Below are positions 1-64,000 of a DNA stretch of 64,000 nt, piece after piece. A program made the translations under genes and the position numbers. The stretch comes from a virus. Lineage: Duplodnaviria > Heunggongvirae > Uroviricota > Caudoviricetes. Where the stretch lies: IMG/VR virus record IMGVR_UViG_2795385694_000001. The stretch is one strand, 5' to 3'. Each line of letters opens with the position of its first letter. Positions within the stretch are counted from its first letter, which is position 1. The notes below the pieces were generated by a model. It did no database searches, had not been told where the DNA came from, and saw only the letters and a list, made by a program, of their open reading frames with translations.

Positions 1-210
1 ATGGGAACATACGAATACGGGGCCAAGCTAGAGCAGAAATGTATAGAGCCAGGACACTGGCTCATTGAGGGGTACGACGTGTGGCGCGAAGATGCTTGGG
101 CATATTCCGATACCGTCTGGCATATCGAGCAGTTCGGTAAGCGCGTAGCCACCTGTATATCCCTAGCGGATGCCAGGGATTCAATTCGGAACCGTATCTT
201 CAACACCTAA
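1..210 (+). CDS. hypothetical protein (5' partial at window edge)
   Basis: ORF runs from the window start; coding-like codon usage; no recognisable domain. Confidence 0.3.
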   Translation: MGTYEYGAKLEQKCIEPGHWLIEGYDVWREDAWAYSDTVWHIEQFGKRVATCISLADARDSIRNRIFNT

Positions 211-235
211 CCCATACCAACTAAGGATAGAAACA

Positions 236-448
236 ATGGATTACTTATACATTCGCGCATGGGATCGCATGATGGGGTCTTACCCGTCATGGACAAAAGG
301 CCAACTATCCAAAGCTCGCAGGGAGTCCGCACCAATGCTTGCCATCTACCACAGAGACGGCAAGTGGATGACGGTCAACGACATTGATGTGGTGGAAACG
401 CTTAAGCGCCTGGCATACCACGCCGCCCTACTAACCCATACCAACTAA
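236..448 (+). CDS. hypothetical protein
   Basis: ATG at 236 preceded by AAGGATAGAAACA RBS; in frame with the 170..448 ORF. Confidence 0.4.
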   Translation: MDYLYIRAWDRMMGSYPSWTKGQLSKARRESAPMLAIYHRDGKWMTVNDIDVVETLKRLAYHAALLTHTN

Positions 449-547
449 TAGAGAGGCACGTGAACTCATTGCGTGACTCACAGAAGCAATTCTGTGGGTT
501 GCGTTGTGTGCTCACGACACACAATCCACACACGGAAGGGATTAGTA

Positions 548-1081
548 ATGGAGTTCACCGAAGTCTCCAATGAAGATGGTGTTGTCACTATCGAAGTTAC
601 GGGGCGTGGTTTTGACGCCAGGGGCACGGTAACTATTGGTACTGGCACATGGCCGCTATACAACATTCCTGATTGTGTAGCGCCTACTGTCGATGTCCGA
701 TTCGTCGGCACTGTGACCATCAACGGCAAGGACTACGAGCCTTGGCGCTGTAGTTCAATGTTCCACCCATACGCCCATGGTCAGAATGAACGTGAGGTGC
801 TCACCGACAAGGGCGTACAGGTACTGCCATACATGGCTAGCGCTGGCGGTTATCACCGAGAGCTGACTGACAGTGCACGAACCAAGCTGCGTGAGCTTGC
901 AACGGCGGTGGCCGATAAGTACCTGACAACCGAAGCATCCAAGGCGGCACTCATTAACGCGGCCATTTACAAGATAGCGGACGCTCGCATCGAGAAAGAA
1001 AAGGCCGAGGCCGCAGTACGGGACCGCGTGGCCGAACTAGACAGCGCGCGTGCATATCTCGCACAAATGGAACAACTCTAA
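548..1081 (+). CDS. hypothetical protein
   Basis: ATG 548 lies 7 nt after the conserved CACACGGAAGGGAT start-associated motif; the longer ORF from 473 is unlikely. Confidence 0.6.
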   Translation: MEFTEVSNEDGVVTIEVTGRGFDARGTVTIGTGTWPLYNIPDCVAPTVDVRFVGTVTINGKDYEPWRCSSMFHPYAHGQNEREVLTDKGVQVLPYMASAGGYHRELTDSARTKLRELATAVADKYLTTEASKAALINAAIYKIADARIEKEKAEAAVRDRVAELDSARAYLAQMEQL

Positions 1082-1170
1082 GCGTATTGCTCGCTTCAGT
1101 CGGGCACGGTCCAACCGTGTCCGGTTGTGGCAATCAATCACGGGATTGCCTACACACGGAAGGGATACGC

Positions 1171-1755
1171 ATGTCAAAGAATCGGAAGTCTGACAGCCTC
1201 TCAGTTGACGAGATGGCCGATCGCCTCTATTCGATCTGGCAGAGCGCAGAACCGTGGCAGCACGATTCAGGTACCAAGTGGTATGACGCCGCCCGGCAGT
1301 GGGTTATTGAGGCTGCGGAACGTCACAATGTCAGTAATGAGGTGGTGGCCGGTGTTATCGCGGCCTACTCACCACAGACCCGATGGGTGGACAACCTGCG
1401 GGACGCTGAGTACCACCTAGCCGGGTCACCTCTTCGCTCTGGAGTGATGGGGGCGAACGTTCGTCGTGCCGCTGCTGTCATTGAGCAGGGACTAGATGGG
1501 CTAGGAAACGGACCCAAGGTTAAAGCGTTCGCGCGCAACATCCTTGGAGATACCGACGCTGTCACTGTGGATGTATGGGCAGCACGTGCAGCGTTCGGCA
1601 CAATGGACAAATCCGTTGCAGCACAAACGATTGCGTGGGTTGGTGCCTATGACAAGGTGGCCGACGCATACCGCAAGGCCGCTGCCAATGCTGGTGTTCC
1701 TGCCTCTGTTATGCAGGCAACCGTTTGGGTAGCCATTAGAGGCAAAGCCGAATAG
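1171..1755 (+). CDS. hypothetical protein
   Basis: ATG 1171 directly after ACACACGGAAGGGATACGC; followed by a hairpin terminator. Confidence 0.6.
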   Translation: MSKNRKSDSLSVDEMADRLYSIWQSAEPWQHDSGTKWYDAARQWVIEAAERHNVSNEVVAGVIAAYSPQTRWVDNLRDAEYHLAGSPLRSGVMGANVRRAAAVIEQGLDGLGNGPKVKAFARNILGDTDAVTVDVWAARAAFGTMDKSVAAQTIAWVGAYDKVADAYRKAAANAGVPASVMQATVWVAIRGKAE

Positions 1756-1772
1756 TTCTAGATAGGCAGAGT

Positions 1773-1797
1773 GGGTCGCGAGTCTTTCTCGCGGCCC
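1773..1797 (+). terminator. hairpin terminator without a U-tract (I-shaped, mycobacterial style)
   Basis: GGGTCGCGAG-TCTTT-CTCGCGGCCC forms a 10-bp stem with one G.U pair, immediately after the 1755 stop. Confidence 0.45.
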
Positions 1798-1885
1798 GCT
1801 TGGTGTATCTAGCACCAAAACATCCTATGACCTGCATCGATTGGGTGCGTGGTCGGATGGTTTCACCACACGGAAGGGATACAAA

Positions 1886-2308
1886 ATGTCTACACGTTCA
1901 ATCCTCATGATTGCGACCGATACCGGTGACGCTGGTGTCTACGTACACAGTGACGGCTACCCGGACGGGGACTATGGCCGTCTTGCGGTGTACAGCAAGA
2001 TCATCGAACGCGATGGGGTAGATAAGTTCCGGGCCACCATCCTGGCCGGTGCCGAATTCGGTGGCTGGTCATCGATTTTCGGCGAAGAGAACCCGGACAA
2101 CTACCTTGGCGCTGACCGGGCCGAGTCTGTACCTGGTTACGGCGTGCGCTATCTAGACGCTGAAAAGTGGTTAATCCGCCCGGGTGACGATCTCTACGAC
2201 GCAGGCGCGGAGTACATCTACCACATCGCCAAAGACGGCACTATCACATGGGCCGAGGTGAATACCAGCGCGTACGGCGCGCTCACTTGGAATCGATTCT
2301 CAGCCTGA
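1886..2308 (+). CDS. hypothetical protein
   Basis: ATG 1886 follows CACACGGAAGGGATACAAA; 140 aa. Confidence 0.6.
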   Translation: MSTRSILMIATDTGDAGVYVHSDGYPDGDYGRLAVYSKIIERDGVDKFRATILAGAEFGGWSSIFGEENPDNYLGADRAESVPGYGVRYLDAEKWLIRPGDDLYDAGAEYIYHIAKDGTITWAEVNTSAYGALTWNRFSA

Positions 2309-2386
2309 ATAGGCAGCATGCACAGCGTGAACCACGTTGTGCGTGTGGTGTATTCAGCACCAACACACACGGAAGGGATACAAACC

Positions 2387-3436
2387 ATGCCTACAGAATG
2401 CCACCGTATCGACAACGCTAACGGCGTCTACATGTACGCCGATTCGCGCAAAGATGCATGGCACCAGCTTGGACAGCAAGTCGGTCGCACTATGACAGCT
2501 GAGGAGGTTCTCAGCGCGTCGCACCTAGCTGGTTGGGACGTACGGAAGATGCCTATCAGCATTCCGCAAGACCCAATCATCACAATAGATGGAGTTACTA
2601 CTCCACCTGCGATCATCGTGCCTGACAGGTATGCAACGGTACGAACCAACCCGATTACCAAGGAGATTGACTACCTCGGGATTGTGGGTGATCGCTACGA
2701 GCCGGTGCAGAACGAAGCATCATGTGATCTGTTGAACGCCATCGTAGATGAATCGGGTGCTCATTTCGAGACAGCCGGTGCACTCTATGACGGTCGCCAA
2801 ACATTCGTGACCATGAAACTGCCGAAGGTGATGGACATCGCTGGTGTCGACGGCAGAATTGACCGCACCGAGTGGTATCTAGCAGCACTCAACAGCCATG
2901 ATGGATCAAGTGCATTGCGGGTGATCCTGACTGGCGTTCGTATCGTCTGCGCCAACACGCAGCGGTGGGCACTGAAGGGTGCTCAGTCGTCATTCTCGGT
3001 GCGTCACACCAAGAATGCTAAGGCGAATATCGCGGAGGCACGTCGACTGCTGGGCATTACTTGGCAGTCTATTGGCACGATCGACGCTGAGTTCCGGCGC
3101 ATGGCTGAGGCTGAGATGTCGAACATCGAAGCTGAGGAGTTCGTTCGCAAGCTGCTCAAGGCTGACGATGTCGAGCCGGGTACCGCTGCGGCTACCCGCC
3201 GCGACAATGTGGCGAACGATATTTTCGACTTGTTCGTCTCGTCGGAAACCATTGCGCCGGTGCGTGGTACACGTTATGCGTTGTACAACGCATTTACTGA
3301 GTATCAGGACCACTACGCAGCTGTTCGCGGAGCTGGTGGCCGGGATGCGGATGCGCGCGCACTGCGCACCATTCGCGACGCCGAGAGTGAAACCTCACTC
3401 AAGGCGCGTGCGTTCCGTGGCCTACAGCTGGTCTAA
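2387..3436 (+). CDS. hypothetical protein, possibly DUF932/phage-plasmid-like family
   Basis: ATG 2387 after ACACACGGAAGGGATACAAACC; 349 aa; weak recollection of DUF932-type proteins only. Confidence 0.55.
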   Translation: MPTECHRIDNANGVYMYADSRKDAWHQLGQQVGRTMTAEEVLSASHLAGWDVRKMPISIPQDPIITIDGVTTPPAIIVPDRYATVRTNPITKEIDYLGIVGDRYEPVQNEASCDLLNAIVDESGAHFETAGALYDGRQTFVTMKLPKVMDIAGVDGRIDRTEWYLAALNSHDGSSALRVILTGVRIVCANTQRWALKGAQSSFSVRHTKNAKANIAEARRLLGITWQSIGTIDAEFRRMAEAEMSNIEAEEFVRKLLKADDVEPGTAAATRRDNVANDIFDLFVSSETIAPVRGTRYALYNAFTEYQDHYAAVRGAGGRDADARALRTIRDAESETSLKARAFRGLQLV

Positions 3437-3547
3437 CGGAAATGCATATTGATGCGGGATGGGTGGTCGCGTGGCTTATCTGCGCGGCCATCTACCTAGT
3501 CCAGTACGGGAGAGCTAAATAGGGAGGGTGGGACGCGAAGGGGTGCA

Positions 3548-3573
3548 AGCCTTTTCGCGGCCCGCCCGCTGTA
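3548..3573 (+). terminator. hairpin (terminator-like)
   Basis: CGCGAAGGGG-TGCAAG-CCTTTTCGCG forms a 10-bp stem including two G.U pairs, downstream of the 3436 stop. Confidence 0.35.
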
Positions 3574-3601
3574 TTTAGCAGCACACACGGAAGGGATACC
3601 A

Positions 3602-3844
3602 ATGACAACTATCGCGGCACGCCCGTTAAATGTGATCGCGGACGAGATTAAAAGGGATTGGATTAAACCGTTTTACGGCGCTGTCCCCTACTTGGATGCC
3701 ATGGCTGCGCTCGGTGATATCGATGAGCGTTACGGGTGTGACTCTGCCGAGTCCATCGTTCTAGGCTTCCTGGCCAACTCTGGCAGCTGGCGCGGTCAGG
3801 TGGCTCGCCGGATCAAGAAGGAACTGACAGACATCCTGGGCTGA
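3602..3844 (+). CDS. hypothetical protein
   Basis: ATG 3602 after ACACACGGAAGGGATACC. Confidence 0.55.
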   Translation: MTTIAARPLNVIADEIKRDWIKPFYGAVPYLDAMAALGDIDERYGCDSAESIVLGFLANSGSWRGQVARRIKKELTDILG

Positions 3845-3901
3845 ACAGGGAGCTGTCGTAGGTCTGCTGTATTCAGGCGGCAATACACGGAAGGGGTACG
3901 A

Positions 3902-4108
3902 ATGCATACATCCAGCATTCTGGGGACCAAGGGTGAGGGCGTCATGTGGCAGGGCCCTGGCCGACTGAAGTATGACGAGGCCTATAAGGAAGCCTCTGAC
4001 CACGCTCTTTACTGGTTTGGCCGGAAGAGCGGTGAGGTGTCTGTGGACGAAACTAAGATCATCCACAACGGGGTTCACGTTGCAAACATCCTGGTAGAGA
4101 GGATCTAG
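3902..4108 (+). CDS. hypothetical protein
   Basis: ATG 3902 after ATACACGGAAGGGGTACGA. Confidence 0.5.
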   Translation: MHTSSILGTKGEGVMWQGPGRLKYDEAYKEASDHALYWFGRKSGEVSVDETKIIHNGVHVANILVERI

Positions 4109-4111
4109 ACC

Positions 4112-4474
4112 ATGGTAAATCGCACTGAAGAGCGGGTGACATTCCTTGGGGACATCTTGGACGAGGGCATGGCAGCGGCTCGGTACTGGGCACACGAGCA
4201 GTCGTGGCACGTGCGAGATGACGGTACTAATGTCGTTGAATTCCTACCCGAGGGTGAGTCACCCGCAGCCACTGTTGACATTGACGTGGTTGCGCGAGGG
4301 CTGCGCCTTATCTGCGACGGCAAGGTTGAGTACTTCAACGCCGGATATGACGGTGCCACTCGCAGTCGCATCGCGGCGTACAACCGAACTAACGGGGATG
4401 AGGCTGACGCGGACGCAATCGACTACGACTGCATCATTCAAGCAGGTTTGTTCGGTGAGATTGTCTATAGCTAA
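4112..4474 (+). CDS. hypothetical protein
   Basis: ATG 4 nt after the upstream stop; GAGAGGA RBS. Confidence 0.5.
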   Translation: MVNRTEERVTFLGDILDEGMAAARYWAHEQSWHVRDDGTNVVEFLPEGESPAATVDIDVVARGLRLICDGKVEYFNAGYDGATRSRIAAYNRTNGDEADADAIDYDCIIQAGLFGEIVYS

Positions 4475-4512
4475 TGAGCCTGAGTAGGCAGTTTAATACG
4501 GTTGGGGAGTCA

Positions 4513-4731
4513 ATGATCATCCCCGCTATCCTCATCGCAGGTAGCGTAATACTCACTCCCCCAACAGCTCCCGACTGTGCACGATACGATGTGTGCAAGT
4601 ATCAGCCGGGATATAACGGGCCCCTCATGCCCACCTGGAACACTCCAGGAACGTATGGGGGCTGGACAACCAATCAAGTCTTGTGCGACCCGGTCACGTA
4701 CCAGTGTCGGCAAGTAGTACCAGGGAGTTGA
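4513..4731 (+). CDS. small secreted or membrane protein (N-terminal hydrophobic segment, 4 Cys)
   Basis: ATG 4513 with GGGGAG RBS; MIIPAILIAGSVILTPP signal-like N-terminus. Confidence 0.4.
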   Translation: MIIPAILIAGSVILTPPTAPDCARYDVCKYQPGYNGPLMPTWNTPGTYGGWTTNQVLCDPVTYQCRQVVPGS

Positions 4732-4733
4732 CC

Positions 4734-4823
4734 ATGACTCGGTATTGCATCACCTGTGAGCGTGAACGGGAAATGAGAGTCGAGAACGGCGAACAGTACT
4801 GCTCGGTAGGGCACCGGCAATGA
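4734..4823 (+). CDS. 29-aa CxxC...C zinc-ribbon-like peptide
   Basis: ATG 4734; its TGA overlaps the ATG of the next gene (ATGA); below the ORF-track size cutoff. Confidence 0.25.
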   Translation: MTRYCITCEREREMRVENGEQYCSVGHRQ

Positions 4824-5011
4824 CTGACATCAATGCAGTAATAGAACGGCTAGAGAGGGCCGACAAAGAGTTACAGGGGCTAGTTGCAATACAGGAAGAC
4901 CGGGTTCGTCACGGTCGGGGTGGTGCGCTAGAGGAACGAACTCGACTCGCCGGAAAAGTCGAAGGCGTACGTCTAGCTCTCTCATACCTAAGGGAAGAGG
5001 CAGAGGGATGA
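4820..5011 (+). CDS. hypothetical protein
   Basis: ATGA overlap with the upstream peptide; coiled-coil-like. Confidence 0.45.
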   Translation: MTDINAVIERLERADKELQGLVAIQEDRVRHGRGGALEERTRLAGKVEGVRLALSYLREEAEG

Positions 5012-5199
5012 AGGAATGGCGCGTTGTCCCGCGCACAGACAGACTGGGCAACCAACTCTGGTCACTGCAATACGACGTTATCTACCCATTGCCGGAACCG
5101 AAACGATACAACTTATGGCGAGAGGACCGCGTATTCCGAAATGCAGGGCGTGCACTCGCTGATCTAGCCTACCTACAGCAACACAAGGAGGGTCATTGA
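5008..5199 (+). CDS. hypothetical protein
   Basis: ATGA overlap with the upstream gene. Confidence 0.45.
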   Translation: MKEWRVVPRTDRLGNQLWSLQYDVIYPLPEPKRYNLWREDRVFRNAGRALADLAYLQQHKEGH

Positions 5200-5411
5200 C
5201 ACAGCAATACCGCGTTTCACTGAAGATGGATGACGGATTCACGAATGAAGCTGAGGGGGAGGATCTTCCGCAGCTCGTCACCACCACCAACGCACTCGCG
5301 GCGGGACATGGCGGCGAAGACGTTCACGACTACTTAGACGAGAACGGATCAATCATCTATACACGCAAGGGTAAGACAATCGGACGGGCTGACGTAACGC
5401 CAGTCATCTAA
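5196..5411 (+). CDS. hypothetical protein (TTG start)
   Basis: TTG start 5 nt after an AAGGAGGG RBS; overlaps the upstream stop. Confidence 0.4.
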   Translation: MTQQYRVSLKMDDGFTNEAEGEDLPQLVTTTNALAAGHGGEDVHDYLDENGSIIYTRKGKTIGRADVTPVI

Positions 5412-5479
5412 CACATCTGAATACGGAGGAGCCGCAGCGGGAGTCATTCTCGTTGCGGCTCTGCTGTTTTCAGCACACA

Positions 5480-5511
5480 GGGCATGGGACTCACGAACCC
5501 ATGCCCTTTTT
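5480..5511 (+). terminator. rho-independent terminator
   Basis: GGGCATGGG-ACTCACGAA-CCCATGCCC is a perfect 9-bp stem followed by TTTTT. Confidence 0.6.
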
Positions 5512-5534
5512 CTATGCCCAGAGGAAGGGAACGC

Positions 5535-6002
5535 ATGTTATTGGAAGGTTGGACATCAACGCCGGTTGAATACGAACGCCTCACTCGCGCTGAGGTAGTC
5601 GAGCACGAGCGCTACTGGGCCGAGATGGTTCTCAAGGCGCGAAGCCTACGGCGCAAGTATGACCGTGCGGTATGGCTGAAGGACATAAAACGGGCTGAGA
5701 GCCTCGCAGAGGCCCTGAAATCCCTTGGCCCATCCATGTTGTATGCCCACGGACGTTGGGAGCGTCACGGGCGCTGGAACCGGTACTACCAAGTACGTGG
5801 TGGTGCTGTACACACCACGCTGACATGCCGGTGCATCAACGGGGAGACGGTACTGAACCCGCTCCCCCAATTCGCCGGTAGGTCAAGGAAGTTCATCGCA
5901 GATCGATACAAGCTGTGCCGACACTGCGGGGACACCCACACGGGCGACATTCCTGCTGATCGAGCCTATCGATCGTTCAAAGCCTACCTGCTCATTACCT
6001 AA
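5535..6002 (+). CDS. hypothetical Cys-rich protein (CRC...CRHCGDTH)
   Basis: ATG 5535 after GAGGAAGGGAACGC; the upstream ATG at 5484 lies inside the terminator hairpin. Confidence 0.5.
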   Translation: MLLEGWTSTPVEYERLTRAEVVEHERYWAEMVLKARSLRRKYDRAVWLKDIKRAESLAEALKSLGPSMLYAHGRWERHGRWNRYYQVRGGAVHTTLTCRCINGETVLNPLPQFAGRSRKFIADRYKLCRHCGDTHTGDIPADRAYRSFKAYLLIT

Positions 6003-6071
6003 AGCGCGGTCTGACCTGCATTAAGTGGGTCGGGTTTACGTTCTGAATACACGAAGGAAGGGATACCCAAA

Positions 6072-6152
6072 ATGTTCGAAGAGGAAGAGATAGATTACGG
6101 CCCCGAGTGGTGGGGTGACTACCTCCAGGAGTCAGGGAGGTTGGCCCAGTGA
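6072..6152 (+). CDS. 26-aa acidic peptide
   Basis: ATG after ACACGAAGGAAGGGATACCCAAA; its stop overlaps the GTG of the next gene (GTGA). Confidence 0.25.
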   Translation: MFEEEEIDYGPEWWGDYLQESGRLAQ

Positions 6153-6343
6153 AGTGCTCAATCAGCTACTGCTGGGAGGACTCCGTGTCCAAAGAGATGT
6201 GCGCACACCACTACCAGCAGAACTACAAGCGGGACACGCGAGGCGATCGACGCAACCGGTCACGGCTCGCTAAGCGCTTGGAGGCTAAGGGTTTCAAGGT
6301 CTCTCAGGAGTACCTGGAGCAGCGATTGGCTGGCCTACGGTGA
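6149..6343 (+). CDS. hypothetical Cys/His-containing protein
   Basis: GTG start overlapping the upstream stop. Confidence 0.45.
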   Translation: MKCSISYCWEDSVSKEMCAHHYQQNYKRDTRGDRRNRSRLAKRLEAKGFKVSQEYLEQRLAGLR

Positions 6344-6615
6344 GCGCGCCAGTCACTCGGGATATGCGCTACTGGTACGAGCTTGGTAGACACACGCTAC
6401 TTCCCGGGACAGAGGTGTCCATTAAGGGCAAGACTGGCCGGTTCCGGTTCCAGTACTGGCGACACACCAGCTCTGGCATGGATGAACTCACGTTCGTCGG
6501 TGGGCCGCTACATGGACAGGGTGAGCGTTACGTCTCGGTCTACCCCGAGCGCGTTACACGGGTACATCGAATCAACAAGACATTGACCAACATTCAGAAG
6601 GAGAAGCGCAAGTGA
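6340..6615 (+). CDS. hypothetical protein
   Basis: GTGA overlap with the upstream gene. Confidence 0.45.
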   Translation: MSAPVTRDMRYWYELGRHTLLPGTEVSIKGKTGRFRFQYWRHTSSGMDELTFVGGPLHGQGERYVSVYPERVTRVHRINKTLTNIQKEKRK

Positions 6616-6785
6616 GCGCCACGGTGCTGGAGGCGCGATGGCTCACGAAAGGCCACTACCTGCCCGAATATGAGGAAGCGGTGACCGAGGTGGTTCAACT
6701 GGAGGACTTTGTCCTCGTGACATTCGCCAACGACCAGCCAGTGAAGGTCTTCCACGAAACTGACAAGGTCGAGGTGTGGGAATGA
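6612..6785 (+). CDS. hypothetical protein (57 aa, GTG start)
   Basis: GTGA overlap upstream and ATGA overlap downstream; GC3-rich; below the track cutoff. Confidence 0.35.
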   Translation: MSATVLEARWLTKGHYLPEYEEAVTEVVQLEDFVLVTFANDQPVKVFHETDKVEVWE

Positions 6786-6976
6786 GGTACTGCCCCACTC
6801 CCGACAAGAAGTCATATGTCAACAAAGGTGTAGCACTCCGAGCGGTTACCAGGATCCGCAAGAACAGTAGGACAAGGCACAACAAGAAGCGCTACATACC
6901 GGTGGAGCCGTACATCTGCACATGCGGCGAATACCACCTCTGCACTGCCGACAAAGCGAAGTTCAAACGCAAGTAG
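6782..6976 (+). CDS. hypothetical zinc-ribbon protein (YCP...CTCGEYHLC)
   Basis: ATG 6782 overlapping the upstream stop; last gene of a translationally coupled operon. Confidence 0.45.
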   Translation: MRYCPTPDKKSYVNKGVALRAVTRIRKNSRTRHNKKRYIPVEPYICTCGEYHLCTADKAKFKRK

Positions 6977-6982
6977 AGAAGA

Positions 6983-7015
6983 GGGTCAGCCCACATGGGT
7001 TGGCCCTTTTCTTTT
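6983..7015 (+). terminator. rho-independent terminator
   Basis: GGGTCAGCCC-ACAT-GGGTTGGCCC is a 10-bp stem followed by TTTTCTTTT. Confidence 0.6.
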
Positions 7016-7080
7016 ACCCAGATCGTTAGCAGACCTAACCAAATACCCACCCAATCATTCAGTCTCCTGCGGTATCATCT
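6984..7080 (+). other. candidate attP region (not resolved)
   Basis: Intergenic stretch immediately 5' of the serine integrase, where serine-integrase attP sites commonly sit; no core was identified. Confidence 0.2.
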
Positions 7081-8481
7081 GTGACTATGCGAGCTGCCGT
7101 CTACCTGCGCCAATCAATGGATAGAGAAGGTGATGGTCTAGCCGTCGAACGTCAGCGCGAAGACTGCCTGAGGATCTGCCGTGAGCGCGGCTGGGAACCC
7201 ACTCAGTACGTCGACAACGACACTAGCGCCAGCAAGGGCCGTCGACCGTCGTATGAGCGCATGCTCGCTGATATACGCAGTGGACGCATCGACGCCGTAG
7301 TGGTGTGGGATCTTGACCGCCTGCATCGCCAGCCCAAAGAGCTCGAGCAGTTCATTGAGTTGGCCGACGAGAAGCGGCTAGCCCTAGCCACTGTAGGCGG
7401 GGATGCCGATCTCTCCACCGATAACGGTCGGCTGTTCGCGCGCATCAAAGGCGCGGTGGCCAGGGCTGAGGTGGAGCGGAAGTCGGCAAGGCAGAAGCGC
7501 GCATTTCTCCAGATGGCCCAATCTGGTAAAGGCTGGGGCCCCCGCGCATTCGGATACAACGGTGACCATGACAAGCCGAAGATTGTCCTCAAGGAAGCTG
7601 AGGCCCTGAGGCGTGGCTACAAGATGCTCCTGTCGGGCGAAACCCTCTATTCAGTTGCAAAACACTGGAATGACGCTGGTCTGAAGACTCCCCGAGGGAA
7701 CCTGTTCAACGGAACCACGGTGCGCCGGATTCTTCAGAACCCACGCTACGCAGCTGTCCGCACCTACCACGATGAAGTCGTGGGCGAGGGTAAGTGGCCT
7801 GCGATCATTGACGAGACCACCTGGCAGGCTGTGAATGCCCTCCTTAGCGACCCATCACGCCATCAGCCGCGCCAGGTTCGTAAGTACGTCCTCGGCGGCC
7901 TACTCACCTGCAGCGAGTGTGGCCACAAGATGTCTGTGGGCGTACAGCACCGGAAAGAGGGGAATGTCCCCATCTACCGGTGCAAGCACGTCAGCTGCGG
8001 CAAGGTCACCCGACGTGTTGAGCGTATGGATGAATGGGTGAGGGAGATTGTCCTGCGCAGAATGTCGAGTCGGCATTGGGTTCCCGGCAATCAGGACAAC
8101 CGGGAAAGAGCCCTCCAGCTGCGTGAGGAGCTAGACACAATCAAGCAGCGAATGAGATCCCTCGCAATTGATTTCGCTGACGGAGAACTCACCGCAAGCC
8201 AGATGCGTATCGCTAATGAGCGCATGCGGGCGAAGCTTGATGACGTTGAGGACAAGCTGCGTCGAACCAATGTGCGCCCGATCCCCGATGGGATTCTCAC
8301 CGCGAATGACCGTGGCAAGTTTTACGACGACGAGATGTCTCTGGATGCGAAACGAGCCCTCATCGAGGCCTTATGCAACTCGATTGTCGTGCATCCCCTC
8401 AACCTCAAGGGCCGCAGTGCTTCCCAGGCTCCGCTCGGGCATAACATCGACGTCCACTGGCACAAGCCCAGTAATGGCTGA
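7081..8481 (+). CDS. int: large serine recombinase (serine integrase)
   Basis: N-terminal resolvase domain MRAAVYLRQS...VVVWDLDRLHR; zinc-ribbon CSECGHKM...CKHVSCGK; C-terminal coiled coil; 466 aa; the start may instead be ATG 7087. Confidence 0.9.
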   Translation: MTMRAAVYLRQSMDREGDGLAVERQREDCLRICRERGWEPTQYVDNDTSASKGRRPSYERMLADIRSGRIDAVVVWDLDRLHRQPKELEQFIELADEKRLALATVGGDADLSTDNGRLFARIKGAVARAEVERKSARQKRAFLQMAQSGKGWGPRAFGYNGDHDKPKIVLKEAEALRRGYKMLLSGETLYSVAKHWNDAGLKTPRGNLFNGTTVRRILQNPRYAAVRTYHDEVVGEGKWPAIIDETTWQAVNALLSDPSRHQPRQVRKYVLGGLLTCSECGHKMSVGVQHRKEGNVPIYRCKHVSCGKVTRRVERMDEWVREIVLRRMSSRHWVPGNQDNRERALQLREELDTIKQRMRSLAIDFADGELTASQMRIANERMRAKLDDVEDKLRRTNVRPIPDGILTANDRGKFYDDEMSLDAKRALIEALCNSIVVHPLNLKGRSASQAPLGHNIDVHWHKPSNG

Positions 8482-8568
8482 GATCCGCGACAGCTGCGAC
8501 TGAGTGAGTGGCGGCGCATCGCCCAGGATCCTGGCAAAGATCGCCTCGTCTTCGTCTGACCATTTCAT
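8371..8568 (-). CDS. hypothetical protein
   Basis: ATGA-coupled to the upstream gene; its 3' end overlaps the int 3' end by ~110 bp, so the true extent is uncertain. Confidence 0.3.
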   Translation of the reverse strand: MKWSDEDEAIFARILGDAPPLTQSQLSRISAITGLVPVDVDVMPERSLGSTAALEVEGMHDNRVA

Positions 8569-8822
8569 CGGGGTAGTGCCCCATCCACTCGCTTCATGAC
8601 TTCAGCGACGAGCGCCCATGACCCATCCGAATATCGGTGGTGCAGTGTGCCTGACGCGCTGGCCTTCGGGATCTTCGTACCGTCAAGTAGTGTTGCCTCG
8701 CGCTGCTCCGCTTCCCATCGGTAGACGTATGCACTACCACGGTCAGGGCTGAACATCTCCTGGCGAGTGATAAACACTTCACCAATCACTTTGTTGTTAA
8801 CCATAATTGGAATGATCAGCAT
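8565..8822 (-). CDS. hypothetical protein
   Basis: ORF track; coding-like composition. Confidence 0.45.
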   Translation of the reverse strand: MLIIPIMVNNKVIGEVFITRQEMFSPDRGSAYVYRWEAEQREATLLDGTKIPKASASGTLHHRYSDGSWALVAEVMKRVDGALPR

Positions 8823-9418
8823 GGCGCACCCCTCAGAATTACAAGTGCAGCATCTGCAGACGCCTTAAGGGCCCGAGCATTGCAGTGGTTCTCTTGGTCG
8901 AGATAGTAAGGCTTTTCATCCATCACGGCAGACGCCGTCTTGACATCTGTCTCAGCGCGACTGATTGCCTCCGCTGTGCCATCGCGGTCGACCGAGTCTG
9001 CGTATAACGAAAGGAATGCGCTGCGCAGTTCATGGCGGGAATCTGAGTCTGGGAAAAGCTTCGCCAGCCGCGAGTAGTGGTATGCATTCTCGCGTAGCTT
9101 ATCGACTATCGGTGCCCTGCGTAATAGCTCTGTGCCCCAGTGTGATTCGATGTCGAGCTCATTTGGCAGGGTCACGGTTGCGAACTTCAGGACGTCATCT
9201 GAGTCAAGATCGACAGGCTGGTAGTTACCGTACTCTGCGCCTGGTTCGCCATTCATCAGCTTGGAATGCTGGGCGAGCGCACGCATAGCAAGGCGGTCAT
9301 CGCTAATCGACGTGCGGTCAAACCACCCGAACCAGCTGTTGTCATCCGCCCACATCCACCCGAAGAGAAGTGCGACGAAGGCGAATCCGACCAAGGTTCC
9401 AATGATCCCTGGCATCAT
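8816..9418 (-). CDS. membrane protein (N-terminal TM helix)
   Basis: MMPGIIGTLVGFAFVALLFGWMW hydrophobic N-terminus. Confidence 0.5.
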   Translation of the reverse strand: MMPGIIGTLVGFAFVALLFGWMWADDNSWFGWFDRTSISDDRLAMRALAQHSKLMNGEPGAEYGNYQPVDLDSDDVLKFATVTLPNELDIESHWGTELLRRAPIVDKLRENAYHYSRLAKLFPDSDSRHELRSAFLSLYADSVDRDGTAEAISRAETDVKTASAVMDEKPYYLDQENHCNARALKASADAALVILRGAPC

Positions 9419-10113
9419 GGCCGATCCTCCAAGCCCTGGATTATCTCGATGATCTGATCAAGCGCCACGGGCTTGTCGTCCCACGCGTCAAGACCGACGT
9501 GAATCTGATTGATACGTGCTGGTTTGTTGCGCAGCGCAGCACCACGCCGCTTGGCCTCCCGGCCACCGATACTCAGCTTCTCTGGGCTATGCGTGTGGCC
9601 ATGCAAGATGTAATGCCCATAATCAGGCAGGCGCCACTCGGGATAGCGATCCTCATCCGTGTGGTCGCCCGTGTACGGAAAATGTGACAGCATCGCGGTC
9701 ACGTGACCATCTCTCAGCGGAATTCGAACTTTCGCGGCCAACTGAACGCACTCGAACGGCGCAGGCCTGTCGGGTTGATCCTGGCCAAGATAGATGGGCA
9801 ACCACTTATGCGAGTCGCGGCGCAAAGGATGTGGGCCACAATGATTTCCCGGAATACCGCGCTTGCGGCCAGGGCGAGCACGCAGCCAATCCAGGGCCCT
9901 CAATTGCGCTGTCTTGGTGCCGGACGAAATGTCACCCAACACCCACACGACATCGTCAGGCGCAACCATGCTGTCCCAGTTACGGGCCAGCTGCGCGTCA
10001 TGAGAGTCGATCTCCGCGCCTACGTAGCGTGGTAGCACCCATCCACGAGTGCGTTCCCTGGCCACCTTCTCGTGGCCGATATGTAGGTCAGATGTGAACC
10101 ACACATTGCTCAT
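9415..10113 (-). CDS. calcineurin-like metallophosphoesterase
   Basis: Motifs DLHIGH, VLGDIS, GNHCG and HGHTHS match MPP family signatures. Confidence 0.75.
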   Translation of the reverse strand: MSNVWFTSDLHIGHEKVARERTRGWVLPRYVGAEIDSHDAQLARNWDSMVAPDDVVWVLGDISSGTKTAQLRALDWLRARPGRKRGIPGNHCGPHPLRRDSHKWLPIYLGQDQPDRPAPFECVQLAAKVRIPLRDGHVTAMLSHFPYTGDHTDEDRYPEWRLPDYGHYILHGHTHSPEKLSIGGREAKRRGAALRNKPARINQIHVGLDAWDDKPVALDQIIEIIQGLEDRP

Positions 10114-11153
10114 TCGATCACCTCAGTGAATGGCCCGAATCGCTCTTCGAGCAGACCCATGGAGCGCAAGGTGTACCACTCCTCGTCCCCAACCTTCGAC
10201 TTCCATGAACCTGAGACGAACTTGTACCGACGCCCTATTCGGCCATCTACAGGACTCCACACCGTTCCGTCTCTAGCCTCTTCACAATCCAGGCTCGGAA
10301 GTACACGGGGCTCAAGGATTTCGGTGTAGGGGGCATATGTGGGAGACGGGTTGCCGACAGCCCAAATGTCAGGACATTCGCGCCAGCGCCAGCCGTTCTG
10401 GTACTTCCATTCATCCCCGTCACGGTCCCGCCACCGCGATCCCTGCTCGTCTACCCCTAGACGGTCAACGACACGGGGTTTACGTCCGGTGGCGTCTTTG
10501 AATTTGACCCTCTGTTGATGGTCTGCCACGAAGTCGATTGCCGGTTCCTGTTGTGCCGTAACGTCAAAGTCAACCGAACTTTGACTTTCGTTGGACTTTC
10601 CCGGTTCCTGTTGTGCTGTTGGGTCGATTCGCTTGACCGGCCTGAACTGCTCAATGAACCGCTCGACAGGATCGTTGGCGCTGGACCATTCCCCGATCTC
10701 GTTCACCGAGGAACAGGTGTACAGGATTCGGTTTACGGTCTCTTCCCAATAGTCACGCTCCCGGAGCGCGCTATCTTCCGCCTTATCGAGGCGATCGATC
10801 TCCGCGTGTAGTTCATCGAGCGTCTTCCCTGTCGGGTCGTAGATGACAGGCCAAGAGTCTGCGTCGTCCGCATCGGTAGGTTCTTCTGCGAACAACTCCG
10901 AGTCGTACAGTGGCTTGTAGCTCCAATGGGGCGAGCCCCAGAATTTGTCTCGGTCGCCTTGGACCCGGATGGCTACAGCCTCCCCGTCTGGTCGTCGTGC
11001 GATGGTGCCAACAGGCGCACCCTCGGGGACGCTGTTAGCGGCAGCGATCATTGCGTCTACCTCGTAGAGGCCGATCACTTCATCGACATTGAACGATAGG
11101 TAGTCAGCCATCGCTTTCCTCTGCGCTTCAGACGGATTCAACACGTTCACCAA
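10110..11153 (-). CDS. hypothetical protein with internal TAQQEP repeat and a C-terminal SLDCxEARDGTVW domain
   Basis: ORF track; the C-terminal ~60 aa are paralogous to the C-terminus of the 37110..37577 product. Confidence 0.55.
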   Translation of the reverse strand: MVNVLNPSEAQRKAMADYLSFNVDEVIGLYEVDAMIAAANSVPEGAPVGTIARRPDGEAVAIRVQGDRDKFWGSPHWSYKPLYDSELFAEEPTDADDADSWPVIYDPTGKTLDELHAEIDRLDKAEDSALRERDYWEETVNRILYTCSSVNEIGEWSSANDPVERFIEQFRPVKRIDPTAQQEPGKSNESQSSVDFDVTAQQEPAIDFVADHQQRVKFKDATGRKPRVVDRLGVDEQGSRWRDRDGDEWKYQNGWRWRECPDIWAVGNPSPTYAPYTEILEPRVLPSLDCEEARDGTVWSPVDGRIGRRYKFVSGSWKSKVGDEEWYTLRSMGLLEERFGPFTEVIE

Positions 11154-11833
11154 CCAAACTCCTTTGGTACATAGACTTGGTTCTGCGGTCGGATGAAGTC
11201 CGAATCCGCTGGCGGTTGGTCAGATTCTGTGATGCGAATCAGCAGACGCCATCCACGTTCAGTAGCCTGCGACGCCTGGTGGATGTTCCACCAATCCCAT
11301 GAGTGCCAAACAGCCTCTTGCGCGACCAATTTCCGCAGGGTCGTGCAACCATCAATCCGGCGAGTTAATTCTGAGTAGAGCTGTTCGCCTTCGTCGTGCT
11401 TAATCGGCAGGTGCAGTAATCCATCAATGAACACAGTCGGGCAGTCGTTTCCAACGTGCAGCGTGTGGTAGCGCGGGTAATAGCCCTCAAGGGAACGGTA
11501 ATTCTGCAGCGGAAGGGACGGCGTGCCCCAATTCGCTGGGGTCACGGTCTCGTCTGCAGCGCTGTAGCGCGGCACACCATCGGTATGCCACCCGGGAATC
11601 GCAGGCCACCAACCAGGCATCAGCATAGAGACCTTAGTGTCCACGAAGATGTGCTTGTGGTCCCCCACAATTGGGGCTGACTGCAGGAGTCCGCGCAAGA
11701 GTGGACCTCCATAGAGCACAGCATTCGGCAGGCTCGCGCGGCGCAGGTTCGGTGTCCCCTCGATTAGCGCGTGGTCGGATTCCGCTCTGGGCCCGATCAC
11801 CACAGGGTTGCGGTTAAACCAGTAGGCGGTCAT
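11147..11833 (-). CDS. putative Fe(II)/2-oxoglutarate-dependent oxygenase (PhyH-like WHTD...H motif)
   Basis: GWHTDG then YHTLHVG motifs; start chosen at MTAYWF with ATGA overlap to Pth2. Confidence 0.4.
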   Translation of the reverse strand: MTAYWFNRNPVVIGPRAESDHALIEGTPNLRRASLPNAVLYGGPLLRGLLQSAPIVGDHKHIFVDTKVSMLMPGWWPAIPGWHTDGVPRYSAADETVTPANWGTPSLPLQNYRSLEGYYPRYHTLHVGNDCPTVFIDGLLHLPIKHDEGEQLYSELTRRIDGCTTLRKLVAQEAVWHSWDWWNIHQASQATERGWRLLIRITESDQPPADSDFIRPQNQVYVPKEFGW

Positions 11834-12183
11834 AGCAGTTTCAGCTCCCCTGTAATCGGCGCGAGTTCGTCGGCGGTCGCTGGGCCAATGGCACAACAGG
11901 TAGTTGTGAGCACGCCGTGGAACTCAGTCTGTCCGTTGTCGGTAATCAAAGAGTTCGGGATCCCGGCCTTAATTGCCTTATCCCACAGCTCAATCAGCGC
12001 ATCTTCACTCTCGACACGTACACATACCTTGGTGAAACTCCCCTGCAGCCACTCTTCAACGCGCGGATCCGAGAGGTATTCGAGCGTCGCAGCCAGCGAT
12101 GCATGTGCGCCCTGTGCGACCATCTTGCCTGCGCGCATACCAAGGTCTTTGCGCATGACGATCATTTGCTTCAGCTCACTCAT
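11830..12183 (-). CDS. pth2: peptidyl-tRNA hydrolase, PTH2 family
   Basis: KQMIVMRKDLGMRAGKMVAQGAHASL ... ITDNGQTEF...CAIGPATADELAPITGELKLL aligns along its length to archaeal/eukaryotic Pth2 (PTRH2). Confidence 0.85.
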   Translation of the reverse strand: MSELKQMIVMRKDLGMRAGKMVAQGAHASLAATLEYLSDPRVEEWLQGSFTKVCVRVESEDALIELWDKAIKAGIPNSLITDNGQTEFHGVLTTTCCAIGPATADELAPITGELKLL

Positions 12184-12299
12184 CGCCGTTCACTTCTCCC
12201 ATGGTCTGAGCGCCGTCATAGACGGTCACCGGGTCGTAGTCGCATGCCGAATCGCGGTACCCCTTGCCTGGGATCACCGGGTACTTCTCAAACCAGAAC

Positions 12300-12812
12300 T
12301 CACCGTGCAAGAGCGCACGGTCCAGTGTGTGGGTCGACGTGGTAACTGGCTGGTGGTGAACATAGCGGGCCGCTGTAGCCGAAATTGGTAACCGAGATCC
12401 CCGCGCGTTCTGCTCGCTTCATGCAATCCCAGGTACCGCGTGAATCCTTCAACGGGAAGGCGATACACGTATCGGCACCACGGTCGACCATCTCCTGGTT
12501 TCGCAGGTGCCCAGCGACCGGGCAATAGCGAGTACCGTTCTTCCACCGAACGGCATGAGTGCAGTGCTGGTCGCAGTCTCGGTACCAGTCCGCAGGAACG
12601 CCCTCGTTCATTACCGGAAGGCCCTTAGCCATCGCTTCGTCGGCCCACTGCGATGCGAACAGGTCAGCACCGCTCGGGCACTCCCCCTGCACCACAACGA
12701 GATCGCCCTGGCCGCGCTTCCCTGCAATCGCAAGCTGGGCATTCAGAGCGGAACGTACGAACTTACGGGACGGCCAGGCCCGACTACCTGTAACCAGAAC
12801 GCGGCGCGTCAT
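12300..12812 (-). CDS. SLOG/DUF2493 (YspA-like) protein; apparent frameshift near the 3' end
   Basis: VLVTGSRAW...VVQGECPSGADLFASQWA...PADW motifs; a coding-like frame continues to 12184. Confidence 0.6.
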   Translation of the reverse strand: MTRRVLVTGSRAWPSRKFVRSALNAQLAIAGKRGQGDLVVVQGECPSGADLFASQWADEAMAKGLPVMNEGVPADWYRDCDQHCTHAVRWKNGTRYCPVAGHLRNQEMVDRGADTCIAFPLKDSRGTWDCMKRAERAGISVTNFGYSGPLCSPPASYHVDPHTGPCALAR

Positions 12813-12979
12813 AGCAAGGCACCCACAACCGTCACCAATAGGCCGATCACCGCAACGACCATCGCAACCGGCAATAGTGTCAGCGGCAGGTCATAGACCA
12901 AACCCATGACGCACATTCCTGACGGAACCCCCACGAGTACGCCCGACCAGTATGGAACGAGAGGGTTCAATGCCCCCAC
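12809..12979 (-). CDS. small two-TM membrane protein
   Basis: Hydrophobic C-terminal half of the 12809..13219 ORF; GTG or ATG internal start; ATGA overlap with the downstream gene. Confidence 0.3.
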   Translation of the reverse strand: MGALNPLVPYWSGVLVGVPSGMCVMGLVYDLPLTLLPVAMVVAVIGLLVTVVGALL

Positions 12980-13073
12980 CTCAGCTCCATCAACACCGGG
13001 AAGATTAGGACCAGGATGACCACGAGCCCACCCATCGCCAGTGACACGTACCAAGCCCAATCGTCCAGGCGCT

Positions 13074-13373
13074 TCATAGCTTCTCCAGCTTGTAGGTTGA
13101 AAGAACTTTCCGGATCGCGCCTGGATAAGTCCACCCCTGTCCGGCCTCCTCTTCCACGGCGGCAATGAAGGCCTTCTCGACAGCCTCCTGCTCCTCAAGT
13201 GCCTGGTAAGTCTCAGCACGCTCTCCGAGCCATAGCGCGACCTCTCGGATTCGGTCCGTGCCTGGACTAGATGGGCCGGAAGAAATCCCGCGCCATATAA
13301 TGTCGCGCGCGAACAAAATCATTTCCGGCGTGACAGTCGGAATCCTCTCGAAGTCATAGGGATTCGATGTCAT
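13074..13373 (-). CDS. hypothetical protein
   Basis: ORF track; ATG 13373. Confidence 0.5.
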   Translation of the reverse strand: MTSNPYDFERIPTVTPEMILFARDIIWRGISSGPSSPGTDRIREVALWLGERAETYQALEEQEAVEKAFIAAVEEEAGQGWTYPGAIRKVLSTYKLEKL

Positions 13374-13484
13374 GCCTGACGCTCCATCTTGATGTTCTCA
13401 ATCAACTCCGCTACCGACGCTACGAAGTCAACCACGCTCAGGGCGACGATTGTGATGCTCAAGTACTTTCTGAATTCCTTCATA
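13372..13484 (-). CDS. 36-aa hydrophobic peptide
   Basis: MKEFRKYLSITIVALSVVDF...; preceded by an 11-aa leader ORF that starts in the ACCCACATGAACC motif. Confidence 0.25.
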
Positions 13485-13560
13485 TACCAATGCTATTGAG
13501 CGATTCGGGGTTCATGTGGGTACGAAAAATGCCCCCAGCTTTCGCTGAGGGCTCTTCGAG

Positions 13561-13631
13561 TAGTCCATGCGGGAATCAAACCCGCACCAACACCTTGAGA
13601 GGGTGGTGTGCTCTCACTACACCAATGGACC
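13561..13631 (-). tRNA. tRNA-Glu (anticodon CTC)
   Basis: Hand-folded cloverleaf: acceptor GGTCCAT/ATGGACT, T-arm GCGGG-TTTGATT-CCCGC, anticodon loop CTCTCAA. Confidence 0.6.
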
Positions 13632-13637
13632 TTAGGG

Positions 13638-13976
13638 CTATTGCTCAACCCACTTGCCGGATTCACGAACCTCTGTCTTGAGGTTAACCGGCCACATATC
13701 ACGCTCCACTTGGGCACGTTGTAGGTCTTCGCGGCCCACCTGACGTTTCACCCATAGCTGGAACTTTGGTGAGCTCACCATGCGCCTGAACGCGGCCTGC
13801 TTGTTCTGCAGCTGGCTACGCTCCTCGCGCGACTCACCCACCGCGCCAGAAGGCTCATGCGTAATCCGCACGCCCGTCTCGCGCTTGTTCTGGTTTTGAC
13901 CGCCTTTGCCCCCAGATCGGAATGTGTCCACACGACAATCCGAGAGGGTGACAGACAGTACCCGTTCTCTACTCAC
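13638..13976 (-). CDS. arfB: ArfB-like peptidyl-tRNA hydrolase (class I release-factor GGQ domain protein)
   Basis: FRSGGKGGQNQNKRETGVRITHEPSG ... ESREERSQLQNKQAAFRRM matches the GGQ catalytic domain of ArfB/ICT1 and RF1. Confidence 0.8.
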   Translation of the reverse strand: MSRERVLSVTLSDCRVDTFRSGGKGGQNQNKRETGVRITHEPSGAVGESREERSQLQNKQAAFRRMVSSPKFQLWVKRQVGREDLQRAQVERDMWPVNLKTEVRESGKWVEQ

Positions 13977-13977
13977 G

Positions 13978-14051
13978 TCAAGTCGACCGGATTTGAACCG
14001 GCGTCCCCCGCCGTGACAGGGCGGTGCTTTAGACCTCTAAGCTACGACTCG
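13978..14051 (-). tRNA. tRNA-Asp (GTC)
   Basis: Acceptor CGAGTCG/CGACTTG, D-stem GCTT/AAGC, anticodon arm CCGCC-CTGTCAC-GGCGG, T-arm GCCGG-TTCAAAT-CCGGT. Confidence 0.7.
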
Positions 14052-14302
14052 AAAGAACGTTTGCCCCCAGTGGTTTTCGAGGCCACTGGGGCAGGTACGA
14101 ACAACCTGAGCCAACTTTCTGGGAATCAAACCCTGGAGCTGCTTGGCCAAAACTCCCGTGGAGACGGTGCGAATTGAACGCGACCACACCAATCTTGCAA
14201 GGATCGGTCGCCACCTTGGAACATGCGCCCCCAAGGCCCCCGTTTTGACAAGACTGGGTCTGAACTTGGACGGTTACCTCAACGGAGCCGACAACCCTGT
14301 AG

Positions 14303-14376
14303 GGCCTCATCGAGGTCTCGAACCCCGCGCCTCTTCGTTACTAAGGAAGTGCTCTAGCCAGATGAGCTAATGAGGC
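14303..14376 (-). tRNA. tRNA, anticodon AGT (Thr?), with a C.C mismatch closing the anticodon stem
   Basis: Acceptor GCCTCAT/ATGAGGC, D-arm GCTC..GAGC, T-arm CGGGG-TTCGAGA-CCTCG. Confidence 0.55.
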
Positions 14377-14425
14377 CTGGTGCATAGGCGTTTTGAACAG
14401 GTGCCCTTGCAAGTGGCCTGTGGCG

Positions 14426-14493
14426 TACCCAGTCGAGGAATCGAACCCCGCTTGGCTGGATGTAAGCCAGCTTTCGTCCCAGACTAACCAGGC
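14426..14493 (-). tRNA. tRNA-Val (TAC), short D-arm
   Basis: Anticodon arm GCTGG-CTTACAT-CCAGC, T-arm CGGGG-TTCGATT-CCTCG, acceptor with G.U pairs; 68 nt. Confidence 0.5.
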
Positions 14494-14498
14494 ATGAG

Positions 14499-14573
14499 AA
14501 CGAGTGACCAGATTCGAACTGGCACGACCTGTTTGGAAGACAGGGATGCTAAACCGTTAAACATCACACTCGC
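14499..14573 (-). tRNA. tRNA-Gly (TCC)
   Basis: Acceptor GCGAGTG/CACTCGT, D-stem GATG/CATC, anticodon arm CCTGT-CTTCCAA-ACAGG, T-loop TTCGAAT. Confidence 0.7.
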
Positions 14574-14577
14574 ATGG

Positions 14578-14644
14578 AGCGGCAGAGGTGACTCGAACAC
14601 CCTTGCAGCGGCTTAGGAGGCCACGCACTTTCCGGAACTACCGC
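14578..14644 (-). tRNA. tRNA-Arg (CCT)?, degenerate D-arm
   Basis: Acceptor GCGGTAG/CTGCCGC, anticodon arm GTGGC-CTCCTAA-GCCGC, T-arm GGGTG-TTCGAGT-CACCT; only 67 nt. Confidence 0.45.
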
Positions 14645-14649
14645 TTGGT

Positions 14650-14719
14650 AGGTTCGCACAGAATTGAACTGTGATTGCCGACGTATCAGATCGGTGTCCT
14701 TACCGTTGGACGACGAACC
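14650..14719 (-). tRNA. tRNA-Ile (GAT)
   Basis: D-stem GTCC/GGAC, anticodon arm CCGAT-CTGATAC-GTCGG, T-arm CACAG-TTCAATT-CTGTG. Confidence 0.6.
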
Positions 14720-14721
14720 AG

Positions 14722-14793
14722 TGGGTCTGGTAGGACTCGAACCTACGTCTCCGACTTAAGAGGACGGAGCTAAACCATCTCAGCTACAAACCC
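14722..14793 (-). tRNA. tRNA-Lys (CTT)
   Basis: Acceptor GGGTTTG/CAGACCC, D-stem AGCT/AGCT, anticodon loop CTCTTAA, T-arm GTAGG-TTCGAGT-CCTAC. Confidence 0.65.
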
Positions 14794-14801
14794 ATTGTTG
14801 G

Positions 14802-14873
14802 TAGGGCGCAAGGGATTCGAACCCTCAACACGCGAGGTAAAAGCTCGGGGTGATTCCGTTTCACCAACGCCCA
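14802..14873 (-). tRNA. tRNA-Lys (TTT)
   Basis: D-stem GTGA/TCAC, anticodon arm CCGAG-CTTTTAC-CTCG, T-arm GAGGG-TTCGAAT-CCCTT. Confidence 0.6.
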
Positions 14874-14876
14874 ATA

Positions 14877-15047
14877 TCAATTCATTGCCGGAAACGCCTC
14901 CCACACATGCGGATAAGCAGCGCGGTATGCGTCGCGACTGGAGCGTGTAAGAATTGTCGTCGGCTTACACCCGACAACCACCAGCCCTTCCCTGCTCACC
15001 CTCTCCACCGCGAGCTCAGGAGTCATCCTCCTGCCGTACACAAACAT
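14877..15047 (-). CDS. small hypothetical protein embedded in the tRNA array
   Basis: The ORF 14877..15113 was trimmed to the first ATG that does not overlap the tRNA at 15085..15159; moderately GC3-rich. Confidence 0.3.
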   Translation of the reverse strand: MFVYGRRMTPELAVERVSREGLVVVGCKPTTILTRSSRDAYRAAYPHVWEAFPAMN

Positions 15048-15084
15048 CGTGCCGGTGGTCGTCTCGACATCGAATACTTTCACG

Positions 15085-15159
15085 TAGTCGGCGCGAGGAT
15101 CGAACTCGCACACACCGAGGTTTGAACTCGGCGGCTTTGCCAGGTTTGCCTAGCCGACC
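15085..15159 (-). tRNA. tRNA with anticodon CAA (Leu-type) but class I (short variable arm)
   Basis: Acceptor GGTCGGC/GCCGACT, anticodon arm CCGAG-TTCAAAC-CTCGG, T-arm GCGAG-TTCGATC-CTCGC. Confidence 0.5.
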
Positions 15160-15217
15160 ATGCTCAGCATTTAACCGACCCGAGGCGGTCGGCACCCGTG
15201 AGGGCTGTTTGAACCGG

Positions 15218-15291
15218 TACTCCAAGAGGGATTCGAACCCACAACCTCCAGGGTCTAAGCCTGTCGCCTCTGCCAGTTGGGCTATTGGAGC
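15218..15291 (-). tRNA. tRNA with anticodon TAG (reads CUA; Leu-type) but class I structure
   Basis: Acceptor GCTCCAA/TTGGAGT, anticodon loop CTTAGAC, T-arm GTGGG-TTCGAAT-CCCTC. Confidence 0.5.
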
Positions 15292-15348
15292 TTGGTGCCG
15301 ATATTGCCGCGTCGGCTTTACGGTGACTCCTACTCACCGAGCGCGTCG

Positions 15349-15420
15349 AGACGAGGGCCGGGATCGAACCGGCGTGGGTCAGGGTTGCAGCCTGCCAGCT
15401 AGCCACTCACTCACTTCGCC
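15349..15420 (-). tRNA. tRNA-Cys (GCA)?, D-arm unclear
   Basis: T-arm GCCGG-TTCGATC-CCGGC is perfect; anticodon arm CAGG-CTGCAAC-CCTG; acceptor has one A.C mismatch. Confidence 0.45.
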
Positions 15421-15428
15421 CTAAGCCG

Positions 15429-15593
15429 CTATTCTGCGGCGGGTGCTGCCTTCTTCGCGGGGGCCTTCTTGGCTACCGGCTTCTCTTCCACTGCGTAGTG
15501 GAAGTCCTCAAGGGCATCCATACGATCAATCAGGTCGTTTACCGCCTTGACGATGTCGATATGGGCGATGCCCGTGCGCAGCTTGTCAGTCAT
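15429..15593 (-). CDS. 54-aa protein with Lys/Ala-rich tail (MTDKLRTGIAHIDIVKAV...)
   Basis: ATG with AAAGG RBS at 6-nt spacing; lies between tRNAs; below the track cutoff. Confidence 0.4.
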   Translation of the reverse strand: MTDKLRTGIAHIDIVKAVNDLIDRMDALEDFHYAVEEKPVAKKAPAKKAAPAAE

Positions 15594-15616
15594 ATTGGCC
15601 TTTCGGTGTCTGTACG

Positions 15617-15687
15617 TCCCCGTGCGCGGAGTTGAACCGCGATAACCTCGGTCACAGCGAGGGGCTCTGCCATTGAGCTACACAAGG
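15617..15687 (-). tRNA. tRNA-His (GTG)
   Basis: Classic D-arm TAGCTCAATGGCAGAGC, anticodon arm CCTCG-CTGTGAC-CGAGG, T-arm CGCGG-TTCAACT-CCGCG. Confidence 0.7.
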
Positions 15688-15751
15688 TATGGCGCTGGCC
15701 AGAGCAGCATGGCATCTCTGTTCCTTCGGGCTTTGTACCGGCAGCGCTCAG

Positions 15752-15826
15752 ACCCGTTGACAGGATTCGAACCTGCATGCGTTGCGCCTTCGTAGGGCGG
15801 TGGGCGCTCCATTGCCCAACAACGGG
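15752..15826 (-). tRNA. tRNA-Arg (ACG)
   Basis: Acceptor CCCGTTG/CAACGGG, D-stem GGGC/GCCC, anticodon loop CTACGAA, T-arm GCAGG-TTCGAAT-CCTGT. Confidence 0.7.
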
Positions 15827-15905
15827 ATAGCCCGACTCTTTAACCTTCTCCGTGGGTTTCGGGACCAGACTAATTCTCCTGGGAGGTGCTGGCGAGCGGA
15901 CCCTG

Positions 15906-15980
15906 TGGCGGGTACCGGATTTGAACCGGTGGTCTCAAGGTTATGAGCCTTGCGAGATGGCCGAGCTTCTCTAACCCGCT
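15906..15980 (-). tRNA. tRNA-Met (CAT) (initiator, elongator or Ile-lysidine type not resolved)
   Basis: Anticodon arm CAAGG-CTCATAA-CCTTG is perfect; T-arm ACCGG-TTCAAAT-CCGGT. Confidence 0.65.
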
Positions 15981-16105
15981 ATGTATGGTGACTCATTCCG
16001 GCAGGACAGTTCGTCGCCTACCGTATCCGCGCGAGTCAACGCGACCTTTTACGTGGAGTGCCCAGCTTTTCACCAGTAGCTGTGGAACCTGGTTTCCCTT
16101 ACACG

Positions 16106-16179
16106 CCGACTCTCCCCGAATCGAACGGGGGCGCACCGGGCTTCAACCGGTCGCTCTTACCTAACTGAGCTAAGAGTCG
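16106..16179 (-). tRNA. tRNA-Phe (GAA)
   Basis: D-arm TAGCTCAGTTAGGTAAGAGC, anticodon arm ACCGG-TTGAAGC-CCGGT, T-arm CCCCG-TTCGATT-CGGGG, acceptor CGACTCT/AGAGTCG. Confidence 0.75.
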
Positions 16180-16473
16180 ATTGTTAGAGGCTGAGAGTAC
16201 ACCCGCTATCGAGAACCTTTCGCAGCATTATGGATTCGCTGCTTCTCCAGGCCATCCCTGACCTAGTTCTCACGCCTGGTCCGTTACCGTGAACCACTCG
16301 TTATGCCGAAAGCTACTCTGCGGCTTTCCCTTCGCGATGAGATGGCCGTCTCACTGCTGCAGTACTTGCCTACAAACCGCACTCACCTTGCGGGACTATT
16401 GTGCGGCCCAGATTCCCGAGGGTCTGGGATTAAGGCGCTTTTGCTCCTCGGCAGGGGAAGGACTTTTGCTTTT

Positions 16474-16545
16474 TATTGACGACGGGACTTGAACCCGCAC
16501 ATCCAGTTTCCAATAACTGGTGACCTACCGTTGGTCTACGCCATT
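16474..16545 (-). tRNA. tRNA with a non-standard 8-nt (or 6-nt) anticodon loop; identity unresolved
   Basis: D-arm GACC-AACGGTA-GGTC, T-arm GCGGG-TTCAAGT-CCCGT; anticodon region CCAGT-TATTGGAA-ACTGG. Confidence 0.45.
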
Positions 16546-16999
16546 CTCGCAGCGGAGAATGATTTGACTAGAGACGTGCTTCCCCATGAAGTTCCGAACC
16601 CTTTTGGGGCACAGAATGCTTCACGCCTCTCGTGCTTTCGCCTGGCGGGGCTAATTACACTCTCTCTCAACCGCATTGCGAGCCGTCGCCCGACGCGAGA
16701 TCAATCATGGAACACGCCCTTGCTTGCGAAGCTCGGACTCAGTTCCTTCCGCTCCACAGGGCGCTTGTTCGATAGCCTTTTCACACGCACGTACGTGATG
16801 GTGTCCTCAGCACTTTGCCGTTGGACGGGGCGTAACTCGCAACCTGGCAGCCATCTCTGACTGCTCAAGGATTGGATTGCATGGATTGCCCTTGCGGGTG
16901 GTGGGTTGTCACCCCACCTTTCACCACCTTGCGGTGGCTTATGGGCCATGCCCCGAATATCTTAACTATATCTCCCACAACGGAGTTCGTGTGGGTGAG

Positions 17000-17082
17000 C
17001 GGAGAGGCAGGTATTCGAAACCTACTGCGAACAGCGCTCCGGTTAGCAACCGGGCCTAGTCACCTAACTAGTTGCGCTCTCC
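17000..17082 (-). tRNA. tRNA-Ser (GCT), class II
   Basis: Acceptor GGAGAGC/CCTCTCC, anticodon loop TTGCTAA, variable stem-loop GCG-CTGTT-CGC, T-arm TAGGT-TTCGAAT-ACCTG. Confidence 0.6.
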
Positions 17083-17161
17083 ATGGTCCACCATTTCAGC
17101 ACCGACGCGATCTTCAGTGCACCTGTTCAGCCACCATTCAGGCAGGTGGAAGTCTTTAGAG

Positions 17162-17246
17162 CGGAAAGTCGAGGAATCGAACCCCCAGGACGCACTGCCT
17201 GCCCCGGTATTCGACGCCGGTTGCCGACCATTCAGCGGGACCTTCC
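17162..17246 (-). tRNA. tRNA-Ser (CGA), class II
   Basis: Acceptor GGAAGGT/ACTTTCC, anticodon loop GTCGAAT, long variable arm GCAGG..CCTG. Confidence 0.55.
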
Positions 17247-17328
17247 ATCGCCCCAGAATTCATGACGCAGCCTGGCGCACACTGCGGACAGCCAACTCAT
17301 GGCAGGTACCTACCGGTTGACCCAAATG

Positions 17329-17401
17329 CTGATGACCCTGGATTCGAACCAAGACCTACGTGGTTCAGAGCCACGTGTGCTGCCGGTTACACCAATCATC
17401 A
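17329..17401 (-). tRNA. tRNA-Gln (CTG)
   Basis: D-arm GTG-TAACCGGCAG-CAC, anticodon arm CGTGG-CTCTGAA-CCACG is perfect, T-arm CTTGG-TTCGAAT-CCAGG. Confidence 0.7.
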
Positions 17402-17480
17402 ATGCTGAGACTGGCCTTGCGGGCGGGGGAACGTTTCTGCTTGCCGCAAGCCTTCAGTTCGTTCCACACCAGTCTCATTG

Positions 17481-17557
17481 TCTCGCCGTCAGGAGTCGAA
17501 CCTGCACACCCGAAGGAGCAGATTTACAGTCTGCGTTGATCGCCTATTCGCGACGAG
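17481..17557 (-). tRNA. tRNA-Tyr (GTA)
   Basis: Anticodon arm GCAGA-CTGTAAA-TCTGC is perfect; extended variable region; T-arm GCAGG-TTCGACT-CCTG. Confidence 0.6.
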
Positions 17558-17609
17558 ATTGGAGCCAGTGCTCGGCTTCTCGCCGATTCGCATGCACACA
17601 CTGACATGG

Positions 17610-17682
17610 CTGGCTTGGAAGGATTCGAACCTACACCTCGCGAGTTAACAGCTCGCTGCTCTACCAATTGAGCTACAGGCCA
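17610..17682 (-). tRNA. tRNA-Asn (GTT)
   Basis: D-arm TAGCTCAATTGGTAGAGC, anticodon arm GCGAG-CTGTTAA-CTCGC, T-arm GTAGG-TTCGAAT-CCTTC. Confidence 0.7.
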
Positions 17683-17801
17683 AGAGCGAGGGTCGCCAGT
17701 GTCAGCGCGCTTTCCGACCTGTGCGACCCTCTTGCCCGTCCTGCTTAGAGATGAGACGGAGCCGAAAACACCCGTACGGTCATCATACGTGATGACCAAC
17801 G

Positions 17802-17876
17802 TCTGCCAGGCGCGATTTGAACACGCGATCTCCTGGACCCAAACCAGGCGGGATGGCCAAACTTCCCTACAAGCAG
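17802..17876 (-). tRNA. tRNA-Pro (TGG)
   Basis: Anticodon arm CCTGG-TTTGGGT-CCAGG is perfect; T-arm GCGTG-TTCAAAT-CGCGC. Confidence 0.6.
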
Positions 17877-18156
17877 ATGATGGACGACACGGCCCAGGTA
17901 CGGCACCTCAGGTCGGATCCTTTTTATCGGAACCTACTGCGGGATTACCCTGCCATCCATATGGCCACCGGCATCCCGATGGTCGCGCGGAGATGTCTCT
18001 CCACATTCCCCGTACGACCGACGCTTTCCTGGAGCTACCTGTACTTGCGCATGTGGTCTGACAGCCGGGGCCACACTGACTAACGAGGATGTTCTCCCTT
18101 TGCACTACCGGCAGCCTACGCCGCCAGTCGGGGCTCGAACCCGAATCTTCCTCTCG

Positions 18157-18510
18157 TGGAGCTGCCCGGAATTGAACCGGGATGTTACGTGACTTGTCAC
18201 AGTCTTCTACGTGCGTAGTCCACCGATTGGGTCGGTTGGGGTGGACGCCTGTCCGAATCGAGACCTCAGACTCTCGACCGATCTTCCAGCACAGTTTGTC
18301 GCCTGAGAGCTGGTCATTGCGAGTTCCCCGTATTCGCGACGGTGGATTGGTACACGGAACGGGTAAACCGTGGTACCCCACCGGACTACGCAGCTAGGGC
18401 GTAGTCGGACTGAGCAGAAGCTGCAGTTATTGTGGTTGCACTGTTACGGGCGTTGCGGGCCCGGCACGCTTCTCAGTAAGTTGACACGCAATCGAATACC
18501 TGTCAGCCCC
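18157..18510 (-). ncRNA. ssrA: tmRNA (ssrA), one-piece, mycobacterial type
   Basis: 5' GGGGCTGACAGG...GAAGCGTGCCGG...GCAACCACAATAACT then tag reading frame GCA GCT TCT GCT CAG TCC GAC TAC GCC CTA GCT GCG TAG (AASAQSDYALAA), 3' CCCGGTTCAATTCCGGGCAGCTCCA; this parallels the M. tuberculosis ssrA layout (tag ADSHQRDYALAA, as recalled). Confidence 0.85.
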
Positions 18511-18567
18511 ATTGAAGTATCTATATCTCTATGGAATTTTCAAATGTCATGCCACACAGAGGCATTG

Positions 18568-18638
18568 CACGGGCGGAGAGAATCGAACTCCCACTAACGG
18601 GTTTGGAATCCGTTGTCCTACCTTTGGACCACGCCCAT
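18568..18638 (-). tRNA. tRNA-Trp (CCA)
   Basis: D-stem GTCC/GGAC, anticodon loop TTCCAAA, T-arm GGGAG-TTCGATT-CTCTC. Confidence 0.6.
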
Positions 18639-18688
18639 ATCACCGGGATTTCCGGCTCCGGTAACCGGTGTGAACTAAGTCTACGGCC

Positions 18689-18702
18689 CACCCACATGAA
18701 CC
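18689..18702 (+). promoter_or_regulatory. representative copy of the recurring ACCCACATGAACC motif (see findings)
   Basis: CACCCACATGAACC between the terminator and the first gene of the tRNA array. Confidence 0.5.
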
Positions 18703-18710
18703 TCTAGCGA

Positions 18711-18748
18711 ATAAAAACGGGCCCCGATCCACTGAGGAACCGGGGCCC
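18711..18748 (-). terminator. rho-independent terminator for - strand transcription
   Basis: GGGCCCCG-(14-nt loop)-CGGGGCCC followed on the - strand by GTTTTTAT. Confidence 0.55.
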
Positions 18749-18768
18749 AACGTCGAGAAAGCCTACGC

Positions 18769-18948
18769 TTACTGCTTGGTTGGGAAGGTTCCGTCATCAG
18801 CCGGAATGGTGCCGTTCCACCATCCGTGAGCCTTCGCCTGTGACCACTTGTCGCGGTCAGCCGACCCATAGATGGCCTCGACCACCTGCGAGCGGAACAG
18901 GTCAGCCTGTGGAGTTCCCGCTACGGGCTTGTTGTTCTGATTCGCCAT
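18769..18948 (-). CDS. 59-aa hypothetical protein (MANQNNKPVAGTPQADLFRSQ...)
   Basis: ATG 18948; just below the 60-aa track cutoff; followed by the terminator. Confidence 0.4.
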   Translation of the reverse strand: MANQNNKPVAGTPQADLFRSQVVEAIYGSADRDKWSQAKAHGWWNGTIPADDGTFPTKQ

Positions 18949-19026
18949 GTGGTGAGTCCTTGCCTGAAAGTCTTTGATGCACAGACACTGTGCTTACATC
19001 TATATTCTAGCACGCGTTTGCTGTGA

Positions 19027-19344
19027 CTATTCCCGCCAGTTCCTTGACGTGGGATGTTTGACCTTCTTCTTCGCCTTCCCGCCTCGACGCTGATTGCAAA
19101 CCAGGTGGCAGGGAACGAGATTCGAAACGTCGTAGCAGAGTGGGTCATCCCAGGCGAGATCTTTCACGGGGATGATGTGGTCTACGGTCGCGCTCATCGG
19201 GTCAGGCCATTTGAGGCTCAGGTCAATGAACTCGTGGCATTCGTCGCAGATCTGGTTTGCACGTAGTACGCGGGCTTTCGCCTTATCGAACTTGACGCCA
19301 GTACGACCGAGAGAGCGCGGGCCGTTCTTCGATGAAGTCGGCAA
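19027..19344 (-). CDS. HNH endonuclease
   Basis: CDECHEF...HIIPV...NLVPCHLVCNQRRG is an HNH motif. Confidence 0.75.
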   Translation of the reverse strand: MPTSSKNGPRSLGRTGVKFDKAKARVLRANQICDECHEFIDLSLKWPDPMSATVDHIIPVKDLAWDDPLCYDVSNLVPCHLVCNQRRGGKAKKKVKHPTSRNWRE

Positions 19345-19365
19345 TGGGTTCCTCTACCCATTATC

Positions 19366-19599
19366 TCACGAGCTCTTGGCTTCGCTCTCTGCATCGCTGT
19401 AGCCCATGTCGTATCCCTCGTCATAACCGGCGTCATAGCCTCGGCGGTAGTCTGCATTGCTTCTTGAGTCGCCCAGTCTGTGTGCCAAATCTTCCCAGCG
19501 AAGCTGCTCTTCGTGCTCCAGTTCGTACCAGTACTTCGAGCCACATGGACGCCACAGGTCGTAAAGTTCAGCACCGGTCACTGTGGCAACCCAGCCCAT
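19366..19599 (-). CDS. hypothetical protein
   Basis: ORF track. Confidence 0.45.
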   Translation of the reverse strand: MGWVATVTGAELYDLWRPCGSKYWYELEHEEQLRWEDLAHRLGDSRSNADYRRGYDAGYDEGYDMGYSDAESEAKSS

Positions 19600-19913
19600 C
19601 CTTCAAGGCGTGCCAGTTGGCGCTCAAGCTCATCCAGGCTTGCGTTCTGGGCCTTGTTAGCACTCTTGGTGGTTGCCCCAAACCCGGCCTTCACGAGAGC
19701 CTCTGCGGCTTCCTTTGCGGACAATGGGCTAATTCGATACAACCCACTTACGACCTGCGCGTTCTTGAAGTTAGTGCGCCCATGCTTCTCGATGATCGCA
19801 GCCATCACATCGACGTCGGACACGTCCCCACCTACTTGGTGGGGACTGTCGGCATGACCGGCGTCGGCCAGCAGAGGAGCGCAATGCCCTTGTCCTTGGC
19901 GATGTCCAGACAC
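19578..19913 (-). CDS. hypothetical protein; possibly the frameshifted C-terminal part of the upstream SPFH gene
   Basis: Overlaps the 19832..20692 3' end by 82 nt in a different frame; coiled-coil-like tail. Confidence 0.35.
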   Translation of the reverse strand: MSGHRQGQGHCAPLLADAGHADSPHQVGGDVSDVDVMAAIIEKHGRTNFKNAQVVSGLYRISPLSAKEAAEALVKAGFGATTKSANKAQNASLDELERQLARLEGWAGLPQ

Positions 19914-20692
19914 TTGGAGACCAGCACGTTGGGGTCGCGTGATACGGAGCTTGACAGAATCTCATTTGCGCGGGCCTGGGCCTCGGCAGTCTTCTGGTCC
20001 TGCAGGGCCACCGAGGTGGCAGCGCGGGACTGGTTGATTTGATTGATCTTCTGTTCGGTGCCCTCGTCGTAGTCGATCGTCGGGACAGCTACGTCCAAGA
20101 TTTCGACTTGGGTGCCCACCTTGCTTGCAAGGATTTTGCGGGCCTGCTCCGACAGCTCTGGCAGTGGAGACTGGTCGAGATTCTTCGGGGCCAAAGGGTC
20201 GAACGTTGCGAACACCTCGTTCAATGCAACCTGCAGGTTTCGGGTGACCAGGTTGGTTCGAACGTTGTCGAATGTCTTGTACTGGACGAATAGCTCTGGC
20301 GTGGCTTCCTGCTTAATCTGCCAACGAACTGACACATCCGCGTCTGCAGTGGAAGAGTTACCTAGACGAACCTTGATGCGGTTATCACCCTTGTGCTGGT
20401 CGATCTGGATCGCCCCGTCCATCTCAGTGACGTTCGCCCACGGGGCCTTGAAGTGTAGGCCGTTGGACAGCGTTGAGCCATTCGGTCGCCCGAACGTGGT
20501 CTCGATACCAATCTGTCGAGTACCAACGGTGGTAATCGAAGCGAAGATACCGAAGATCAGCGCGAATACACCGGCACCGGCAGCGGTGAGGAGTGGGATG
20601 TATCGATCTTTGTGGGGCGCGATCGGAGTTGCAATAACGGCAATTCCGGCAACGATGAGCAGGATCAGGGTGATCCACATTGTGGGCGGCAT
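19832..20692 (-). CDS. SPFH/band-7 (prohibitin-like) membrane protein
   Basis: N-terminal TM segment then VGTRQIGIETTFGRPNG..GLHFKAPW...VSVRWQI typical of the SPFH domain. Confidence 0.7.
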   Translation of the reverse strand: MPPTMWITLILLIVAGIAVIATPIAPHKDRYIPLLTAAGAGVFALIFGIFASITTVGTRQIGIETTFGRPNGSTLSNGLHFKAPWANVTEMDGAIQIDQHKGDNRIKVRLGNSSTADADVSVRWQIKQEATPELFVQYKTFDNVRTNLVTRNLQVALNEVFATFDPLAPKNLDQSPLPELSEQARKILASKVGTQVEILDVAVPTIDYDEGTEQKINQINQSRAATSVALQDQKTAEAQARANEILSSSVSRDPNVLVSKCLDIAKDKGIALLCWPTPVMPTVPTK

Positions 20693-20796
20693 AGACGGCT
20701 CCTAGATTTCGGTGGTGAGTAATTCGGCTACGGTCACGGGGCGCTGAGACCCACGTCTGAAGTGAAATAGCCTGTGGTAGAGGTAGATGAGCTGCT

Positions 20797-21309
20797 TCAC
20801 GCAACGTTTCCGAACAGGCGCTCCATCACGTTGTCGGTAGAGGCCCGGAACTCGGCAAGGTTCTTCGAGTGGTTGTCCACATCGCCTGGCTGAGTGCTGA
20901 GACGTGAACGCCACTCGAGGTTGTCGGCGTCGCAGTTTTGTGGATCACCGTCAATGTGGTGGACACGCCACTTCTGCACTTCACGTTGATCAGCTCGGTT
21001 GTACGGCACGCCATGGAATGCAGAAGCGACTAGGGTGTCTACCCGTAAGAGCAGACTCCAACTCGCAGTACGCCCGGATCCACGATGAATCGACACGTAT
21101 AGATGGTCATCAGCTGGTCGGTTCTTACTGGCGTTCCGGCCAATTCGCCGCGACAGGTAGTAGCCGTTGTAGTTGCGTTTCCATGTCGTGCCGTCCTTGC
21201 GGGTGAATTCCCGGGTGAACGGCAACGATCGAACGATACCTGTGTTGGACACTTCATACCGCTGGTCCAGGAAAGGGATTGGCTTCCAGATCAGCTCAGG
21301 TGTCTCCAT
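20797..21309 (-). CDS. HNH homing endonuclease (NUMOD4-like N-terminus plus HNH)
   Basis: YEVSNTGIVRSL motif; VHHIDGDPQNCDADNLEW. Confidence 0.8.
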   Translation of the reverse strand: METPELIWKPIPFLDQRYEVSNTGIVRSLPFTREFTRKDGTTWKRNYNGYYLSRRIGRNASKNRPADDHLYVSIHRGSGRTASWSLLLRVDTLVASAFHGVPYNRADQREVQKWRVHHIDGDPQNCDADNLEWRSRLSTQPGDVDNHSKNLAEFRASTDNVMERLFGNVA

Positions 21310-21524
21310 CAGCGTCCCTCCTCGGCCCAGTAAGCCTCCATCACCTTCGTGACGGCCTTGTACCAGTCAGGGCGTCCACTCAGCTCGCCGTCAACGGCAT
21401 CGAAATAGACCTCGCCCGTTGCGGTTTCTTCGATCTCGCCGTCCAGATGCTGGCGGTCAAGCTCGCTGATGAGAACCTCTTCGAGCTGGCGGATAAGCAC
21501 TGTGTCATCGGGGCGCAGGCTCAC
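21309..21524 (-). CDS. hypothetical acidic protein
   Basis: ORF track. Confidence 0.45.
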   Translation of the reverse strand: MSLRPDDTVLIRQLEEVLISELDRQHLDGEIEETATGEVYFDAVDGELSGRPDWYKAVTKVMEAYWAEEGR

Positions 21525-21737
21525 CTAGATCTGCTCCAGGGCCTTGACGACCTCTTCCGGGAAGAGGCCTGACTCTTTCACAGCCAAAATAAACGCGTCA
21601 GAAAGCGCCATGATTCCATCGGCGGTGCCAAGCCAAGAGAAAAACTCACCAGCTAGGTCGATGGGAATGCCATTGAAACCAATGCTAACGGTGTCGTTGC
21701 TGTTGATCTTGAAAGTGGTTTCGATTTGGTTCTTCAT
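21525..21737 (-). CDS. hypothetical protein
   Basis: Start moved to ATG 21737 (MKNQIETT) with AGGAA RBS; the longer form would overlap the upstream gene. Confidence 0.45.
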   Translation of the reverse strand: MKNQIETTFKINSNDTVSIGFNGIPIDLAGEFFSWLGTADGIMALSDAFILAVKESGLFPEEVVKALEQI

Positions 21738-21739
21738 AG

Positions 21740-22546
21740 TCAGATTCCTGTCACGTTGGTGGATGCAATGCAATGGGTGTCTTTCAGCCACTTACCGCAG
21801 TCCTGGCACTGGAAGCGCGTGTAAACACGAGTGGCGTTCTTTCGAGTGCCCTGCTTGGTGATGTGCGTGGAATTGCAGTTTGGGCAATGCATCTCGCCGT
21901 CCTCGGTCCACAACCCGAGGTTCATTCCACGCAGCCACGGACGGGTGTCGTAGTAGAGCTCCACCGTCTGATCGACGTCGCGCATGTTGTAGCTCTTCAT
22001 TGACCGACGAGCACGGCGTAGCACATCGCCCTGGCCGAAGCGCAGTGTGCGCCAAAGGCCATTCTCGGTGTTCTCCTTGCCCTCCATCGCCTTTGCCTTT
22101 GCGACGTAGCGCATTGACTTGGCGTATGGGTTGAAGTTTCGCGAGATTTCCTTCATGAGATCGATGTCCACATGAGGAGCTGGTGGCATTAGGTCGTAGT
22201 ACCAGAACGCAGTATTGAGGTGCTTGACGTCGAAATTCTTGCTGTTGTACCCGACGACGTAGTCAGCTGCCGACAGGAGGTCCCAAGCCTGCTCCACCAT
22301 GTTCTGATGTCCACCACCCGGGGTGTGAGACTGGTTGTCCTGCGGGAGGTTCCCATCCCATTCGGCAACGAACTTGGTCTTGTGGTCGGGGTCGTCAATC
22401 CACCGGTAGGCGAAGCAGATGGTGCGAGGAGGCTCGATAACGCGTTCGGGGGCGATCCAACTGCCGTACTGCTTGCCTTCCCACACCCCGTCAACCAAAG
22501 CCGACTGGCGCTCGATATCGATTGCCAGGATCTTCGCATCCGTCAT
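21740..22546 (-). CDS. DEDD-type 3'-5' exonuclease (DnaQ/RNase-T-like) with C-terminal zinc ribbon
   Basis: LAIDIE, YNSKNFD and Y..D motifs; CPNC...CQDC. Confidence 0.65.
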   Translation of the reverse strand: MTDAKILAIDIERQSALVDGVWEGKQYGSWIAPERVIEPPRTICFAYRWIDDPDHKTKFVAEWDGNLPQDNQSHTPGGGHQNMVEQAWDLLSAADYVVGYNSKNFDVKHLNTAFWYYDLMPPAPHVDIDLMKEISRNFNPYAKSMRYVAKAKAMEGKENTENGLWRTLRFGQGDVLRRARRSMKSYNMRDVDQTVELYYDTRPWLRGMNLGLWTEDGEMHCPNCNSTHITKQGTRKNATRVYTRFQCQDCGKWLKDTHCIASTNVTGI

Positions 22547-22559
22547 ATGTCTGCCTATC

Positions 22560-22793
22560 TCAGTTCTGGAACTGTTCTTCGAGCTTCGCGGTGGTGAGCT
22601 TGTCCCAATGGGCGATGAATTCTTCTGTCATGACATGCAATTGCTCACCGGACACGAGAAAGGCATGTGGCTCACCGCTCTTATGGGTGAGCACCTGAAT
22701 GAAGATGTTCTCAGTGACCCGGACGGTCACGCCCATGTCTGTCTCAATGGCTTCGAGCTGACCGAGATGCTCGAACTCGCCCGTAGCGCTCAC
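22560..22793 (-). CDS. hypothetical protein
   Basis: ORF track. Confidence 0.45.
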   Translation of the reverse strand: MSATGEFEHLGQLEAIETDMGVTVRVTENIFIQVLTHKSGEPHAFLVSGEQLHVMTEEFIAHWDKLTTAKLEEQFQN

Positions 22794-23059
22794 TCGGGGG
22801 CCGCGAAGCAGTCGAGGGTCGTACCAGCGAGAAAGGCCGCGAACAGCCTGTCAGCCATCTCGCCCCGCTCTTCTACGGTCTGCACCCAGACGCTCTTTGG
22901 AGACGCTACGAGCGTGTCGGGGCCTGCGACGATTAGGAGGTAGCGTCCATCCTCCAGCGCAACAGTGAGGTGTCCGTTGGAGTAGTGGAATGGGAGCCGC
23001 GTCCCTGGTGTTTTCAAAGTTTCCATGTGTCCCAGTCTATTTCGGTAAAATGGGATCAT
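22790..23059 (-). CDS. hypothetical protein
   Basis: Start placed at the ATG inside the ACCCACATGATCCC motif (MIPFYRNRLG); the longer annotated form overlaps the upstream gene. Confidence 0.45.
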   Translation of the reverse strand: MIPFYRNRLGHMETLKTPGTRLPFHYSNGHLTVALEDGRYLLIVAGPDTLVASPKSVWVQTVEERGEMADRLFAAFLAGTTLDCFAAPE

Positions 23060-23067
23060 GTGGGTAG

Positions 23068-23289
23068 TTATTTTCGACCGAAACCCGTGTACGGATCGAC
23101 CCTCTCGCTCAGGTAGTTCAGGAGATGGAGCCCCGTAATAGCCACGGCGGCATGACAAATAGCCCAACCAAGACGAGAGCTCAGCCACCTATCAAACTGG
23201 TGACTGAGCTTCTCATCTTCGGGCGCAAAGTATTCAACGGCGGCAATGTACACCACCAGGCCGATCCAGCCCTTTTCTGAATAGCGCAT
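23068..23289 (-). CDS. small membrane protein (2 TM)
   Basis: WIGLVVYIAAVEYF and WAICHAAVAITGLHLL hydrophobic segments. Confidence 0.4.
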   Translation of the reverse strand: MRYSEKGWIGLVVYIAAVEYFAPEDEKLSHQFDRWLSSRLGWAICHAAVAITGLHLLNYLSERVDPYTGFGRK

Positions 23290-23660
23290 TAGTCGCGGAA
23301 CTTCTCCAACCCCTTCGGGCCCTTGAAACGATCATCGAACTCGGGGAAGTTCTTGCGGAAATACATCAATGCCAAAGCATGGAAGATCACGGCGGTGAGG
23401 TGCTCCAGGCCGGTGCCGCCCTCGCCATTGTCGAACTCTTCGCCATTCCACCACGCCATAGCGTGACGCATCATCGCGTCGTACGACTTAGACCACTCAT
23501 AGCCCTTGGCCCAGTTATGGTCTGAGTACTTCTTCGCGCCCTTGCCGTACAGCTCCGCAACCTCTAGGAGCTCACGCACCGGCAGCAGGGACATGCGGAC
23601 GTCGTTGCCCGCCTTCTGCCCTCCCGTGGAGGAGGTGGTCATCACTTCCCCGACACTCAC
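23289..23660 (-). CDS. hypothetical protein (possible MazG-like NTP pyrophosphohydrolase, weak)
   Basis: ORF track; helical, acidic; weak resemblance only. Confidence 0.45.
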   Translation of the reverse strand: MSVGEVMTTSSTGGQKAGNDVRMSLLPVRELLEVAELYGKGAKKYSDHNWAKGYEWSKSYDAMMRHAMAWWNGEEFDNGEGGTGLEHLTAVIFHALALMYFRKNFPEFDDRFKGPKGLEKFRD

Positions 23661-23932
23661 GCGCCAAGCTCCCTTGCTGCTTCGTTCAGAAAATCATTGG
23701 CCTGGTCGTGGATCCCACGCAGGACGTCCTCGTCAACCTCGATGAGTTCATCGCGCTCATACACAGAGCTGAACTCGATTCCGTCTTCGAGGTGTTCGAT
23801 TGCGATCCGGCGAGCGACCTCAGTGATCGCTTCTGGGGTCACTTCTTGACCCACACTGTGATGGTCTTCTCCTGTGAGACAACCTCTTCGGTGGGTCCGT
23901 CGTAGTAGCCACCATTGAAGGAGGCATACCAC
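23657..23932 (-). CDS. hypothetical protein
   Basis: ORF track. Confidence 0.45.
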   Translation of the reverse strand: MVCLLQWWLLRRTHRRGCLTGEDHHSVGQEVTPEAITEVARRIAIEHLEDGIEFSSVYERDELIEVDEDVLRGIHDQANDFLNEAARELGA

Positions 23933-24267
23933 CCATCACGACGGAAGTAGCGAACCTCGCCATTATCATCGGTAATCTTGAAGACAAACCAGTACTGGTC
24001 GCCTTGACCTTCGCCTCCGAAGGTGTCCTCAAGCTCAATACGCCCGAAGCCTTCGAAGTACTTGTAATCAATCTCCGACTCGGGGATCGGAGCGAATTTG
24101 CGGGCGTCCGGGTTCCACCGCTCCTTGCTCACCCCGATGTATTCCTCGAACTCGTGCCAGCCGGTGATGTGCTCAGTCTTCGGCTCGGTCTCTTTGTACG
24201 GAATGTAGGTCACATCCCAGCCGGTATCCTGTACCAGCTCTTCGATATCCTCGACGGTGTAGCTCAC
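23839..24267 (-). CDS. hypothetical protein, paralog family member 1 (MSYTVEDI...)
   Basis: Shares the MSYT(V/I)xDI...GGEG...FKV(T)...R(Y/H)FRR.G(W/Y)YASF.GG.YDGPT.EV pattern with the next two genes. Confidence 0.5.
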   Translation of the reverse strand: MSYTVEDIEELVQDTGWDVTYIPYKETEPKTEHITGWHEFEEYIGVSKERWNPDARKFAPIPESEIDYKYFEGFGRIELEDTFGGEGQGDQYWFVFKITDDNGEVRYFRRDGWYASFNGGYYDGPTEEVVSQEKTITVWVKK

Positions 24268-24599
24268 TTGATCTCCTCATATACGTTCATAAGCTTCTGC
24301 GTGACCCTTACTTCCCTTGTAGGGCCGTCATAGTCGCCGCCCACGAAGGATGCGTAGTAGCCACTGCGTCGGAAGTGGCGCTCAGTGCCATCAAGGCTGG
24401 TGACCTTGAAGATCATCCAAAGGTCTTCACCCTTTCCTTCGCCGCCGTACTGATCGATAAAGGTCGCTCGCCCGATGCCAGGGATCACTACCTCTTCATC
24501 CCCGTACTCGAGCAGATCTTCGAACTCGAACCAGTTACCGGACCACTCGTTTTCTTCGTCTTCGATCGCCTTGTTGAGTTCCTTGATTGTGTAGCTCAT
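24264..24599 (-). CDS. hypothetical protein, paralog family member 2
   Basis: Tandem paralog; ATGA overlap with neighbours. Confidence 0.5.
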   Translation of the reverse strand: MSYTIKELNKAIEDEENEWSGNWFEFEDLLEYGDEEVVIPGIGRATFIDQYGGEGKGEDLWMIFKVTSLDGTERHFRRSGYYASFVGGDYDGPTREVRVTQKLMNVYEEIK

Positions 24600-24928
24600 C
24601 AGATAGACCTCCAGTCAGCCTTCTTTACGTGCGCGGCCTCTACCTCGAATGTGTCTCCACCCCAGTGGATTCCGTCATAGGAAGTGGCATAACCACTGTG
24701 CTTGAAATGGCGAATGCCCGAGAAACTCCTCACCTCGAAAACGAAGTACACCTGTGTACTCACGCCCTGTTCCTTCTCTGGGGTGTGGGCCTCAACAAGG
24801 GTGGCTATGCCGATGCCCGGAAGACCGACAGAGGCACCCATCTGCAGAAGGTTGTAGAGCCCTTCCCAGGCGATCCCGGGTGCTACGAAGGTCGTAGCGA
24901 GGTCGGTGATGTCGTCAACGGTGTAGCT
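24599..24928 (-). CDS. hypothetical protein, paralog family member 3
   Basis: Start taken at the internal MSYTVDDI to match its paralogs; the track ORF extends to 24976. Confidence 0.45.
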   Translation of the reverse strand, partial: SYTVDDITDLATTFVAPGIAWEGLYNLLQMGASVGLPGIGIATLVEAHTPEKEQGVSTQVYFVFEVRSFSGIRHFKHSGYATSYDGIHWGGDTFEVEAAHVKKADWRSI

Positions 24929-25734
24929 CATACGGTTTCCAATCGCTTCAAAAAGTGGCTGTTGTCTTTGTGCCACTGCACGTAATCGAGATCCGGCTTA
25001 CGGAACTCGTCAAAGTGGCTGACGATGAACTGAGCGCTTCTCCCCTTCGTTAGGGAGGTGATTGTGCGGCGCAGGGCCCACTGGTATGCCGCCCCGGGTG
25101 AGTACTTGTAGTCATTGGGGATCACCAACCGCTCCAGTGCGGTCACGTAGATCTCCTCGCGGAACATCTGCACGATGCGCGCATGGGGCATCGCCCAGAC
25201 CTTCCCCATGTCCATCTGGACCGTCTTGCCGTCCTTCAGGCACTCGTCATAGATGGGCTTCCCGGGTGTGTAGGCCACGGAGTGGTGGATGGAGTCATGG
25301 TCATAGATGCGCCTCACCGCGTCGGTGAAGAACTCGTCCGACTCCTGGGTGAGGTCCACCTGCTTCTTGCCGTGGAGGTCTTCCCACACCCTGTAGAGCA
25401 CGTCATGCCATTCGGGGATGAGCTTGGCTCCCCTACGCTTGAGGTCCAGCATGTCGGCCATGTGCTTGCCCCAGGAGTTGTTCTTCAGCTCCCAGTAGGC
25501 GTGCGAGTGCTTGATTGTGTACAGCTGATCTGGGCTTGCGAATACGGACGTCTTGTCCGTCAACTCCAGAATCTCGTACAGCCGGGGATCCCAGAATGCG
25601 TCCCCTCGGATAGATGGGTCCGCGAGTGAGGTGTTTGGCTCGTTCGTGAAGAGGTCCACGTCCTTCGGTTCCCGCCAGTCGGGAAACCAGTGCTTCGCGG
25701 CTACCGAGCCGACGATGAGCGTGGTCAAATCCAT
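24928..25734 (-). CDS. putative nucleotidyltransferase-fold protein
   Basis: LIVGSVAAKHWFPDWREPKDVDLF resembles the Pol-beta NTase hG[GS]x(n)DxD motif; otherwise unassigned. Confidence 0.4.
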   Translation of the reverse strand: MDLTTLIVGSVAAKHWFPDWREPKDVDLFTNEPNTSLADPSIRGDAFWDPRLYEILELTDKTSVFASPDQLYTIKHSHAYWELKNNSWGKHMADMLDLKRRGAKLIPEWHDVLYRVWEDLHGKKQVDLTQESDEFFTDAVRRIYDHDSIHHSVAYTPGKPIYDECLKDGKTVQMDMGKVWAMPHARIVQMFREEIYVTALERLVIPNDYKYSPGAAYQWALRRTITSLTKGRSAQFIVSHFDEFRKPDLDYVQWHKDNSHFLKRLETV

Positions 25735-25931
25735 GCCTTCTGTCGGCGGATGCGGTGGATGCGACGGCGAACGCGCGACCGCTTCGGGTTGTACTCCCCT
25801 CGTCCCACGGCGAGGCTGCGCTTCAGAGCGCGGCCCGGGACTCGAGACCAGCGCTCACGGGCTTCAATCGAATCGGCGGGAACCATCGGGTTCTCGCCGT
25901 CCACGTGGACGTGGCCTTCGTGCTCACTCAC
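25725..25931 (-). CDS. small Arg-rich protein
   Basis: ORF track; ATGA-coupled with the upstream peptide. Confidence 0.35.
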   Translation of the reverse strand: MSEHEGHVHVDGENPMVPADSIEARERWSRVPGRALKRSLAVGRGEYNPKRSRVRRRIHRIRRQKAWI

Positions 25932-26072
25932 TCGCAGGCTGCCTTACCGGGGAGGTAACCGTTTACACCGCTAGCAATCCAGAGCAGCGCAACCCAAGGA
26001 AACGGGACGAAGCCTGACACTAGGATGATGCCGAGGAGGCTCAGACTCAGGGGGATAACCAGGGGATTCATT
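25928..26072 (-). CDS. 47-aa membrane peptide (MNPLVIPLSLSLLGIILVSGFVPFPWVALLWIASG...)
   Basis: ATG overlaps the stop of the 26068..26526 gene; two hydrophobic segments; below the track cutoff. Confidence 0.3.
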
Positions 26073-26526
26073 TCTCTCCACATCCGTTGTGATTGATGAA
26101 CTTTCGCCAGTGTTTCCAGCCATTTGGACAGTGGAAACCCCAGTCACGAGTCACGCGGCCAGTGATGATCAGGGTGGTGGCTGGCTTCTCGTACCACCGG
26201 TCGTGTTCGAAGCTCCATATCGGCAGAGGCACCAGCTCCACACGATGGGCCACGGTCGCTCGCCGGAACGCGATACTCGGGGCCTTTCGCAGGTTCCGTG
26301 ATCCGTCCGCGCGATGCTCCCAGTAGGAGCCCTTCAATAGAATCGACACAAACCACCAGGGATGGTCGTGAAGTGCGCGATCGTCATCCGACCCGAGGAA
26401 CTTGTGAAGGTAGATGTTGAAGCGCTTATTGCGCGGAATGACGTGCCACCGCAATAGGTATGGGGTCCCATCCTGGCGGTTGAGAGTGATGTCAGGAGCC
26501 CTCATGCGCGGAGTTCCTCCAAACAC
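26068..26526 (-). CDS. hypothetical protein with conserved HKF...DDDRALHDHPW motif (possible metal-dependent enzyme)
   Basis: ORF track; His/Asp-rich motif. Confidence 0.5.
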   Translation of the reverse strand: MFGGTPRMRAPDITLNRQDGTPYLLRWHVIPRNKRFNIYLHKFLGSDDDRALHDHPWWFVSILLKGSYWEHRADGSRNLRKAPSIAFRRATVAHRVELVPLPIWSFEHDRWYEKPATTLIITGRVTRDWGFHCPNGWKHWRKFINHNGCGEK

Positions 26527-26792
26527 TGATTGGCGATTGCTTGAACCCGAGCAAGAGGATCCACCGGCAACGAACCGATGGCACCGTGACGGTGCCTAAC
26601 CCCATATGTTTCGAAGCGGATATCTGACAAGGCACTTCTTGCTTTGTCTAGTCGGCTAGACAAAAGGTGGATCGTAGTCTGCTGTGTCGCAATGATTTCC
26701 GCCATCGTCTGAATGCTGCCATTCAGCGATGCCGTTGCGCCCCAGTCGTTTCCATCCATGGAAATAATCGTATCGACGGGATTCGGGTTCAT
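26502..26792 (-). CDS. hypothetical protein
   Basis: ATG 26792 is the ATG inside the ACCCACATGAACCC motif (MNPNPVD...). Confidence 0.5.
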   Translation of the reverse strand: MNPNPVDTIISMDGNDWGATASLNGSIQTMAEIIATQQTTIHLLSSRLDKARSALSDIRFETYGVRHRHGAIGSLPVDPLARVQAIANQCLEELRA

Positions 26793-26928
26793 GTGGGTGA
26801 GAAAAAGTAGAGCCCCGGTCGGCGGCGCGTGAGAGGGCGTCTAGATACATCGACCGGGGCGACTACTGGAGCGTAGCTCTACAGCAGCTACTTACATTAT
26901 ATAGCTATGGTGCGCAAGCCTGAGTTTG

Positions 26929-27552
26929 CTAAAGACCCAGTTCGCGACATACCAAGCTAAAGAGCTGGCTGAAGAAGTTCGATGACTTCCCAATGCGTGC
27001 AGCTAGATCCGTGGTTGGAACGGAAGGGTTGGCAATGATCGCGTTCAACACATCCAGGCATGCTGCGCGACTCTGATGCCCGACACGGCGATGGAACACA
27101 GCGAAGTCGGGACGAGCTGTCACCAGCTCATGGGCGGCACGTGCCTTTTCCAGGCGGTTGCGGTAGCGAGTATCCACACCGTTGTGAGCGTGGAGAGCTT
27201 CGCCAGTCAGTGCCTCTACCGGCATGGTGATCTGCTTAATATCAGGCCACTCGGGGCGCATCGCTGCGCGTTCAGCTGGAGTGGTCCCACCCCAGATGCC
27301 GAATTCCTCGCCATTATCCAAAGCCCAGGTACGGCACATGTCCAGAACGGGGCAGCGTGAGCACGTGGCCTTTGCGCGCTGCTCGGCGTAGGCCACCATT
27401 TCGGTAGCCAACTCCGGAGTGACTCCATCCTCGACCAGCTCTTCCACGGTGAGGAAATGCGACTCCTGGTCATCAGGGTCACATACGGCTTTGCTGCGCC
27501 AATCAAGATCCAGGTCGCTGGCCGTAGGTGGGCGCTCGATCATAGCGGTCAT
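26929..27552 (-). CDS. WhiB-like transcriptional regulator with C-terminal HTH extension
   Basis: AVCDPDD...CSRCPVLDMCRTWAL...GIWGGTTPAER Fe-S cluster Cys pattern and G[IV]WGG motif. Confidence 0.7.
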   Translation of the reverse strand: MTAMIERPPTASDLDLDWRSKAVCDPDDQESHFLTVEELVEDGVTPELATEMVAYAEQRAKATCSRCPVLDMCRTWALDNGEEFGIWGGTTPAERAAMRPEWPDIKQITMPVEALTGEALHAHNGVDTRYRNRLEKARAAHELVTARPDFAVFHRRVGHQSRAACLDVLNAIIANPSVPTTDLAARIGKSSNFFSQLFSLVCRELGL

Positions 27553-27571
27553 TTGGTTTGTATCCCTTCAA

Positions 27572-28030
27572 TCAGTCCCGGTCGTGTACCGGGACTTTTG
27601 TTGCAAGTGCGACAAGTTCGGCCAGGGTGCAGCTAACCCACTGCTTCATGGGATCAGTTGTGCCCTTGCGCTTGTGAACGAAGAACCCGGCAAGAGCTCC
27701 CGCGTTCTTGGCCTCTACTTTAGCCTCCCCAACCCCTTCGGGAAGGCTTAATGTAGCTACGTCCTTAGTTTCGATAACGATGTCGTGACCGTCAATACGG
27801 AAGTTGACAACATCGCCCTTGTCAACACTCCCCCAGCTCGGTGCAACCTGAATGTTGGGGTCCTGCAATGCTTCTCGCAGCCCATCAACAATGAGGCGAT
27901 TGAACTTCGCCCCTGCGGCTTTCGCCGACTTCCGGTTCCTACTCAACGACCCGCTACCTTTACGTCCGAACCTGTTTACGCGACAGACCCTCAACCTCCC
28001 CGGCTGACTGTCCGTCAGTGGAATGACCAT
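27572..28030 (-). CDS. putative PD-(D/E)xK-family nuclease
   Basis: Start at ATG 28030 (MVIPLTD), 25 bp downstream of an ACCCACATGAAC motif; GDVVNFRIDGHDIVIETK resembles a D...ExK motif. Confidence 0.4.
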   Translation of the reverse strand: MVIPLTDSQPGRLRVCRVNRFGRKGSGSLSRNRKSAKAAGAKFNRLIVDGLREALQDPNIQVAPSWGSVDKGDVVNFRIDGHDIVIETKDVATLSLPEGVGEAKVEAKNAGALAGFFVHKRKGTTDPMKQWVSCTLAELVALATKVPVHDRD

Positions 28031-28194
28031 ACAGAGAGGGTATGACAACCGGCACCCACATGAACTGCAAACGCCTCCCCACCGATGCACAGATGCCCTC
28101 CCAAGTCTCGTTTGGCAGACTGTAACCCTGGTCACACGGGGTCAACATCTGGGGACTCGGCTTTACCAGACAACTGACTGGTTGGGTTTGCCGC

Positions 28195-28518
28195 CTAGCG
28201 GATGAAGTCGGGCCGGTCATCCTCTTCCTCGGGGATCCTGCGGGCCATGGCCGCATAGAACTCCGCGCGTCGCGCCTTCGCCTTGGGGGTCTTCCCGAAC
28301 ATCTCGGGAATCCATTCACCAGCCACCCACACCGTACTCTCCTGGCGGTCAACGCAATTAGCCTTCAAGCACTCAGGACGTACCGGACATTCGCCACAGA
28401 TGCTCTGGACCTCGGCAGTATCCTTCTCGCCAAGTTCGTTGGGGTCCTTGATGAAACGGATATCTCCACCACACTGGATGTACTGATACCACTCCTGGTT
28501 TGAATTCCAGAGCTTCAT
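28195..28518 (-). CDS. WhiB-like regulator
   Basis: CGECPVRPECLKANC plus an upstream Cys; ~107 aa. Confidence 0.65.
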   Translation of the reverse strand: MKLWNSNQEWYQYIQCGGDIRFIKDPNELGEKDTAEVQSICGECPVRPECLKANCVDRQESTVWVAGEWIPEMFGKTPKAKARRAEFYAAMARRIPEEEDDRPDFIR

Positions 28519-29810
28519 GCCGCGAACCGCATCTGGTCGAAACGTTCAGCAAGGATCACGACATCCTCAGGGCCCTGGCGATTCTTCACGAAGCACGCGT
28601 TCATCAGTGGCACGCCCTGGTCTTCGTCATCTCCATGGGACGTAGGTGGACGGGACAGGATGACAGCGACATCAGCCGTCTGCTCAATGCCGCCCGATTC
28701 TCGAAAGTCCGACTTGTTCGGAAGACGCGGCTTGCCGTTGTGCTGCTCGAGGCTGCGATTCAACTGTGCTGCAACAAGAACCGCACAGTCCAGCCGCCGC
28801 GCAATGCTACGAGCCATGGTCGCGATGTAGTCGACTTCCAGCACACGCGAGTCAAATCGCTTGGCAGACTTGACCAGCTGCAGATAGTCAATGAATACGA
28901 AGTCCAGACCGAACCGCTGCTTGTGCACCCGGCACCTCTGCGCGATCTCCTCGATGGTGAGGTCTGGCTCATCATCGATCGTGAAACGGATCTCTGCATT
29001 GTCAGCGGCCCATCGGCTGATCTTCTCCTGCTGAGACGGATCCATCTTGCGCCGGAAGATCGGCTTGTAAGGGGTCTCTGTTCCACATGCAGCAAGACGG
29101 CCCATCAGGTCGTCCTTGGAGAGCTCCAGGGAGAAGACCAGCGTCTCGTACCCCTGCTTGGCGATATGCCACGACACCTGCGTGCCGAAGATCGTCTTGC
29201 CGCAGCCAGGGCGTGCGCCCGTCACATACAGCCGCTGACTCTGATAGCCCCCACCGAGCTGGTCATTGACGTTCATCCAGGGTGTTGGCAAGAACGGACG
29301 ATCATCCTCCTGCGCTGTAGACCACTGGTCATATAGTTCGCGGAAGCCAAGGGAGTAGACCTCCTGCATGTCATCCAGCTGGTCAAGGAAGGATCGCGCG
29401 GCCTCCAACGCCTCCGGGATCTCGCCCGGGTCGTCATGAAGCGCCTGGAACCTCTGCCCCAGGCTGTTGACGGTTCGGATCTTCCACTGCTCAGTGACGA
29501 TCTGCGCGTAATAACCGACGTTCCCCGGCACATTGCAGTGCTCCATGCAGGTCTGCAGGTAGGGGGCTCCACCAGACTTACGCAGATCCTTACTTCGGCG
29601 CAGGCGGTCGAATACCGTCATGGCGTCAATAGGCACCGCCTCCGCATACATGCCCTGAATGCACGTAAAGAGGAGTTCGTTGGTTGGGTGATAGAAGTGA
29701 TCAGCCCTCAGGCCCTCCAGCTTGGAGAACACGTCAGGGTTCAGGAGGAGCGCTCCGATTACACCTTGCTCAGCTCGGAGGTCGTGGGCTGGCTCTCGGT
29801 CTCCTGACAC
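28515..29810 (-). CDS. dnaB: DnaB-like replicative helicase
   Basis: N-terminal DnaB domain (GVIGALLLNPDVF), Walker A GARPGCGKT, RecA-like core with Walker B and arginine finger. Confidence 0.9.
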   Translation of the reverse strand: MSGDREPAHDLRAEQGVIGALLLNPDVFSKLEGLRADHFYHPTNELLFTCIQGMYAEAVPIDAMTVFDRLRRSKDLRKSGGAPYLQTCMEHCNVPGNVGYYAQIVTEQWKIRTVNSLGQRFQALHDDPGEIPEALEAARSFLDQLDDMQEVYSLGFRELYDQWSTAQEDDRPFLPTPWMNVNDQLGGGYQSQRLYVTGARPGCGKTIFGTQVSWHIAKQGYETLVFSLELSKDDLMGRLAACGTETPYKPIFRRKMDPSQQEKISRWAADNAEIRFTIDDEPDLTIEEIAQRCRVHKQRFGLDFVFIDYLQLVKSAKRFDSRVLEVDYIATMARSIARRLDCAVLVAAQLNRSLEQHNGKPRLPNKSDFRESGGIEQTADVAVILSRPPTSHGDDEDQGVPLMNACFVKNRQGPEDVVILAERFDQMRFAA

Positions 29811-30280
29811 TCGACCCTCTCTCTATAAATCTGGGTGATCCATGCCCGTGAAATCTCCCTGTGCCAGAAGCGGATAGCTTCTGGGTCGGTCATGTCGTCG
29901 GGTGGATACTGCTTGGGCATCTTGATGCCGAACCGGTTCTCCACAGCTTTTACGTTCGTGGTCTTCCACTGCTGCTTCATCCAATTCCGTTGGGCTGCAC
30001 GCTCGTCTGCGAAAAGATCGACGTCGTCGTACCGGCCCTGCTTTAGCCACGAATGCGCTGCGGGAACATAGGTCAAGTCGTCCGGGTCACATGACATCGC
30101 AAAGTTGCGCGCGGACTCAATGAGCTTGGCCGGATCTTGCCCCTTGTTTTCGACCAGGTCAGCGAAAACACGCTCGGCCTCACTGATGGCAGTGTGTTTG
30201 GGATAGGCATCCCAGAACTGCCTGAAAGACCGAGCGTGTTTCTTACGCGCCTCGCCGGGGGTTAGCTTCTCGCTCACCAA
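29759..30280 (-). CDS. hypothetical protein
   Basis: ORF track; the start may be internal. Confidence 0.4.
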   Translation of the reverse strand: MVSEKLTPGEARKKHARSFRQFWDAYPKHTAISEAERVFADLVENKGQDPAKLIESARNFAMSCDPDDLTYVPAAHSWLKQGRYDDVDLFADERAAQRNWMKQQWKTTNVKAVENRFGIKMPKQYPPDDMTDPEAIRFWHREISRAWITQIYRERVECQETESQPTTSELSKV

Positions 30281-30705
30281 TCCGGTTCATCGTTGTTGGA
30301 GTCGCCGCCCCAAGCATCTTCTGTGGGCTTCTGGCGTTGCGCGCCGCCCTTCTGCGGAGCTGCAGTGGCAAAGCGAAGATCGGGGCCGAAGGAGTCGAAC
30401 TCAACTTCCAGCACGGAGCGCTTCTCACCCTCGCGGGTCTCAAATGAGCGCTGCTTGATCTGGCCGTGGCCGATAACGCGGTCTCCGCGCGAAAGGCTCT
30501 CGGCTACATTCTCCGCGAACACATCCCAGATGGTTCCGTTCAGGAACGTGGTGTCGCCGTCGACCCAGTTTCCACCCGGGTCCTTCTTTCGGGTGTTCGT
30601 CGCCACCGACACATTGACCACGGCCTTACCGCCGCCAGTAAAACGGACCTCGGGATCACGAGTGAGGGTGCCAACAACAGTGACTTCAGGAAGGGTGATG
30701 CTCAT
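30274..30705 (-). CDS. ssb: single-stranded DNA-binding protein
   Basis: OB-fold SSB signature VVGTLTRDPEVRFTGGGKAVVNVSVA...; Gly/Gln-rich acidic tail. Confidence 0.85.
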   Translation of the reverse strand: MSITLPEVTVVGTLTRDPEVRFTGGGKAVVNVSVATNTRKKDPGGNWVDGDTTFLNGTIWDVFAENVAESLSRGDRVIGHGQIKQRSFETREGEKRSVLEVEFDSFGPDLRFATAAPQKGGAQRQKPTEDAWGGDSNNDEPDW

Positions 30706-30726
30706 ATGCTCTCAATTCGTTCGGGA

Positions 30727-31080
30727 TCAGTTGCTGGACCATGGGTCTCGTAGATCGATGTCTCTATGATATTCGGCCCCCAGTAGGTTCATGTGGGTGA
30801 ACTTTCCCAGGTGGTGCTGGTAAATCGGGATGGAAGCTGGCTCTTCCCAAGGCCTTACGTGATAGCCCTCAGAGTGTGCTGCGTTGGGGTTGTGTTCAAT
30901 CCACCCATGGCAACCGACAGTTCCGTGTCCGCACACGTGGACGATGTTGTCAAGGCTCCACAGGCCTCCCTGAGACCTCTTCTTGCGGTGGTGCATAGAC
31001 AGTCCACCACCGATGCCGCAACGCTCGCATAGGCCACCTGAGCGGCGTGGGACCTCTACGCGGCACTGCTTCTCGGTCAT
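30727..31080 (-). CDS. HNH endonuclease
   Basis: CERCGIG...MHHRKKRSQGG...NIVHVCGHGTVGCHGWIEHN; start at MTEKQC with TAATG overlap upstream. Confidence 0.65.
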   Translation of the reverse strand: MTEKQCRVEVPRRSGGLCERCGIGGGLSMHHRKKRSQGGLWSLDNIVHVCGHGTVGCHGWIEHNPNAAHSEGYHVRPWEEPASIPIYQHHLGKFTHMNLLGAEYHRDIDLRDPWSSN

Positions 31081-31235
31081 TAAATGGGGAGGAGGATCCG
31101 CGCAAGCTGACGAAGCAACTCCCGCTGCCACGGAATGACGATCTCACCGAGCATCGCCTCAAGCTGCTGAATGAAGTTGGGTGCAGGCCTTACAAACTCG
31201 CGAAGCTCAGCGTCCAATGCGTCAAAGTCAGCCAT
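31080..31235 (-). CDS. 51-aa hypothetical peptide
   Basis: ATG 31235; its stop overlaps the HNH start (TAATG). Confidence 0.3.
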   Translation of the reverse strand: MADFDALDAELREFVRPAPNFIQQLEAMLGEIVIPWQRELLRQLARILLPI

Positions 31236-31406
31236 TGCGTGTCCTTCTCCTCAGTTCCTCGCGCTGGTGGGTCTGCAAGCTCTTCAAAACCTTCGTGAAC
31301 GGCCACGTCTTGCCATCGTGAATCAGCTTGCCGTCGCGGTCATACGCGGGCCGCTGGTCAGGGAGCTTGTTCGGCAACGCGGGGGCGTGAAAATGCGATG
31401 GGCGCA

Positions 31407-31745
31407 TCAGGATCCGAGTCCTCTCATCTGTACGTCAGTCCCAGCTAGAGAGCTATACAGCGTCCAGCGGGATGGGAAGTTGAAACCGAGATCCTCGAAC
31501 CAGTCGCGGTCCCATTCGGGAGTCTCTGTAGCCCAGATGAATTCACCATTGGACAGCTCAATGACTGCTGATTTCACCGTCTTCTCTTCGGGGTGTGCGA
31601 AGAGGTAGTCGCCCATGTAGTAGCACAGCCAAGCGCCCGGGGTAAGGTCCGGCTCTTTCAGTTCGCCGGAAAGATTCTGAAACAGCTGACGCAAAGAACT
31701 AAGTAGCTTCACAGCACGTTCTCCTTGAATTCCAGAGTGAGCCAA
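31407..31745 (-). CDS. hypothetical protein
   Basis: ORF track. Confidence 0.4.
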   Translation of the reverse strand: MAHSGIQGERAVKLLSSLRQLFQNLSGELKEPDLTPGAWLCYYMGDYLFAHPEEKTVKSAVIELSNGEFIWATETPEWDRDWFEDLGFNFPSRWTLYSSLAGTDVQMRGLGS

Positions 31746-31911
31746 AGCCCGTCTGGCTCTTGAGTAATTCGAACGGAATACGCATCACCCCCGGGGATCG
31801 TCAGTAGCGCAGCGCCGTGGGTAAGCGTCAGGGCAACCTGGTAGTCCGAGTGAGGGTGACTGCGAATAGCTTGTGCGATGCGGCTTTCCAGTCGCACGCG
31901 GACGGAGTTCA
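31709..31911 (-). CDS. hypothetical protein (67 aa, GTG start)
   Basis: GTGA overlap with the upstream stop; the longer track ORF overlaps 31909..32433. Confidence 0.35.
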
Positions 31912-32433
31912 CATCTCCCCCAGGTACTTTGTTTCGGTGTAGCTTTGGGACTGACTTGGCGCGTCCATGACGGCCTCCCAGTCGTGGAAGTTCCTCACGC
32001 AGAAGCGAAGGTTGGTTTCCTCGTTCGGCTTGTCCCACCAGACAACGTCGTCATCGAGAACTCGATACTCGACATAGCCGTTCGCAGCATCACACCGCAG
32101 GATGGTGAAGCCGAAGGGCGACTGAAGTTCGGTAAGCCGATCCTTTTGACAGCGAGCGGGATCCAGATCTTTGGCGATCAACGCAAACTCATCAGCCGCA
32201 GTAATCACTGGGCGGTCAGTAGCGTCGCGATCGATGCGAAATCGTCCGACCTCGCCGTGACCTTCAGCGATTAGAGTGGAGTTGAAGAACTCCTCGCCAG
32301 TCTCCGGGTCCTGCCAACCCTCATCGGGGTACTTTCCCACTAGTCGAAGCACAATCTCACTCAAGACCCAGCTCCTTCGCCCACTCCTGGAAGTGCTCTG
32401 CCGAGCTCTCGTCACGCAACGCCTTGCTGTCAA
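31909..32433 (-). CDS. hypothetical protein
   Basis: ORF track. Confidence 0.5.
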   Translation of the reverse strand: MTARRCVTRARQSTSRSGRRSWVLSEIVLRLVGKYPDEGWQDPETGEEFFNSTLIAEGHGEVGRFRIDRDATDRPVITAADEFALIAKDLDPARCQKDRLTELQSPFGFTILRCDAANGYVEYRVLDDDVVWWDKPNEETNLRFCVRNFHDWEAVMDAPSQSQSYTETKYLGEM

Positions 32434-32668
32434 GCCACTTTGCGAGGCCTTCCGCTGACTGCGCTGTGTAGCGCTTCACTGCAACCTCCGAGATGCCGCG
32501 CGACTGAAGAAGCTTCGTGCGGTCATGGTCATAGGAGGCGAGCACTACACGGATGTTCGCGGCCATACCATGCGGGTATTCACCGTGCTCCTCGAGATAG
32601 TCGAGGACGTGCGAAAGTGCAACGTACAGAACCTCTCCGTAGGAGATGGGGATCTGGGCGCTACTCAT
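32357..32668 (-). CDS. hypothetical protein
   Basis: Start trimmed to MSSAQIPIS to avoid a 130-nt overlap. Confidence 0.4.
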   Translation of the reverse strand: MSSAQIPISYGEVLYVALSHVLDYLEEHGEYPHGMAANIRVVLASYDHDRTKLLQSRGISEVAVKRYTAQSAEGLAKWLDSKALRDESSAEHFQEWAKELGLE

Positions 32669-33020
32669 CGCGCATCTCGTCTTCAAGCCGGTTGAAGAAC
32701 TCGCCTTCAGCCTCTTTGTACTGCTCGGTGATTGCCGCCAGGAAGTGTTCGCCAACCTCACGGGCGATAGCGTCTCCAGCCACCAAACCAACAGGACCGT
32801 AATTGGCGTGAAGATACTCTGCGACTAGCTCGTTGTATCCGAGCAGCCAGTCCGCGATCTTGTCGCGGTACGCCTTTGGGATATTCGTATGCAAGGCTAG
32901 GAAGTTGATAAACGTACGCGGTGCTTCTGCGATGGTGAATGGCAGCGAGAGGTTCATTGAATCGACCCGCTTGGGCTGGGCAGGAAGCTTGATGGGGTCA
33001 GGGATTGGCTTACGGGCCAT
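32661..33020 (-). CDS. hypothetical protein
   Basis: ORF track. Confidence 0.45.
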   Translation of the reverse strand: MARKPIPDPIKLPAQPKRVDSMNLSLPFTIAEAPRTFINFLALHTNIPKAYRDKIADWLLGYNELVAEYLHANYGPVGLVAGDAIAREVGEHFLAAITEQYKEAEGEFFNRLEDEMRDE

Positions 33021-33397
33021 CAGAAGTTTCCTCCACCAGTTCCGAATACTTGTGCCAGCAGTTTGGAGCGCATTCCGATCGCGATCAGCTCTTTCTCAAG
33101 GGCTGACAATCGGCGTTCACAGAGACCAAGCTGGGCATTGGCGATATCGAGGTCAATGCGCTCCTGCTCGGTCTCCTCGGCTGCGTGAGCCTTCGCCTTG
33201 CCGACAGCACCAGTGAATGCCATCATCTTGCGGGCTTCGGCTACGGCGAATCGAGTCGCGCGCCAATCCTTCTGCGCCCTATGCCAGGCAAGAATCTTGT
33301 TCCACTTCGTGATAAGGAAGTTGACCCTATCCAGCTCGCGGTCGATAAGGTCGGGCGTGAGATCCGTATACGTATAGTCCACCAACTCGTCGCTCAT
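33020..33397 (-). CDS. hypothetical protein (coiled-coil)
   Basis: ORF track. Confidence 0.5.
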   Translation of the reverse strand: MSDELVDYTYTDLTPDLIDRELDRVNFLITKWNKILAWHRAQKDWRATRFAVAEARKMMAFTGAVGKAKAHAAEETEQERIDLDIANAQLGLCERRLSALEKELIAIGMRSKLLAQVFGTGGGNF

Positions 33398-33603
33398 TCG
33401 ACCTCATACCAGTCAGTGACAGTGCGCTGCAATAGTTTCCGCCCGCTGGCTTCATCCACGTACTTACGTGCCTGGGCTTCCGTCAGTTCACCCACTTCTT
33501 CACGGCAGGCAACCTCTCCGCATGGGTACGAAAAGCTCCATTCGACGTAGCACTTTGGCAGCGGCTTGTTCTGCGCTTCGAGCTGCTCCTGCACGCTACT
33601 CAT
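33394..33603 (-). CDS. hypothetical protein
   Basis: ORF track; ATGA overlaps. Confidence 0.45.
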   Translation of the reverse strand: MSSVQEQLEAQNKPLPKCYVEWSFSYPCGEVACREEVGELTEAQARKYVDEASGRKLLQRTVTDWYEVE

Positions 33604-34118
33604 CCGATGCCGTCCACAATGCCAAGGGCAACGGCTTCATCCATCGCCAAATACCATTCCTTGTCCCGCATGTGCTCACGGAACTCGTTGTAAGACAGCT
33701 TGCAACGGGTGTGAGCTTTGATGTAGCGCTCGACCCACTTCTCGCTGAACTCGAGCTCATTGCGTACCTGAGCCATCGTCTGGTCGTGAAAGGTCAGTAG
33801 CGGCTCATGGATGTAGATGTAGCCCATCTGCCCACCTAGACGTACGTCGCCAGCCTGGAGGATCAATGAGGCTGCAGAAGCGGCTCGTCCGCGCACACGA
33901 GTGGTGATGTGGTGTCCCCCACCACCGGCCTCAGACATTCGCACGAGCTCGTCATAGATGGCGTCCCCATGCTCCATGGATCCGCCTGGTGAGTTGATGA
34001 TCAACTCAATCGGACGCCCCGGGTGGTCGATACCAATATCGCGCAGGAGGTTGAGGGTCTTGCGTGCGCCCTTCTCGTCAATCTCGCCATGTAGCCACAG
34101 CTCTGCCGGTTCCATCAT
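33600..34118 (-). CDS. ClpP-like serine protease
   Basis: INSPGGSMEHGDAIYDEL and AASLILQAGD...GQMGYIYIHEP are ClpP-family motifs. Confidence 0.75.
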   Translation of the reverse strand: MMEPAELWLHGEIDEKGARKTLNLLRDIGIDHPGRPIELIINSPGGSMEHGDAIYDELVRMSEAGGGGHHITTRVRGRAASAASLILQAGDVRLGGQMGYIYIHEPLLTFHDQTMAQVRNELEFSEKWVERYIKAHTRCKLSYNEFREHMRDKEWYLAMDEAVALGIVDGIG

Positions 34119-34972
34119 GCAACTCGCTTCAGCTCAGGGACGACACGCAGCTTGCGGGCCCACTGGCCACCGCGAACAATGTCGCGGCCACGGGCGAGGG
34201 GAACCTCGTAAATCCCCCACCTCCATTTCCCGCGCTTATCGGGAGTCTGGGGACAGTGGAACATCAATGCTGTCTCGGTATCGCAGTCATGGTCAGCGAA
34301 TTCAGCCGTACTGTCACCGTTCGGCCAGAAGTCGGCCCATGGAATGTCTTGCTGGACAACTGAATCCTGATACAGCTGACCCATCACGTAAAGCGCCAGC
34401 TGAGCGCAGACACCCATGCGGTACTGGTCGTCCTTGCCGGTCTTGATGTCCACCATGTAGCGGACACCATTCCATTCGACAATGCGGTCAGCAGAACCAG
34501 CAGCGCGTAGCGTAGACACTCGGCCATCGGGTAGCTCCATGCGATCGTTCGCTTGGAGGAAGACCTCTCGCGCCAAGAACGTCATCCCGGGAATGGATGC
34601 GATGCACTCGTGATACCCGTCCAGAATGGGCTTCATATCCTCATCGACCAGTGACCAGTCGAGGTTGCCCTCTTCCAGGACTCCGGTGAAGTCGTGAATC
34701 GATGTTCCACGCGATGACTTGTTCATCGCACCGCCGATGGTCTCGGCCTGGTTGATGACTTCCTTGATCTCGCCCTTGCTCGAGTCCCAGCTGCCGCCCT
34801 TGGCGATGATCGCCTTCACGCGGTTGAGCAGCTGAGGGTTCTGCGCAAGGCCGAACATGGCGTTGGCCTGATGCCAGGCAAACAGCCCGTCCCCCGGCTT
34901 GTCCAAATCCTTAGCGAGAGTTGAACAACGGGAGTATGCGACCCTTCGTCCCCCATCGGGGGTGTACAGCAT
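34115..34972 (-). CDS. recombination exonuclease (YqaJ/lambda-Exo-like, PD-(D/E)xK)
   Basis: VDIKTGKDDQYRMGVCAQLALY motif; sits directly downstream of the annealase gene. Confidence 0.65.
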   Translation of the reverse strand: MLYTPDGGRRVAYSRCSTLAKDLDKPGDGLFAWHQANAMFGLAQNPQLLNRVKAIIAKGGSWDSSKGEIKEVINQAETIGGAMNKSSRGTSIHDFTGVLEEGNLDWSLVDEDMKPILDGYHECIASIPGMTFLAREVFLQANDRMELPDGRVSTLRAAGSADRIVEWNGVRYMVDIKTGKDDQYRMGVCAQLALYVMGQLYQDSVVQQDIPWADFWPNGDSTAEFADHDCDTETALMFHCPQTPDKRGKWRWGIYEVPLARGRDIVRGGQWARKLRVVPELKRVA

Positions 34973-35013
34973 GGGTCGCTGATACCGGTCCCGGGGGATT
35001 GCCCAGTCAGTAA

Positions 35014-35637
35014 TTAGGCACTCGCAAGCAGCTCGAAGTGGGTGGCAGTCGCAGTCAAGGCGTCCACGTCAGTGGAGCTCACCACGGCACCGCCATCTGG
35101 GTACTGCTCCGCGAACCAGACCTGCACGTCCTTCGATGCCACGCCAGCGGCCTTGGCTGCAGCCTTCACGCGCTCCAGCGCCTCTGCGGCCCCAGGGTTG
35201 GTGGTCTTCTTCGGGGCAGCCTTGCGTGGTGCGGCCTTGGCGGAAGCGGCGTTGCCATCATCATCAACATCGGCCACCAAGCCGAGTGCTGCCATGTAGG
35301 CGTAGCGGCGTGCGTAGGTGATCGCGGAGCCGTGGGCCTGTGGGTCGTTCTTCACTGGGTGAAGGACCATCGTGGAAGAGATCTGCTCGCCGCTCTCGTG
35401 GATGACAACAGTCTTGAGCGTGTCGTAAACCTTGCCATCGGCGTTGACATAGGAGGGCTGCTGGGAGACAGCAAGACCATGCTTAGCCAGCACCGGCTGA
35501 GCCTCGCGCATCACTGCCGGAAGGTCGGCGTACTTGGACTTGAAGAACGGGTTCGCCGTGTCCTTGGCGATCACCCCGAACTCGGACTGTGCAGCAACGA
35601 GGGCCTCTGCGAGGGTTGAGTGCTTGAATTCGCTCAC
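35014..35637 (-). CDS. single-strand annealing protein (Erf/RecT-like recombinase)
   Basis: KDTANPFFKSKYADLPAVMREAQPVLAKHGL resembles the Erf-type NxFxKxKY motif; Ala/Lys-rich C-terminus. Confidence 0.7.
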   Translation of the reverse strand: MSEFKHSTLAEALVAAQSEFGVIAKDTANPFFKSKYADLPAVMREAQPVLAKHGLAVSQQPSYVNADGKVYDTLKTVVIHESGEQISSTMVLHPVKNDPQAHGSAITYARRYAYMAALGLVADVDDDGNAASAKAAPRKAAPKKTTNPGAAEALERVKAAAKAAGVASKDVQVWFAEQYPDGGAVVSSTDVDALTATATHFELLASA

Positions 35638-35704
35638 CAGTCAGTAGCTCCTATGTAGAGAAAAACGAACAAAACGACTCCCCATGGCCACCATGGGATT
35701 TGAA

Positions 35705-35932
35705 TCACTTAGAAAAATCTTCAAGAGACTTAGCCACCAGCCAGACCATTCCGGCAACGAGCGCGATCACCACCGCGAGCGCAATCGGGCCCCAGAGAGG
35801 GGCAGTGACCCACCACCACGACCAATCCTGAACCGGGTTCTCCCAAGGGCAGATTTTCATCATGGCGAGAATGCCGAAGAGAACCGTTCCGCCTAGACCC
35901 GAAATCGCCTGAGAATTCCCAGAATCACTCAC
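35705..35932 (-). CDS. small two-TM membrane protein
   Basis: GTG start with GTGA overlap; GTVLFGILAMMKI and WVTAPLWGPIALAVVIALVAGMVWLV. Confidence 0.4.
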   Translation of the reverse strand: MSDSGNSQAISGLGGTVLFGILAMMKICPWENPVQDWSWWWVTAPLWGPIALAVVIALVAGMVWLVAKSLEDFSK

Positions 35933-36360
35933 GCTGGTGTCACCTTCTTCTGAGCCTGCAGGACTGTGCCGTGGTTCCGGGCAACCCCTCGGACAAGTTC
36001 GACAACCTGTCCCTGAGTGCGGCTCGGGTCGTCGTTGTAAGCCGACACGTCCCCGCCGAATCCAGCTGGGATGGCGCGCGAGATCAACCGGTGAGCACCC
36101 CACCAAGCGCGCATATCGTCCCGAGCGGCGGACTTACCCACCGCAGCGTCCAAGGCTCCAAGGATGTCGTAGCGCACGGTGTCCCCGATACGCTCATGTC
36201 GCACACCCTGCGTCCAACCATTTGCCAGAAGGCGCGCCGCAATCTGGAGTGTTGCCGCTACAGCCTCGGGATCATCCAGCACCACAACGTTATTCTTGCG
36301 GGCGAGACGGCGTAGCCAATCAGCAGTAGACATAGCTGTAATTTTATCAACTACCCACAT
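35929..36360 (-). CDS. hypothetical protein
   Basis: ATG 36360 is the central CATG of a CTACCCACATGATG motif. Confidence 0.5.
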   Translation of the reverse strand: MWVVDKITAMSTADWLRRLARKNNVVVLDDPEAVAATLQIAARLLANGWTQGVRHERIGDTVRYDILGALDAAVGKSAARDDMRAWWGAHRLISRAIPAGFGGDVSAYNDDPSRTQGQVVELVRGVARNHGTVLQAQKKVTPA

Positions 36361-36623
36361 GATGCAGTTTGCTGGCGAATCATCCAGCTGTTGTCACGAG
36401 TCTTGTCGAGATCCCATGGCTCAGCACCCATATTCCGTAGCTCACGACACACCCTGGTGCGCTGAATCTTGAGTGTCAGCACGGCGTCAGCGTCAGATTC
36501 CCTGTGCCGCTCACGAATTGACTCATCAAGCAGGAAGAGGTCGAGAAGCTTCTCGTTCCTATTCTCCAGAAACTTGGCTGCGGATTCACTCACGCATACC
36601 AGGCTGAGCCCATACACCGACAT
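36351..36623 (-). CDS. hypothetical protein
   Basis: Start at MSVYGLSL, whose ATG lies in the motif variant ACCCACACGAACATG. Confidence 0.4.
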   Translation of the reverse strand: MSVYGLSLVCVSESAAKFLENRNEKLLDLFLLDESIRERHRESDADAVLTLKIQRTRVCRELRNMGAEPWDLDKTRDNSWMIRQQTASCG

Positions 36624-37109
36624 GTTCGTGTGGGTATGAGCGCCGAGGGACACGACCCCCTCGGCGGCGCGACTGCGCACTCAGGTCGACAGGAAGGGAT
36701 ACTACTTTGCTCGGCCTCCCTGAGTCTCGAAACCCATTCTACTGATCCTGGCTTAGATGGAATCCCACAACGGAAATAATGAACCATTTCCGCAGGTCAG
36801 GGTGTTTCACCCACATGAACCCATGCGCCATGTCGTAGCCTCCTAAAAGGAGAGTGCGAACGCAGTGAGCACGCACCTCCCGCTAGGGAGGCCCACGCCG
36901 GATTGGCGTGGCTGCCCGGAGGGCATCAACCTCCAGACCGCAGCGTCCCCACTTGAGCATGGTTCTCGGTGAAATGAATAACCCTTGCACTCAAGGTATC
37001 TCACGTTGAGATGGAGGTAGTCGTTACGTAAGTCGGGAACGGTACTAGAGCGCGTGCGCGCGAGCCCGCTACCCACATGAACCCGAAATGCGCTGCAAGA
37101 CTTTGACGC

Positions 37110-37577
37110 ATGGGAATTGAAGTACAGAAGGCTCGCGGGAACGAGGTCATCTACCGCACCCCGGACGGCCCGATCCACATCAAGGCTTGGGATGACGAGA
37201 ATGGTAGGTGGTACGTATCGCTGAACGCCCCTGACCGGTACCCGAACGGATCACGCAAGCAAACTACCCGCACCCTGCATATCGGCACGCAGTTTCGCGG
37301 CGATATCGAGGCGTTTGTCCAGGCATTCGCAACGATCTACGAGGCGGCCAGCGCTCCGAAGTCTCTAGAACCCCTCCGTGTGCTTACGTCCCTAGACTGC
37401 GATGAAGCGCGTGACGGCACGGTGTGGGCTGACTCGGATGAGGGATTCCCTTTCCACTACCGATTCCGGGGTAGTCACTGGGAATATTTCGCTCTCGAGG
37501 GTGAGCGCAGGTGGGCGGCGCTGGACGACCCACACTTGCTTAGCGGTTGCGGCCCCTATGTCGAGGTGCCCGCGTGA
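37110..37577 (+). CDS. hypothetical protein with a C-terminal SLDCDEARDGTVW domain
   Basis: First gene of the + strand island; C-terminal domain paralogous to the 10110..11153 product. Confidence 0.55.
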   Translation: MGIEVQKARGNEVIYRTPDGPIHIKAWDDENGRWYVSLNAPDRYPNGSRKQTTRTLHIGTQFRGDIEAFVQAFATIYEAASAPKSLEPLRVLTSLDCDEARDGTVWADSDEGFPFHYRFRGSHWEYFALEGERRWAALDDPHLLSGCGPYVEVPA

Positions 37578-38242
37578 GCCATCGCTCCCCTCGCCACAAA
37601 GAGGTCGCATCAAAAGGACTAATCCTCCTCGCTGAGGTTGGATCCGGCCTCCACGGTGTGACCCTGGAGGGCACCGACGACCATGACGAGATGGGTATCT
37701 GCATTCCCCCACCGGAATGCGTTCTGGGCCTGGAGAAGTTCGAGCAGTACACCGATCGTTGGCACTCAGACGGGACACGCATTCCTGACGGAGTGCGCAG
37801 TCAGCATGGCGATACCGACCACACGACGTATGCGCTGAACAAGTGGGCTCGCCTTGCAGCGCAGGGGAACCCGACCGTTCTACTCCCGTTGTTCGCACCC
37901 AAGGGAAAGATCTATAAGCAGACGCTGGAGGGCACTCAACTTCTTAGGGCCCGGAGTCTGTTCCTCTCGAGGGACGCTGGATGGCGGTTCCATGGGTATC
38001 TGAAAGCCCAGCGTGCGCGCATGATCGGCGAAAAGGGTGTGTCGAAACACAAGAATCGCCGCGAGCTGGTGGAGCAGTTCGGTTTCGACACGAAGATGGC
38101 CTACCACGCTCTGCGCCTGGCTGTTCAGGGTTCAGAATTGATGACTCGCCAAACCATCACAGTTCCCATGGCTGCTTCGAACGTGAGTTGGCTTCGGTAC
38201 GTGCGCAATGGCGGGGCATCACTCGAGGACGTGACGCGGTAG
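37574..38242 (+). CDS. Pol-beta superfamily nucleotidyltransferase; ORF ends at an in-frame TAG with a coding-like 44-codon extension to 38377
   Basis: LLAEVGSGLHGVTLEGTDDHDEMGI matches the hG[GS]x9-13DhDh NTase motif; GTG start overlaps the upstream stop. Confidence 0.55.
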   Translation: MSHRSPRHKEVASKGLILLAEVGSGLHGVTLEGTDDHDEMGICIPPPECVLGLEKFEQYTDRWHSDGTRIPDGVRSQHGDTDHTTYALNKWARLAAQGNPTVLLPLFAPKGKIYKQTLEGTQLLRARSLFLSRDAGWRFHGYLKAQRARMIGEKGVSKHKNRRELVEQFGFDTKMAYHALRLAVQGSELMTRQTITVPMAASNVSWLRYVRNGGASLEDVTR

Positions 38243-38395
38243 CTGGATCGCCTTACCGCTGCGCTCGAAATCGACATCGCGGCCTCGAGCCTCCCCGATC
38301 ACGTCGACCACGACCAACTGAACGACTTTCTCATCGGCCTGCACTACAGCTACTGGAAATGCACCGGTCAACTCTAAACACGAAGGGATAAGCAT

Positions 38396-38755
38396 ATGAG
38401 CAACAAGCGCAAGGACAGCATCGGAGTTCTCTCCAAGACCCAGGGAATGGTCAAGCTCGCGAAGCCGGGACCACCTGTTGCGGTTGGCACTCGCGTCACT
38501 GGGCACAACCTGGGCGCAGTGACGCACATTATCTCGATCGAAGCTGAGCGCGTAGGTGAGAAGCGTGCCATCGGTATCACTTTCAATGAGGATGGCAGCC
38601 TTCACGCTGTGACCGTCCACTCCGCCGAAGGTCCGCTCGCGGAATTCAAGCCAGGCACCCTCCTGAGCATTGGCGATAGTGGAGACCTTGTCGTCTTCGA
38701 TGAGGAGTACTTCTTCGACCCCGTCAGCGGTGCCAGGGTGGTTGAGGTTCGCTGA
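38396..38755 (+). CDS. hypothetical protein
   Basis: ATG after ACACGAAGGGATAAGCAT start-associated motif. Confidence 0.55.
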   Translation: MSNKRKDSIGVLSKTQGMVKLAKPGPPVAVGTRVTGHNLGAVTHIISIEAERVGEKRAIGITFNEDGSLHAVTVHSAEGPLAEFKPGTLLSIGDSGDLVVFDEEYFFDPVSGARVVEVR

Positions 38756-39024
38756 TGAAGACCTACGTCCACAACCCCACTGAGGTTGAGGCTATCCAGG
38801 TAGTGCGGCCATGGAAGGGCGTTCAGGACGCTGTCCCGTTCGCTCACATGGTGAAGAAAGCCTCTGGCGCGTTCGACTACTTCAAGGTTTCATTTCCCGG
38901 CATCTCAGAGGTTGAGCGCGCGTACGAAGGTGACTGGATCGTGAAGGACCACGGTTACTACGAAGTGCTCACGAATGTTCAGTTCCAGTATTACTACGGA
39001 GATGCCAATGGCCACGGCGACTGA
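38755..39024 (+). CDS. hypothetical protein
   Basis: TGATG overlap with the upstream gene. Confidence 0.5.
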   Translation: MKTYVHNPTEVEAIQVVRPWKGVQDAVPFAHMVKKASGAFDYFKVSFPGISEVERAYEGDWIVKDHGYYEVLTNVQFQYYYGDANGHGD

Positions 39025-39292
39025 GGCGGATGTCTCGCATCTGGTGGAGTCGGCATTTGATGAATGCGGATCCACCAATAATGATGTCGAGCATCAGGGC
39101 AAAATCGCGGCGCTTTGGGTTGGTCACACTTGCGCTACCTACCTCATGTGCGAGGCACACTTCAAGCGGGCAATCGACGTGCATATCCCTCGGCACAATC
39201 TCAAGATTGCGCAGATTGGCCACATCACCTGCGCGCTGTGTGATCGAAAGTTCCTCACCGCAGAGGAGTTCGTGAAGGTGTATCCACTATGA
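39008..39292 (+). CDS. hypothetical Cys-rich protein
   Basis: ATG 39008 with GGAG RBS; 7 Cys/His residues. Confidence 0.45.
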   Translation: MATATEADVSHLVESAFDECGSTNNDVEHQGKIAALWVGHTCATYLMCEAHFKRAIDVHIPRHNLKIAQIGHITCALCDRKFLTAEEFVKVYPL

Positions 39293-39906
39293 CCATCACA
39301 CTCCCCGACCTTGGGGATCTCGACATGGAGTCCGTGTTGGAGAACTCCTACAAGGACTTCCACTGCAAGGGCTTTGATTACCTCTGCCTGTTTCGCTCAC
39401 CTGAGCTCACGCTGAAGGCCTACTTCTTCGAGGGTGACGCCCAGGACGCGAGTGAGGTGGTGAACCCTCACAACCATCGCTACGACTTCCACACCACGTG
39501 CCTGTCCGGCGCGGTGGAGAATCGCTGGTACCGGTCCTACCCATTCACCTTCGACGCTGAGTCGAAGCCACAGAACTACAACATGTTTGACTGGCACACG
39601 CCTCTCAACGGTGGTGGTGGCTTCACGATCTCTGGTGAGATCACGTTGCAGAATTACAAGTCGATCCAACGCACCCCTGGTGGTGGATACCGGATGGCTG
39701 CAGATGAGCTGCACACCATCAAGATCCTGAAGCCAGACACAGTTCTGTTTCTCGTGCAGTACGAAGACGTGGTGCCATTGGACCAGCCAACGCAGACATT
39801 TACTCAGTCTGTCCAGCCACCTGACCTGTCGGGCCTGTACAACAAGTTCACCGCCGACCAGGCAGTGAAGAGGATTAAGCAGCTCCAGGAGCTGGCGAGG
39901 CCCTGA
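39289..39906 (+). CDS. hypothetical protein, possible cupin-like metalloprotein (NPHNHRYDFH)
   Basis: ATGA overlap upstream; His cluster. Confidence 0.45.
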   Translation: MTITLPDLGDLDMESVLENSYKDFHCKGFDYLCLFRSPELTLKAYFFEGDAQDASEVVNPHNHRYDFHTTCLSGAVENRWYRSYPFTFDAESKPQNYNMFDWHTPLNGGGGFTISGEITLQNYKSIQRTPGGGYRMAADELHTIKILKPDTVLFLVQYEDVVPLDQPTQTFTQSVQPPDLSGLYNKFTADQAVKRIKQLQELARP

Positions 39907-39926
39907 GACCCCCTGTAACGAAAGAA

Positions 39927-39959
39927 CCCCGGCTCACTATGGAGTCGGGGTTTTCTCTT
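39927..39959 (+). terminator. rho-independent (probably bidirectional) terminator
   Basis: CCCCGGCTC-ACTATG-GAGTCGGGG stem followed by TTTTCTCTT; lies between convergent genes. Confidence 0.6.
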
Positions 39960-39981
39960 GCCTACAGCCAGCTGAGGGCAG

Positions 39982-40233
39982 CTATGCGGCCAATGCACGG
40001 TAGTCCGCAATCAGCTCCTTCAGCTCCTCGGAGGCGAAGCCCTCCCAGACATTGTCGTCATCGATCAGCACAACAGGTGCGTTCATGAACCCGTGAGACG
40101 TCACGCGCTGATGCCATGTCGCGTCCTCGTCCAGACGGATCTCCTCGAAAGGGATCTCGTTCTTCTTGAGCTGGTTCTTCACCAACGTGCAGCGGTGACA
40201 GGACGGCCCGGTTGAAAAGACAGTGATGGTCAA
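39982..40233 (-). CDS. nrdH: NrdH-like glutaredoxin
   Basis: MTITVFSTGPSCHRCTLVK has the CxxC redox motif in a thioredoxin fold; ~83 aa. Confidence 0.75.
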   Translation of the reverse strand: MTITVFSTGPSCHRCTLVKNQLKKNEIPFEEIRLDEDATWHQRVTSHGFMNAPVVLIDDDNVWEGFASEELKELIADYRALAA

Positions 40234-40241
40234 GAGATTCC

Positions 40242-41207
40242 TTAAAGCGAACGCAGGTATGCCACTGCGGGTTCGATGTCGTAATTGATGTGAGGAAGGG
40301 TTGGCGGCGATTGTGCGACGAACTGACCGCCATAGATGATTGCCCTGAACACTGCGAAGATCTCCACGGGTGGATTGCGGATAATCTGCCCGACCTGTTC
40401 CAGAAGAGAGTCGGCCCCGATGAAGGCGTTCTTCAACTCCTGAACCACGCGGTAGACGGCGGTCATCATCTCTCCGGTTTTATCGTCCGGGGTGTCGGTG
40501 TAGATATCGCGGCCCCACACGCTGTTGGCCCCGTGGGCGTAGTCGTACCACCATGCCGGGGTGTCAACCAGGTGATCGTCGCCAATTCCGCGACCTGCCG
40601 GAACGGGCCAACCTGCGGCGCGGTTTCCGTTCGCCACGCCGACCTCACGACATGGGTTGCCATAAGTGACTGCACCGATGATGCGATCCTCGAGGTCGGT
40701 GCCCTTGATGTAGCGCTTCCACACCATCGAGGTGACAATGGCTCCCTGCGAGTAGCCGACCAGGACGAACTTTGCGGCCGGGAAACGGTCCAACCGCAGC
40801 TTCATCTGCCTCAGCAGTTCCGCGATACCAGCGTCCACCGAAGGCCCCATCGGGAATGCAGCAGCGGGATAGCCAATCCCCTGCCAGCGGAACAAGTCGA
40901 GAACCGCACGTGCCAGGTCAGCCGGATAGCCAGCGTCCCAGCCCGCTCCCGTGCCAGCGACAGTGAACAGCCACGGCTTCAACGCCTCAGGAACCCCGAG
41001 CGCCTTCTGCGTGGCGAAGTCCATCACGCCGTCAGTGCGTAGGCCACCCTTGTTGCGCTGGAAAGTCTTCAGGGCTTCGGTCAGCTCTGAGGTGAACTTC
41101 TCGGTGAGTTTCAGTGACTTGCCGTACGAGAACTTCGCGCGCAACTCCCCAATCGCCGCGAGAACAGGCAGGCCTTCCATGCCTTCCTGCCAGCCAATCC
41201 ATGCCAT
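40242..41207 (-). CDS. lysB: lysin B (mycolylarabinogalactan esterase)
   Basis: N-terminal peptidoglycan-binding domain; cutinase-like core with VLVGYSQGAIV catalytic Ser motif. Confidence 0.85.
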   Translation of the reverse strand: MAWIGWQEGMEGLPVLAAIGELRAKFSYGKSLKLTEKFTSELTEALKTFQRNKGGLRTDGVMDFATQKALGVPEALKPWLFTVAGTGAGWDAGYPADLARAVLDLFRWQGIGYPAAAFPMGPSVDAGIAELLRQMKLRLDRFPAAKFVLVGYSQGAIVTSMVWKRYIKGTDLEDRIIGAVTYGNPCREVGVANGNRAAGWPVPAGRGIGDDHLVDTPAWWYDYAHGANSVWGRDIYTDTPDDKTGEMMTAVYRVVQELKNAFIGADSLLEQVGQIIRNPPVEIFAVFRAIIYGGQFVAQSPPTLPHINYDIEPAVAYLRSL

Positions 41208-41270
41208 GGGTACTTCTTTCAGAGATGACGAACGGACCCACCAATAGCGGTGAGCCCGTCGCGTTTTGGG

Positions 41271-41585
41271 TTAGTGAGAGGTGCGGTACTGGTCGATCAA
41301 TTCCTGAACCAACTCCGGGTTGGCCTTCACCACAGCCTCAACGTGAACGGGGTCAGTCGAGCCCTCATGGAGGATCTTCTCCACCAAGTCCACGGCGGTC
41401 TTGTTCTTCTTCAGGAACGTCAAAACTGCAGTAACACCTGCGAATCCGACCATGAGTCCATGAACCCAGTTGGGCGGCAGGCCATCAGCGATGGCAAGAA
41501 CAGTCCCTTCCTGAGCGGCGAGCGCGCCGAGGAAGGCTACAAGGGCCTTGTAGATCTCAGGTAGGCGACGTAGGAGATCCATCAC
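41271..41585 (-). CDS. putative holin or membrane protein
   Basis: Hydrophobic segments; located between lysin A and lysin B. Confidence 0.4.
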   Translation of the reverse strand: MMDLLRRLPEIYKALVAFLGALAAQEGTVLAIADGLPPNWVHGLMVGFAGVTAVLTFLKKNKTAVDLVEKILHEGSTDPVHVEAVVKANPELVQELIDQYRTSH

Positions 41586-41791
41586 TTACCTCCGAACAAC
41601 TTTCCGATCGGTCCGAGAAACTGCTCTACCGCGTTCCCAACCGTCTTCTCGATGCAGTCGGGAAGCATCTCCCAGGCTTCGTTCTTGGCCTGCTGGATCT
41701 CCTCGCGGATGATCTTCTCGATCACCGGCTTGAGCTCGCGAACAATCGGCGAAACAAACGCCTCTCCAACGAACTTCGCTACAGCGCTCAC
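41582..41791 (-). CDS. hypothetical protein
   Basis: ORF track; ATGA overlaps. Confidence 0.4.
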   Translation of the reverse strand: MSAVAKFVGEAFVSPIVRELKPVIEKIIREEIQQAKNEAWEMLPDCIEKTVGNAVEQFLGPIGKLFGGK

Positions 41792-43182
41792 TTCGCGGCC
41801 TCCTTGTAGGCCTCGAGGATCTCCTTCGGGACACTGGCAAGAATCTTCTTGGCACGTGCGATGTTGCCCTTGTCGGTAACCGCGCCTTCACCTGCAGCAG
41901 TGCGGATTACGCGCTGTAGTGCGTCCTCATCACCCAGAACGGCAAGGCGCTCGATGAGCTCGGCGTGCTCCATGCCATCGTCGTTCAACAGCATTCCAGC
42001 CAGCGTGTCCACGGGGCCCTCACCCGGGGTGCGGTAAATCGAGCGAGACTCCCAGCGATTGGTCAGCTCGAAGTAGATGCGGTTCAGCTTCAGCCGATCG
42101 TCATCAGTGAACATGTCATCCTCTCCAGCCTGAGCTGAGAATTCGAGTAGGTAGTTGTTGAAGACGTCCCACGGAAAGTTCGGCCCCACGTCGGTGTGGT
42201 TGCCGATACCAAGGCCGACAGTGATTCCGTTGTGGTCGGTAATTCCGTCAGTGGTAGGAAGCTGCGAATACTTGTTTCCCACAAGGATCTGGACCGGAAT
42301 CCCGTACTTCACACAGTCCTGCACAGCCAAGTAAGCAGAGACTCGAATTGCTTTGTCGTACTTCTGAAGCCATTCGATGCGGCTCATTGAGGCGTAAGAT
42401 CCTGCGAACACCTGATTGATCGTGTATCCATTGGCATCCAACACAGACCATGAAGCGTCGTCGGTGTCAACGAGATCCAACGTCTTCCCGTCTGGATCAA
42501 TCACGTAGTGGTAAGAGACACCCGCACCGGCCATATAGTTGACCAGGTCCATACCAAGTGCGTTGCCCTCTTCGGTGTGGAGGACGATCAGGCGTGGCTT
42601 TCGACCATTGCGCGACTGCCAATTTGGAGCCCACTGCCCGATAATGTTCTCCTCTTCAAAGAACCTCGGCGGCAGAACAATCCCAGTGGTCAGTCGGTTG
42701 AAGTACTCAACAGCCACTCCCATTGCCTGGTCGTAACGATCGGGGAACGCGGAGCGCTGTACTTTCTGGGCACACTGGCCCGGGGTAAGCCCAGGATCGT
42801 TGTAATCGAACGCTTTAAGCCCAAACTTGCGAGGGTTCGCCAGATGGTCATAAAACATGGCAGCAGCCTTGTAAGGGTCCATGCGATCATCGAGCGAACC
42901 CCACTCAGGAAAGTTCTGCTGCTGAAACTCATTAACGGACGTACCGTCCGTTCCCACCGCGTCATACTTGAACCTCTTGTCAAGGGACTCTGGGTAATTC
43001 GAGTTTGCGTACATCACGAACTTCGACTCCACCCACGCGGTGGCCAGCGCAATGTGGATGCCGCGTGAAGTGATGCCGAGATCCTGCCCGCAACGAATGA
43101 CGATCCGTGCGATGTCGTCCTTGGTGTAGAACATGAAGCCCTTAAGGGGTGTCAGCGATGATGATGTCGGAGATCTCCACAC
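41788..43182 (-). CDS. lysA: lysin A (endolysin with amidase-2/PGRP-type domain)
   Basis: RLIVLHTEEGNALGMDLVNYMAGAGVSYHYVIDPDG...DASWSV is an N-acetylmuramoyl-L-alanine amidase signature; multidomain, 464 aa. Confidence 0.85.
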   Translation of the reverse strand: MWRSPTSSSLTPLKGFMFYTKDDIARIVIRCGQDLGITSRGIHIALATAWVESKFVMYANSNYPESLDKRFKYDAVGTDGTSVNEFQQQNFPEWGSLDDRMDPYKAAAMFYDHLANPRKFGLKAFDYNDPGLTPGQCAQKVQRSAFPDRYDQAMGVAVEYFNRLTTGIVLPPRFFEEENIIGQWAPNWQSRNGRKPRLIVLHTEEGNALGMDLVNYMAGAGVSYHYVIDPDGKTLDLVDTDDASWSVLDANGYTINQVFAGSYASMSRIEWLQKYDKAIRVSAYLAVQDCVKYGIPVQILVGNKYSQLPTTDGITDHNGITVGLGIGNHTDVGPNFPWDVFNNYLLEFSAQAGEDDMFTDDDRLKLNRIYFELTNRWESRSIYRTPGEGPVDTLAGMLLNDDGMEHAELIERLAVLGDEDALQRVIRTAAGEGAVTDKGNIARAKKILASVPKEILEAYKEAAK

Positions 43183-44146
43183 CTGGTGTCAGGAGATCCG
43201 ACTTAAATCCGAGGCCGAAATAGCGCTCGCCCTCACCGTGGTTCACGAGCTGCGTTGTGTCTGTCCAGCTGACAATCGGCGTCAACGAGGTACCGACGTA
43301 CAGTGAGTACGCATTGGTGAGTGGGTTGTATTCGGCGGTGTAGTTCTGGTTAGTGGCAGTGGTGTACTGCACCGGAGTGACGCGACTCTGCGTGGTAACT
43401 GGGCCCGTCCCGGTAACAACCTCGACAGTGTCGTGCTGCCACAGGCCATTCAGAAAGACACCATTGTGTTTCAGTGCCGCATAATTGGTCATGTCGTAGT
43501 TCGAACAGATCGCAATCCACGCGGTGCCAGAACCGAATCGAATCGTGTTGTATGTCAGGCGAATCGCATCGGTTTTCAAGGGCGCGTAGTACAGCATGGC
43601 CACGTCGTCAAACAACGTAGGTCCACCACCAGCGCCATCGGTAATCGATGCCGCCGCGACCGCATTCGGAAGGCTGCGGTACGCGTTGTCGTAGACGCGC
43701 GGCTTGCCATTCATGATGCGCCACGCAGGATCCACCACGAAGCCGGGAGTGCCGAAGCTGTAGCGGTACTGCACACCATCGAACTCGCCAGACTGAGGCG
43801 GTGCATCAGGGAATGGAGCTTCGCTTCGAATCACAGTTCCCTGTAGCTCGAGCCGGGGCTCATCCAACTCCGGGGTCTGAATATGCAGAGTCCACGAAGC
43901 GCCACGCGGCAAGGCATTCGAAATAGCCTTGGCCTCAAGGAAGGTCACTGTAGAACCAGCGACAATGCCTTCAAATGTGGCGAGCGTCTGGCTATAAGTG
44001 TTTTTGATCGTCAGGAATGCTGTAGTTCCAGATGGGAACTTCTTACCACCACTGAGCGTGTACTTATAGTGAAGCGGATTGTCGCGATTCAGCTCAAGAG
44101 GCTGGTTGCTGAGAACCCGAGTCGAAGGCGTCCAAATCGCCATCAA
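43142..44146 (-). CDS. minor tail protein (putative)
   Basis: Position at the distal end of the tail gene block; beta-rich composition. Confidence 0.45.
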   Translation of the reverse strand: MMAIWTPSTRVLSNQPLELNRDNPLHYKYTLSGGKKFPSGTTAFLTIKNTYSQTLATFEGIVAGSTVTFLEAKAISNALPRGASWTLHIQTPELDEPRLELQGTVIRSEAPFPDAPPQSGEFDGVQYRYSFGTPGFVVDPAWRIMNGKPRVYDNAYRSLPNAVAAASITDGAGGGPTLFDDVAMLYYAPLKTDAIRLTYNTIRFGSGTAWIAICSNYDMTNYAALKHNGVFLNGLWQHDTVEVVTGTGPVTTQSRVTPVQYTTATNQNYTAEYNPLTNAYSLYVGTSLTPIVSWTDTTQLVNHGEGERYFGLGFKSDLLTPGVEISDIIIADTP

Positions 44147-44165
44147 AACTCTCTCTTTCAGTGTA

Positions 44166-44522
44166 TCAGGAGACGCGCTTCGCGAGATTGATCTTGCGGC
44201 GCAATGCGATACGCTCTTCTTCGTTCAGTCCGGTAATCTTCGGGAACAGGTCATCCAGGATGTCCGTAAGCCCGGTGACCGCGCCCACCAGCTGATCCAA
44301 CCGGTCGCGAAGTTCCGCATTCTCCTTGCGCACTTCCTCGCGGATTGCGGTGGAGATAGCCGAAAGTACTTGCGCTTCATCGACCTTGCGCTTACGTCGA
44401 CCTGTTGCGAGCTCAATAATCTTGCTCAGCACACCACCAGCGGCCAGGGCCCCAAACAGGGAGACCACTGTCTCGGCGTCAAGATCAATGAGCTCGTCCA
44501 CCAGGCTCACAACTCGGCCCAA
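44166..44522 (-). CDS. hypothetical protein
   Basis: TTG or GTG start; helical. Confidence 0.4.
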   Translation of the reverse strand: MGRVVSLVDELIDLDAETVVSLFGALAAGGVLSKIIELATGRRKRKVDEAQVLSAISTAIREEVRKENAELRDRLDQLVGAVTGLTDILDDLFPKITGLNEEERIALRRKINLAKRVS

Positions 44523-44667
44523 TCTGCTACCTCAGCTTCGGGGGCGTAGTGCCCACCAACTTCTGAGTGCATCACCGCCCACTTGCCATCGGTGCGCTGA
44601 ATGGCTACGGCCATTCGGTCGGGGGACACGCGAATCACTGGATTCGTGTTGTCAGTCAATGTGTTTC

Positions 44668-46254
44668 CTATACAGATGCGGTGTTGTCGTGTCCTGGGAC
44701 ATCGACATCACGTGCCGCCTCAACAACGGAGAGCCCTCTGTCCTCCGGGGAAACGACACCAAGACGATCAACCGCCGCGATACTCATAGCCCGCTCGGTC
44801 TCACCCACAGTTGCGCTGCGTTCGCTTTCATTTACCGCGATATCGCGTTCAGTTTGAGGAACATTGACGGATCGATCGACTGGATCGATATAGACGATCT
44901 CGCGGATGGATCCGAACCATGCCCACATCGATGCGTTTACCGACAAGTCGGCATCAGCGGTGAACTTCGCCCCGACCGTTCCGGTTCCAAGAACCTCTAC
45001 CGCCAAGCTGGCAGCTGCCGCGTAGTTCACCTGCGCTGCTGCGGTCATAGCCGCGATCAGATCTAGGTTGGTATCTGCGACATTTCCACCAGTCGAATCT
45101 GGAGTACTGTCGAACTCTATTCCCAGCGCTGCTTCTGCGCTGACGGTCTTGTATGCCTCTGCGGTGATAAAGGCCATCGCCACTAGGTTCGCGGCCAGGC
45201 TTCCCTGATACTTCAGTCCAGCTTCAAGGCCAGCACCAACGCCGAGTGCGCTCCCAATCGCTTGCCCGCGTGCTGCCACTGCAGTGACAGCGGTAACCAG
45301 ATTCAGGGCGCTCGCGACACCGAGGTCTACATTCGCACCTGCCAGCAACGAAGCTGTCAGGGCGAGATTTACGTCCCCTACCCCGTACTCGGTGGCTGCA
45401 GCTGAGGTGGACGTGTTTACCGCCAGCGAGGCTGCCCCGTTCAATACCTTGACGATCGCACCGACTGGCGTAGACGAGAGAAACAGGCTCGACTGAACCT
45501 TGGCGTCATACCGATTGATACCAACGGGTGTGGCCGCAGCGGAAAGATTCGCACCCATGGACTGGCCCCGAGAGCCGGTCACGGATGACGTGGCGGTTAC
45601 TGCCAAGGCTGCACCCACGACAGCGCTGTTAGTCAGTCGTGCGGTGGGCGATGCGATAGCCGAAAGATTGGCGTCAGCTGTCCAAGCGACTGGCTCGTAC
45701 CAGGCGAAGAACCAGATCTGCCCACCACCACCAGGCCGTCCTGGCTTCACACCGATCGTAAAGAATCCGCCCGTGCCTGGACCACCACCGCCGCCTGGCG
45801 CTAGGCCATCGTTGTTGGCAGCGGCTGTACCGCCACCTGTATAGGCATTACCGTTGTAGGTGATGCTCCCAGGCGACTCTCCAGGAGTGTTCTTACCGTT
45901 TCCCGCATAGGCACCAGCACCGCCAGCACCACCAGCAGCAGTCGTGGTGGAGCCATTGAATGTCGCGGATGATCCGCCCCCAGCTCCACCGGCTTTCTCA
46001 ATCGGGCCTGCGGAGCCGCTGGCTCCAACCGACCAATCAATATTGGGCGCGGCCCAAGAAGCCCCTGGTGGACGAGTAAGCGTGAAGGTCTGCCATGACC
46101 CTTTCTTGCCGCCCTCGCCTGTGGTGTTCTGGCCACCGTCACCGCCACCGCCACCACCGCCAGCTCCAAGGAGGATTACATCTACCCGGTTCGCTTCGGG
46201 TGGCAGCACGTAAGAACCGGAGCCTGACGTATATGTAGTCGACCCCAGCGCCAT
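44668..46254 (-). CDS. minor tail protein with Gly-rich (collagen-like) segment
   Basis: GGGGGGGDGGQ and GGAGG repeats typical of actinophage minor tail proteins. Confidence 0.6.
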   Translation of the reverse strand: MALGSTTYTSGSGSYVLPPEANRVDVILLGAGGGGGGGDGGQNTTGEGGKKGSWQTFTLTRPPGASWAAPNIDWSVGASGSAGPIEKAGGAGGGSSATFNGSTTTAAGGAGGAGAYAGNGKNTPGESPGSITYNGNAYTGGGTAAANNDGLAPGGGGGPGTGGFFTIGVKPGRPGGGGQIWFFAWYEPVAWTADANLSAIASPTARLTNSAVVGAALAVTATSSVTGSRGQSMGANLSAAATPVGINRYDAKVQSSLFLSSTPVGAIVKVLNGAASLAVNTSTSAAATEYGVGDVNLALTASLLAGANVDLGVASALNLVTAVTAVAARGQAIGSALGVGAGLEAGLKYQGSLAANLVAMAFITAEAYKTVSAEAALGIEFDSTPDSTGGNVADTNLDLIAAMTAAAQVNYAAAASLAVEVLGTGTVGAKFTADADLSVNASMWAWFGSIREIVYIDPVDRSVNVPQTERDIAVNESERSATVGETERAMSIAAVDRLGVVSPEDRGLSVVEAARDVDVPGHDNTASV

Positions 46255-46644
46255 TTACGCCGCCAGAGGGCCCAGGGACAAGCCGCAGTTAGTCAGGGTC
46301 AAGGTGTCACCCGACTGAACACTCTTCGGGACAGACAGAACAGCCGACCACTGAAAGTTGCCTCCGGTAGAAGCGTCCCAGATCGAAATATGGGTGATGG
46401 TTTCAGTGGCGGTCATTGACCAGGACGGGTTCGTTCCGGTCAGTGCAATAGCACCAGATGCAGCCGCAGCGAATGCTGCCTGACTCCTCGCGGATACAGC
46501 CGATCCTGCAGCGGTGCCAGCCGCGCCCGGGTCTGCGGTGTGAAGCCGTACCCATAGGCCACCGGGCTGAGCCCAGGCGGTCCCACCACGTAGGTGGTCA
46601 AGAATCTTATTGGCAAGATTGGCAGTGTGAAGACCAACGGTCAT
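46255..46644 (-). CDS. hypothetical tail-associated protein
   Basis: ORF track; synteny. Confidence 0.45.
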   Translation of the reverse strand: MTVGLHTANLANKILDHLRGGTAWAQPGGLWVRLHTADPGAAGTAAGSAVSARSQAAFAAAASGAIALTGTNPSWSMTATETITHISIWDASTGGNFQWSAVLSVPKSVQSGDTLTLTNCGLSLGPLAA

Positions 46645-46730
46645 TCGGAATCCTTTGAATCACTTGGTCGCTCAACCTCAGCGTCTGCCCACGCCGTTAG
46701 AGCGAAAACGATCTCAGTAGGCTCGTTCAC

Positions 46731-47012
46731 CTACATCTCCTTGATTTCGACCGTGAAAGTTCGGTCATCCTCACGACCACCGTTGGTAATGACGTGAACG
46801 GTGACGTCGTACTTACTTCCGGCTGCACCGGCAGAGACCCAAACAGTCACTGCGTCAACCGTGTTTGAGACAGTTCCGACAGTCAGGCCGCCAGTTGGGG
46901 ACACCGTCGCCGTTGCCGACGTGATCGTGTCGCCAGGGGCAAGCCAGTCAGCCCAATTAAGGGTGTAGTCGAGAACCGCGTCAGGATCCTGTTTAAATGT
47001 CCTGAGCGACAA
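46731..47012 (-). CDS. hypothetical protein
   Basis: ORF track. Confidence 0.45.
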   Translation of the reverse strand: MSLRTFKQDPDAVLDYTLNWADWLAPGDTITSATATVSPTGGLTVGTVSNTVDAVTVWVSAGAAGSKYDVTVHVITNGGREDDRTFTVEIKEM

Positions 47013-47021
47013 AGTAACTCC

Positions 47022-47348
47022 CTAAGACTTAGGAATGGATTCGTAACCCATGGCCGAAAGCGCCGCATCATGTGACGAGCACTCTTCAATCCGGCACAGC
47101 GGAGTCAGCCCATTGGCTGGGTTGAAGTCCGCGTCAAGAACCACCGCGTTCTCGTCTGACAGGAAGACGTCAACTGTCTTCGGCAGGTGGAGCATGTTCA
47201 CCGGAATGCCAAGCAGATTGCCCAGGGACTCGGCAGACGCAACAGTGATCAGTAGGTACCACGTTGTGTCACCATCCGAGCAGCGGTAGTGATTAGTCTT
47301 CGGGCAGAACTGCGGTAGAAACTCCGAAATCAGTTCGGCTGTATGCAT
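47022..47348 (-). CDS. hypothetical protein
   Basis: Start at MHTAEL with TAATG coupling; the long track form (MRWWRWRW...) is an artefact of G-rich overlap. Confidence 0.45.
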   Translation of the reverse strand: MHTAELISEFLPQFCPKTNHYRCSDGDTTWYLLITVASAESLGNLLGIPVNMLHLPKTVDVFLSDENAVVLDADFNPANGLTPLCRIEECSSHDAALSAMGYESIPKS

Positions 47349-49018
47349 TAACCCTCTTTCCAGAACACCCACAGCACACCACTGGCCCCGGGGCCTCCTG
47401 TACCGCCCGATCCTTTGCTTCCGGTGTCGTAGCCAGCGCCACCACCCCCGCCACCCCCGCCACCACCGGGGTATCCGCCAGCACCACCATTCCCGCCCTT
47501 GGCCTGAGCCAAAGTGCCGGTCGGGTTTCCACCGCCACCGCCACCGCCACCGCCACCACCGCATTTGGTGTCGACCCCAGCGGATACTGACTCTCCAGCC
47601 GTCCCGTTTGTTGCCGGTAGTGCGCTAGGTGATCCACCAGTTCCGCCTACCGCAGATGCGGACGCGACTCCGGTTCGACCTGTGGTTCCATAGTTGGCCG
47701 ATGTTCCGGCTTTATAACCACCGGTGCCACCTGCCCCGCCACTGCCAGGTGTGGACGACGTTGCCAGGAAGGCGAATTCGCTCTTGCTTTGGATACCGCC
47801 AGCACCAGCGACAGTCGTCAAATAGGACCCAAACGATGTGTCGTTGCCATTCGTTCCGATTGTTACGTTGACCGGCCAAGTAATGGCAGACGGGTCGAGC
47901 CCTAGCTTCAGGAACCCGCCGTTCAGACCACCAGAACCGGCAGCCCCACCAGCTGACGTGGTTCCACTAGATCCACCAAACCCGTTACTACCAGAGCCAA
48001 TTCCGATAACGAATACTTCGCTAAGATTTGCAGCCGGTTTCTCGTAGGACTGCGATGAAACGATTGTGTCCACGGTGTAGCCGTTGATTACGGCTTGCTT
48101 GATCGCCTCGATAGTCGTCTTGACTTCAGCTGGCGAGCCTGTCGCGGACGATCCACCGAACCAGCCATTGGTGATCGCCTGAAAGCCCCCGACAACGACG
48201 TTTCCGAGATCTACCAGGCCCTCAACAGCACTCTTCGCCACCTCACCAACCAGCTTGGAGGCGTCATACCCACCTTCGCCATTCAGGTGAGACGTCTTGC
48301 CAGTGATGGCATTCCACCAGTCCTTGACATCTTGGAGAGCCTGGTTGATAGGCGTGACCAAGACACCACGGAAGATGTCAATGACCTGGTTGATCATGGA
48401 GTTGATGCCGTTAAGCACTCCCCCGAGGCCCGCGATCATATCCTGCGCAAACTGGCCGGAAACGATCTTCGAAGCGTCGAGGCCGGGAATCACACTGCCC
48501 GACAGCAGGCCACCGATCAGTGTGGCGAGCTTTCCCACCGGGGCGAGGATCATGTCAATGAAGTCAGCCGCAGCCGCAAGCGGATTGAACGACGGCGAGT
48601 TGAAGTCGATGTGCGCGAGGAACTTCTTCAGATTGTCGAACCAGAGCTTCAGCTCAGCGATTCCGCCATCCGCGATACCGGTGATCCACTTGACGATGTC
48701 ACCGAGAAGCGGAACTTCCTTGAGACTGTTGAGGAATGCCTCCATTCCCTCGTCAAGATTGATATTCAACCCGGGGAACAGACGATTTACCAACGCCTCG
48801 AGGATCGCAAGAGGCAGTCCCAGCGCCGCATTCAATCCATGGAAGATCGCATCAGACGCGTTATTCAGTGAACTGGTGTTCTGAACGCGCTGCTTGAGCA
48901 TCTCCTCAATGGGCCCACGCGTTCGACCAGCTAGATTGCCAAGCCCCGCACCAACAACGCCACCGTCATGTCCAGATAGGTCATACCCACTCGGATCGCT
49001 GCCAGTCGGCATCGTCAT
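47348..49018 (-). CDS. minor tail protein with Gly-rich C-terminus
   Basis: GGGGGGGGGGNP, GGNGGAGGYPGGGGGGGGG. Confidence 0.6.
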   Translation of the reverse strand: MTMPTGSDPSGYDLSGHDGGVVGAGLGNLAGRTRGPIEEMLKQRVQNTSSLNNASDAIFHGLNAALGLPLAILEALVNRLFPGLNINLDEGMEAFLNSLKEVPLLGDIVKWITGIADGGIAELKLWFDNLKKFLAHIDFNSPSFNPLAAAADFIDMILAPVGKLATLIGGLLSGSVIPGLDASKIVSGQFAQDMIAGLGGVLNGINSMINQVIDIFRGVLVTPINQALQDVKDWWNAITGKTSHLNGEGGYDASKLVGEVAKSAVEGLVDLGNVVVGGFQAITNGWFGGSSATGSPAEVKTTIEAIKQAVINGYTVDTIVSSQSYEKPAANLSEVFVIGIGSGSNGFGGSSGTTSAGGAAGSGGLNGGFLKLGLDPSAITWPVNVTIGTNGNDTSFGSYLTTVAGAGGIQSKSEFAFLATSSTPGSGGAGGTGGYKAGTSANYGTTGRTGVASASAVGGTGGSPSALPATNGTAGESVSAGVDTKCGGGGGGGGGGGNPTGTLAQAKGGNGGAGGYPGGGGGGGGGGAGYDTGSKGSGGTGGPGASGVLWVFWKEG

Positions 49019-49021
49019 GGG

Positions 49022-49477
49022 TTACTCCTTGGATTTGATGTACTCAGTGAGCAGGATCAATTTCTTGATCTCGGACTCGAACTGTTTGGAGATCTTGGCG
49101 CGCTCCTCATCGGAACCAGCCGCCTTGATCTTCTTGAGAAGTTCCGCATACTCGGGATGTTCTTCAGCGATATACCCAAGAACCTCTTCGGCTTTAGCCT
49201 TCAGGTCGTTGGACTTACCGAAGTCTTCTGGCTTCTCATCCACAATGTCCGCGACGGCGAACTGGCCCCCACCTACAGCCCACTTCGTGGCAAGCTCTGG
49301 GTGCCAACGCAATCCGAGTTTCCACCACAGTTCAGATGTGGGTTCCCAGGACTGAACGATCGCCATAACCTGGTTCGGATTCGCACCTGGTCGCGGATCA
49401 ACCATGCCTACGCCAAGGACCCAGGCCATTCCTTTAGGGTGCTCTGGATCGGGCGGATGAACATTAACCGGAGGCAT
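49022..49477 (-). CDS. hypothetical tail-associated protein
   Basis: ORF track; synteny. Confidence 0.45.
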   Translation of the reverse strand: MPPVNVHPPDPEHPKGMAWVLGVGMVDPRPGANPNQVMAIVQSWEPTSELWWKLGLRWHPELATKWAVGGGQFAVADIVDEKPEDFGKSNDLKAKAEEVLGYIAEEHPEYAELLKKIKAAGSDEERAKISKQFESEIKKLILLTEYIKSKE

Positions 49478-49522
49478 CTGCTCCTACCTCTATTGTCTCA
49501 CGGATTAGCCTGCAGGCCAGCA

Positions 49523-51292
49523 CTAACTAATGAGGTGGACACCGATGTTCTGGAGGATGTCCTTGATCTTCTTAGTTAGCCGAGCAAGACGTTCACCGAC
49601 CGACATTGCGGCCTTGTTCTGCCCGATCTTCACCTGGACGCTGAGTGGCGTATTGGACGCGTTATCCCATGAAGGAATGATCTCCTCGACCTGGGAAACG
49701 AAAATGCGGTCACCGTAACCACGGCTAGTGGAGCCGACGCGGGAACCAATTGCGAAGTGTGCACCCGGAATAATCCACGAGTTACCCCTCAAGGACAGTG
49801 TATGCGAGGTCTCAGACTTCGACGCCAGGAAACCACCACGTAGAGCGGCCAGCGCAGACAGCGACCACGAGTTGTTTTCAGCACCCTGCTGGTACAGCTC
49901 CCAAAGGTGCACCCACCCAAGGTTCTTCGCGCGGCCAGTGTTCTTCCATTCCAACCACGCGGCGATCGTGCCCACCAGGAATGGCATGATCACGTCAGCT
50001 GCGATGGTTCCCGCCGACGAGAATCCACCAAGTAGGAAGTATCCCAGGATATTTCCGGTGGTCTCGATGATCAAACGTGCGATGGCATCCGCTGCCGGGT
50101 TGTCACCACCAACCACCACAGACACTGCAGTGGCAGGGCTCCACGTGAGCTCGCTGGTCTCGACTGGAGACCAGCTCGAATCTCTGATGACCAACCACGG
50201 CATTTGCGCCAAGGTGGCAAGCCACCCGCTCCCGTAGTACTCGTCAGGATGGTAAGTCTCGTCATCTGCGATGACTGACGCGGTGTCCTCAATGAAGCCA
50301 CCGACATACTGCACGACCGAACGGACCATGCCATCTGCGATCGTTCCGCCGAGGAAGGTTCCGCCCAGGATGGGGTTGTAATACCCGCTGTCGTCAACGA
50401 TCTCGAAGATCAGTGCGCCATTCGCTGGAGTCTCAACGAACAGAATGCCGTTCTCAGTCTCGCCCTCATCGGAGAAGCAACGCCTCCACCTGATGGTCAG
50501 CTGTGCATCCTCCAGGGCGTCCGCGATCACCGAATCGATCGGGTTCATGCGGGTACCGAGGACGGTCCACAGGGACGAATCATCAAGCGGTAGTGGATTG
50601 GCCTTGATGTGACACTGCCAGTTCTCCCACTCGGTAGGCAGTAGCCCGAGCCACTGGCTGAGGTCGAATGGGTCGTCTGGCAGGTGATAGATAGGTGCCT
50701 GTACTCGAATCAGGTTGATCAGGATCATGATCGAGCAGGCCCATTTCGCAGGGCCCAGGATGGGTAGCACCCTTGGCCACTGGAAAACCGGGATAGGCAG
50801 GGCCGGGTTCGGGGGCCCGAGTAGGAACTGGAGGAACTGGAGGTCGTCGTTGAACGTTAGTTCCATGTACGCCATGCCATCTCGCATCTTCTTGGCATGG
50901 TGGTGAAGCAAGCCCGTCCAACGGAGCTTGCCGCCGAAGAAGTCGATACGGATGACAACGTTCTTGCGCGCGTGAGGATCATCAGGAATGGAGCGCATCC
51001 ACTCCGAGATGTAGTGATCGAAACGCAGCTCAAGCACACCCTGAGTGGAGGTGTTCTTCTTAAACGGGAACGAGGCCTTGATAGTGTCGCGGTAATCGAC
51101 ACGTCCGTAGTACTCGAGGCCTGGCGATCCGTCTTCCTTGTTGCGCCAGAAGGAGATCACCGGCTTTGCCATGCGAAGCCACATCAGCTCCTGGCGATAT
51201 GCCTCGACAGACTCATTGATGCCCGAGATCTCCTCGAGCGTCCTTAGGCTCATACAGCCCCCACTGGTCGGCTCCAGGGGCGCGAGTACCAC
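49523..51292 (-). CDS. minor tail protein
   Basis: 589 aa, immediately downstream of the tape measure gene. Confidence 0.55.
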   Translation of the reverse strand: MVLAPLEPTSGGCMSLRTLEEISGINESVEAYRQELMWLRMAKPVISFWRNKEDGSPGLEYYGRVDYRDTIKASFPFKKNTSTQGVLELRFDHYISEWMRSIPDDPHARKNVVIRIDFFGGKLRWTGLLHHHAKKMRDGMAYMELTFNDDLQFLQFLLGPPNPALPIPVFQWPRVLPILGPAKWACSIMILINLIRVQAPIYHLPDDPFDLSQWLGLLPTEWENWQCHIKANPLPLDDSSLWTVLGTRMNPIDSVIADALEDAQLTIRWRRCFSDEGETENGILFVETPANGALIFEIVDDSGYYNPILGGTFLGGTIADGMVRSVVQYVGGFIEDTASVIADDETYHPDEYYGSGWLATLAQMPWLVIRDSSWSPVETSELTWSPATAVSVVVGGDNPAADAIARLIIETTGNILGYFLLGGFSSAGTIAADVIMPFLVGTIAAWLEWKNTGRAKNLGWVHLWELYQQGAENNSWSLSALAALRGGFLASKSETSHTLSLRGNSWIIPGAHFAIGSRVGSTSRGYGDRIFVSQVEEIIPSWDNASNTPLSVQVKIGQNKAAMSVGERLARLTKKIKDILQNIGVHLIS

Positions 51293-52164
51293 TTAGGCAC
51301 CTCGAGCTGGAGGCGATAGCCACCAACGGCGTCCTTCACCTGAACCGGGAGGCGGCTATAAGTCCCGCCAGCAATCGGGTACAGAAGATCCTTACCCTTC
51401 CAGAGTCCCTGAAGATGAATACGGTTGGCTGCCATCAGGGTTTGCACTCGCGGGTCTGAGTTCGCAACACAGCCAGCGCCCTTGGGCAGGTACGGGAGCT
51501 CGACGGTTCTACCGGAGTCCTGGATGCCTCGCCCATACTCTTCGTTGCCAAAGGAGAAGTCGGGCAGACGCCAGCGCGCCTGGTCGGTGAGAGTCCACTT
51601 AGGCCAGACGGGAACGTCACAGTCAACATCAAGCTTGAAAGTGGTTCGACCACTGGCGGTGTCGCCGTCCCACTCGTAGAAGTCCGAGGGCCCCACAAAG
51701 AACGGCAACTCAGCGGCAACAGTCATCACGACGGTGCTGCAGGCATACAGCGCGGGGTCCTTGCCCTCCCAGGGACCGTCCTCGTATGCGCGGGGTTCTT
51801 CGAGAAGACGAACCCTCAAATCGCGGTAGCCATCCGAGGTGGTGAAGCGAATGGTCGCTTCCTTCACGTAGTCAAACGCGAACCGCCACTTGGAGTCGAC
51901 TGTGCGCCAAACCTCAGGGTCTCCCCCGTCATCAAAGATGTTGACGGTGAATACGACGTCCCTACGCTCCCATCGGAAGTCAACGAACGTCTGTCCATAC
52001 GCACCCGGAAGCCACATCGACTTGACCGGGGCATCGATCATCCCCTTGAGCTTGGGCATGAGCTCCACGCCCTGCTCACCCTTACCGGGCCCGGAGATAC
52101 AGAAGTACTCTCCGTGCACGCCGAAGATCTCAATCTTCGCGGTGTAATCGATTGTGTCCATCAC
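51250..52164 (-). CDS. minor tail protein
   Basis: Gene directly after the tape measure gene. Confidence 0.5.
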   Translation of the reverse strand: MMDTIDYTAKIEIFGVHGEYFCISGPGKGEQGVELMPKLKGMIDAPVKSMWLPGAYGQTFVDFRWERRDVVFTVNIFDDGGDPEVWRTVDSKWRFAFDYVKEATIRFTTSDGYRDLRVRLLEEPRAYEDGPWEGKDPALYACSTVVMTVAAELPFFVGPSDFYEWDGDTASGRTTFKLDVDCDVPVWPKWTLTDQARWRLPDFSFGNEEYGRGIQDSGRTVELPYLPKGAGCVANSDPRVQTLMAANRIHLQGLWKGKDLLYPIAGGTYSRLPVQVKDAVGGYRLQLEVPKWYSRPWSRPVGAV

Positions 52165-52209
52165 AAGTTTCCGTAGAATGGAAATGAAACGCGCAGCGGC
52201 AGTGTGCGT

Positions 52210-55200
52210 TTAGCCGTACTTGGAGATGTAAGGCATTGCTGCCTGCGCATCCGATGTCGCCTGAACCCTCTTGAATTCATCAAGGTTCGTGACGTGGTAC
52301 TGACGGTTGTCGTTGACCAACTTCGGTACGCCGGTCTGCTGCGGCTGACGAGAAGGCAGCATTGGGATACCCGAGGCAGACTGGGTGGATCCACCAGTGG
52401 CGGTACCAACCAGTAGCGACGACAGGATGTTCACGGCACCAGAGATGGCCTGGCCACCCATCTGGAAACCGGCCTGAATCCCCTGCCCTGCAGCTCCACC
52501 AGCGCCAGGCGCGGCGGTGTTGATACCCATAGAGGCAGCCATCGCGGCTAGGCCACCAATGGCTCCTGCAGCGCCCTTGATCGCACCCGAGACACTGGGG
52601 TTGTTGTGCTCCTGCGAGGTAGGTGCAGCACCCAGGGTCGCGCGCATGTCTGGCTGATCGGTAGGAGATGCGCCAGGCTGTGCACCTGGATCACCCGCCT
52701 GTGGCCCGGCACCCATAGCGGCACCAGCTCCACCAACCTCAGTCAAAGCGTCATTGACCTGAGGAAGAGCGCCAGGGTCAGGAGCGGGAGCAGTCGCCCC
52801 GGGCCCTGGCGCACCTCCGGTCGAAGGGACCGCACCAGCTGCGCCAATAGATGGCACCTGAACAGCGGGAGCAGGCTGCTGCTCGGGCTGATCTAGGTCT
52901 AGCGGTCCAGGGGTCTGGCCACCAGCTCCAGGAGCAGGAGGAGGCGGAATGAAGAGCGGGAATCCACCGTCAGCGAATCCCTTGGCGACGTTGCGTGGAA
53001 CCTTCTTGCTGTTGAGCGCATCGAACAGCGCGGGCCCATAGAACTGGGTCGCGTCTCCGCTGGTGCGATACTCACCAGTCGACAGCCATGCCAAGTCGTT
53101 GGCCCAGCCACCATCGGCAAAACCGACACCGCGCCCGATCTGGTTTGGCGATCCGTCCTTGTTAACGCCCCATCGCTTGATGGTGTAGTTGATGGCAGCG
53201 GCGATCTGGGATACCGGGTCGTTGATACTTCCCGAGCCGATGTTTTCGACCTTGTAGGAGTCGAAAGTGGTTGGTAGGAAGTTAAATAGACCCTGGACGG
53301 TTTGCCTTCCGCCCTTGCCATCCGTGTCATTGGGATTGATCGAGAACGGATCACCCTTCGACTCGGTCCAGATCTGCTCCTCAAGGGGCTTCTGCCACAA
53401 GGAGGGATCCACGCCCATTGCCGCACAGATCTGTGCGATGAGCGCTCCATAGCGCGCGTGGATCTGCTCCTTCGTGGTCGACTGTCCGAGACCGCTCGTA
53501 GGAGCCCCACCCTTGCCCGAGCTGTATGCACTCGGATCGAATGACATCCCGTTGGCCGCTAGCTTCTGCTGCAGCTGAGGGCTCAAGCCTGCGACACCGC
53601 TTGAGTAGTCAGACATCGCCTGGTCGGCCACATCAGCGCCCGCGTTGGATCCGTTGGATCCATTGAGTGCGCTCATGAATTTGTCGAGCGGGTTGGAATT
53701 CTTCTTAGGCTCGTCGCTCAGGTAGTAGTTGCCGATCTGCTGGGCCGCCTGGACATACGACAAGTCAAGGCCGAAGATTCCAGCCAGCGCCTGCAGACCG
53801 ACCTGGCCGACCTGCTTCGCGATCGATACCGGCTGAATGTTGTCAGGCAGAGTCTTCAATGCTGCCAATAGGTTTGGTGTACCCGATCCACCGCCGTGCT
53901 GGTAGATGTTAGGCAGCATCGCCCGGCCACCAGGCAATGGGATAGACCAGCTCTGACGGGTGTGGACGTGGTCGGTGTGTCCACCCCAGTCGTCGCGGTA
54001 GTAGTCCTCAATCGACTGGTTAGCGCCACGATCACCTGGATCAACGCCGATCTTGGTTCCGTCACGCGGATCCATGAAGATGACCTGCTCCATGCCGGGA
54101 ACAGACTTCACGTACTCCGCGAAAGCACGAAGGTTCTCGGGAGGACCAGTCCAGTCGATGCCCTTGTTCAGGCCACTCTTTTCCTGGTGCCCCGGATAAG
54201 TGGATGCCTTCAGTCCGAAGGCCGAACCGAGCTGGTTGACCCAGTCAGGGAACTTAACTCCCTGGCCGCCGAAGCCTTCGCTATTGGATCCGACCGCAAT
54301 GCCGTATGGCTCGCGGATATCAGGCACCCCGCCACCCAGTGCAATGTCCGCACCCGGGATACTGAAATCAGTTCCAGGGCCCGGTGTTACGGGCGTATCG
54401 CCAAGATGAGGGGCTGGCTTACCGATCGAAGGTGCTGCACCACCAGGGTTTAGCGTCTGCTTCGGGCCAATCGGAGGAAGATCGGGCGCAGGAGCAGGAC
54501 GTGGTGGAGGTGCAGGAAGAGGCGCAGGTGCTGGAGCGGGCGCTGGAGCGGGTGCTGCTGGCTCGGGCATGAAACCAGGCGCGACAGCGGGCATTGGCGC
54601 GATACCCCCACCACCGCCAATGGGGCCGATAGGGCTCGGCACCGGCATAGGAGGCTGCTGTGGGATATCGAACGGGAATCCGCCGCCGAAGTGGCGAGGA
54701 ATCCTCTTGTTGTTCAGGTCGTCAAATAGCTTGACACCGTAGTAACTAACGGCATCTGCATTGGTAATGTGCTCGTATGGCGAGACGCGAACCAGGTTCA
54801 TGTCGTCGCGCGGACCACCGATACCCCGAACGAGACCGCCGTCCTTGAACTTCTGGACATCTAGAAGCTGAGCAGTGGCATCAGCAGTCAGGTGAGTCTC
54901 GTACTGGCCGTCGCGAACCTTTGTGGTCGAACCGATCGTCTCATCAACGTTCGGATCACGGTCGGTAGTGATTACACCGTTACCGTCCTGACCGATCGCA
55001 ATGTGCGAGGAGTCATTCAGCCCACCGAAGGGCCCGAAGATCGCAGCGCCACGGCCACCAGGCTTGAAGCGCCCCTGTCCGTTAGATGCCTCGTTGACCT
55101 GTCGCTTGTCCGCACCATGCTGGCCCAGCGAGCTCGGGATGTCGCTAAGACCGATCAGCGGGGCCGCGAGATCGATGGTCCCAGTAGACTTCAGTACCGA

Positions 55201-57960
55201 GGTGAAATCGTGCGGGATAGCTCCAGTGGCCTGTCCAGCAGAAATGCGAGGCGTGTTAACGGCAGCAGGCATCCATGGAAAGATGTTGTGGCTCTGGAGA
55301 ATATCGTTGTATGCCTTGTCGACCTTCTCCTTAGCCTTCTGGTCACCACGCAGACCGGCCACGAAAGTGTCAAGGTCAATGCCACGCTCGCTCCATAGGT
55401 CAGCGTCACCACGCCAGACCTCGCTCGAACCGATGATCGACTTCAGCTGCTCCTGGCCCGCGCCAAGGAGCTGATTGCGCTGTGCGTCGTTACCAGGGAG
55501 CATCGCAGCGAGAAGCTGGGCATCGCTCTGAACCAGGTTGGAGCGACGAGCATCCTCAAAGAGGTTCCTATCCCCCAGGCCAGGGATGGCGTACTTCTGG
55601 GCGCTCTTAGCAGTCTCGGTTACACCCTGCGCGTTGAGATTGCCAGTGACGTCGTCAATAGCACCCTTCAGGCCATCGAGCGCAACCCTCTGCCTATCGG
55701 CGTCCTCGGCAGCCTTGCGGTGAGACTCTCCGAGCTTGTCAATGGCGATGATCGCACCACCCACGGCAGCAGTGAGCGCCAGCGGTCCGAACAGGGCCCC
55801 GGCGAGCGCACCAACACGGGTGAGCATCGAAGCCCTACCGGCCCCGCCGATCTTCTCCCCCGCACGCGTGGCCGCGTCACCAACATCGTTGATGCCCTTG
55901 CGAGCATTGCCTGCCGCAGTAGTAGTCGCGGTGAGCTTGGGCTCAACCTCTTTGACCTTGCGACCGAATGCGTCATACCGGTTACCTGCGCGGTCTACAG
56001 CCTCACCAAAGCGCAGGGCCTCCTCACGCGCCTGACGGCTCGAGAGACCAGGAAGCTCCTCGCCCTTGGCGACACGGAGGTTGCGCGCGGTCGCCTGAAC
56101 GCCAGGGATGTTGCGAGTTCCCTCGAAACGTGCAGCGGCCTCAACAACCTTGTTGTAGTTCTTCCAGGCCCCAGTGAGCCCCTCAAGAATGGGCTTGACC
56201 GTGCGGTAGGTCAGATAGACCTTCAGCAGCGTGGAGAGCGCATGAGTGTGCTGCTCAATCCACCTCGCGGAGCTGATGAATACGCCGAGGGCTCCAAGCA
56301 TCGCTGCCGACCACTCGCGCGCAGCCTCTACCGCATCTCCGATTCCCCCCTTGACACGCTTCAACGCATCCCAGAGGCGATCAATGAAGTCGCGAGCCTC
56401 ACCGAAGTACTTCGCCAACATGTTCTGGCCACGTGTGGACTTCAGGAAGTCGTCAAGCTTCTTCGTTCCATCGGCCAACGAGGAGATGAATCCGCCCTTA
56501 TGACCGGAAGCCTTGTCGAAGGCAGCGGCCACCGACGAGACGATCCCGCCGATGTTCAACAGCGAGTTGCCAAGATCACCGATGGCCTTCAGGCCTGAGT
56601 CAATCCAGCGGTCGAGCGAACCGTCAGTGGAAACTCGCTTGGTGAACCGATCGAAGCGGTCGAAGACCGAAGAGAACGCATTACCAATGCGTGGCAGGAA
56701 GTCCGAGGACTCCTTGGTCAACCGGGTGAAGCCACTGATCAGTGGGTCCATTCCCCGGGCCATGTTGCGCCAGAAGATGTCAGTGTTGCCGAAGATCGCG
56801 GACATCAATCCCTGGTTGGCATTGCCGCCAACAGAGGACAGCGCGCTCCTCAGGGCAGCGTTGATTCCGCTTGCGGTGCGACGGATTCCGATGGACAGTC
56901 CCGGCAAGGCCTTCTGGCCTAGCTCCGTAATCGCTACGTCGAGGCCCTCGCTAAGCGCGTCCTGAGAGCTCTGCTGAAGTTCATGCCATGCACCCGATAG
57001 CCCATGGACCGCCTCAACGGTCTTGCGCATATTCGGCGACAGCTGGCCGAGCGCCTTATCTACCTCTGAGATCTTCGAGGCGCTGAGAGCCTCTGTGTTC
57101 TTCGCAATCTGGTCGAGGGCATCAAGTACCCGATCCGCGCCTTCTACGCCCTGAGCGTTCGCGTCAGCGGCATCCTGCGCAGTCCTCTGCGCCCTGGTCT
57201 GGACCTCCTGTAGGTGATCCAGTGCCTGAAGGTACGAAAGCTGGTCACGCTTCAACTCAGTGAGCGAACGCTGACCACCCTCACGAATACGGTCAGCAGC
57301 CTCCTGCACGGACAGAACGGCATCCGCCACATTCAAGGACGAACGACGGTTCTCCGCATTCAGGTCCTGAATCTCGCGGATAGTGTCGCGAACAGCCATG
57401 CGATACGAGCGATACGAGCTCTCCACATTGCGGTTCGCAGTGGCGATCTCACGCGCGCGAGTCGTTGCGTCCTTGGAGTCTGCCGAGTAGGCCTTGAAAG
57501 CAGCGCCAACACCATTGAGTCCAACGGCAAGTGCGCCAACCGATGCCAGTGCACCGCCAAGTAGGCCAGGAAGAGCAAAGGCGCTCTTAGCCAACGCGTC
57601 TAGGCCCGACGTGGCGCTACCAGCCGCATACGCAAGAGCCGGTAGGGCGTCGAGCCCAATTACCTTGATGTTTAGGCGAAGTGCCTTAGAAAGAGAGTTC
57701 CGCTTGAAGATGTGCTCAACCTGCGAAAGGTCGCGACGGAACGTCTGGAGATCTGCCCGGACGGGGATCGAAACCGCATTCAGTTCCTGGCGCTGACGCC
57801 AAGCCTGTACTTCTGCTTCGGCCTTGCCGAGCTGCGGGTCAAATTCGATCTTGATGTGATCGAACTTCATCGCATTGAGGCGGCGATCCGCCTCAGTCTT
57901 GAACCCACGCAGAGTAGGGACAATGCGGATTGCGGCCTCACCCACTAGGGTGGCAGCCAT
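52210..57960 (-). CDS. tape measure protein
   Basis: 1916 aa; long helical N-terminal region with hydrophobic segments; internal motifs commonly embedded in tape measure proteins. Confidence 0.9.
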   Translation of the reverse strand: MAATLVGEAAIRIVPTLRGFKTEADRRLNAMKFDHIKIEFDPQLGKAEAEVQAWRQRQELNAVSIPVRADLQTFRRDLSQVEHIFKRNSLSKALRLNIKVIGLDALPALAYAAGSATSGLDALAKSAFALPGLLGGALASVGALAVGLNGVGAAFKAYSADSKDATTRAREIATANRNVESSYRSYRMAVRDTIREIQDLNAENRRSSLNVADAVLSVQEAADRIREGGQRSLTELKRDQLSYLQALDHLQEVQTRAQRTAQDAADANAQGVEGADRVLDALDQIAKNTEALSASKISEVDKALGQLSPNMRKTVEAVHGLSGAWHELQQSSQDALSEGLDVAITELGQKALPGLSIGIRRTASGINAALRSALSSVGGNANQGLMSAIFGNTDIFWRNMARGMDPLISGFTRLTKESSDFLPRIGNAFSSVFDRFDRFTKRVSTDGSLDRWIDSGLKAIGDLGNSLLNIGGIVSSVAAAFDKASGHKGGFISSLADGTKKLDDFLKSTRGQNMLAKYFGEARDFIDRLWDALKRVKGGIGDAVEAAREWSAAMLGALGVFISSARWIEQHTHALSTLLKVYLTYRTVKPILEGLTGAWKNYNKVVEAAARFEGTRNIPGVQATARNLRVAKGEELPGLSSRQAREEALRFGEAVDRAGNRYDAFGRKVKEVEPKLTATTTAAGNARKGINDVGDAATRAGEKIGGAGRASMLTRVGALAGALFGPLALTAAVGGAIIAIDKLGESHRKAAEDADRQRVALDGLKGAIDDVTGNLNAQGVTETAKSAQKYAIPGLGDRNLFEDARRSNLVQSDAQLLAAMLPGNDAQRNQLLGAGQEQLKSIIGSSEVWRGDADLWSERGIDLDTFVAGLRGDQKAKEKVDKAYNDILQSHNIFPWMPAAVNTPRISAGQATGAIPHDFTSVLKSTGTIDLAAPLIGLSDIPSSLGQHGADKRQVNEASNGQGRFKPGGRGAAIFGPFGGLNDSSHIAIGQDGNGVITTDRDPNVDETIGSTTKVRDGQYETHLTADATAQLLDVQKFKDGGLVRGIGGPRDDMNLVRVSPYEHITNADAVSYYGVKLFDDLNNKRIPRHFGGGFPFDIPQQPPMPVPSPIGPIGGGGGIAPMPAVAPGFMPEPAAPAPAPAPAPAPLPAPPPRPAPAPDLPPIGPKQTLNPGGAAPSIGKPAPHLGDTPVTPGPGTDFSIPGADIALGGGVPDIREPYGIAVGSNSEGFGGQGVKFPDWVNQLGSAFGLKASTYPGHQEKSGLNKGIDWTGPPENLRAFAEYVKSVPGMEQVIFMDPRDGTKIGVDPGDRGANQSIEDYYRDDWGGHTDHVHTRQSWSIPLPGGRAMLPNIYQHGGGSGTPNLLAALKTLPDNIQPVSIAKQVGQVGLQALAGIFGLDLSYVQAAQQIGNYYLSDEPKKNSNPLDKFMSALNGSNGSNAGADVADQAMSDYSSGVAGLSPQLQQKLAANGMSFDPSAYSSGKGGAPTSGLGQSTTKEQIHARYGALIAQICAAMGVDPSLWQKPLEEQIWTESKGDPFSINPNDTDGKGGRQTVQGLFNFLPTTFDSYKVENIGSGSINDPVSQIAAAINYTIKRWGVNKDGSPNQIGRGVGFADGGWANDLAWLSTGEYRTSGDATQFYGPALFDALNSKKVPRNVAKGFADGGFPLFIPPPPAPGAGGQTPGPLDLDQPEQQPAPAVQVPSIGAAGAVPSTGGAPGPGATAPAPDPGALPQVNDALTEVGGAGAAMGAGPQAGDPGAQPGASPTDQPDMRATLGAAPTSQEHNNPSVSGAIKGAAGAIGGLAAMAASMGINTAAPGAGGAAGQGIQAGFQMGGQAISGAVNILSSLLVGTATGGSTQSASGIPMLPSRQPQQTGVPKLVNDNRQYHVTNLDEFKRVQATSDAQAAMPYISKYG

Positions 57961-57973
57961 TTAGTCTCCTGGA

Positions 57974-58264
57974 CTATTGACGCTGTGTCCGTTCGCGATT
58001 GCGCTGCTGCGCGCGCTCGACAGCGTTCTTGGTTTTGATCAACTTCCGCTGGAGACGCAATTCGAGGCCCTGAATGACAGGACCCGGCAAGGACTTACCG
58101 ATCTGCACCTCGACGAGGCGCTTCAGCCACGCGATATCTTCGGTGTGCCCGAAGATGCGTACCTTGTTGGGACCGTCATCGCTGTCCTTACGAGACCCCA
58201 TCCATTCGATAGTTTCCGGGTCGTTGAGAACAGCCTCATTGGTCAGAGTGCCCTGGATATTCAT
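57974..58264 (-). CDS. tail assembly chaperone, frameshift (T) part
   Basis: The -1 frame is open from within the end of the upstream G gene (58426) through this ORF without a start codon. Confidence 0.5.
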   Translation of the reverse strand: MNIQGTLTNEAVLNDPETIEWMGSRKDSDDGPNKVRIFGHTEDIAWLKRLVEVQIGKSLPGPVIQGLELRLQRKLIKTKNAVERAQQRNRERTQRQ

Positions 58265-58422
58265 CAGGGTGTCAAAGAATCCGAGTAGCTCATCAATGGG
58301 CCGCTTGCGTCGCCATCGGCCATCGCCAACCGGCTCCCACTGGAAGTACTCGTATGCAGAAAAATGAAGAAGGTGCTGGCAATCCCAGCAGATCGCTGAC
58401 CAGTAACGGTCAACGATCGTGA

Positions 58423-58713
58423 TTAGTCTTTTAGGCCCTCATCACCCGGCGCTCCGAAGAAGTGGCGCAGGTAGAGGGTGTTGAAGTTCTCCCACACGTG
58501 CTTTGGCAGCGGGTCGAACAGCTCGTGGACGGCGTCGTACAGATCACCGAACAAGGCGCGCTCACCGGCCTCAATCGTTGGGGCGGAACGCCACGCGTTC
58601 ACCTGCGCCTGAGTTGGCTCAAGGAACTTTAGTCCCTGGAACTCCAGCGGAGGGATAGCATTTTCAGTCTGGAGCTTCTCCCAGACTGAATCGGTGTTCT
58701 TTGCAGTAGCCAC
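58423..58713 (-). CDS. tail assembly chaperone (G)
   Basis: Position between the major tail and tape measure genes; ~96 aa. Confidence 0.55.
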   Translation of the reverse strand: MATAKNTDSVWEKLQTENAIPPLEFQGLKFLEPTQAQVNAWRSAPTIEAGERALFGDLYDAVHELFDPLPKHVWENFNTLYLRHFFGAPGDEGLKD

Positions 58714-58807
58714 TTGATCTGCTCCTATCGAAAGTGGTTGTTACAGAGGTAATCCCCAGCCCCGCAGCGCTGCCGCAGGGCCGGGGAAAGTCATTGAATT
58801 GCCAGGA

Positions 58808-59701
58808 TTAGCTGACGGTGATACTCACCGTCGAGGTCTTGCCCTGGTAGGTCGCGGTAATAGTTGCGCTACCGGTTGCGACACCAGTGACCTTGCCGTG
58901 CTTATCAACCGACGCCTTGGTAGGTGCCGAGCTGGTGTACTTGGCGATCGGGGTGTAGTTGATCCCGTTATCACCGGTCACGGTGATCTGCGAGTTGGCA
59001 GCCACGGCCACAGTCGCAGTCGAAGGAGTCGCAGTGATCGAAGCGATCGGAGCCACGAAGCCGGTCTTATCAACCAGGCGTAGCCAGCCAGGTCCGCACC
59101 AACCCTGAAGGACCGAGAAGCCCATTTCCTTGTCGCGGAAGGCCTGGAACGTCATCTTGTAGGTGACTGCTCCATCGTCCTTGCTGTCCTGGTTGTCGAC
59201 CTTCACCAGCTTGGTACGCGGCATGATGTAGTAGGCGAAGAGGTCCTCACCGTTCACGTCATCGCTGGCCACCAGGTAGGCGCGGTAGAAGATATTGCGC
59301 GGCAGCGTGGGAGCCTTCAGGGTCACACCACCACCGGGCGAAACCTCGAGGTTAGTGCTGTCGAAGACAGTTCCCCAGAACTTCTCCAGCACAACCTTCT
59401 TGGTCTCAAGGAACTCGGCCTCGAACTGAACGGTGCGCTTGGAGATGATGGTGCGCGCAGGCTCCGCGTCACCGTAGGACTCGATGTCAGTCGAATCGAT
59501 GTTGTGGGTGATCGAGACACCGGCCTTCTTCTCGATCATGCCTGCAGACTCGGCGGTCGCGGGCACGTCAAGGTCGCCGGTAACTAGATCCTCGAGAGTC
59601 GCGACAGCGGGGTTATCCATGTCATCGAACAGGATCGCGAAGTGCATGTTCGCACGGATGAGATCGTTGTTCGCGTCGCGAATGGTCTCAAAATCAGCCA
59701 T
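58808..59701 (-). CDS. major tail protein with C-terminal Ig-like (Big_2) domain
   Basis: C-terminal TATPSTATVAVAANSQITVTG...KVTGVATGSATITATYQGKTSTVSITVS. Confidence 0.7.
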   Translation of the reverse strand: MADFETIRDANNDLIRANMHFAILFDDMDNPAVATLEDLVTGDLDVPATAESAGMIEKKAGVSITHNIDSTDIESYGDAEPARTIISKRTVQFEAEFLETKKVVLEKFWGTVFDSTNLEVSPGGGVTLKAPTLPRNIFYRAYLVASDDVNGEDLFAYYIMPRTKLVKVDNQDSKDDGAVTYKMTFQAFRDKEMGFSVLQGWCGPGWLRLVDKTGFVAPIASITATPSTATVAVAANSQITVTGDNGINYTPIAKYTSSAPTKASVDKHGKVTGVATGSATITATYQGKTSTVSITVS

Positions 59702-59719
59702 GAGCTAGAGATGTCCTTG

Positions 59720-60229
59720 TTAGGGAAGCGATTTGATGATCTGCCGGTACTTCGGCAGCCCTTCGGGCTCGCGGAGCGAGATCTTGAAGGAGATGGGGAT
59801 GAACTTCTCGTCCACGTACTCCTCAGGTACGAGCTGTGGACCGAGCCACTCCTCCGACTTGCGGATCGTGGTTGTATCGCCATCTGGCAGGGTGATCGGA
59901 AGTCCCGTCACCACTTCGTCATCCATCATTCGACGGACGAAACGGATTAGTTTCCAAGACTCTTTGCGAGTCGGCGTAATAGCGGCGATCTGGATCACTG
60001 CCTGATCCATGCGAAGTGAGGGATCAAACCGTCCAGGCTGTCGCCATACCCGCAGAGTGGGCTGCGTACCACCAACTTCCTCACCTGGAGAAAGGCTGTA
60101 CCAACCTGGCGGAAGCCAAGTGCATACTTTGACCTTGTCTCCAAGGAGCCGCGAAAGATAGCTCATAACAAGCACTTCCGCGTCGGTATCATCGTCCTCG
60201 TACCAGTCGGGAAGTTCCAACATGGTCAT
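59720..60229 (-). CDS. head-tail joining or tail terminator protein (putative)
   Basis: Synteny. Confidence 0.4.
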   Translation of the reverse strand: MTMLELPDWYEDDDTDAEVLVMSYLSRLLGDKVKVCTWLPPGWYSLSPGEEVGGTQPTLRVWRQPGRFDPSLRMDQAVIQIAAITPTRKESWKLIRFVRRMMDDEVVTGLPITLPDGDTTTIRKSEEWLGPQLVPEEYVDEKFIPISFKISLREPEGLPKYRQIIKSLP

Positions 60230-60648
60230 AGAGGCGGCAATTCTGCGTAGAGGGCTGAGCGAAGCGCTCCCGAACCCTGATAGATGGATCCGTGCTGGCC
60301 CTCAGATGGGTTCTTACGACCCATCTCATCTGCGAGCGCGTAACGCACTCCAACAGTGATTTGGCCAATCCAGCGGTCAGTCTTGTATCCACCAATGAAC
60401 ACTTCGGCAGAAACAGCACCAGCCATCGCGCCCGGGTGACGGTCGCTCTGCTGCTTGGGTCGGGCCTCGAGACTGGTCACGTAGTTGACGGCGACCTTGG
60501 CGGTGTACTCGCCGGTTAGCGCGTGAAGTCGCGTCCCTACAAGGATTTGCGCGAGAGCCGGGTTCGGATCCTTGTAAAAGTAGGCAAGCCCACCCTCTGC
60601 GTGACGTTCGAGCGGGTAGCCCTTGTCAGCGTCAGTTGATGGTGGCAT
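60226..60648 (-). CDS. head-tail connector protein (putative)
   Basis: Synteny. Confidence 0.4.
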   Translation of the reverse strand: MPPSTDADKGYPLERHAEGGLAYFYKDPNPALAQILVGTRLHALTGEYTAKVAVNYVTSLEARPKQQSDRHPGAMAGAVSAEVFIGGYKTDRWIGQITVGVRYALADEMGRKNPSEGQHGSIYQGSGALRSALYAELPPL

Positions 60649-61039
60649 CTACAGTTACCCAGTGGTATTCAGGTGGGGTACCGGTCATCAGCTGGGGGTA
60701 GTCCCACATGCCAGTCGAAGTGACCTTGTACTTCATTTCATTGATCACTAGACGGTCACCGAACTTGACCTTGATGGCGTTCTTGTTCGGGATCCCAATC
60801 TGGCCAGTGGTATTCGAAGACTCTTGGCGATCCAGGGAGGAGAATGGAGCCTGTCCACCCATGATCAATCCATAGACGGTTCCGATACACCCATCGTCGC
60901 CTTCAAGGCGAATAACGTTGCCGTGCTCGTCAATCGGGTCTCCGTGCTCATCACGGCTATGTACTGCCCGGTAGACCTTCGCTGACAGCGAGCCGCGCCG
61001 AATCACAGATGCTCGCTCTCCATCCACCCCGGATCCCAA
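60632..61039 (-). CDS. head-tail connector protein (putative)
   Basis: Synteny. Confidence 0.4.
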   Translation of the reverse strand: MGSGVDGERASVIRRGSLSAKVYRAVHSRDEHGDPIDEHGNVIRLEGDDGCIGTVYGLIMGGQAPFSSLDRQESSNTTGQIGIPNKNAIKVKFGDRLVINEMKYKVTSTGMWDYPQLMTGTPPEYHWVTVDATIN

Positions 61040-61482
61040 GGGTTGAAATAAGGAAGTGGCTTGTCGAAACCGAGGATTCGCACGTAGCCGAGAACCATGT
61101 CCATGTCATCTCGACAAGTCCCCTGCACCCAGAGCTGTCCGCTAGGGCGGTACTTCTGGAGAAAGGCCTTCTCAGCGTCTGTAAAGAACCCGTTCGGGTA
61201 TGCAAGACGGTCGTACGAAGCGGACTCGGGGCCCTTGACCTCGTAGGTGACGTGGCGGGGGTTTTCGAACTCCCTGCGCGCAGCAGCGGCGACAATGCCG
61301 CGAACTGTGACGGAAACCGTGTCACGATCCGGCCAGAGCTTGCCCGAGATCATTCGAGCCCACCCGGAGGCCACACGGAGGATGAACCTCGCGCGGGCCT
61401 TGTCGTCGTCATCGAAGACGACGCCCATCCAGGTGGCTAGCTCATCTGCGGTGGCAAGCTGGTCGGGAAAATCGTCGGCCAT
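61003..61482 (-). CDS. head-tail adaptor (putative)
   Basis: Synteny, directly downstream of the capsid gene. Confidence 0.45.
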   Translation of the reverse strand: MADDFPDQLATADELATWMGVVFDDDDKARARFILRVASGWARMISGKLWPDRDTVSVTVRGIVAAAARREFENPRHVTYEVKGPESASYDRLAYPNGFFTDAEKAFLQKYRPSGQLWVQGTCRDDMDMVLGYVRILGFDKPLPYFNPWDPGWMESEHL

Positions 61483-61494
61483 CTTGCCTCCCGA

Positions 61495-62637
61495 TCAGGC
61501 GACAGTGATGGTGTAGTTGTCCGTAACCGAACCGATAGTCGCGGTGATCTTGGCGGTACCTGCTGCCACACCAGTCACGACGCCGTTCGCGTCAACGGTC
61601 GCCTTGGCGGGGGTGTCCGAGACCCAAGTGACCATCGAGTCACCGGCACGGTTGTCCAGGTTGGAATCAACCAACGAGAGCGCGCGAGTCGCACCTACAG
61701 CCACGTCGCCCTTGTTGCCGATGGCAACCGACGTTGCGGCTAGCTGGATACGAGCTGCGCGGACAAACCCGGGATCGGGATCAACCACGGCCTTGTATCC
61801 GGCCCAGGTGTCGACCAACGAACGGTCAGTAGTGATCTGCGAGTCGTAGTCACCCAGCCAACGCAGGCCAATTCCATTCTCGGAACCAACAGTCGACACA
61901 GCGACGTTGTTGGAGAACGGCTTACCAGGTGCGCGGGTAACCAGCACGAAGGCAGTTGGGTGGAACAGGAACGCCGCACCGTGAGGGATGGTGTCCACCA
62001 CAACCACGTCATATCCGGCCAGACGACCGATACGGGCGTTGGTCAGGCGGTCAGCACCAGCCTGTCCCGCCGAGTCGTAGCGCACGAAACGGTCGTCAAG
62101 AAGCAGGGCCTCTTCGACAGCCGATCCGACAAGAAGGACGCGTCCCTCACGGGGAACGAAAGCGTCATTAAGCTGACGACGGGCGTGGATCACCGCGTTG
62201 TAGATCGCATCCACGGCAGCGGTGTGCACCTGCTGGTATGGGGCGTCAACGATGGTGGCCGCGACACCGGCCTCGAGCTTCTCGCTGACAGAGCGGACCT
62301 GACGTGGCAGGACGTCGACGCCAAAACTGTGGACGTCGAGCTCGCGCTCCTCGTCAGTCAGAGCGATCAGGTTGTACACCACATCGGTCAGACGGACATC
62401 GACCGAAGTCTCAGTCAGGTCGCTGACCTGCATAAGACGGTCCTGCCCAGTCGCGCGAAGCTTGCGCGTGTGAGCGATAGTTGGCTGCGGGATACGGATG
62501 GTGATCGTGTCGTTGTACTTGCCACCGAAGTCACCCAAACCGTCCTTCCACACGAAGTGTGGGAGAACAAGTTCCGACTGCAGCATGCCGAGGATCGTGT
62601 TAATGATCACGGTCGGCTTCAGGAATGCGTTAGCCAT
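61495..62637 (-). CDS. major capsid protein (HK97-like) with C-terminal Ig-like domain
   Basis: 380 aa downstream of the scaffold gene; C-terminal DSMVTWVSDTPAKATVDANGVVTGVAAGTAKITATIG is a Big_2-like decoration. Confidence 0.8.
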   Translation of the reverse strand: MANAFLKPTVIINTILGMLQSELVLPHFVWKDGLGDFGGKYNDTITIRIPQPTIAHTRKLRATGQDRLMQVSDLTETSVDVRLTDVVYNLIALTDEERELDVHSFGVDVLPRQVRSVSEKLEAGVAATIVDAPYQQVHTAAVDAIYNAVIHARRQLNDAFVPREGRVLLVGSAVEEALLLDDRFVRYDSAGQAGADRLTNARIGRLAGYDVVVVDTIPHGAAFLFHPTAFVLVTRAPGKPFSNNVAVSTVGSENGIGLRWLGDYDSQITTDRSLVDTWAGYKAVVDPDPGFVRAARIQLAATSVAIGNKGDVAVGATRALSLVDSNLDNRAGDSMVTWVSDTPAKATVDANGVVTGVAAGTAKITATIGSVTDNYTITVA

Positions 62638-62674
62638 AAGCTACGAAATGTCCTTGGATTAAAGGGAAACCGGG

Positions 62675-63421
62675 TTAGCGCCGAGTGGTGAGCCCACCGC
62701 GCTCGCGGTCCTGCTTGATCTGATCGAGGATCGATGCGGTCATCGCCTCGTCCGAGTCCTCACTGGACCCGCCTCCACCACTCTGACCCTTACGAGGTCC
62801 ATCGCCCTGTGGCGCAGTATCTTTCGGAGCCTTCTGCGCAGGCGTCTTCTTGGTGTTTGACCCGCCCTCACTCAGGACGTCGAGTAGTTCTTGTGCGTCG
62901 GCACGCATCGCATCTTCGTCATCTCCCGTGATGCGGGAGGCGAATCGGACTGGAAGTCCAATCTCTTCGGCGATCTCACGCGCGAGATTGTTGCGATCGG
63001 TAGATGCTTTGAATTCGCGGAGCTGCTGAAGCTCATTTGCCAGAGTGGCCTTTTCAGCCTCCCAACGCTGCGCGTCGGTCTGACCGGCTGCCTCAAACTG
63101 CTTGAGGCGCTCTACCTCTGCCTTTAGTGTATCACGCTCAGCGGTAAGGGGATCGAGCTTGTTCTTACGATCACGCGCGAGGCGGTCAGTGACCAGCTTG
63201 TTTCCCCACTCGGTAGCGGCTTCCTTGCTCTCGAAGCTCCACCAGTTGTTTGCCGCAGGAGGGGTGATATCCGCTCCGTCATTGCCGGAATCGTCGCCTG
63301 CCCCAGCGTCATTCCCAGCATCCTCAGACCCGCCCATGATGGGCCAGATAGGGCCGCGCGAGGTGAAACCAATAGCCTGAAGGCCGGTGGTTGGGTGAAT
63401 GGGCATCAGTGATTCGCTCAC
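62675..63421 (-). CDS. scaffolding protein
   Basis: Glu/Ala/Arg-rich coiled coil (ERDTLKAEVERLKQFEAAGQTDAQRWEAEKATLANELQQLREF); Gly/Asp-rich N-terminus. Confidence 0.65.
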   Translation of the reverse strand: MSESLMPIHPTTGLQAIGFTSRGPIWPIMGGSEDAGNDAGAGDDSGNDGADITPPAANNWWSFESKEAATEWGNKLVTDRLARDRKNKLDPLTAERDTLKAEVERLKQFEAAGQTDAQRWEAEKATLANELQQLREFKASTDRNNLAREIAEEIGLPVRFASRITGDDEDAMRADAQELLDVLSEGGSNTKKTPAQKAPKDTAPQGDGPRKGQSGGGGSSEDSDEAMTASILDQIKQDRERGGLTTRR

Positions 63422-63472
63422 TGCATTCTCTTCTCTCCGAACCGTTTTCGGTCGTTCGTGAAACCGTCCTGG

Positions 63473-63988
63473 CTACGCAGCCAGTTGCGAAAGGCGCGTG
63501 TTCGCCCACTCCACCTGGGGAGAATTACGGCTGAATCCTGCGCCGAGGAGAGCTCGCGATCGGCTCTCAAGTTCTTTGCGCACCATGCCTAGATCGGGTG
63601 TGGTGCGCTTGAAAGGGGTGTACTGCTCGCGGAACTTCGCGGCCTGATCTTTGTTTGATAGCCAGTACCATTCGCGGGAAACCTTGTCCCACTGATCGAA
63701 ATAGAACTGAGCCTCTTCGTCGCGGATCGCTTCGTGCTTCTGTCCGAACGACTTCTCGCGCGCATAGACCGGACGCAATTGGCAGCGGCAGTGGTTGTGC
63801 ACCTTGGCGACATTCGAGAAGCCTTCGGGCAACTCTGGTCCATCCTTCGGTGCGATGAAGTCCTGGTCTCCCTTGGTTAGGGATCCGTTCCAAGGATTAG
63901 CTCGGCCACCCTTGAACGAACTCTTTCGGAAAACCGCTCCCCTACTTGCCAATAGGGCGCAGAACCAACAGGGGTTGCCATCGGTCAC
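63473..63988 (-). CDS. capsid morphogenesis protein (MuF-like or protease C-terminal region), probably 5' partial
   Basis: The ORF reaches the window edge; HNHCRC motif; synteny upstream of the scaffold gene. Confidence 0.35.
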   Translation of the reverse strand: MTDGNPCWFCALLASRGAVFRKSSFKGGRANPWNGSLTKGDQDFIAPKDGPELPEGFSNVAKVHNHCRCQLRPVYAREKSFGQKHEAIRDEEAQFYFDQWDKVSREWYWLSNKDQAAKFREQYTPFKRTTPDLGMVRKELESRSRALLGAGFSRNSPQVEWANTRLSQLAA

Positions 63989-64000
63989 GCGTGCATAGCC

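What the first reader, a model, noticed from the sequence alone, without database searches (positions are those of the whole stretch)
37574..38377. Nucleotidyltransferase gene interrupted by an in-frame TAG with a coding-like extension
The NTase ORF stops at TAG 38240..38242. The next 44 codons (38243..38374, TAA at 38375) stay in frame, are strongly GC3-biased like coding sequence, contain no ATG/GTG/TTG start, and read as a plausible helical continuation (...ASLEDVTR*LDRLTAALEIDIAASSLPDHVDHDQLNDFLIGLHYSYWKCTGQL). The possibilities are programmed amber readthrough or suppression, a very recent nonsense mutation (pseudogene), or a sequencing error. I did not find an anticodon-CUA tRNA among the tRNAs I could fold, but several tRNAs and RNA-like regions remain unresolved.
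Basis: seen in the sequence. Interest (0 to 1): 0.6.

Follow-up and report, generated by a model that had tools for sequence, protein, structure and literature searches.

The report
Recent nonsense mutation in prophage nucleotidyltransferase
A single G-to-A change has turned a tryptophan codon into a stop codon in an RNA-repair nucleotidyltransferase gene of a Mycobacteroides abscessus prophage, cutting off the last 44 conserved residues; it is an ordinary, very recent gene-inactivating mutation, not programmed stop-codon readthrough.

Summary
GTG37574 to TAG38240-38242 is followed by 44 in-frame codons ending at TAA38375-38377. The interpretation "recent nonsense mutation" is right; "programmed readthrough or suppression" and "sequencing error" are not supported.

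The gene is an RlaP-family (PF10127) Pol-beta nucleotidyltransferase of a cluster MabI (cluster-M-like) prophage in M. abscessus subsp. massiliense (GCA_900138155.1).

- All 11 independent orthologous alleles examined are 804 nt (267 aa) and read TGG (Trp) at this codon.
- Three of them are nucleotide-identical to the window from gene nt 538 to the stop except for G668A (window 38241).
- The lost tail carries family-invariant residues (L231, W261) and the terminal helix that clamps the two domains in the RlaP crystal structure.
- No tRNA with a CUA anticodon exists in the window or in annotated relatives.
- TAG is the conserved terminator of at least 15 other genes here.
- The same TAG appears in two GenBank assemblies and in a separate assembly from raw reads, all from one clone.

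This prophage also lacks the RtcB RNA ligase found in all 25 cluster-M/MabI phage genomes surveyed. That may explain why losing the NTase is tolerated, but this is inference. Interest is low.

The parts
37574..38242 (+). Truncated RlaP-family nucleotidyltransferase ORF: 222 codons plus TAG. It retains the catalytic Pol-beta NTase domain (G23 S24, D35 D36 x D38, D80 x D82) and most of the helical domain.
   Evidence: sequence, ORF; PF10127 RlaP, 103.6 bits against a cut-off of 23; invariant catalytic residues present; exact 222-aa product = SKY03643.1, SKZ07113.1, WP_165693916.1.
38240..38242 (+). Premature TAG. The middle base A at 38241 (gene nt 668) is a G-to-A transition from the ancestral TGG (Trp223).
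   Evidence: G at this base in 11 of 11 independent alleles. L009, L013 and L014 are identical to the window across gene nt 538-804 except at this base.
38243..38377 (+). Orphaned 3' end of the gene: 44 codons plus TAA. In intact alleles it encodes the rest of helix 217-237, the conserved L-P-D loop and the terminal helix 246-263 with invariant W261.
   Evidence: L231 and W261 invariant; L240, P241, D245, L253 at least 90% conserved; AlphaFold2 model, pLDDT 96-98 over the tail; role of the terminal helix in the PfRlaP crystal structure; GC3 0.77, no internal start codon.
12812..12967 (-). Junction where the RtcB-like RNA ligase gene sits in related phages. RtcB is absent here: only about 155 nt lie between the small membrane-protein gene and a divergent YspA/DprA-like gene.
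   Evidence: no blastn or tblastn hit to RtcB anywhere in the window; RtcB annotated at this position in prophi86-1, prophiT49-2, prophiGD54-2; gene calls at the junction.
13560..18638 (-). Phage array of 21 tRNA calls (20 with assigned anticodons, one odd GOLLD-embedded tRNA) plus a tmRNA. This is context for the suppression hypothesis: none has a CUA anticodon.
   Evidence: ARAGORN; Rfam tRNA and tmRNA; annotated tRNA sets of relatives.

Best explanation
The feature is a very recent, lineage-specific nonsense mutation (TGG to TAG, G-to-A at window 38241) in the RlaP-type RNA 3'-end nucleotidyltransferase gene of a cluster MabI (cluster-M-like) temperate phage. The phage is integrated in one clone of M. 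abscessus subsp. massiliense. Under the standard bacterial code, translation stops at codon 223 of 267. The product keeps the catalytic Pol-beta domain. It loses 15 of the 21 residues of helix 217-237, the conserved LPD loop and the terminal helix bearing invariant W261. In the solved RlaP structure, that terminal helix packs back onto the NTase domain to hold the two domains together around the RNA/NTP cleft. The most likely consequence is a destabilised or inactive enzyme, that is, an incipient pseudogene. Shown here: the ancestral codon, the single-base nature and recency of the change, its reproducibility, the conservation and predicted structure of the lost segment, the absence of any suppressor tRNA, and normal use of TAG as a terminator. 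Inferred: loss of function. Also inferred, at about 0.3 confidence: the loss is tolerated because this prophage has already lost its RtcB RNA ligase, the partner in the tRNA-repair pathway, and because a lytic-cycle accessory gene is not under selection in a lysogen.
For: (1) Three annotated phage records and eight further assemblies encode an 804-nt, 267-aa gene with TGG at codon 223. (2) L009, L013 and L014 are identical to the window over gene nt 538-804, and L009 on to nt 1302, except for G668A; no tail residue is unique to the window. (3) All other complete members listed for the 90%-identity cluster (14 of the 15 shown) are 267 aa; the only other short member listed is a 191-aa partial on a 1.3-kb contig. 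(4) The tail holds invariant L231 and W261 and near-invariant L240, P241, D245 and L253 across 51-57 homologues down to 43% identity. (5) The AlphaFold2 model has pLDDT 93.9, with the tail as helices 217-237 and 246-263 at pLDDT 96-98. The PfRlaP crystal structure description says the very C-terminal helix forms a three-helix bundle with the NTase domain. (6) The exact truncated product occurs in two GenBank assemblies and in Logan contig ERR484993_27, which is 100% identical over 33 kb. (7) There is no CUA tRNA. TAG ends 30 of 144 CDS in prophi86-1. One search's automated count gives 16 TAG stops among 91 intact orthologues in the window; one search confirmed TAG at 15 of the sites re-read. 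The NTase is the only gene with an in-frame stop. (8) RtcB is absent from the window but present in 25 of 25 cluster-M/MabI phage genomes that carry this NTase.
Against: Loss of function is not demonstrated. The catalytic domain is intact, and a truncated protein could retain some activity. Position 223 itself is variable in distant homologues (W, M, E, I, H, D, S), so low-level near-cognate readthrough would give a tolerable full-length protein. The +4 base is C, generally considered a weaker termination context in bacteria (my own knowledge, not tested here). All carriers of the TAG are one clone, so there is no evidence on long-term persistence. The RtcB link rests on n = 1: two other distinct RtcB-less prophages exist (DRR245171, ERR7253682) and their NTase state could not be determined. 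The 16 kb of the prophage outside the window and the host chromosome were not scanned for tRNAs or for RtcB.
Confidence: 0.88

Rival explanations
1. Programmed amber readthrough or suppression: the TAG is decoded as an amino acid by a phage- or host-encoded suppressor tRNA, or through a readthrough signal. The full 267-aa enzyme would then be made, perhaps only during lytic growth when the phage's own tRNA set is expressed.
For: The tail is intact, in frame and coding-like. The phage encodes an extensive translation kit: a tRNA array of 21 calls, a tmRNA, an RF-1-domain protein and PTH2. Published work interprets this kit as translational reprogramming. Near-cognate tRNA-Gln(CUG), Tyr, Lys(CUU), Trp and Leu(CAA) are phage-encoded. 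Residue 223 is tolerant of substitution in distant homologues.
Against: No CUA-anticodon tRNA is found by ARAGORN or Rfam in the window, or in the annotated tRNA sets of three complete relatives. All 11 orthologous alleles have TGG, so nothing is conserved that could be called programmed. The sequence flanking the TAG is identical to that of TGG-bearing alleles, so no dedicated readthrough signal has evolved. TAG is the conserved terminator of at least 15 other genes in this prophage, and reading it through would add 3-96 residues to them. The RF-1-domain protein is 112 aa and matches only the RF-1 domain family (PF00472), with no other Pfam match. I read it as a ribosome-rescue factor rather than a codon-specific release factor.
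Confidence: 0.03
2. Sequencing or assembly error: the true base is G and the gene is intact.
For: It is a single-base difference on an otherwise identical haplotype. All carriers are one clone.
Against: The exact 222-aa product is deposited under two different GenBank protein accessions from two assemblies (SKY03643.1, SKZ07113.1). It is also present on Logan contig ERR484993_27, built from raw reads by a different pipeline and itself seen in two samples. The site (CGGTAGCTGG) is not a homopolymer or repeat.
Confidence: 0.03
3. The truncation is functional or adaptive: the 222-aa protein retains or changes activity. Examples would be an unregulated NTase, a dominant-negative form, or a lower dose of a costly enzyme. 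Alternatively, the premature stop acts mainly through polarity on the downstream genes (38396 onward).
For: The catalytic residues and most of the helical domain are retained. A second, independent truncated allele of this gene (P0053, 166 aa, lacking the N-terminus) exists on 5 contigs of subsp. massiliense, so altered forms recur. The stop creates 153 untranslated nt ahead of the next start codon.
Against: The lost segment contains family-invariant residues and a structurally integral helix. P0053 lacks the catalytic domain altogether, which fits decay rather than a new function. The allele is confined to one clone with no sign of spread. There are no compensatory changes.
Confidence: 0.06

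Closest known systems
[quoted passage not shown] PfRlaP/PaRlaP of Pseudomonas and T4 NrdC.11
   Same: Strong Pfam match. The conserved GS / DDxD / DxD catalytic residues are present. The predicted architecture is an N-terminal NTase domain plus a C-terminal helical domain and a terminal helix, as described for the PfRlaP crystal structure. In related phages the gene sits in a genome that also encodes RtcB.
   Different: Here the gene is cut at codon 223 of 267, so the terminal helix is not translated. The RtcB partner is absent from this prophage. In cluster-M/MabI phages the NTase is about 25 kb from RtcB, not in the same operon as in Pseudomonas. Activity was not tested.
Nucleotidyltransferase of cluster M mycobacteriophages (Bongo gp47, PegLeg, Rey gp55) and cluster MabI prophages (prophi86-1 gp65, prophiT49-2 gp63, prophiGD54-2 gp55)
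   Same: Orthologous gene in the same syntenic position (between the ERF/DUF6197 block and the NrdH/lysin B block). Protein identity is 55-58% to cluster M and 79-99% to MabI.
   Different: All of those are intact 265-267-aa genes. The window's allele is the only one with a premature stop.
TAG-recoded phages carrying suppressor tRNAs (for example some crAss-like and Lak phages) and programmed readthrough such as the Q-beta A1 protein
   Same: Only the superficial picture matches: an in-frame stop followed by coding-like sequence, in a phage with many tRNAs.
   Different: There is no suppressor tRNA. TAG is used normally as a terminator. Only one gene is affected, and the stop is not conserved in any relative. 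The comparison with these systems rests on my general knowledge; they were not analysed here.

Membership tests
RlaP / PF10127 Pol-beta nucleotidyltransferase | Significant match to the family profile above the curated cut-off | tested here: met
   103.6 bits, E = 1.8e-29, cut-off 23 bits, on the 222-aa product.
RlaP / PF10127 Pol-beta nucleotidyltransferase | Pol-beta catalytic signature (G-S motif and three catalytic aspartates) | tested here: met
   G23, S24, D35, D36, D38, D80 and D82 are invariant or nearly invariant (at least 90%) in the two family alignments, and all are present in the window's sequence (VGSGLHG...TDDHDEMG...GDTDH).
RlaP / PF10127 Pol-beta nucleotidyltransferase | Complete two-domain architecture with a C-terminal helix packing onto the NTase domain | tested here: not met
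   It is encoded in the DNA but not translated. The TAG at codon 223 removes most of helix 217-237 and all of helix 246-263. The role of the terminal helix comes from the PfRlaP structure description.
RlaP / PF10127 Pol-beta nucleotidyltransferase | Genomic association with an RNA ligase (RtcB or a 5'-phosphate ligase) | tested here: not met
   No RtcB is found in the 64-kb window by blastn or tblastn. It is present in 25 of 25 related cluster-M/MabI phage genomes. The rest of the host genome was not searched.
RlaP / PF10127 Pol-beta nucleotidyltransferase | Adds one or two NMPs to the 3'-OH of damaged RNA | not testable with these tools
   This is a biochemical property reported for PfRlaP and PaRlaP.
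Programmed stop-codon readthrough / TAG reassignment | A suppressor tRNA (anticodon CUA) or other dedicated decoding factor | tested here: not met
   ARAGORN tRNAs, none with CUA, and Rfam adds no further tRNA. Relatives' annotated tRNA sets also have none. The odd GOLLD-embedded tRNA has the loop A-T-T-G-G-A, which contains no CTA.
Programmed stop-codon readthrough / TAG reassignment | The in-frame stop is conserved among orthologues | tested here: not met
   TGG in 11 of 11 alleles.
Programmed stop-codon readthrough / TAG reassignment | TAG avoided as a terminator, and/or in-frame TAGs in many genes | tested here: not met
   TAG ends 30 of 144 CDS in prophi86-1 and at least 15 conserved intact genes in the window. 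The NTase is the only gene with an internal stop.
Pseudogene by recent nonsense mutation | A sense codon in close relatives, and a single-base change on an otherwise identical haplotype | tested here: met
   L009, L013 and L014 are identical over gene nt 538-804 except G668A.
Pseudogene by recent nonsense mutation | The change is real (reproducible in independent data) | tested here: met
   Two GenBank accessions plus an independently assembled Logan contig. Read-level pile-ups were not available.
Pseudogene by recent nonsense mutation | Loss of function of the product | not testable with these tools
   Inferred from the loss of invariant residues and an integral helix.

The most novel reading that the evidence does not exclude
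The TAG is leaky in the phage's own translational environment. During lytic growth, the over-expressed phage tRNA-Gln(CUG), or another near-cognate phage tRNA, reads the weak TAG-C context often enough to make a low dose of full-length RlaP. The allele would then be a down-tuned gene rather than a dead one. A related and somewhat likelier reading is that RtcB loss and RlaP inactivation in the same prophage are causally linked. That would be natural-history evidence that phage RlaP works only together with RtcB in tRNA repair.
Probability: 0.05. Interest if true: 0.4.

Novelty: already known. Interest (0 to 1): 0.1.

Why it matters
It matters little beyond correct annotation. This locus should be flagged as a disrupted RlaP gene, whereas the databases currently name the 222-aa product as a nucleotidyltransferase domain-containing protein (WP_165693916.1). 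It should not be counted as a case of stop-codon recoding in a tRNA-rich phage. There is one modest point of interest. This prophage has lost both members of the RtcB-RlaP RNA-repair pair, which every other cluster-M/MabI phage surveyed retains. It could therefore serve as a natural double mutant for testing whether that pair protects the phage's tRNA supply against host anticodon nucleases.

Tried and rejected
- An exact-pattern scan of genome contigs for the TAG/TGG site found nothing, because the species-representative genomes lack this allele.
- A profile search of PDB sequences found no solved relative. Foldseek against PDB gave only generic Pol-beta NTase plus helical-domain hits (ANT(4'), AadA, HalB) with low TM-scores. 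The PfRlaP structure described in the preprint does not appear to be in that copy.
- An apparent frameshift in the WhiB-family gene (prophi86-1 gene 88) turned out to lie upstream of the likelier ATG start, so the gene is intact. It is not a second lesion.
- Other flagged genes (66, 138, 141, 146, 152, 156-160) are divergent or mosaic alleles, not simple disruptions. They were not pursued.
- P0053, the second truncated allele, could not be traced to a contig.
- Attempts to determine the NTase state in the other RtcB-less prophages (DRR245171, ERR7253682) failed. Exact-protein look-ups of neighbouring genes returned only other samples or the same clone.
- A dN/dS comparison of head against tail was considered and dropped. 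The tail has zero differences from its closest intact allele, so there is no power.
- The idea that the tail is expressed as a separate polypeptide was rejected, because it has no in-frame ATG, GTG or TTG.

Full report
**Observation**

- A GTG at 37574 overlaps the upstream gene's stop as GTGA and opens a 222-codon frame.
- That frame ends at TAG 38240-38242.
- A further 44 sense codons (38243-38374) run in the same frame to TAA 38375-38377.
- The tail has no in-frame ATG, GTG or TTG, and its GC3 is 0.77 (head 0.685; tail GC2 0.34).

An open 44-codon extension is not unusual on its own: 23% of stop-to-stop intervals in this window are at least that long. The case therefore rests on comparative evidence.

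**What the gene is**

The 222-aa product matches Pfam PF10127 (RlaP, 'RNA repair pathway DNA polymerase beta family') at 103.6 bits.

The window is a prophage.
- Window 34574-41242 is an exact match to contig FVQH01000001.1 of assembly GCA_900138155.1.
- GenBank attributes the exact 222-aa product to Mycobacteroides abscessus subsp. massiliense.
- The closest phage records are prophi86-1, prophiT49-2 and prophiGD54-2, at 96%, 94% and 80% identity over the 1.2-kb query around the gene.
- Those belong to cluster MabI, which is organised like cluster M mycobacteriophages: a serine integrase, about 21 tRNAs, a tmRNA and a release-factor-like gene.
- In the window, ARAGORN and Rfam find 21 tRNA calls plus a tmRNA at 13560-18638.

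**The codon was TGG**

All three phage records annotate an 804-nt, 267-aa nucleotidyltransferase. That is exactly the length of 37574-38377, and all three have TGG where the window has TAG.

Eight further independent assemblies were reached through exact look-ups of neighbouring proteins and cluster members. All encode 267 aa with TGG.

Three of them (L009, L013, L014) are nucleotide-identical to the window from gene nt 538 to the TAA, except for G668A (window 38241). In L009 the identity continues to nt 1302, into the next gene.

No amino acid in the tail is unique to the window; S259 and C263 are shared with the intact allele P0124.

So the ancestral state is Trp. The change is a single G-to-A transition, and it is too recent for any further substitution to have accumulated.

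**The change is real**

The exact 222-aa protein is recorded under two GenBank accessions (SKY03643.1, SKZ07113.1; RefSeq WP_165693916.1). It is also on Logan contig ERR484993_27, assembled separately from raw reads. That contig is 100% identical to the window's source over 33 kb. All carriers are therefore one clone, but the base call has been reproduced independently.

**What is lost**

Across 51-57 homologues, down to 43% identity, the tail contains invariant L231 and W261 and near-invariant L240, P241, D245 and L253.

An AlphaFold2 model of an 85%-identical full-length relative has mean pLDDT 93.9. It places helices at 217-237 and 246-263, with pLDDT 96-98 over the tail.

The stop falls six residues into the first of these helices. 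It removes the rest of that helix, the LPD loop and the terminal helix.

The only structural study of the family is PfRlaP (PMC12776372). It reports that the very C-terminal helix joins two helices of the NTase domain in a three-helix bundle, reinforcing the interface that forms the RNA/NTP cleft.

I infer a destabilised or inactive product. This was not tested.

**Suppression or readthrough**

- No tRNA with a CUA anticodon is found in the window or annotated in the three complete relatives.
- The odd 'tRNA-???' at 16474-16545 has the loop A-T-T-G-G-A.
- TAG terminates 30 of 144 annotated CDS in prophi86-1.
- Of 91 prophi86-1 genes that are intact and collinear in the window, 16 end in TAG by the automated count. 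One search confirmed TAG at 15 of the sites re-read; reading those through would add 3-96 residues.
- The NTase is the only gene with an in-frame stop. An apparent frameshift in gene 88 is an annotation-start artefact.
- The sequence flanking the TAG is identical to TGG-bearing alleles, so there is no evolved readthrough signal.

Basal near-cognate readthrough cannot be excluded. Phage tRNA-Gln(CUG) is present, the +4 base is C, and residue 223 is variable in distant homologues. Nothing indicates that any such readthrough is programmed.

**Context that may explain tolerance (inference)**

RlaP adds one or two nucleotides to the 3' ends of damaged RNA. It is proposed to act with an RNA ligase to restore tRNAs cut by anticodon nucleases.

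All 25 distinct cluster-M/MabI phage genomes that carry this NTase also carry an RtcB-like ligase.

The window has no RtcB by blastn or tblastn. At the syntenic site (12812-12967) there is only a short mosaic junction.

The same RtcB-less junction occurs in two other, distinct prophages (DRR245171, ERR7253682). Their NTase state could not be determined.

A plausible story is that losing the ligase relaxed selection on the NTase. With n = 1 this remains a hypothesis, at about 0.3 confidence. Independently of RtcB, a lytic-cycle accessory gene in a resident prophage is weakly constrained. A second truncated allele, lacking the N-terminus (P0053, 166 aa, 5 contigs), exists in other subsp. massiliense genomes.

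**Verdict**

This is an ordinary incipient pseudogene of a known gene family in a known prophage type. Interest is low.

Noticed in passing
window 16188-16631 (- strand), with the embedded tRNA-like element at 16474-16545: There is a full-length GOLLD RNA (Rfam RF02032, 195.7 bits against a gathering score of 150) inside the phage tRNA array. It encloses a tRNA that ARAGORN cannot assign: a 6-nt anticodon loop A-T-T-G-G-A, or an 8-nt loop with a 5-bp stem. Relatives annotate it variously as tRNA-Gln(ttg) or 'tRNA-?(Gln|Pro)(tg)'.
   Followed up: partly
window 12812-13382 (- strand): The RtcB-like RNA ligase present in all 25 surveyed cluster-M/MabI phages is missing here. The region is mosaic: an extra 99-aa ORF of about 300 nt (about 13080-13380) sits upstream of the small membrane-protein gene, and the adjacent YspA/DprA-like gene is a divergent allele (72% aa identity to prophi86-1). 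The same RtcB-less junction is seen in assemblies DRR245171 and ERR7253682.
   Followed up: partly
window 13639-13976 (-), 11830-12183 (-), 18154-18510 (-): The phage carries a translation-rescue kit: a 112-aa protein that matches only the RF-1 domain family (PF00472) with no other Pfam match (my reading: ArfB-like, though annotated 'RF-1 peptide chain release factor' in relatives), a PTH2-type peptidyl-tRNA hydrolase, and a phage tmRNA (tag AASAQSDYALAA).
   Followed up: partly
window 37110-37577 (+) and 10113-11150 (-): The gene immediately upstream of the NTase is a divergent allele (155 aa, 49% identical to prophi86-1 gp66). It was found only in this clone. Its C-terminal ~75 residues are paralogous (40-42% identity) to the C-terminus of the 346-aa protein at 10113-11150. 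A mosaic boundary therefore coincides with the NTase start codon.
   Followed up: no
protein P0053 (M. abscessus subsp. massiliense, 5 contigs; not in the window): This is a second, independent truncated allele of the same NTase. It is 166 aa, begins at the equivalent of residue ~102 and lacks the whole catalytic domain. Disruption of this gene therefore appears to recur in M. abscessus prophages.
   Followed up: partly
window 26929-27571 (-), WhiB-family gene: The window has a 1-nt insertion relative to prophi86-1, between that record's annotated TTG start and an ATG 18 nt downstream (window ~27552). The ATG is preceded by GAAGGGA. The ATG is probably the true start (207 aa, as called in other assemblies), so the GenBank start of prophi86-1 gene 88 is probably mis-annotated.
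   Followed up: yes

What the first reader, a model, noticed from the sequence alone, without database searches (positions are those of the whole stretch)
37110..39959. Oppositely oriented six-gene island with its own promoter region and terminator
The island sits in a run of - strand genes. It is preceded by a 430-bp structured intergenic region carrying two motif copies and followed by a strong hairpin terminator (39927..39959). It encodes a Pol-beta NTase, a protein sharing a C-terminal domain with the 10110..11153 product, a Cys-rich protein and a His-rich cupin-like protein. The organisation and content are typical of moron, defence or anti-defence, or toxin-antitoxin cassettes. NTases occur in AbiE, MNT-HEPN, CBASS and anti-CBASS contexts.
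Basis: inference. Interest (0 to 1): 0.55.

Follow-up and report, generated by a model that had tools for sequence, protein, structure and literature searches.

The report
Conserved phage operon with RNA nucleotidyltransferase
The six genes form a real operon with its own promoters and terminator, but it is a conserved part of a known family of Mycobacterium abscessus prophages built around an RNA-end-repair type enzyme (broken in this copy), not an imported defence or toxin cassette.

Summary
Six translationally coupled + strand genes (37110..39906) lie between - strand genes. They follow a ~430-bp intergenic region with two exact copies of ACCCACATGAACCC and end at a conserved hairpin terminator (39927..39959).

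The window is a cluster MabI (Mclasvirinae, cluster-M-like) M. abscessus prophage, 97% identical here to prophi86-1. The block is syntenic in every Mclasvirinae genome examined, and its GC content is ordinary. PADLOC gives no hits.

The 14-mer is a phage-wide promoter element: 10 copies against 0.5 expected, with a TANNNT -10 hexamer 12-13 nt downstream. A start codon often lies 25-26 nt downstream, which implies leaderless mRNAs. So the island appears co-regulated with the early-region operons.

The NTase belongs to the RlaP family (PF10127), which adds 1-2 nucleotides to damaged RNA 3' ends. It is not an AbiE, MNT or CD-NTase enzyme. The last gene encodes a cupin with three invariant His in a metal-site pattern. 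It neighbours an RlaP-type NTase in four or five phage lineages. The other four proteins are uncharacterised.

In this copy the NTase carries a premature TAG (W223*). The RtcB ligase gene present in all three GenBank sister prophages is absent from its usual locus.

Verdict: an ordinary conserved accessory operon, plausibly for RNA repair. Moron, defence and TA readings are not supported.

The parts
36624..36636 (-). Degenerate inverted copy of the promoter motif (ACCCACACGAAC), facing the divergent - strand early genes
   Evidence: Inverted-repeat pair I16. The core is exact in prophiGD54-2. Rey has a well-matched inverted copy of its own motif at the equivalent place.
36809..36841 (+). Promoter P1: the 14-mer ACCCACATGAACCC (36809..36822), a 13-nt spacer, then -10 hexamer TAGCCT (36836..36841)
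   Evidence: The position is conserved in cluster M phages, which carry a different motif (CCTGTAATCAC) there.
36846..36873 (+). Conserved box AAAGGAGAGTGCGAACGCAGTGAGCACG at the predicted 5' end of the P1 transcript. It is either a long 5' leader or a small RNA.
   Evidence: The box is almost invariant between MabI prophages and cluster M1/M2 phages, whose proteins are only ~50% identical. In M1/M2 a hairpin plus T-run terminator follows about 110 nt downstream. MabI lacks that terminator.
37071..37102 (+). Promoter P2: the 14-mer (37071..37084), a 12-nt spacer, then -10-like hexamer AAGACT (37097..37102). The g1 ATG follows 7 nt later, so the mRNA would be leaderless.
   Evidence: The same geometry of motif, 12 nt, hexamer, 7 nt, ATG occurs at 23052(-) and 26785(-), and is conserved at g1 in five phages.
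37110..37577 (+). g1, 155 aa. It has a variable N-terminal domain and a conserved ~65-aa C-terminal domain shared with the 347-aa product of 10110..11153(-). Function unknown.
   Evidence: DNA 37120..37386 has no counterpart in prophi86-1 although the flanks are 97% identical. The AF2 model (pLDDT 76) shows no helix-turn-helix and has no PDB fold match.
37574..38242 (+). g2, an RlaP-family Pol-beta nucleotidyltransferase, truncated at codon 223 by TAG (38240..38242)
   Evidence: PF10127 at 103.6 bits against a cut-off of 23. phrog_388. G23, S24, D36 and D38 are invariant. Relatives have TGG at this codon. The same 222-aa product is called in assembly GCA_900138155.1.
38243..38377 (+). In-frame remnant encoding the last 44 residues of the NTase. 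It is conserved and translated in relatives.
38396..38755 (+). g3, 119 aa, unknown function (phrog_4870)
   Evidence: No PDB sequence relative.
38755..39024 (+). g4, 89 aa, unknown function (phrog_419). The motifs HNPTEVxAIQV and EGDWIV are conserved.
   Evidence: No PDB sequence relative.
39008..39292 (+). g5, 94 aa, a Cys/His-rich protein that probably binds zinc (phrog_16604)
   Evidence: C20, H40, C42, C48, H51, C75 and C78 are invariant. No significant PDB sequence relative.
39289..39906 (+). g6, 205 aa, a cupin with an invariant three-His pattern (inferred metal site); annotated 'oxidoreductase' in GenBank relatives
39927..39959 (.). Intrinsic terminator hairpin between the convergent g6 and NrdH genes. 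T-rich tracts follow the stem on both strands, so it is probably bidirectional.

Best explanation
The island is a conserved accessory operon of Mclasvirinae (cluster M / MabI) temperate mycobacteriophages. It is not an acquired cassette.

Transcription (inferred). Two promoters carry the phage's own 14-bp element at the -35 position. P1 gives a transcript that opens with a highly conserved 28-nt box. P2 gives a leaderless mRNA that starts at the g1 ATG and runs through six coupled genes to a probably bidirectional terminator. The same element sits on promoters in the early region, including the one in front of the operon that holds RtcB and peptidyl-tRNA hydrolase in prophi86-1. The island is therefore most likely switched on together with those lytic operons.

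Proteins. The one assignable enzyme is an RlaP-type nucleotidyltransferase. Characterised family members add 1-2 nucleotides to the 3'-OH of damaged RNA, preferring cleaved tRNA. A cupin with a three-His pattern often accompanies this kind of NTase in actinophages.

Proposed role (inferred). The operon would belong to the phage's translation-maintenance and RNA-repair kit, alongside the tRNA array, tmRNA, RtcB, Pth, an RF1-like protein and a band-7 protein, and would keep tRNAs usable when host ribotoxins cut them.

This copy. The NTase is cut short by a nonsense codon that removes the conserved C-terminal 44 residues. RtcB is missing from its usual locus. The proposed repair function is therefore probably defunct here.
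For: Identity of the element: megablast matches at 97%, 93% and 82% to prophi86-1, prophiT49-2 and prophiGD54-2. These are cluster MabI prophages, organised like cluster M (PMC8092301, PMC9934374).

Synteny: g2 to g5 are conserved in order in M1, M2 and MabI, and g6 in M2 and MabI. The NTase also follows the lysis cassette and NrdH in cluster L.

Promoter element:
- 10 copies against 0.53 expected.
- TANNNT lies at +12/+13 in 6 of 10 copies, against a background of 0.006 (binomial 1e-11).
- ATG lies 25-26 nt after the motif at 13508(-), 23052(-), 26785(-) and 37071(+).
- In prophi86-1 a copy lies 25 nt before gene 138, which heads the run of genes containing RtcB and Pth.
- No good copy occurs in the structural-gene region.
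- M2 phages carry a different motif at the same positions, which suggests a phage-specific factor reads it.

NTase:
- PF10127 RlaP at 1.8e-29, with the GS...DxD motif intact.
- Family biochemistry is described in PMC12776372.
- Relatives occur in 453 phage records, spanning cluster M, C and L mycobacteriophages and Gordonia, Bacillus and Caulobacter phages. Some of these groups also appear among the RtcB hits.

Cupin:
- High-confidence model and cupin fold hits.
- It lies within two to three genes of an RlaP-type NTase in MabI/M2, Gordonia ClubL, Gordonia Yvonnetastic and a 109-kb metagenomic contig.
- ClubL and Bordetella PHB04, which carry g6 homologues, also encode RtcB.

Decay in this copy:
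- TGG->TAG.
- tblastn finds no RtcB in the window, and the RtcB locus is replaced.
- All three GenBank MabI prophages have RtcB and a full-length NTase.
Against: - No expression data exist for MabI or cluster M. The timing is inferred only from the shared promoter motif, which could equally be an operator or an activator site.
- RlaP is defined by adjacency to RNA ligase genes. Here RtcB, where present, lies about 25 kb away.
- The biochemistry comes from two Pseudomonas enzymes in one preprint, and those are only distantly related. No PDB or sequence bridge to them was found.
- Four of the six proteins have no assignable function.
- The g6-NTase linkage is absent in about half of the g6 contexts examined.
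- In cluster L the equivalent leftward block contains the immunity repressor, so a lysogeny-related role for the slot cannot be excluded.
- The joint loss of RtcB and an intact NTase is a single observation.
Confidence: 0.5

Rival explanations
1. The island is a moron, defence or toxin-antitoxin cassette expressed from the prophage. It would benefit the lysogen, for example by abortive infection through an NTase toxin.
For: - It has the opposite orientation to its neighbours, with its own promoters and terminator.
- TA modules in M. abscessus prophages often sit among early genes on the opposite strand (PMC8092301).
- Cluster L keeps its repressor in the equivalent leftward block.
Against: - Placement is conserved and syntenic across Mclasvirinae.
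- GC content is normal.
- There are no PADLOC hits.
- The NTase is RlaP, not AbiEii, MNT or CD-NTase, and no HEPN, AbiEi or effector partner was detected.
- The promoters share the early-region motif.
- NTase and cupin also lie among replication and nucleotide-metabolism genes, co-oriented with their neighbours, in Gordonia phages.
Confidence: 0.1
2. The operon is an enzymatic module unrelated to RNA repair. The NTase would nucleotidylate, and the cupin oxidise, some other substrate such as a small molecule, a nucleotide signal, DNA or a protein, to modify host metabolism or evade immunity.
For: - Pol-beta NTases are functionally diverse.
- The cupin's nearest folds are thiol dioxygenases and small-molecule enzymes.
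- One distant g6 homologue sits next to DNA methyltransferases.
- RtcB is not adjacent to the NTase.
Against: - The Pfam assignment to RlaP is strong.
- Tested RlaP enzymes acted only on RNA, not on DNA or protein (PMC12776372).
- The same genomes carry RtcB, Pth and tRNA arrays.
Confidence: 0.2
3. The region is part of the lysis-lysogeny switch. The divergent promoter region, the conserved P1 RNA and/or g1 (or g5) would act as the immunity regulator, which has not yet been located in MabI or cluster M.
For: - The repressor location in MabI is reported as unclear (PMC8092301).
- The region is a divergent promoter region carrying three copies of a phage-specific motif.
- The intergenic DNA is more conserved than the flanking genes.
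- g1 is the first gene, would be leaderless, and is highly variable.
- In cluster L the repressor lies in the equivalent block.
Against: - g1 has no helix-turn-helix and no fold match.
- The g1 N-terminus varies among prophages that share an identical motif.
- The same motif lies on many early-region promoters, so it does not single out this locus.
- No DNA-binding domain was detected in any of the six proteins.
Confidence: 0.15

Closest known systems
Leftward NTase block of cluster M mycobacteriophages and MabI prophages (e.g. prophi86-1 genes 61-66, Rey genes 49-56)
   Same: Same six genes in the same order and genomic slot, at 97% nucleotide identity to prophi86-1. The promoter motif copies and terminator are conserved.
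   Different: - This copy has a nonsense codon in the NTase.
- Its g1 has a different N-terminal segment.
- M2 phages carry extra genes within and after the block, and M1 lacks g6.
RlaP (PF10127), the RNA-ligase-associated Pol-beta nucleotidyltransferases (Pseudomonas RtcB-operon enzymes; T4 NrdC.11 belongs to the family)
   Same: Strong Pfam match and an intact GS...DxD catalytic motif. The sister prophages encode RtcB and other RNA and translation rescue functions.
   Different: - The NTase is not adjacent to an RNA ligase.
- It sits in an operon with a cupin and small proteins that are not described for RlaP systems.
- It is truncated here, and RtcB is absent from the window.
- Its activity has not been tested.
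Three-His cupin thiol dioxygenases (cysteine dioxygenase, mercaptosuccinate dioxygenase, ADO/PCO)
   Different: - Sequence identity is only 13-17% and Foldseek TM-scores are about 0.4.
- The hit list is flat, with many unrelated cupins scoring almost as well.
- There is no Pfam CDO or PCO match.
- The substrate is unknown.
NTase-based defence systems (AbiE, MNT-HEPN, CBASS)
   Same: They also use Pol-beta fold nucleotidyltransferases encoded in small operons.
   Different: No PADLOC model matches, no partner antitoxin, HEPN or effector is present, and the Pfam family is different.

Membership tests
RlaP (PF10127) nucleotidyltransferase | Match to the family HMM above Pfam's gathering score | tested here: met
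   103.6 bits against a cut-off of 23, E = 1.8e-29. phrog_388 'nucleotidyltransferase' at 8.7e-62.
RlaP (PF10127) nucleotidyltransferase | Pol-beta catalytic motif (G-S ... D-x-D) | tested here: met
   G23, S24, D36 and D38 are invariant in eight phage homologues.
RlaP (PF10127) nucleotidyltransferase | Complete C-terminal helical domain, including the terminal helix that packs on the NTase domain (PfRlaP structure, PMC12776372) | tested here: not met
   TAG at codon 223 removes the last 44 residues, which are conserved in relatives. Full-length relatives were not checked structurally.
RlaP (PF10127) nucleotidyltransferase | Gene neighbourhood with an RNA ligase (RtcB or a 5'-P ligase) | tested here: not met
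   No ligase lies in or next to the island. In sister prophages RtcB is about 25 kb away, in the run of genes that follows a promoter with the same motif. RtcB is absent from this window.
RlaP (PF10127) nucleotidyltransferase | Adds 1-2 NMP to RNA 3'-OH ends | not testable with these tools
   This is a biochemical assay. It is known only for two Pseudomonas enzymes.
Anti-phage defence NTase systems (AbiE, MNT-HEPN, CBASS) | Match to a defence-system protein model | tested here: not met
   PADLOC-DB gave 0 families for all six proteins at E <= 0.1.
Anti-phage defence NTase systems (AbiE, MNT-HEPN, CBASS) | Cognate partner (AbiEi, HEPN, or a cyclic-nucleotide effector) encoded adjacent | tested here: not met
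   No such Pfam, PHROG or NCBIfam domain occurs in g1 or g3-g6.
Moron (independently transcribed, horizontally added prophage gene cassette) | Own promoter and terminator | tested here: met
   (sequence-level prediction only).
Moron (independently transcribed, horizontally added prophage gene cassette) | Present in some but not other closely related phages, and/or of deviant composition | tested here: not met
   It is present and syntenic in all seven Mclasvirinae genomes compared. GC is 0.56-0.60, like the rest of the window.
Moron (independently transcribed, horizontally added prophage gene cassette) | Expressed from the repressed prophage | not testable with these tools
   No RNA-seq for a MabI lysogen was found.
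Cupin superfamily (g6) | Double-stranded beta-helix fold | tested here: met
Thiol dioxygenase family (CDO/ADO/PCO) | Family HMM match and family-specific active-site residues beyond the three His | tested here: not met
   No Pfam family at E <= 0.1. Only the HxH...H pattern is shared. The structural hit list is flat.
Intrinsic terminator | G+C-rich hairpin followed by a U-tract | tested here: met
   A 9-bp G+C-rich stem, 6-nt loop and UUUUCUCUU tail, with z = -3.0. Conserved in sister prophages.

The most novel reading that the evidence does not exclude
The RlaP-type NTase, the three-His cupin and the small conserved proteins g3-g5 could form a previously undescribed phage RNA-repair or anti-ribotoxin module. 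In it the cupin or the small proteins would supply a step missing from current RlaP models, for example making RlaP products compatible with RtcB. The module would be co-regulated with RtcB and the tRNA array through a phage-specific promoter element. The joint loss of RtcB and an intact NTase in this prophage would then reflect functional coupling. Separately, the conserved P1 transcript could be a new regulatory small RNA of cluster M / MabI phages.
Probability: 0.15. Interest if true: 0.6.

Novelty: new member of a known kind. Interest (0 to 1): 0.3.

Why it matters
M. abscessus prophages are studied both as drivers of strain diversity and as sources of therapeutic phages. For that work it is useful to know that this opposite-strand block is a conserved, probably lytic-programme operon rather than a lysogenic-conversion or defence cassette.

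If the RNA-repair reading is right, cluster M / MabI phages carry a dispersed but co-regulated kit: a tRNA array, tmRNA, RtcB, RlaP, Pth and an RF1-like protein. Such a kit could counter the many tRNA- and mRNA-cleaving toxins of mycobacteria. The NTase-cupin pairing would then give RlaP biology a new, testable partner.

The promoter motif with its fixed leaderless geometry could also help correct start-codon annotation in this phage group.

Tried and rejected
- Defence and family libraries. PADLOC and NCBIfam scans of all six proteins gave nothing.
- PDB sequence searches. Single-sequence searches for g6 and g2, and profile searches for g3, g4, g5 and the NTase, gave no meaningful hits.
- g1 as an HTH repressor. 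The AF2 model is of moderate confidence (pLDDT 76.5, pTM 0.46). It is beta-rich with one long helix, and Foldseek against the PDB found no hit with E < 0.07.
- A known RNA in the intergenic region. Rfam at E <= 5 returned only a spurious snoRNA hit inside g1. The 268-nt leader is no more stable than shuffled sequence (z = -0.94). RNAalifold on MabI alone, or on MabI plus cluster M, gave no convincing covariation.
- Read-through of the TAG by a phage suppressor tRNA. None of the 21 tRNAs has a CUA anticodon.
- A conserved small protein immediately upstream of g6 across lineages. None was found.
- A universal NTase-g6 linkage. It is absent in Rhodococcus and other contigs and in the Bordetella, Pseudomonas and Daredevil phages.
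- Resources not available. The afdb50 fold library was unavailable. The original cluster M paper (Pope et al. 2014, J Virol) is not held, so I could not check whether the 14-mer corresponds to one of its CR1-CR4 repeats.
- The 'RDF' label in the Rey block. The protein matches only PF25682 (Phage_VG64), so I did not use it as evidence for expression timing.


Full report
**What the window is.** The region 36300..40300 matches three GenBank Mycobacterium abscessus prophages over 84-93% of its length: prophi86-1 at 96.9%, prophiT49-2 at 92.9% and prophiGD54-2 at 81.9%. All are Vilmaviridae/Mclasvirinae. [quoted passage not shown] The window is the reverse complement of those records, so the island is the leftward-transcribed block that lies between the late (structural and lysis) genes and the rightward early genes. 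The exact g6 protein occurs in assembly GCA_900138155.1, the probable source.

**Checking the observation.**
- Six + strand ORFs are present and overlap by 1-17 nt, as in a translationally coupled operon. Flanking genes on both sides are on the - strand.
- The intergenic gap is 429 bp, measured from the longest upstream ORF. It contains two exact copies of ACCCACATGAACCC, at 36809 and 37071.
- The terminator at 39927..39959 is a 9-bp G+C-rich stem followed by UUUUCUCUU, with z = -3.0. It is invariant in the sister prophages. T-rich tracts follow the stem on both strands, so it probably also ends the convergent lysis/NrdH transcript.
- The protein-content claims also hold: a Pol-beta NTase, a g1 C-terminal domain shared with the 347-aa product of 10110..11153(-), a Cys/His-rich g5 and a cupin g6.
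- 'Structured' is not established for the intergenic region.

**The two motif copies are promoters of a phage-wide class.**
- The 14-mer occurs 10 times in the window with at most 2 mismatches, against 0.53 expected. The good copies all lie in the early and tRNA region or in front of the island.
- Six of the ten copies have a TANNNT hexamer 12-13 nt downstream. The background frequency is 0.006, giving a binomial P of about 1e-11.
- At 23052(-), 26785(-), 13508(-) and 37071(+), an ATG follows 25-26 nt after the motif, 6-7 nt after the hexamer. That is the geometry of leaderless mycobacterial mRNAs (established knowledge).
- P2 (37071..37102) would therefore make a leaderless g1 mRNA beginning at 37110. 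This arrangement is conserved in five phages.
- In prophi86-1 one copy lies 25 nt before gene 138, the first of the run of genes that includes RtcB and peptidyl-tRNA hydrolase.
- Cluster M2 and M1 phages have a different motif (CCTGTAATCAC) at exactly the same positions. This suggests a phage-specific factor reads the site, either a repressor or an activator.
- Either way, the island shares its control element with operons that Dedrick et al. predict to be early lytic. This is inference. No transcript data were found.

**The island is conserved, not imported.**
- Orthologues of g2, g3, g4 and g5 lie in the same order and slot in Bongo (M1), in Rey, MrMagoo and Nanosmite (M2), and in the MabI prophages. 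g6 is present in M2 and MabI.
- In the cluster L phage MkaliMitinis3 the NTase again sits in a leftward block convergent with NrdH and the lysis cassette. There it lies downstream of the immunity repressor and an Lsr2-like gene.
- GC content is unremarkable.

**What the proteins are.**
- g2 (NTase). It matches PF10127 (RlaP) at 103.6 bits and no other Pfam family at E <= 0.1. PADLOC finds nothing. A 2025 preprint shows that two Pseudomonas RlaP enzymes add one or two NMPs to RNA 3'-OH ends, prefer cleaved tRNA, do not act on DNA or protein, and can restore aminoacylation of tRNA that has lost a nucleotide (PMC12776372). The catalytic GS...DxD motif is intact. Relatives occur in 453 phage records: cluster M, C and L mycobacteriophages, and Gordonia, Bacillus and Caulobacter phages.
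- NTase-cupin linkage. g6 homologues sit within two or three genes of an RlaP-type NTase in MabI/M2, Gordonia ClubL, Gordonia Yvonnetastic and a 109-kb metagenomic contig. They stand alone elsewhere.
- g1, g3, g4 and g5. They have only unnamed PHROG families or none, and no PDB relatives.
- g1 in detail. It is restricted to Mycobacteroides prophages. Its N-terminal half has been replaced relative to prophi86-1, inside DNA that is otherwise 97% identical.

**Genomic context supports an RNA and translation theme.** prophi86-1 encodes 20 tRNAs, a tmRNA, an RF1-like protein, RtcB, peptidyl-tRNA hydrolase and a band-7 protein. The window has the tRNA array, the tmRNA and PTH2. ClubL and Bordetella PHB04, which carry g6 homologues, also encode RtcB.

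**This copy is decayed.**
- Codon 223 of the NTase is TAG where all relatives have TGG. This removes 44 conserved residues. In the PfRlaP structure the corresponding C-terminal helix locks the two domains together.
- No suppressor tRNA is present.
- RtcB is present in all three GenBank MabI prophages but absent from the window. Its locus is replaced by about 265 bp of unrelated sequence.
- Joint loss of the two putative repair enzymes is suggestive of coupling, but it is a single case.

**Verdict.** The moron/defence/TA interpretation is not supported. The weaker 'anti-defence' reading survives only through the RlaP link. The best explanation, at confidence 0.5, is a conserved, phage-programme accessory operon centred on an RNA 3'-end nucleotidyltransferase and a cupin enzyme. 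It probably belongs to the phage's tRNA and translation maintenance kit, and it is partly inactivated in this prophage. It is already annotated in sister records, as 'nucleotidyltransferase' and 'oxidoreductase'. It is therefore a new member of a known kind, of modest interest.

Noticed in passing
window 16188..16631 (-): A full-length GOLLD RNA (Rfam RF02032, 195.7 bits against a gathering score of 150, E = 1.2e-53) lies inside the tRNA array. It encloses the odd ARAGORN call 'tRNA-??? anticodon (tg)' at 16474..16545.
   Followed up: no
window 38240..38242: An in-frame TAG in the RlaP NTase where prophi86-1 and prophiGD54-2 have TGG. The remaining 44 codons stay in frame and are conserved. 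The same 222-aa product is called in GCA_900138155.1.
   Followed up: yes
window ~12702..12966 and 13074..13373 (-): The RtcB RNA ligase gene present in prophi86-1, prophiT49-2 and prophiGD54-2 is missing. Its locus is replaced by short unrelated sequence, and an adjacent 99-aa ORF has no Pfam match.
   Followed up: partly
window 13508, 16983, 23052, 26785, 30785 (-); 36809, 37071 (+): A phage-wide promoter element, ACCCACATGAACCC, has TANNNT 12-13 nt downstream and often an ATG exactly 25-26 nt downstream, implying leaderless mRNAs. In prophi86-1 the annotated start of gene 89 lies inside a motif copy, so that start may be mis-called.
   Followed up: partly
window 36846..36873; Rey L003 1900..2010; Bongo L018 2990..3099: A 28-nt box (AAAGGA[G/C]AGTGCGAACG[C]CAGTGAGC) just downstream of P1 is nearly invariant between MabI prophages and cluster M1/M2 phages. 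In M1/M2 a strong hairpin plus T-run terminator follows about 110 nt later, which suggests an unannotated small RNA gene. MabI lacks that terminator.
   Followed up: partly
window 37120..37386: The N-terminal half of g1 has no DNA counterpart in prophi86-1 although both flanks are ~97% identical. Protein identity is 49% overall. This is a sharp mosaic joint or a hypervariable domain. Another database relative (P0083) is frameshifted at the g1/g2 junction.
   Followed up: partly
window 10110..11153 (-): A 347-aa protein has a DUF7183 match (PF23811, 4.6e-07) and a C-terminal ~65-aa domain (LDCxEARDGTVW...GPxxEV) shared with g1. Its internal W/G/D-rich segment resembles part of the cluster M2 g1 orthologues.
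   Followed up: partly
window 35929..36360 (-); L007 8754..9155: A DUF6197 protein is encoded next to the island on the opposite strand. A DUF6197 gene also lies a few kb from the RlaP-cupin pair on an unrelated 109-kb metagenomic phage contig.
   Followed up: no
prophi86-1 gene 90 (L013 4588..5025): The sister prophage encodes a second cupin, annotated 'cysteine dioxygenase', in the early region. It lies one gene downstream of a copy of the promoter motif.
   Followed up: no
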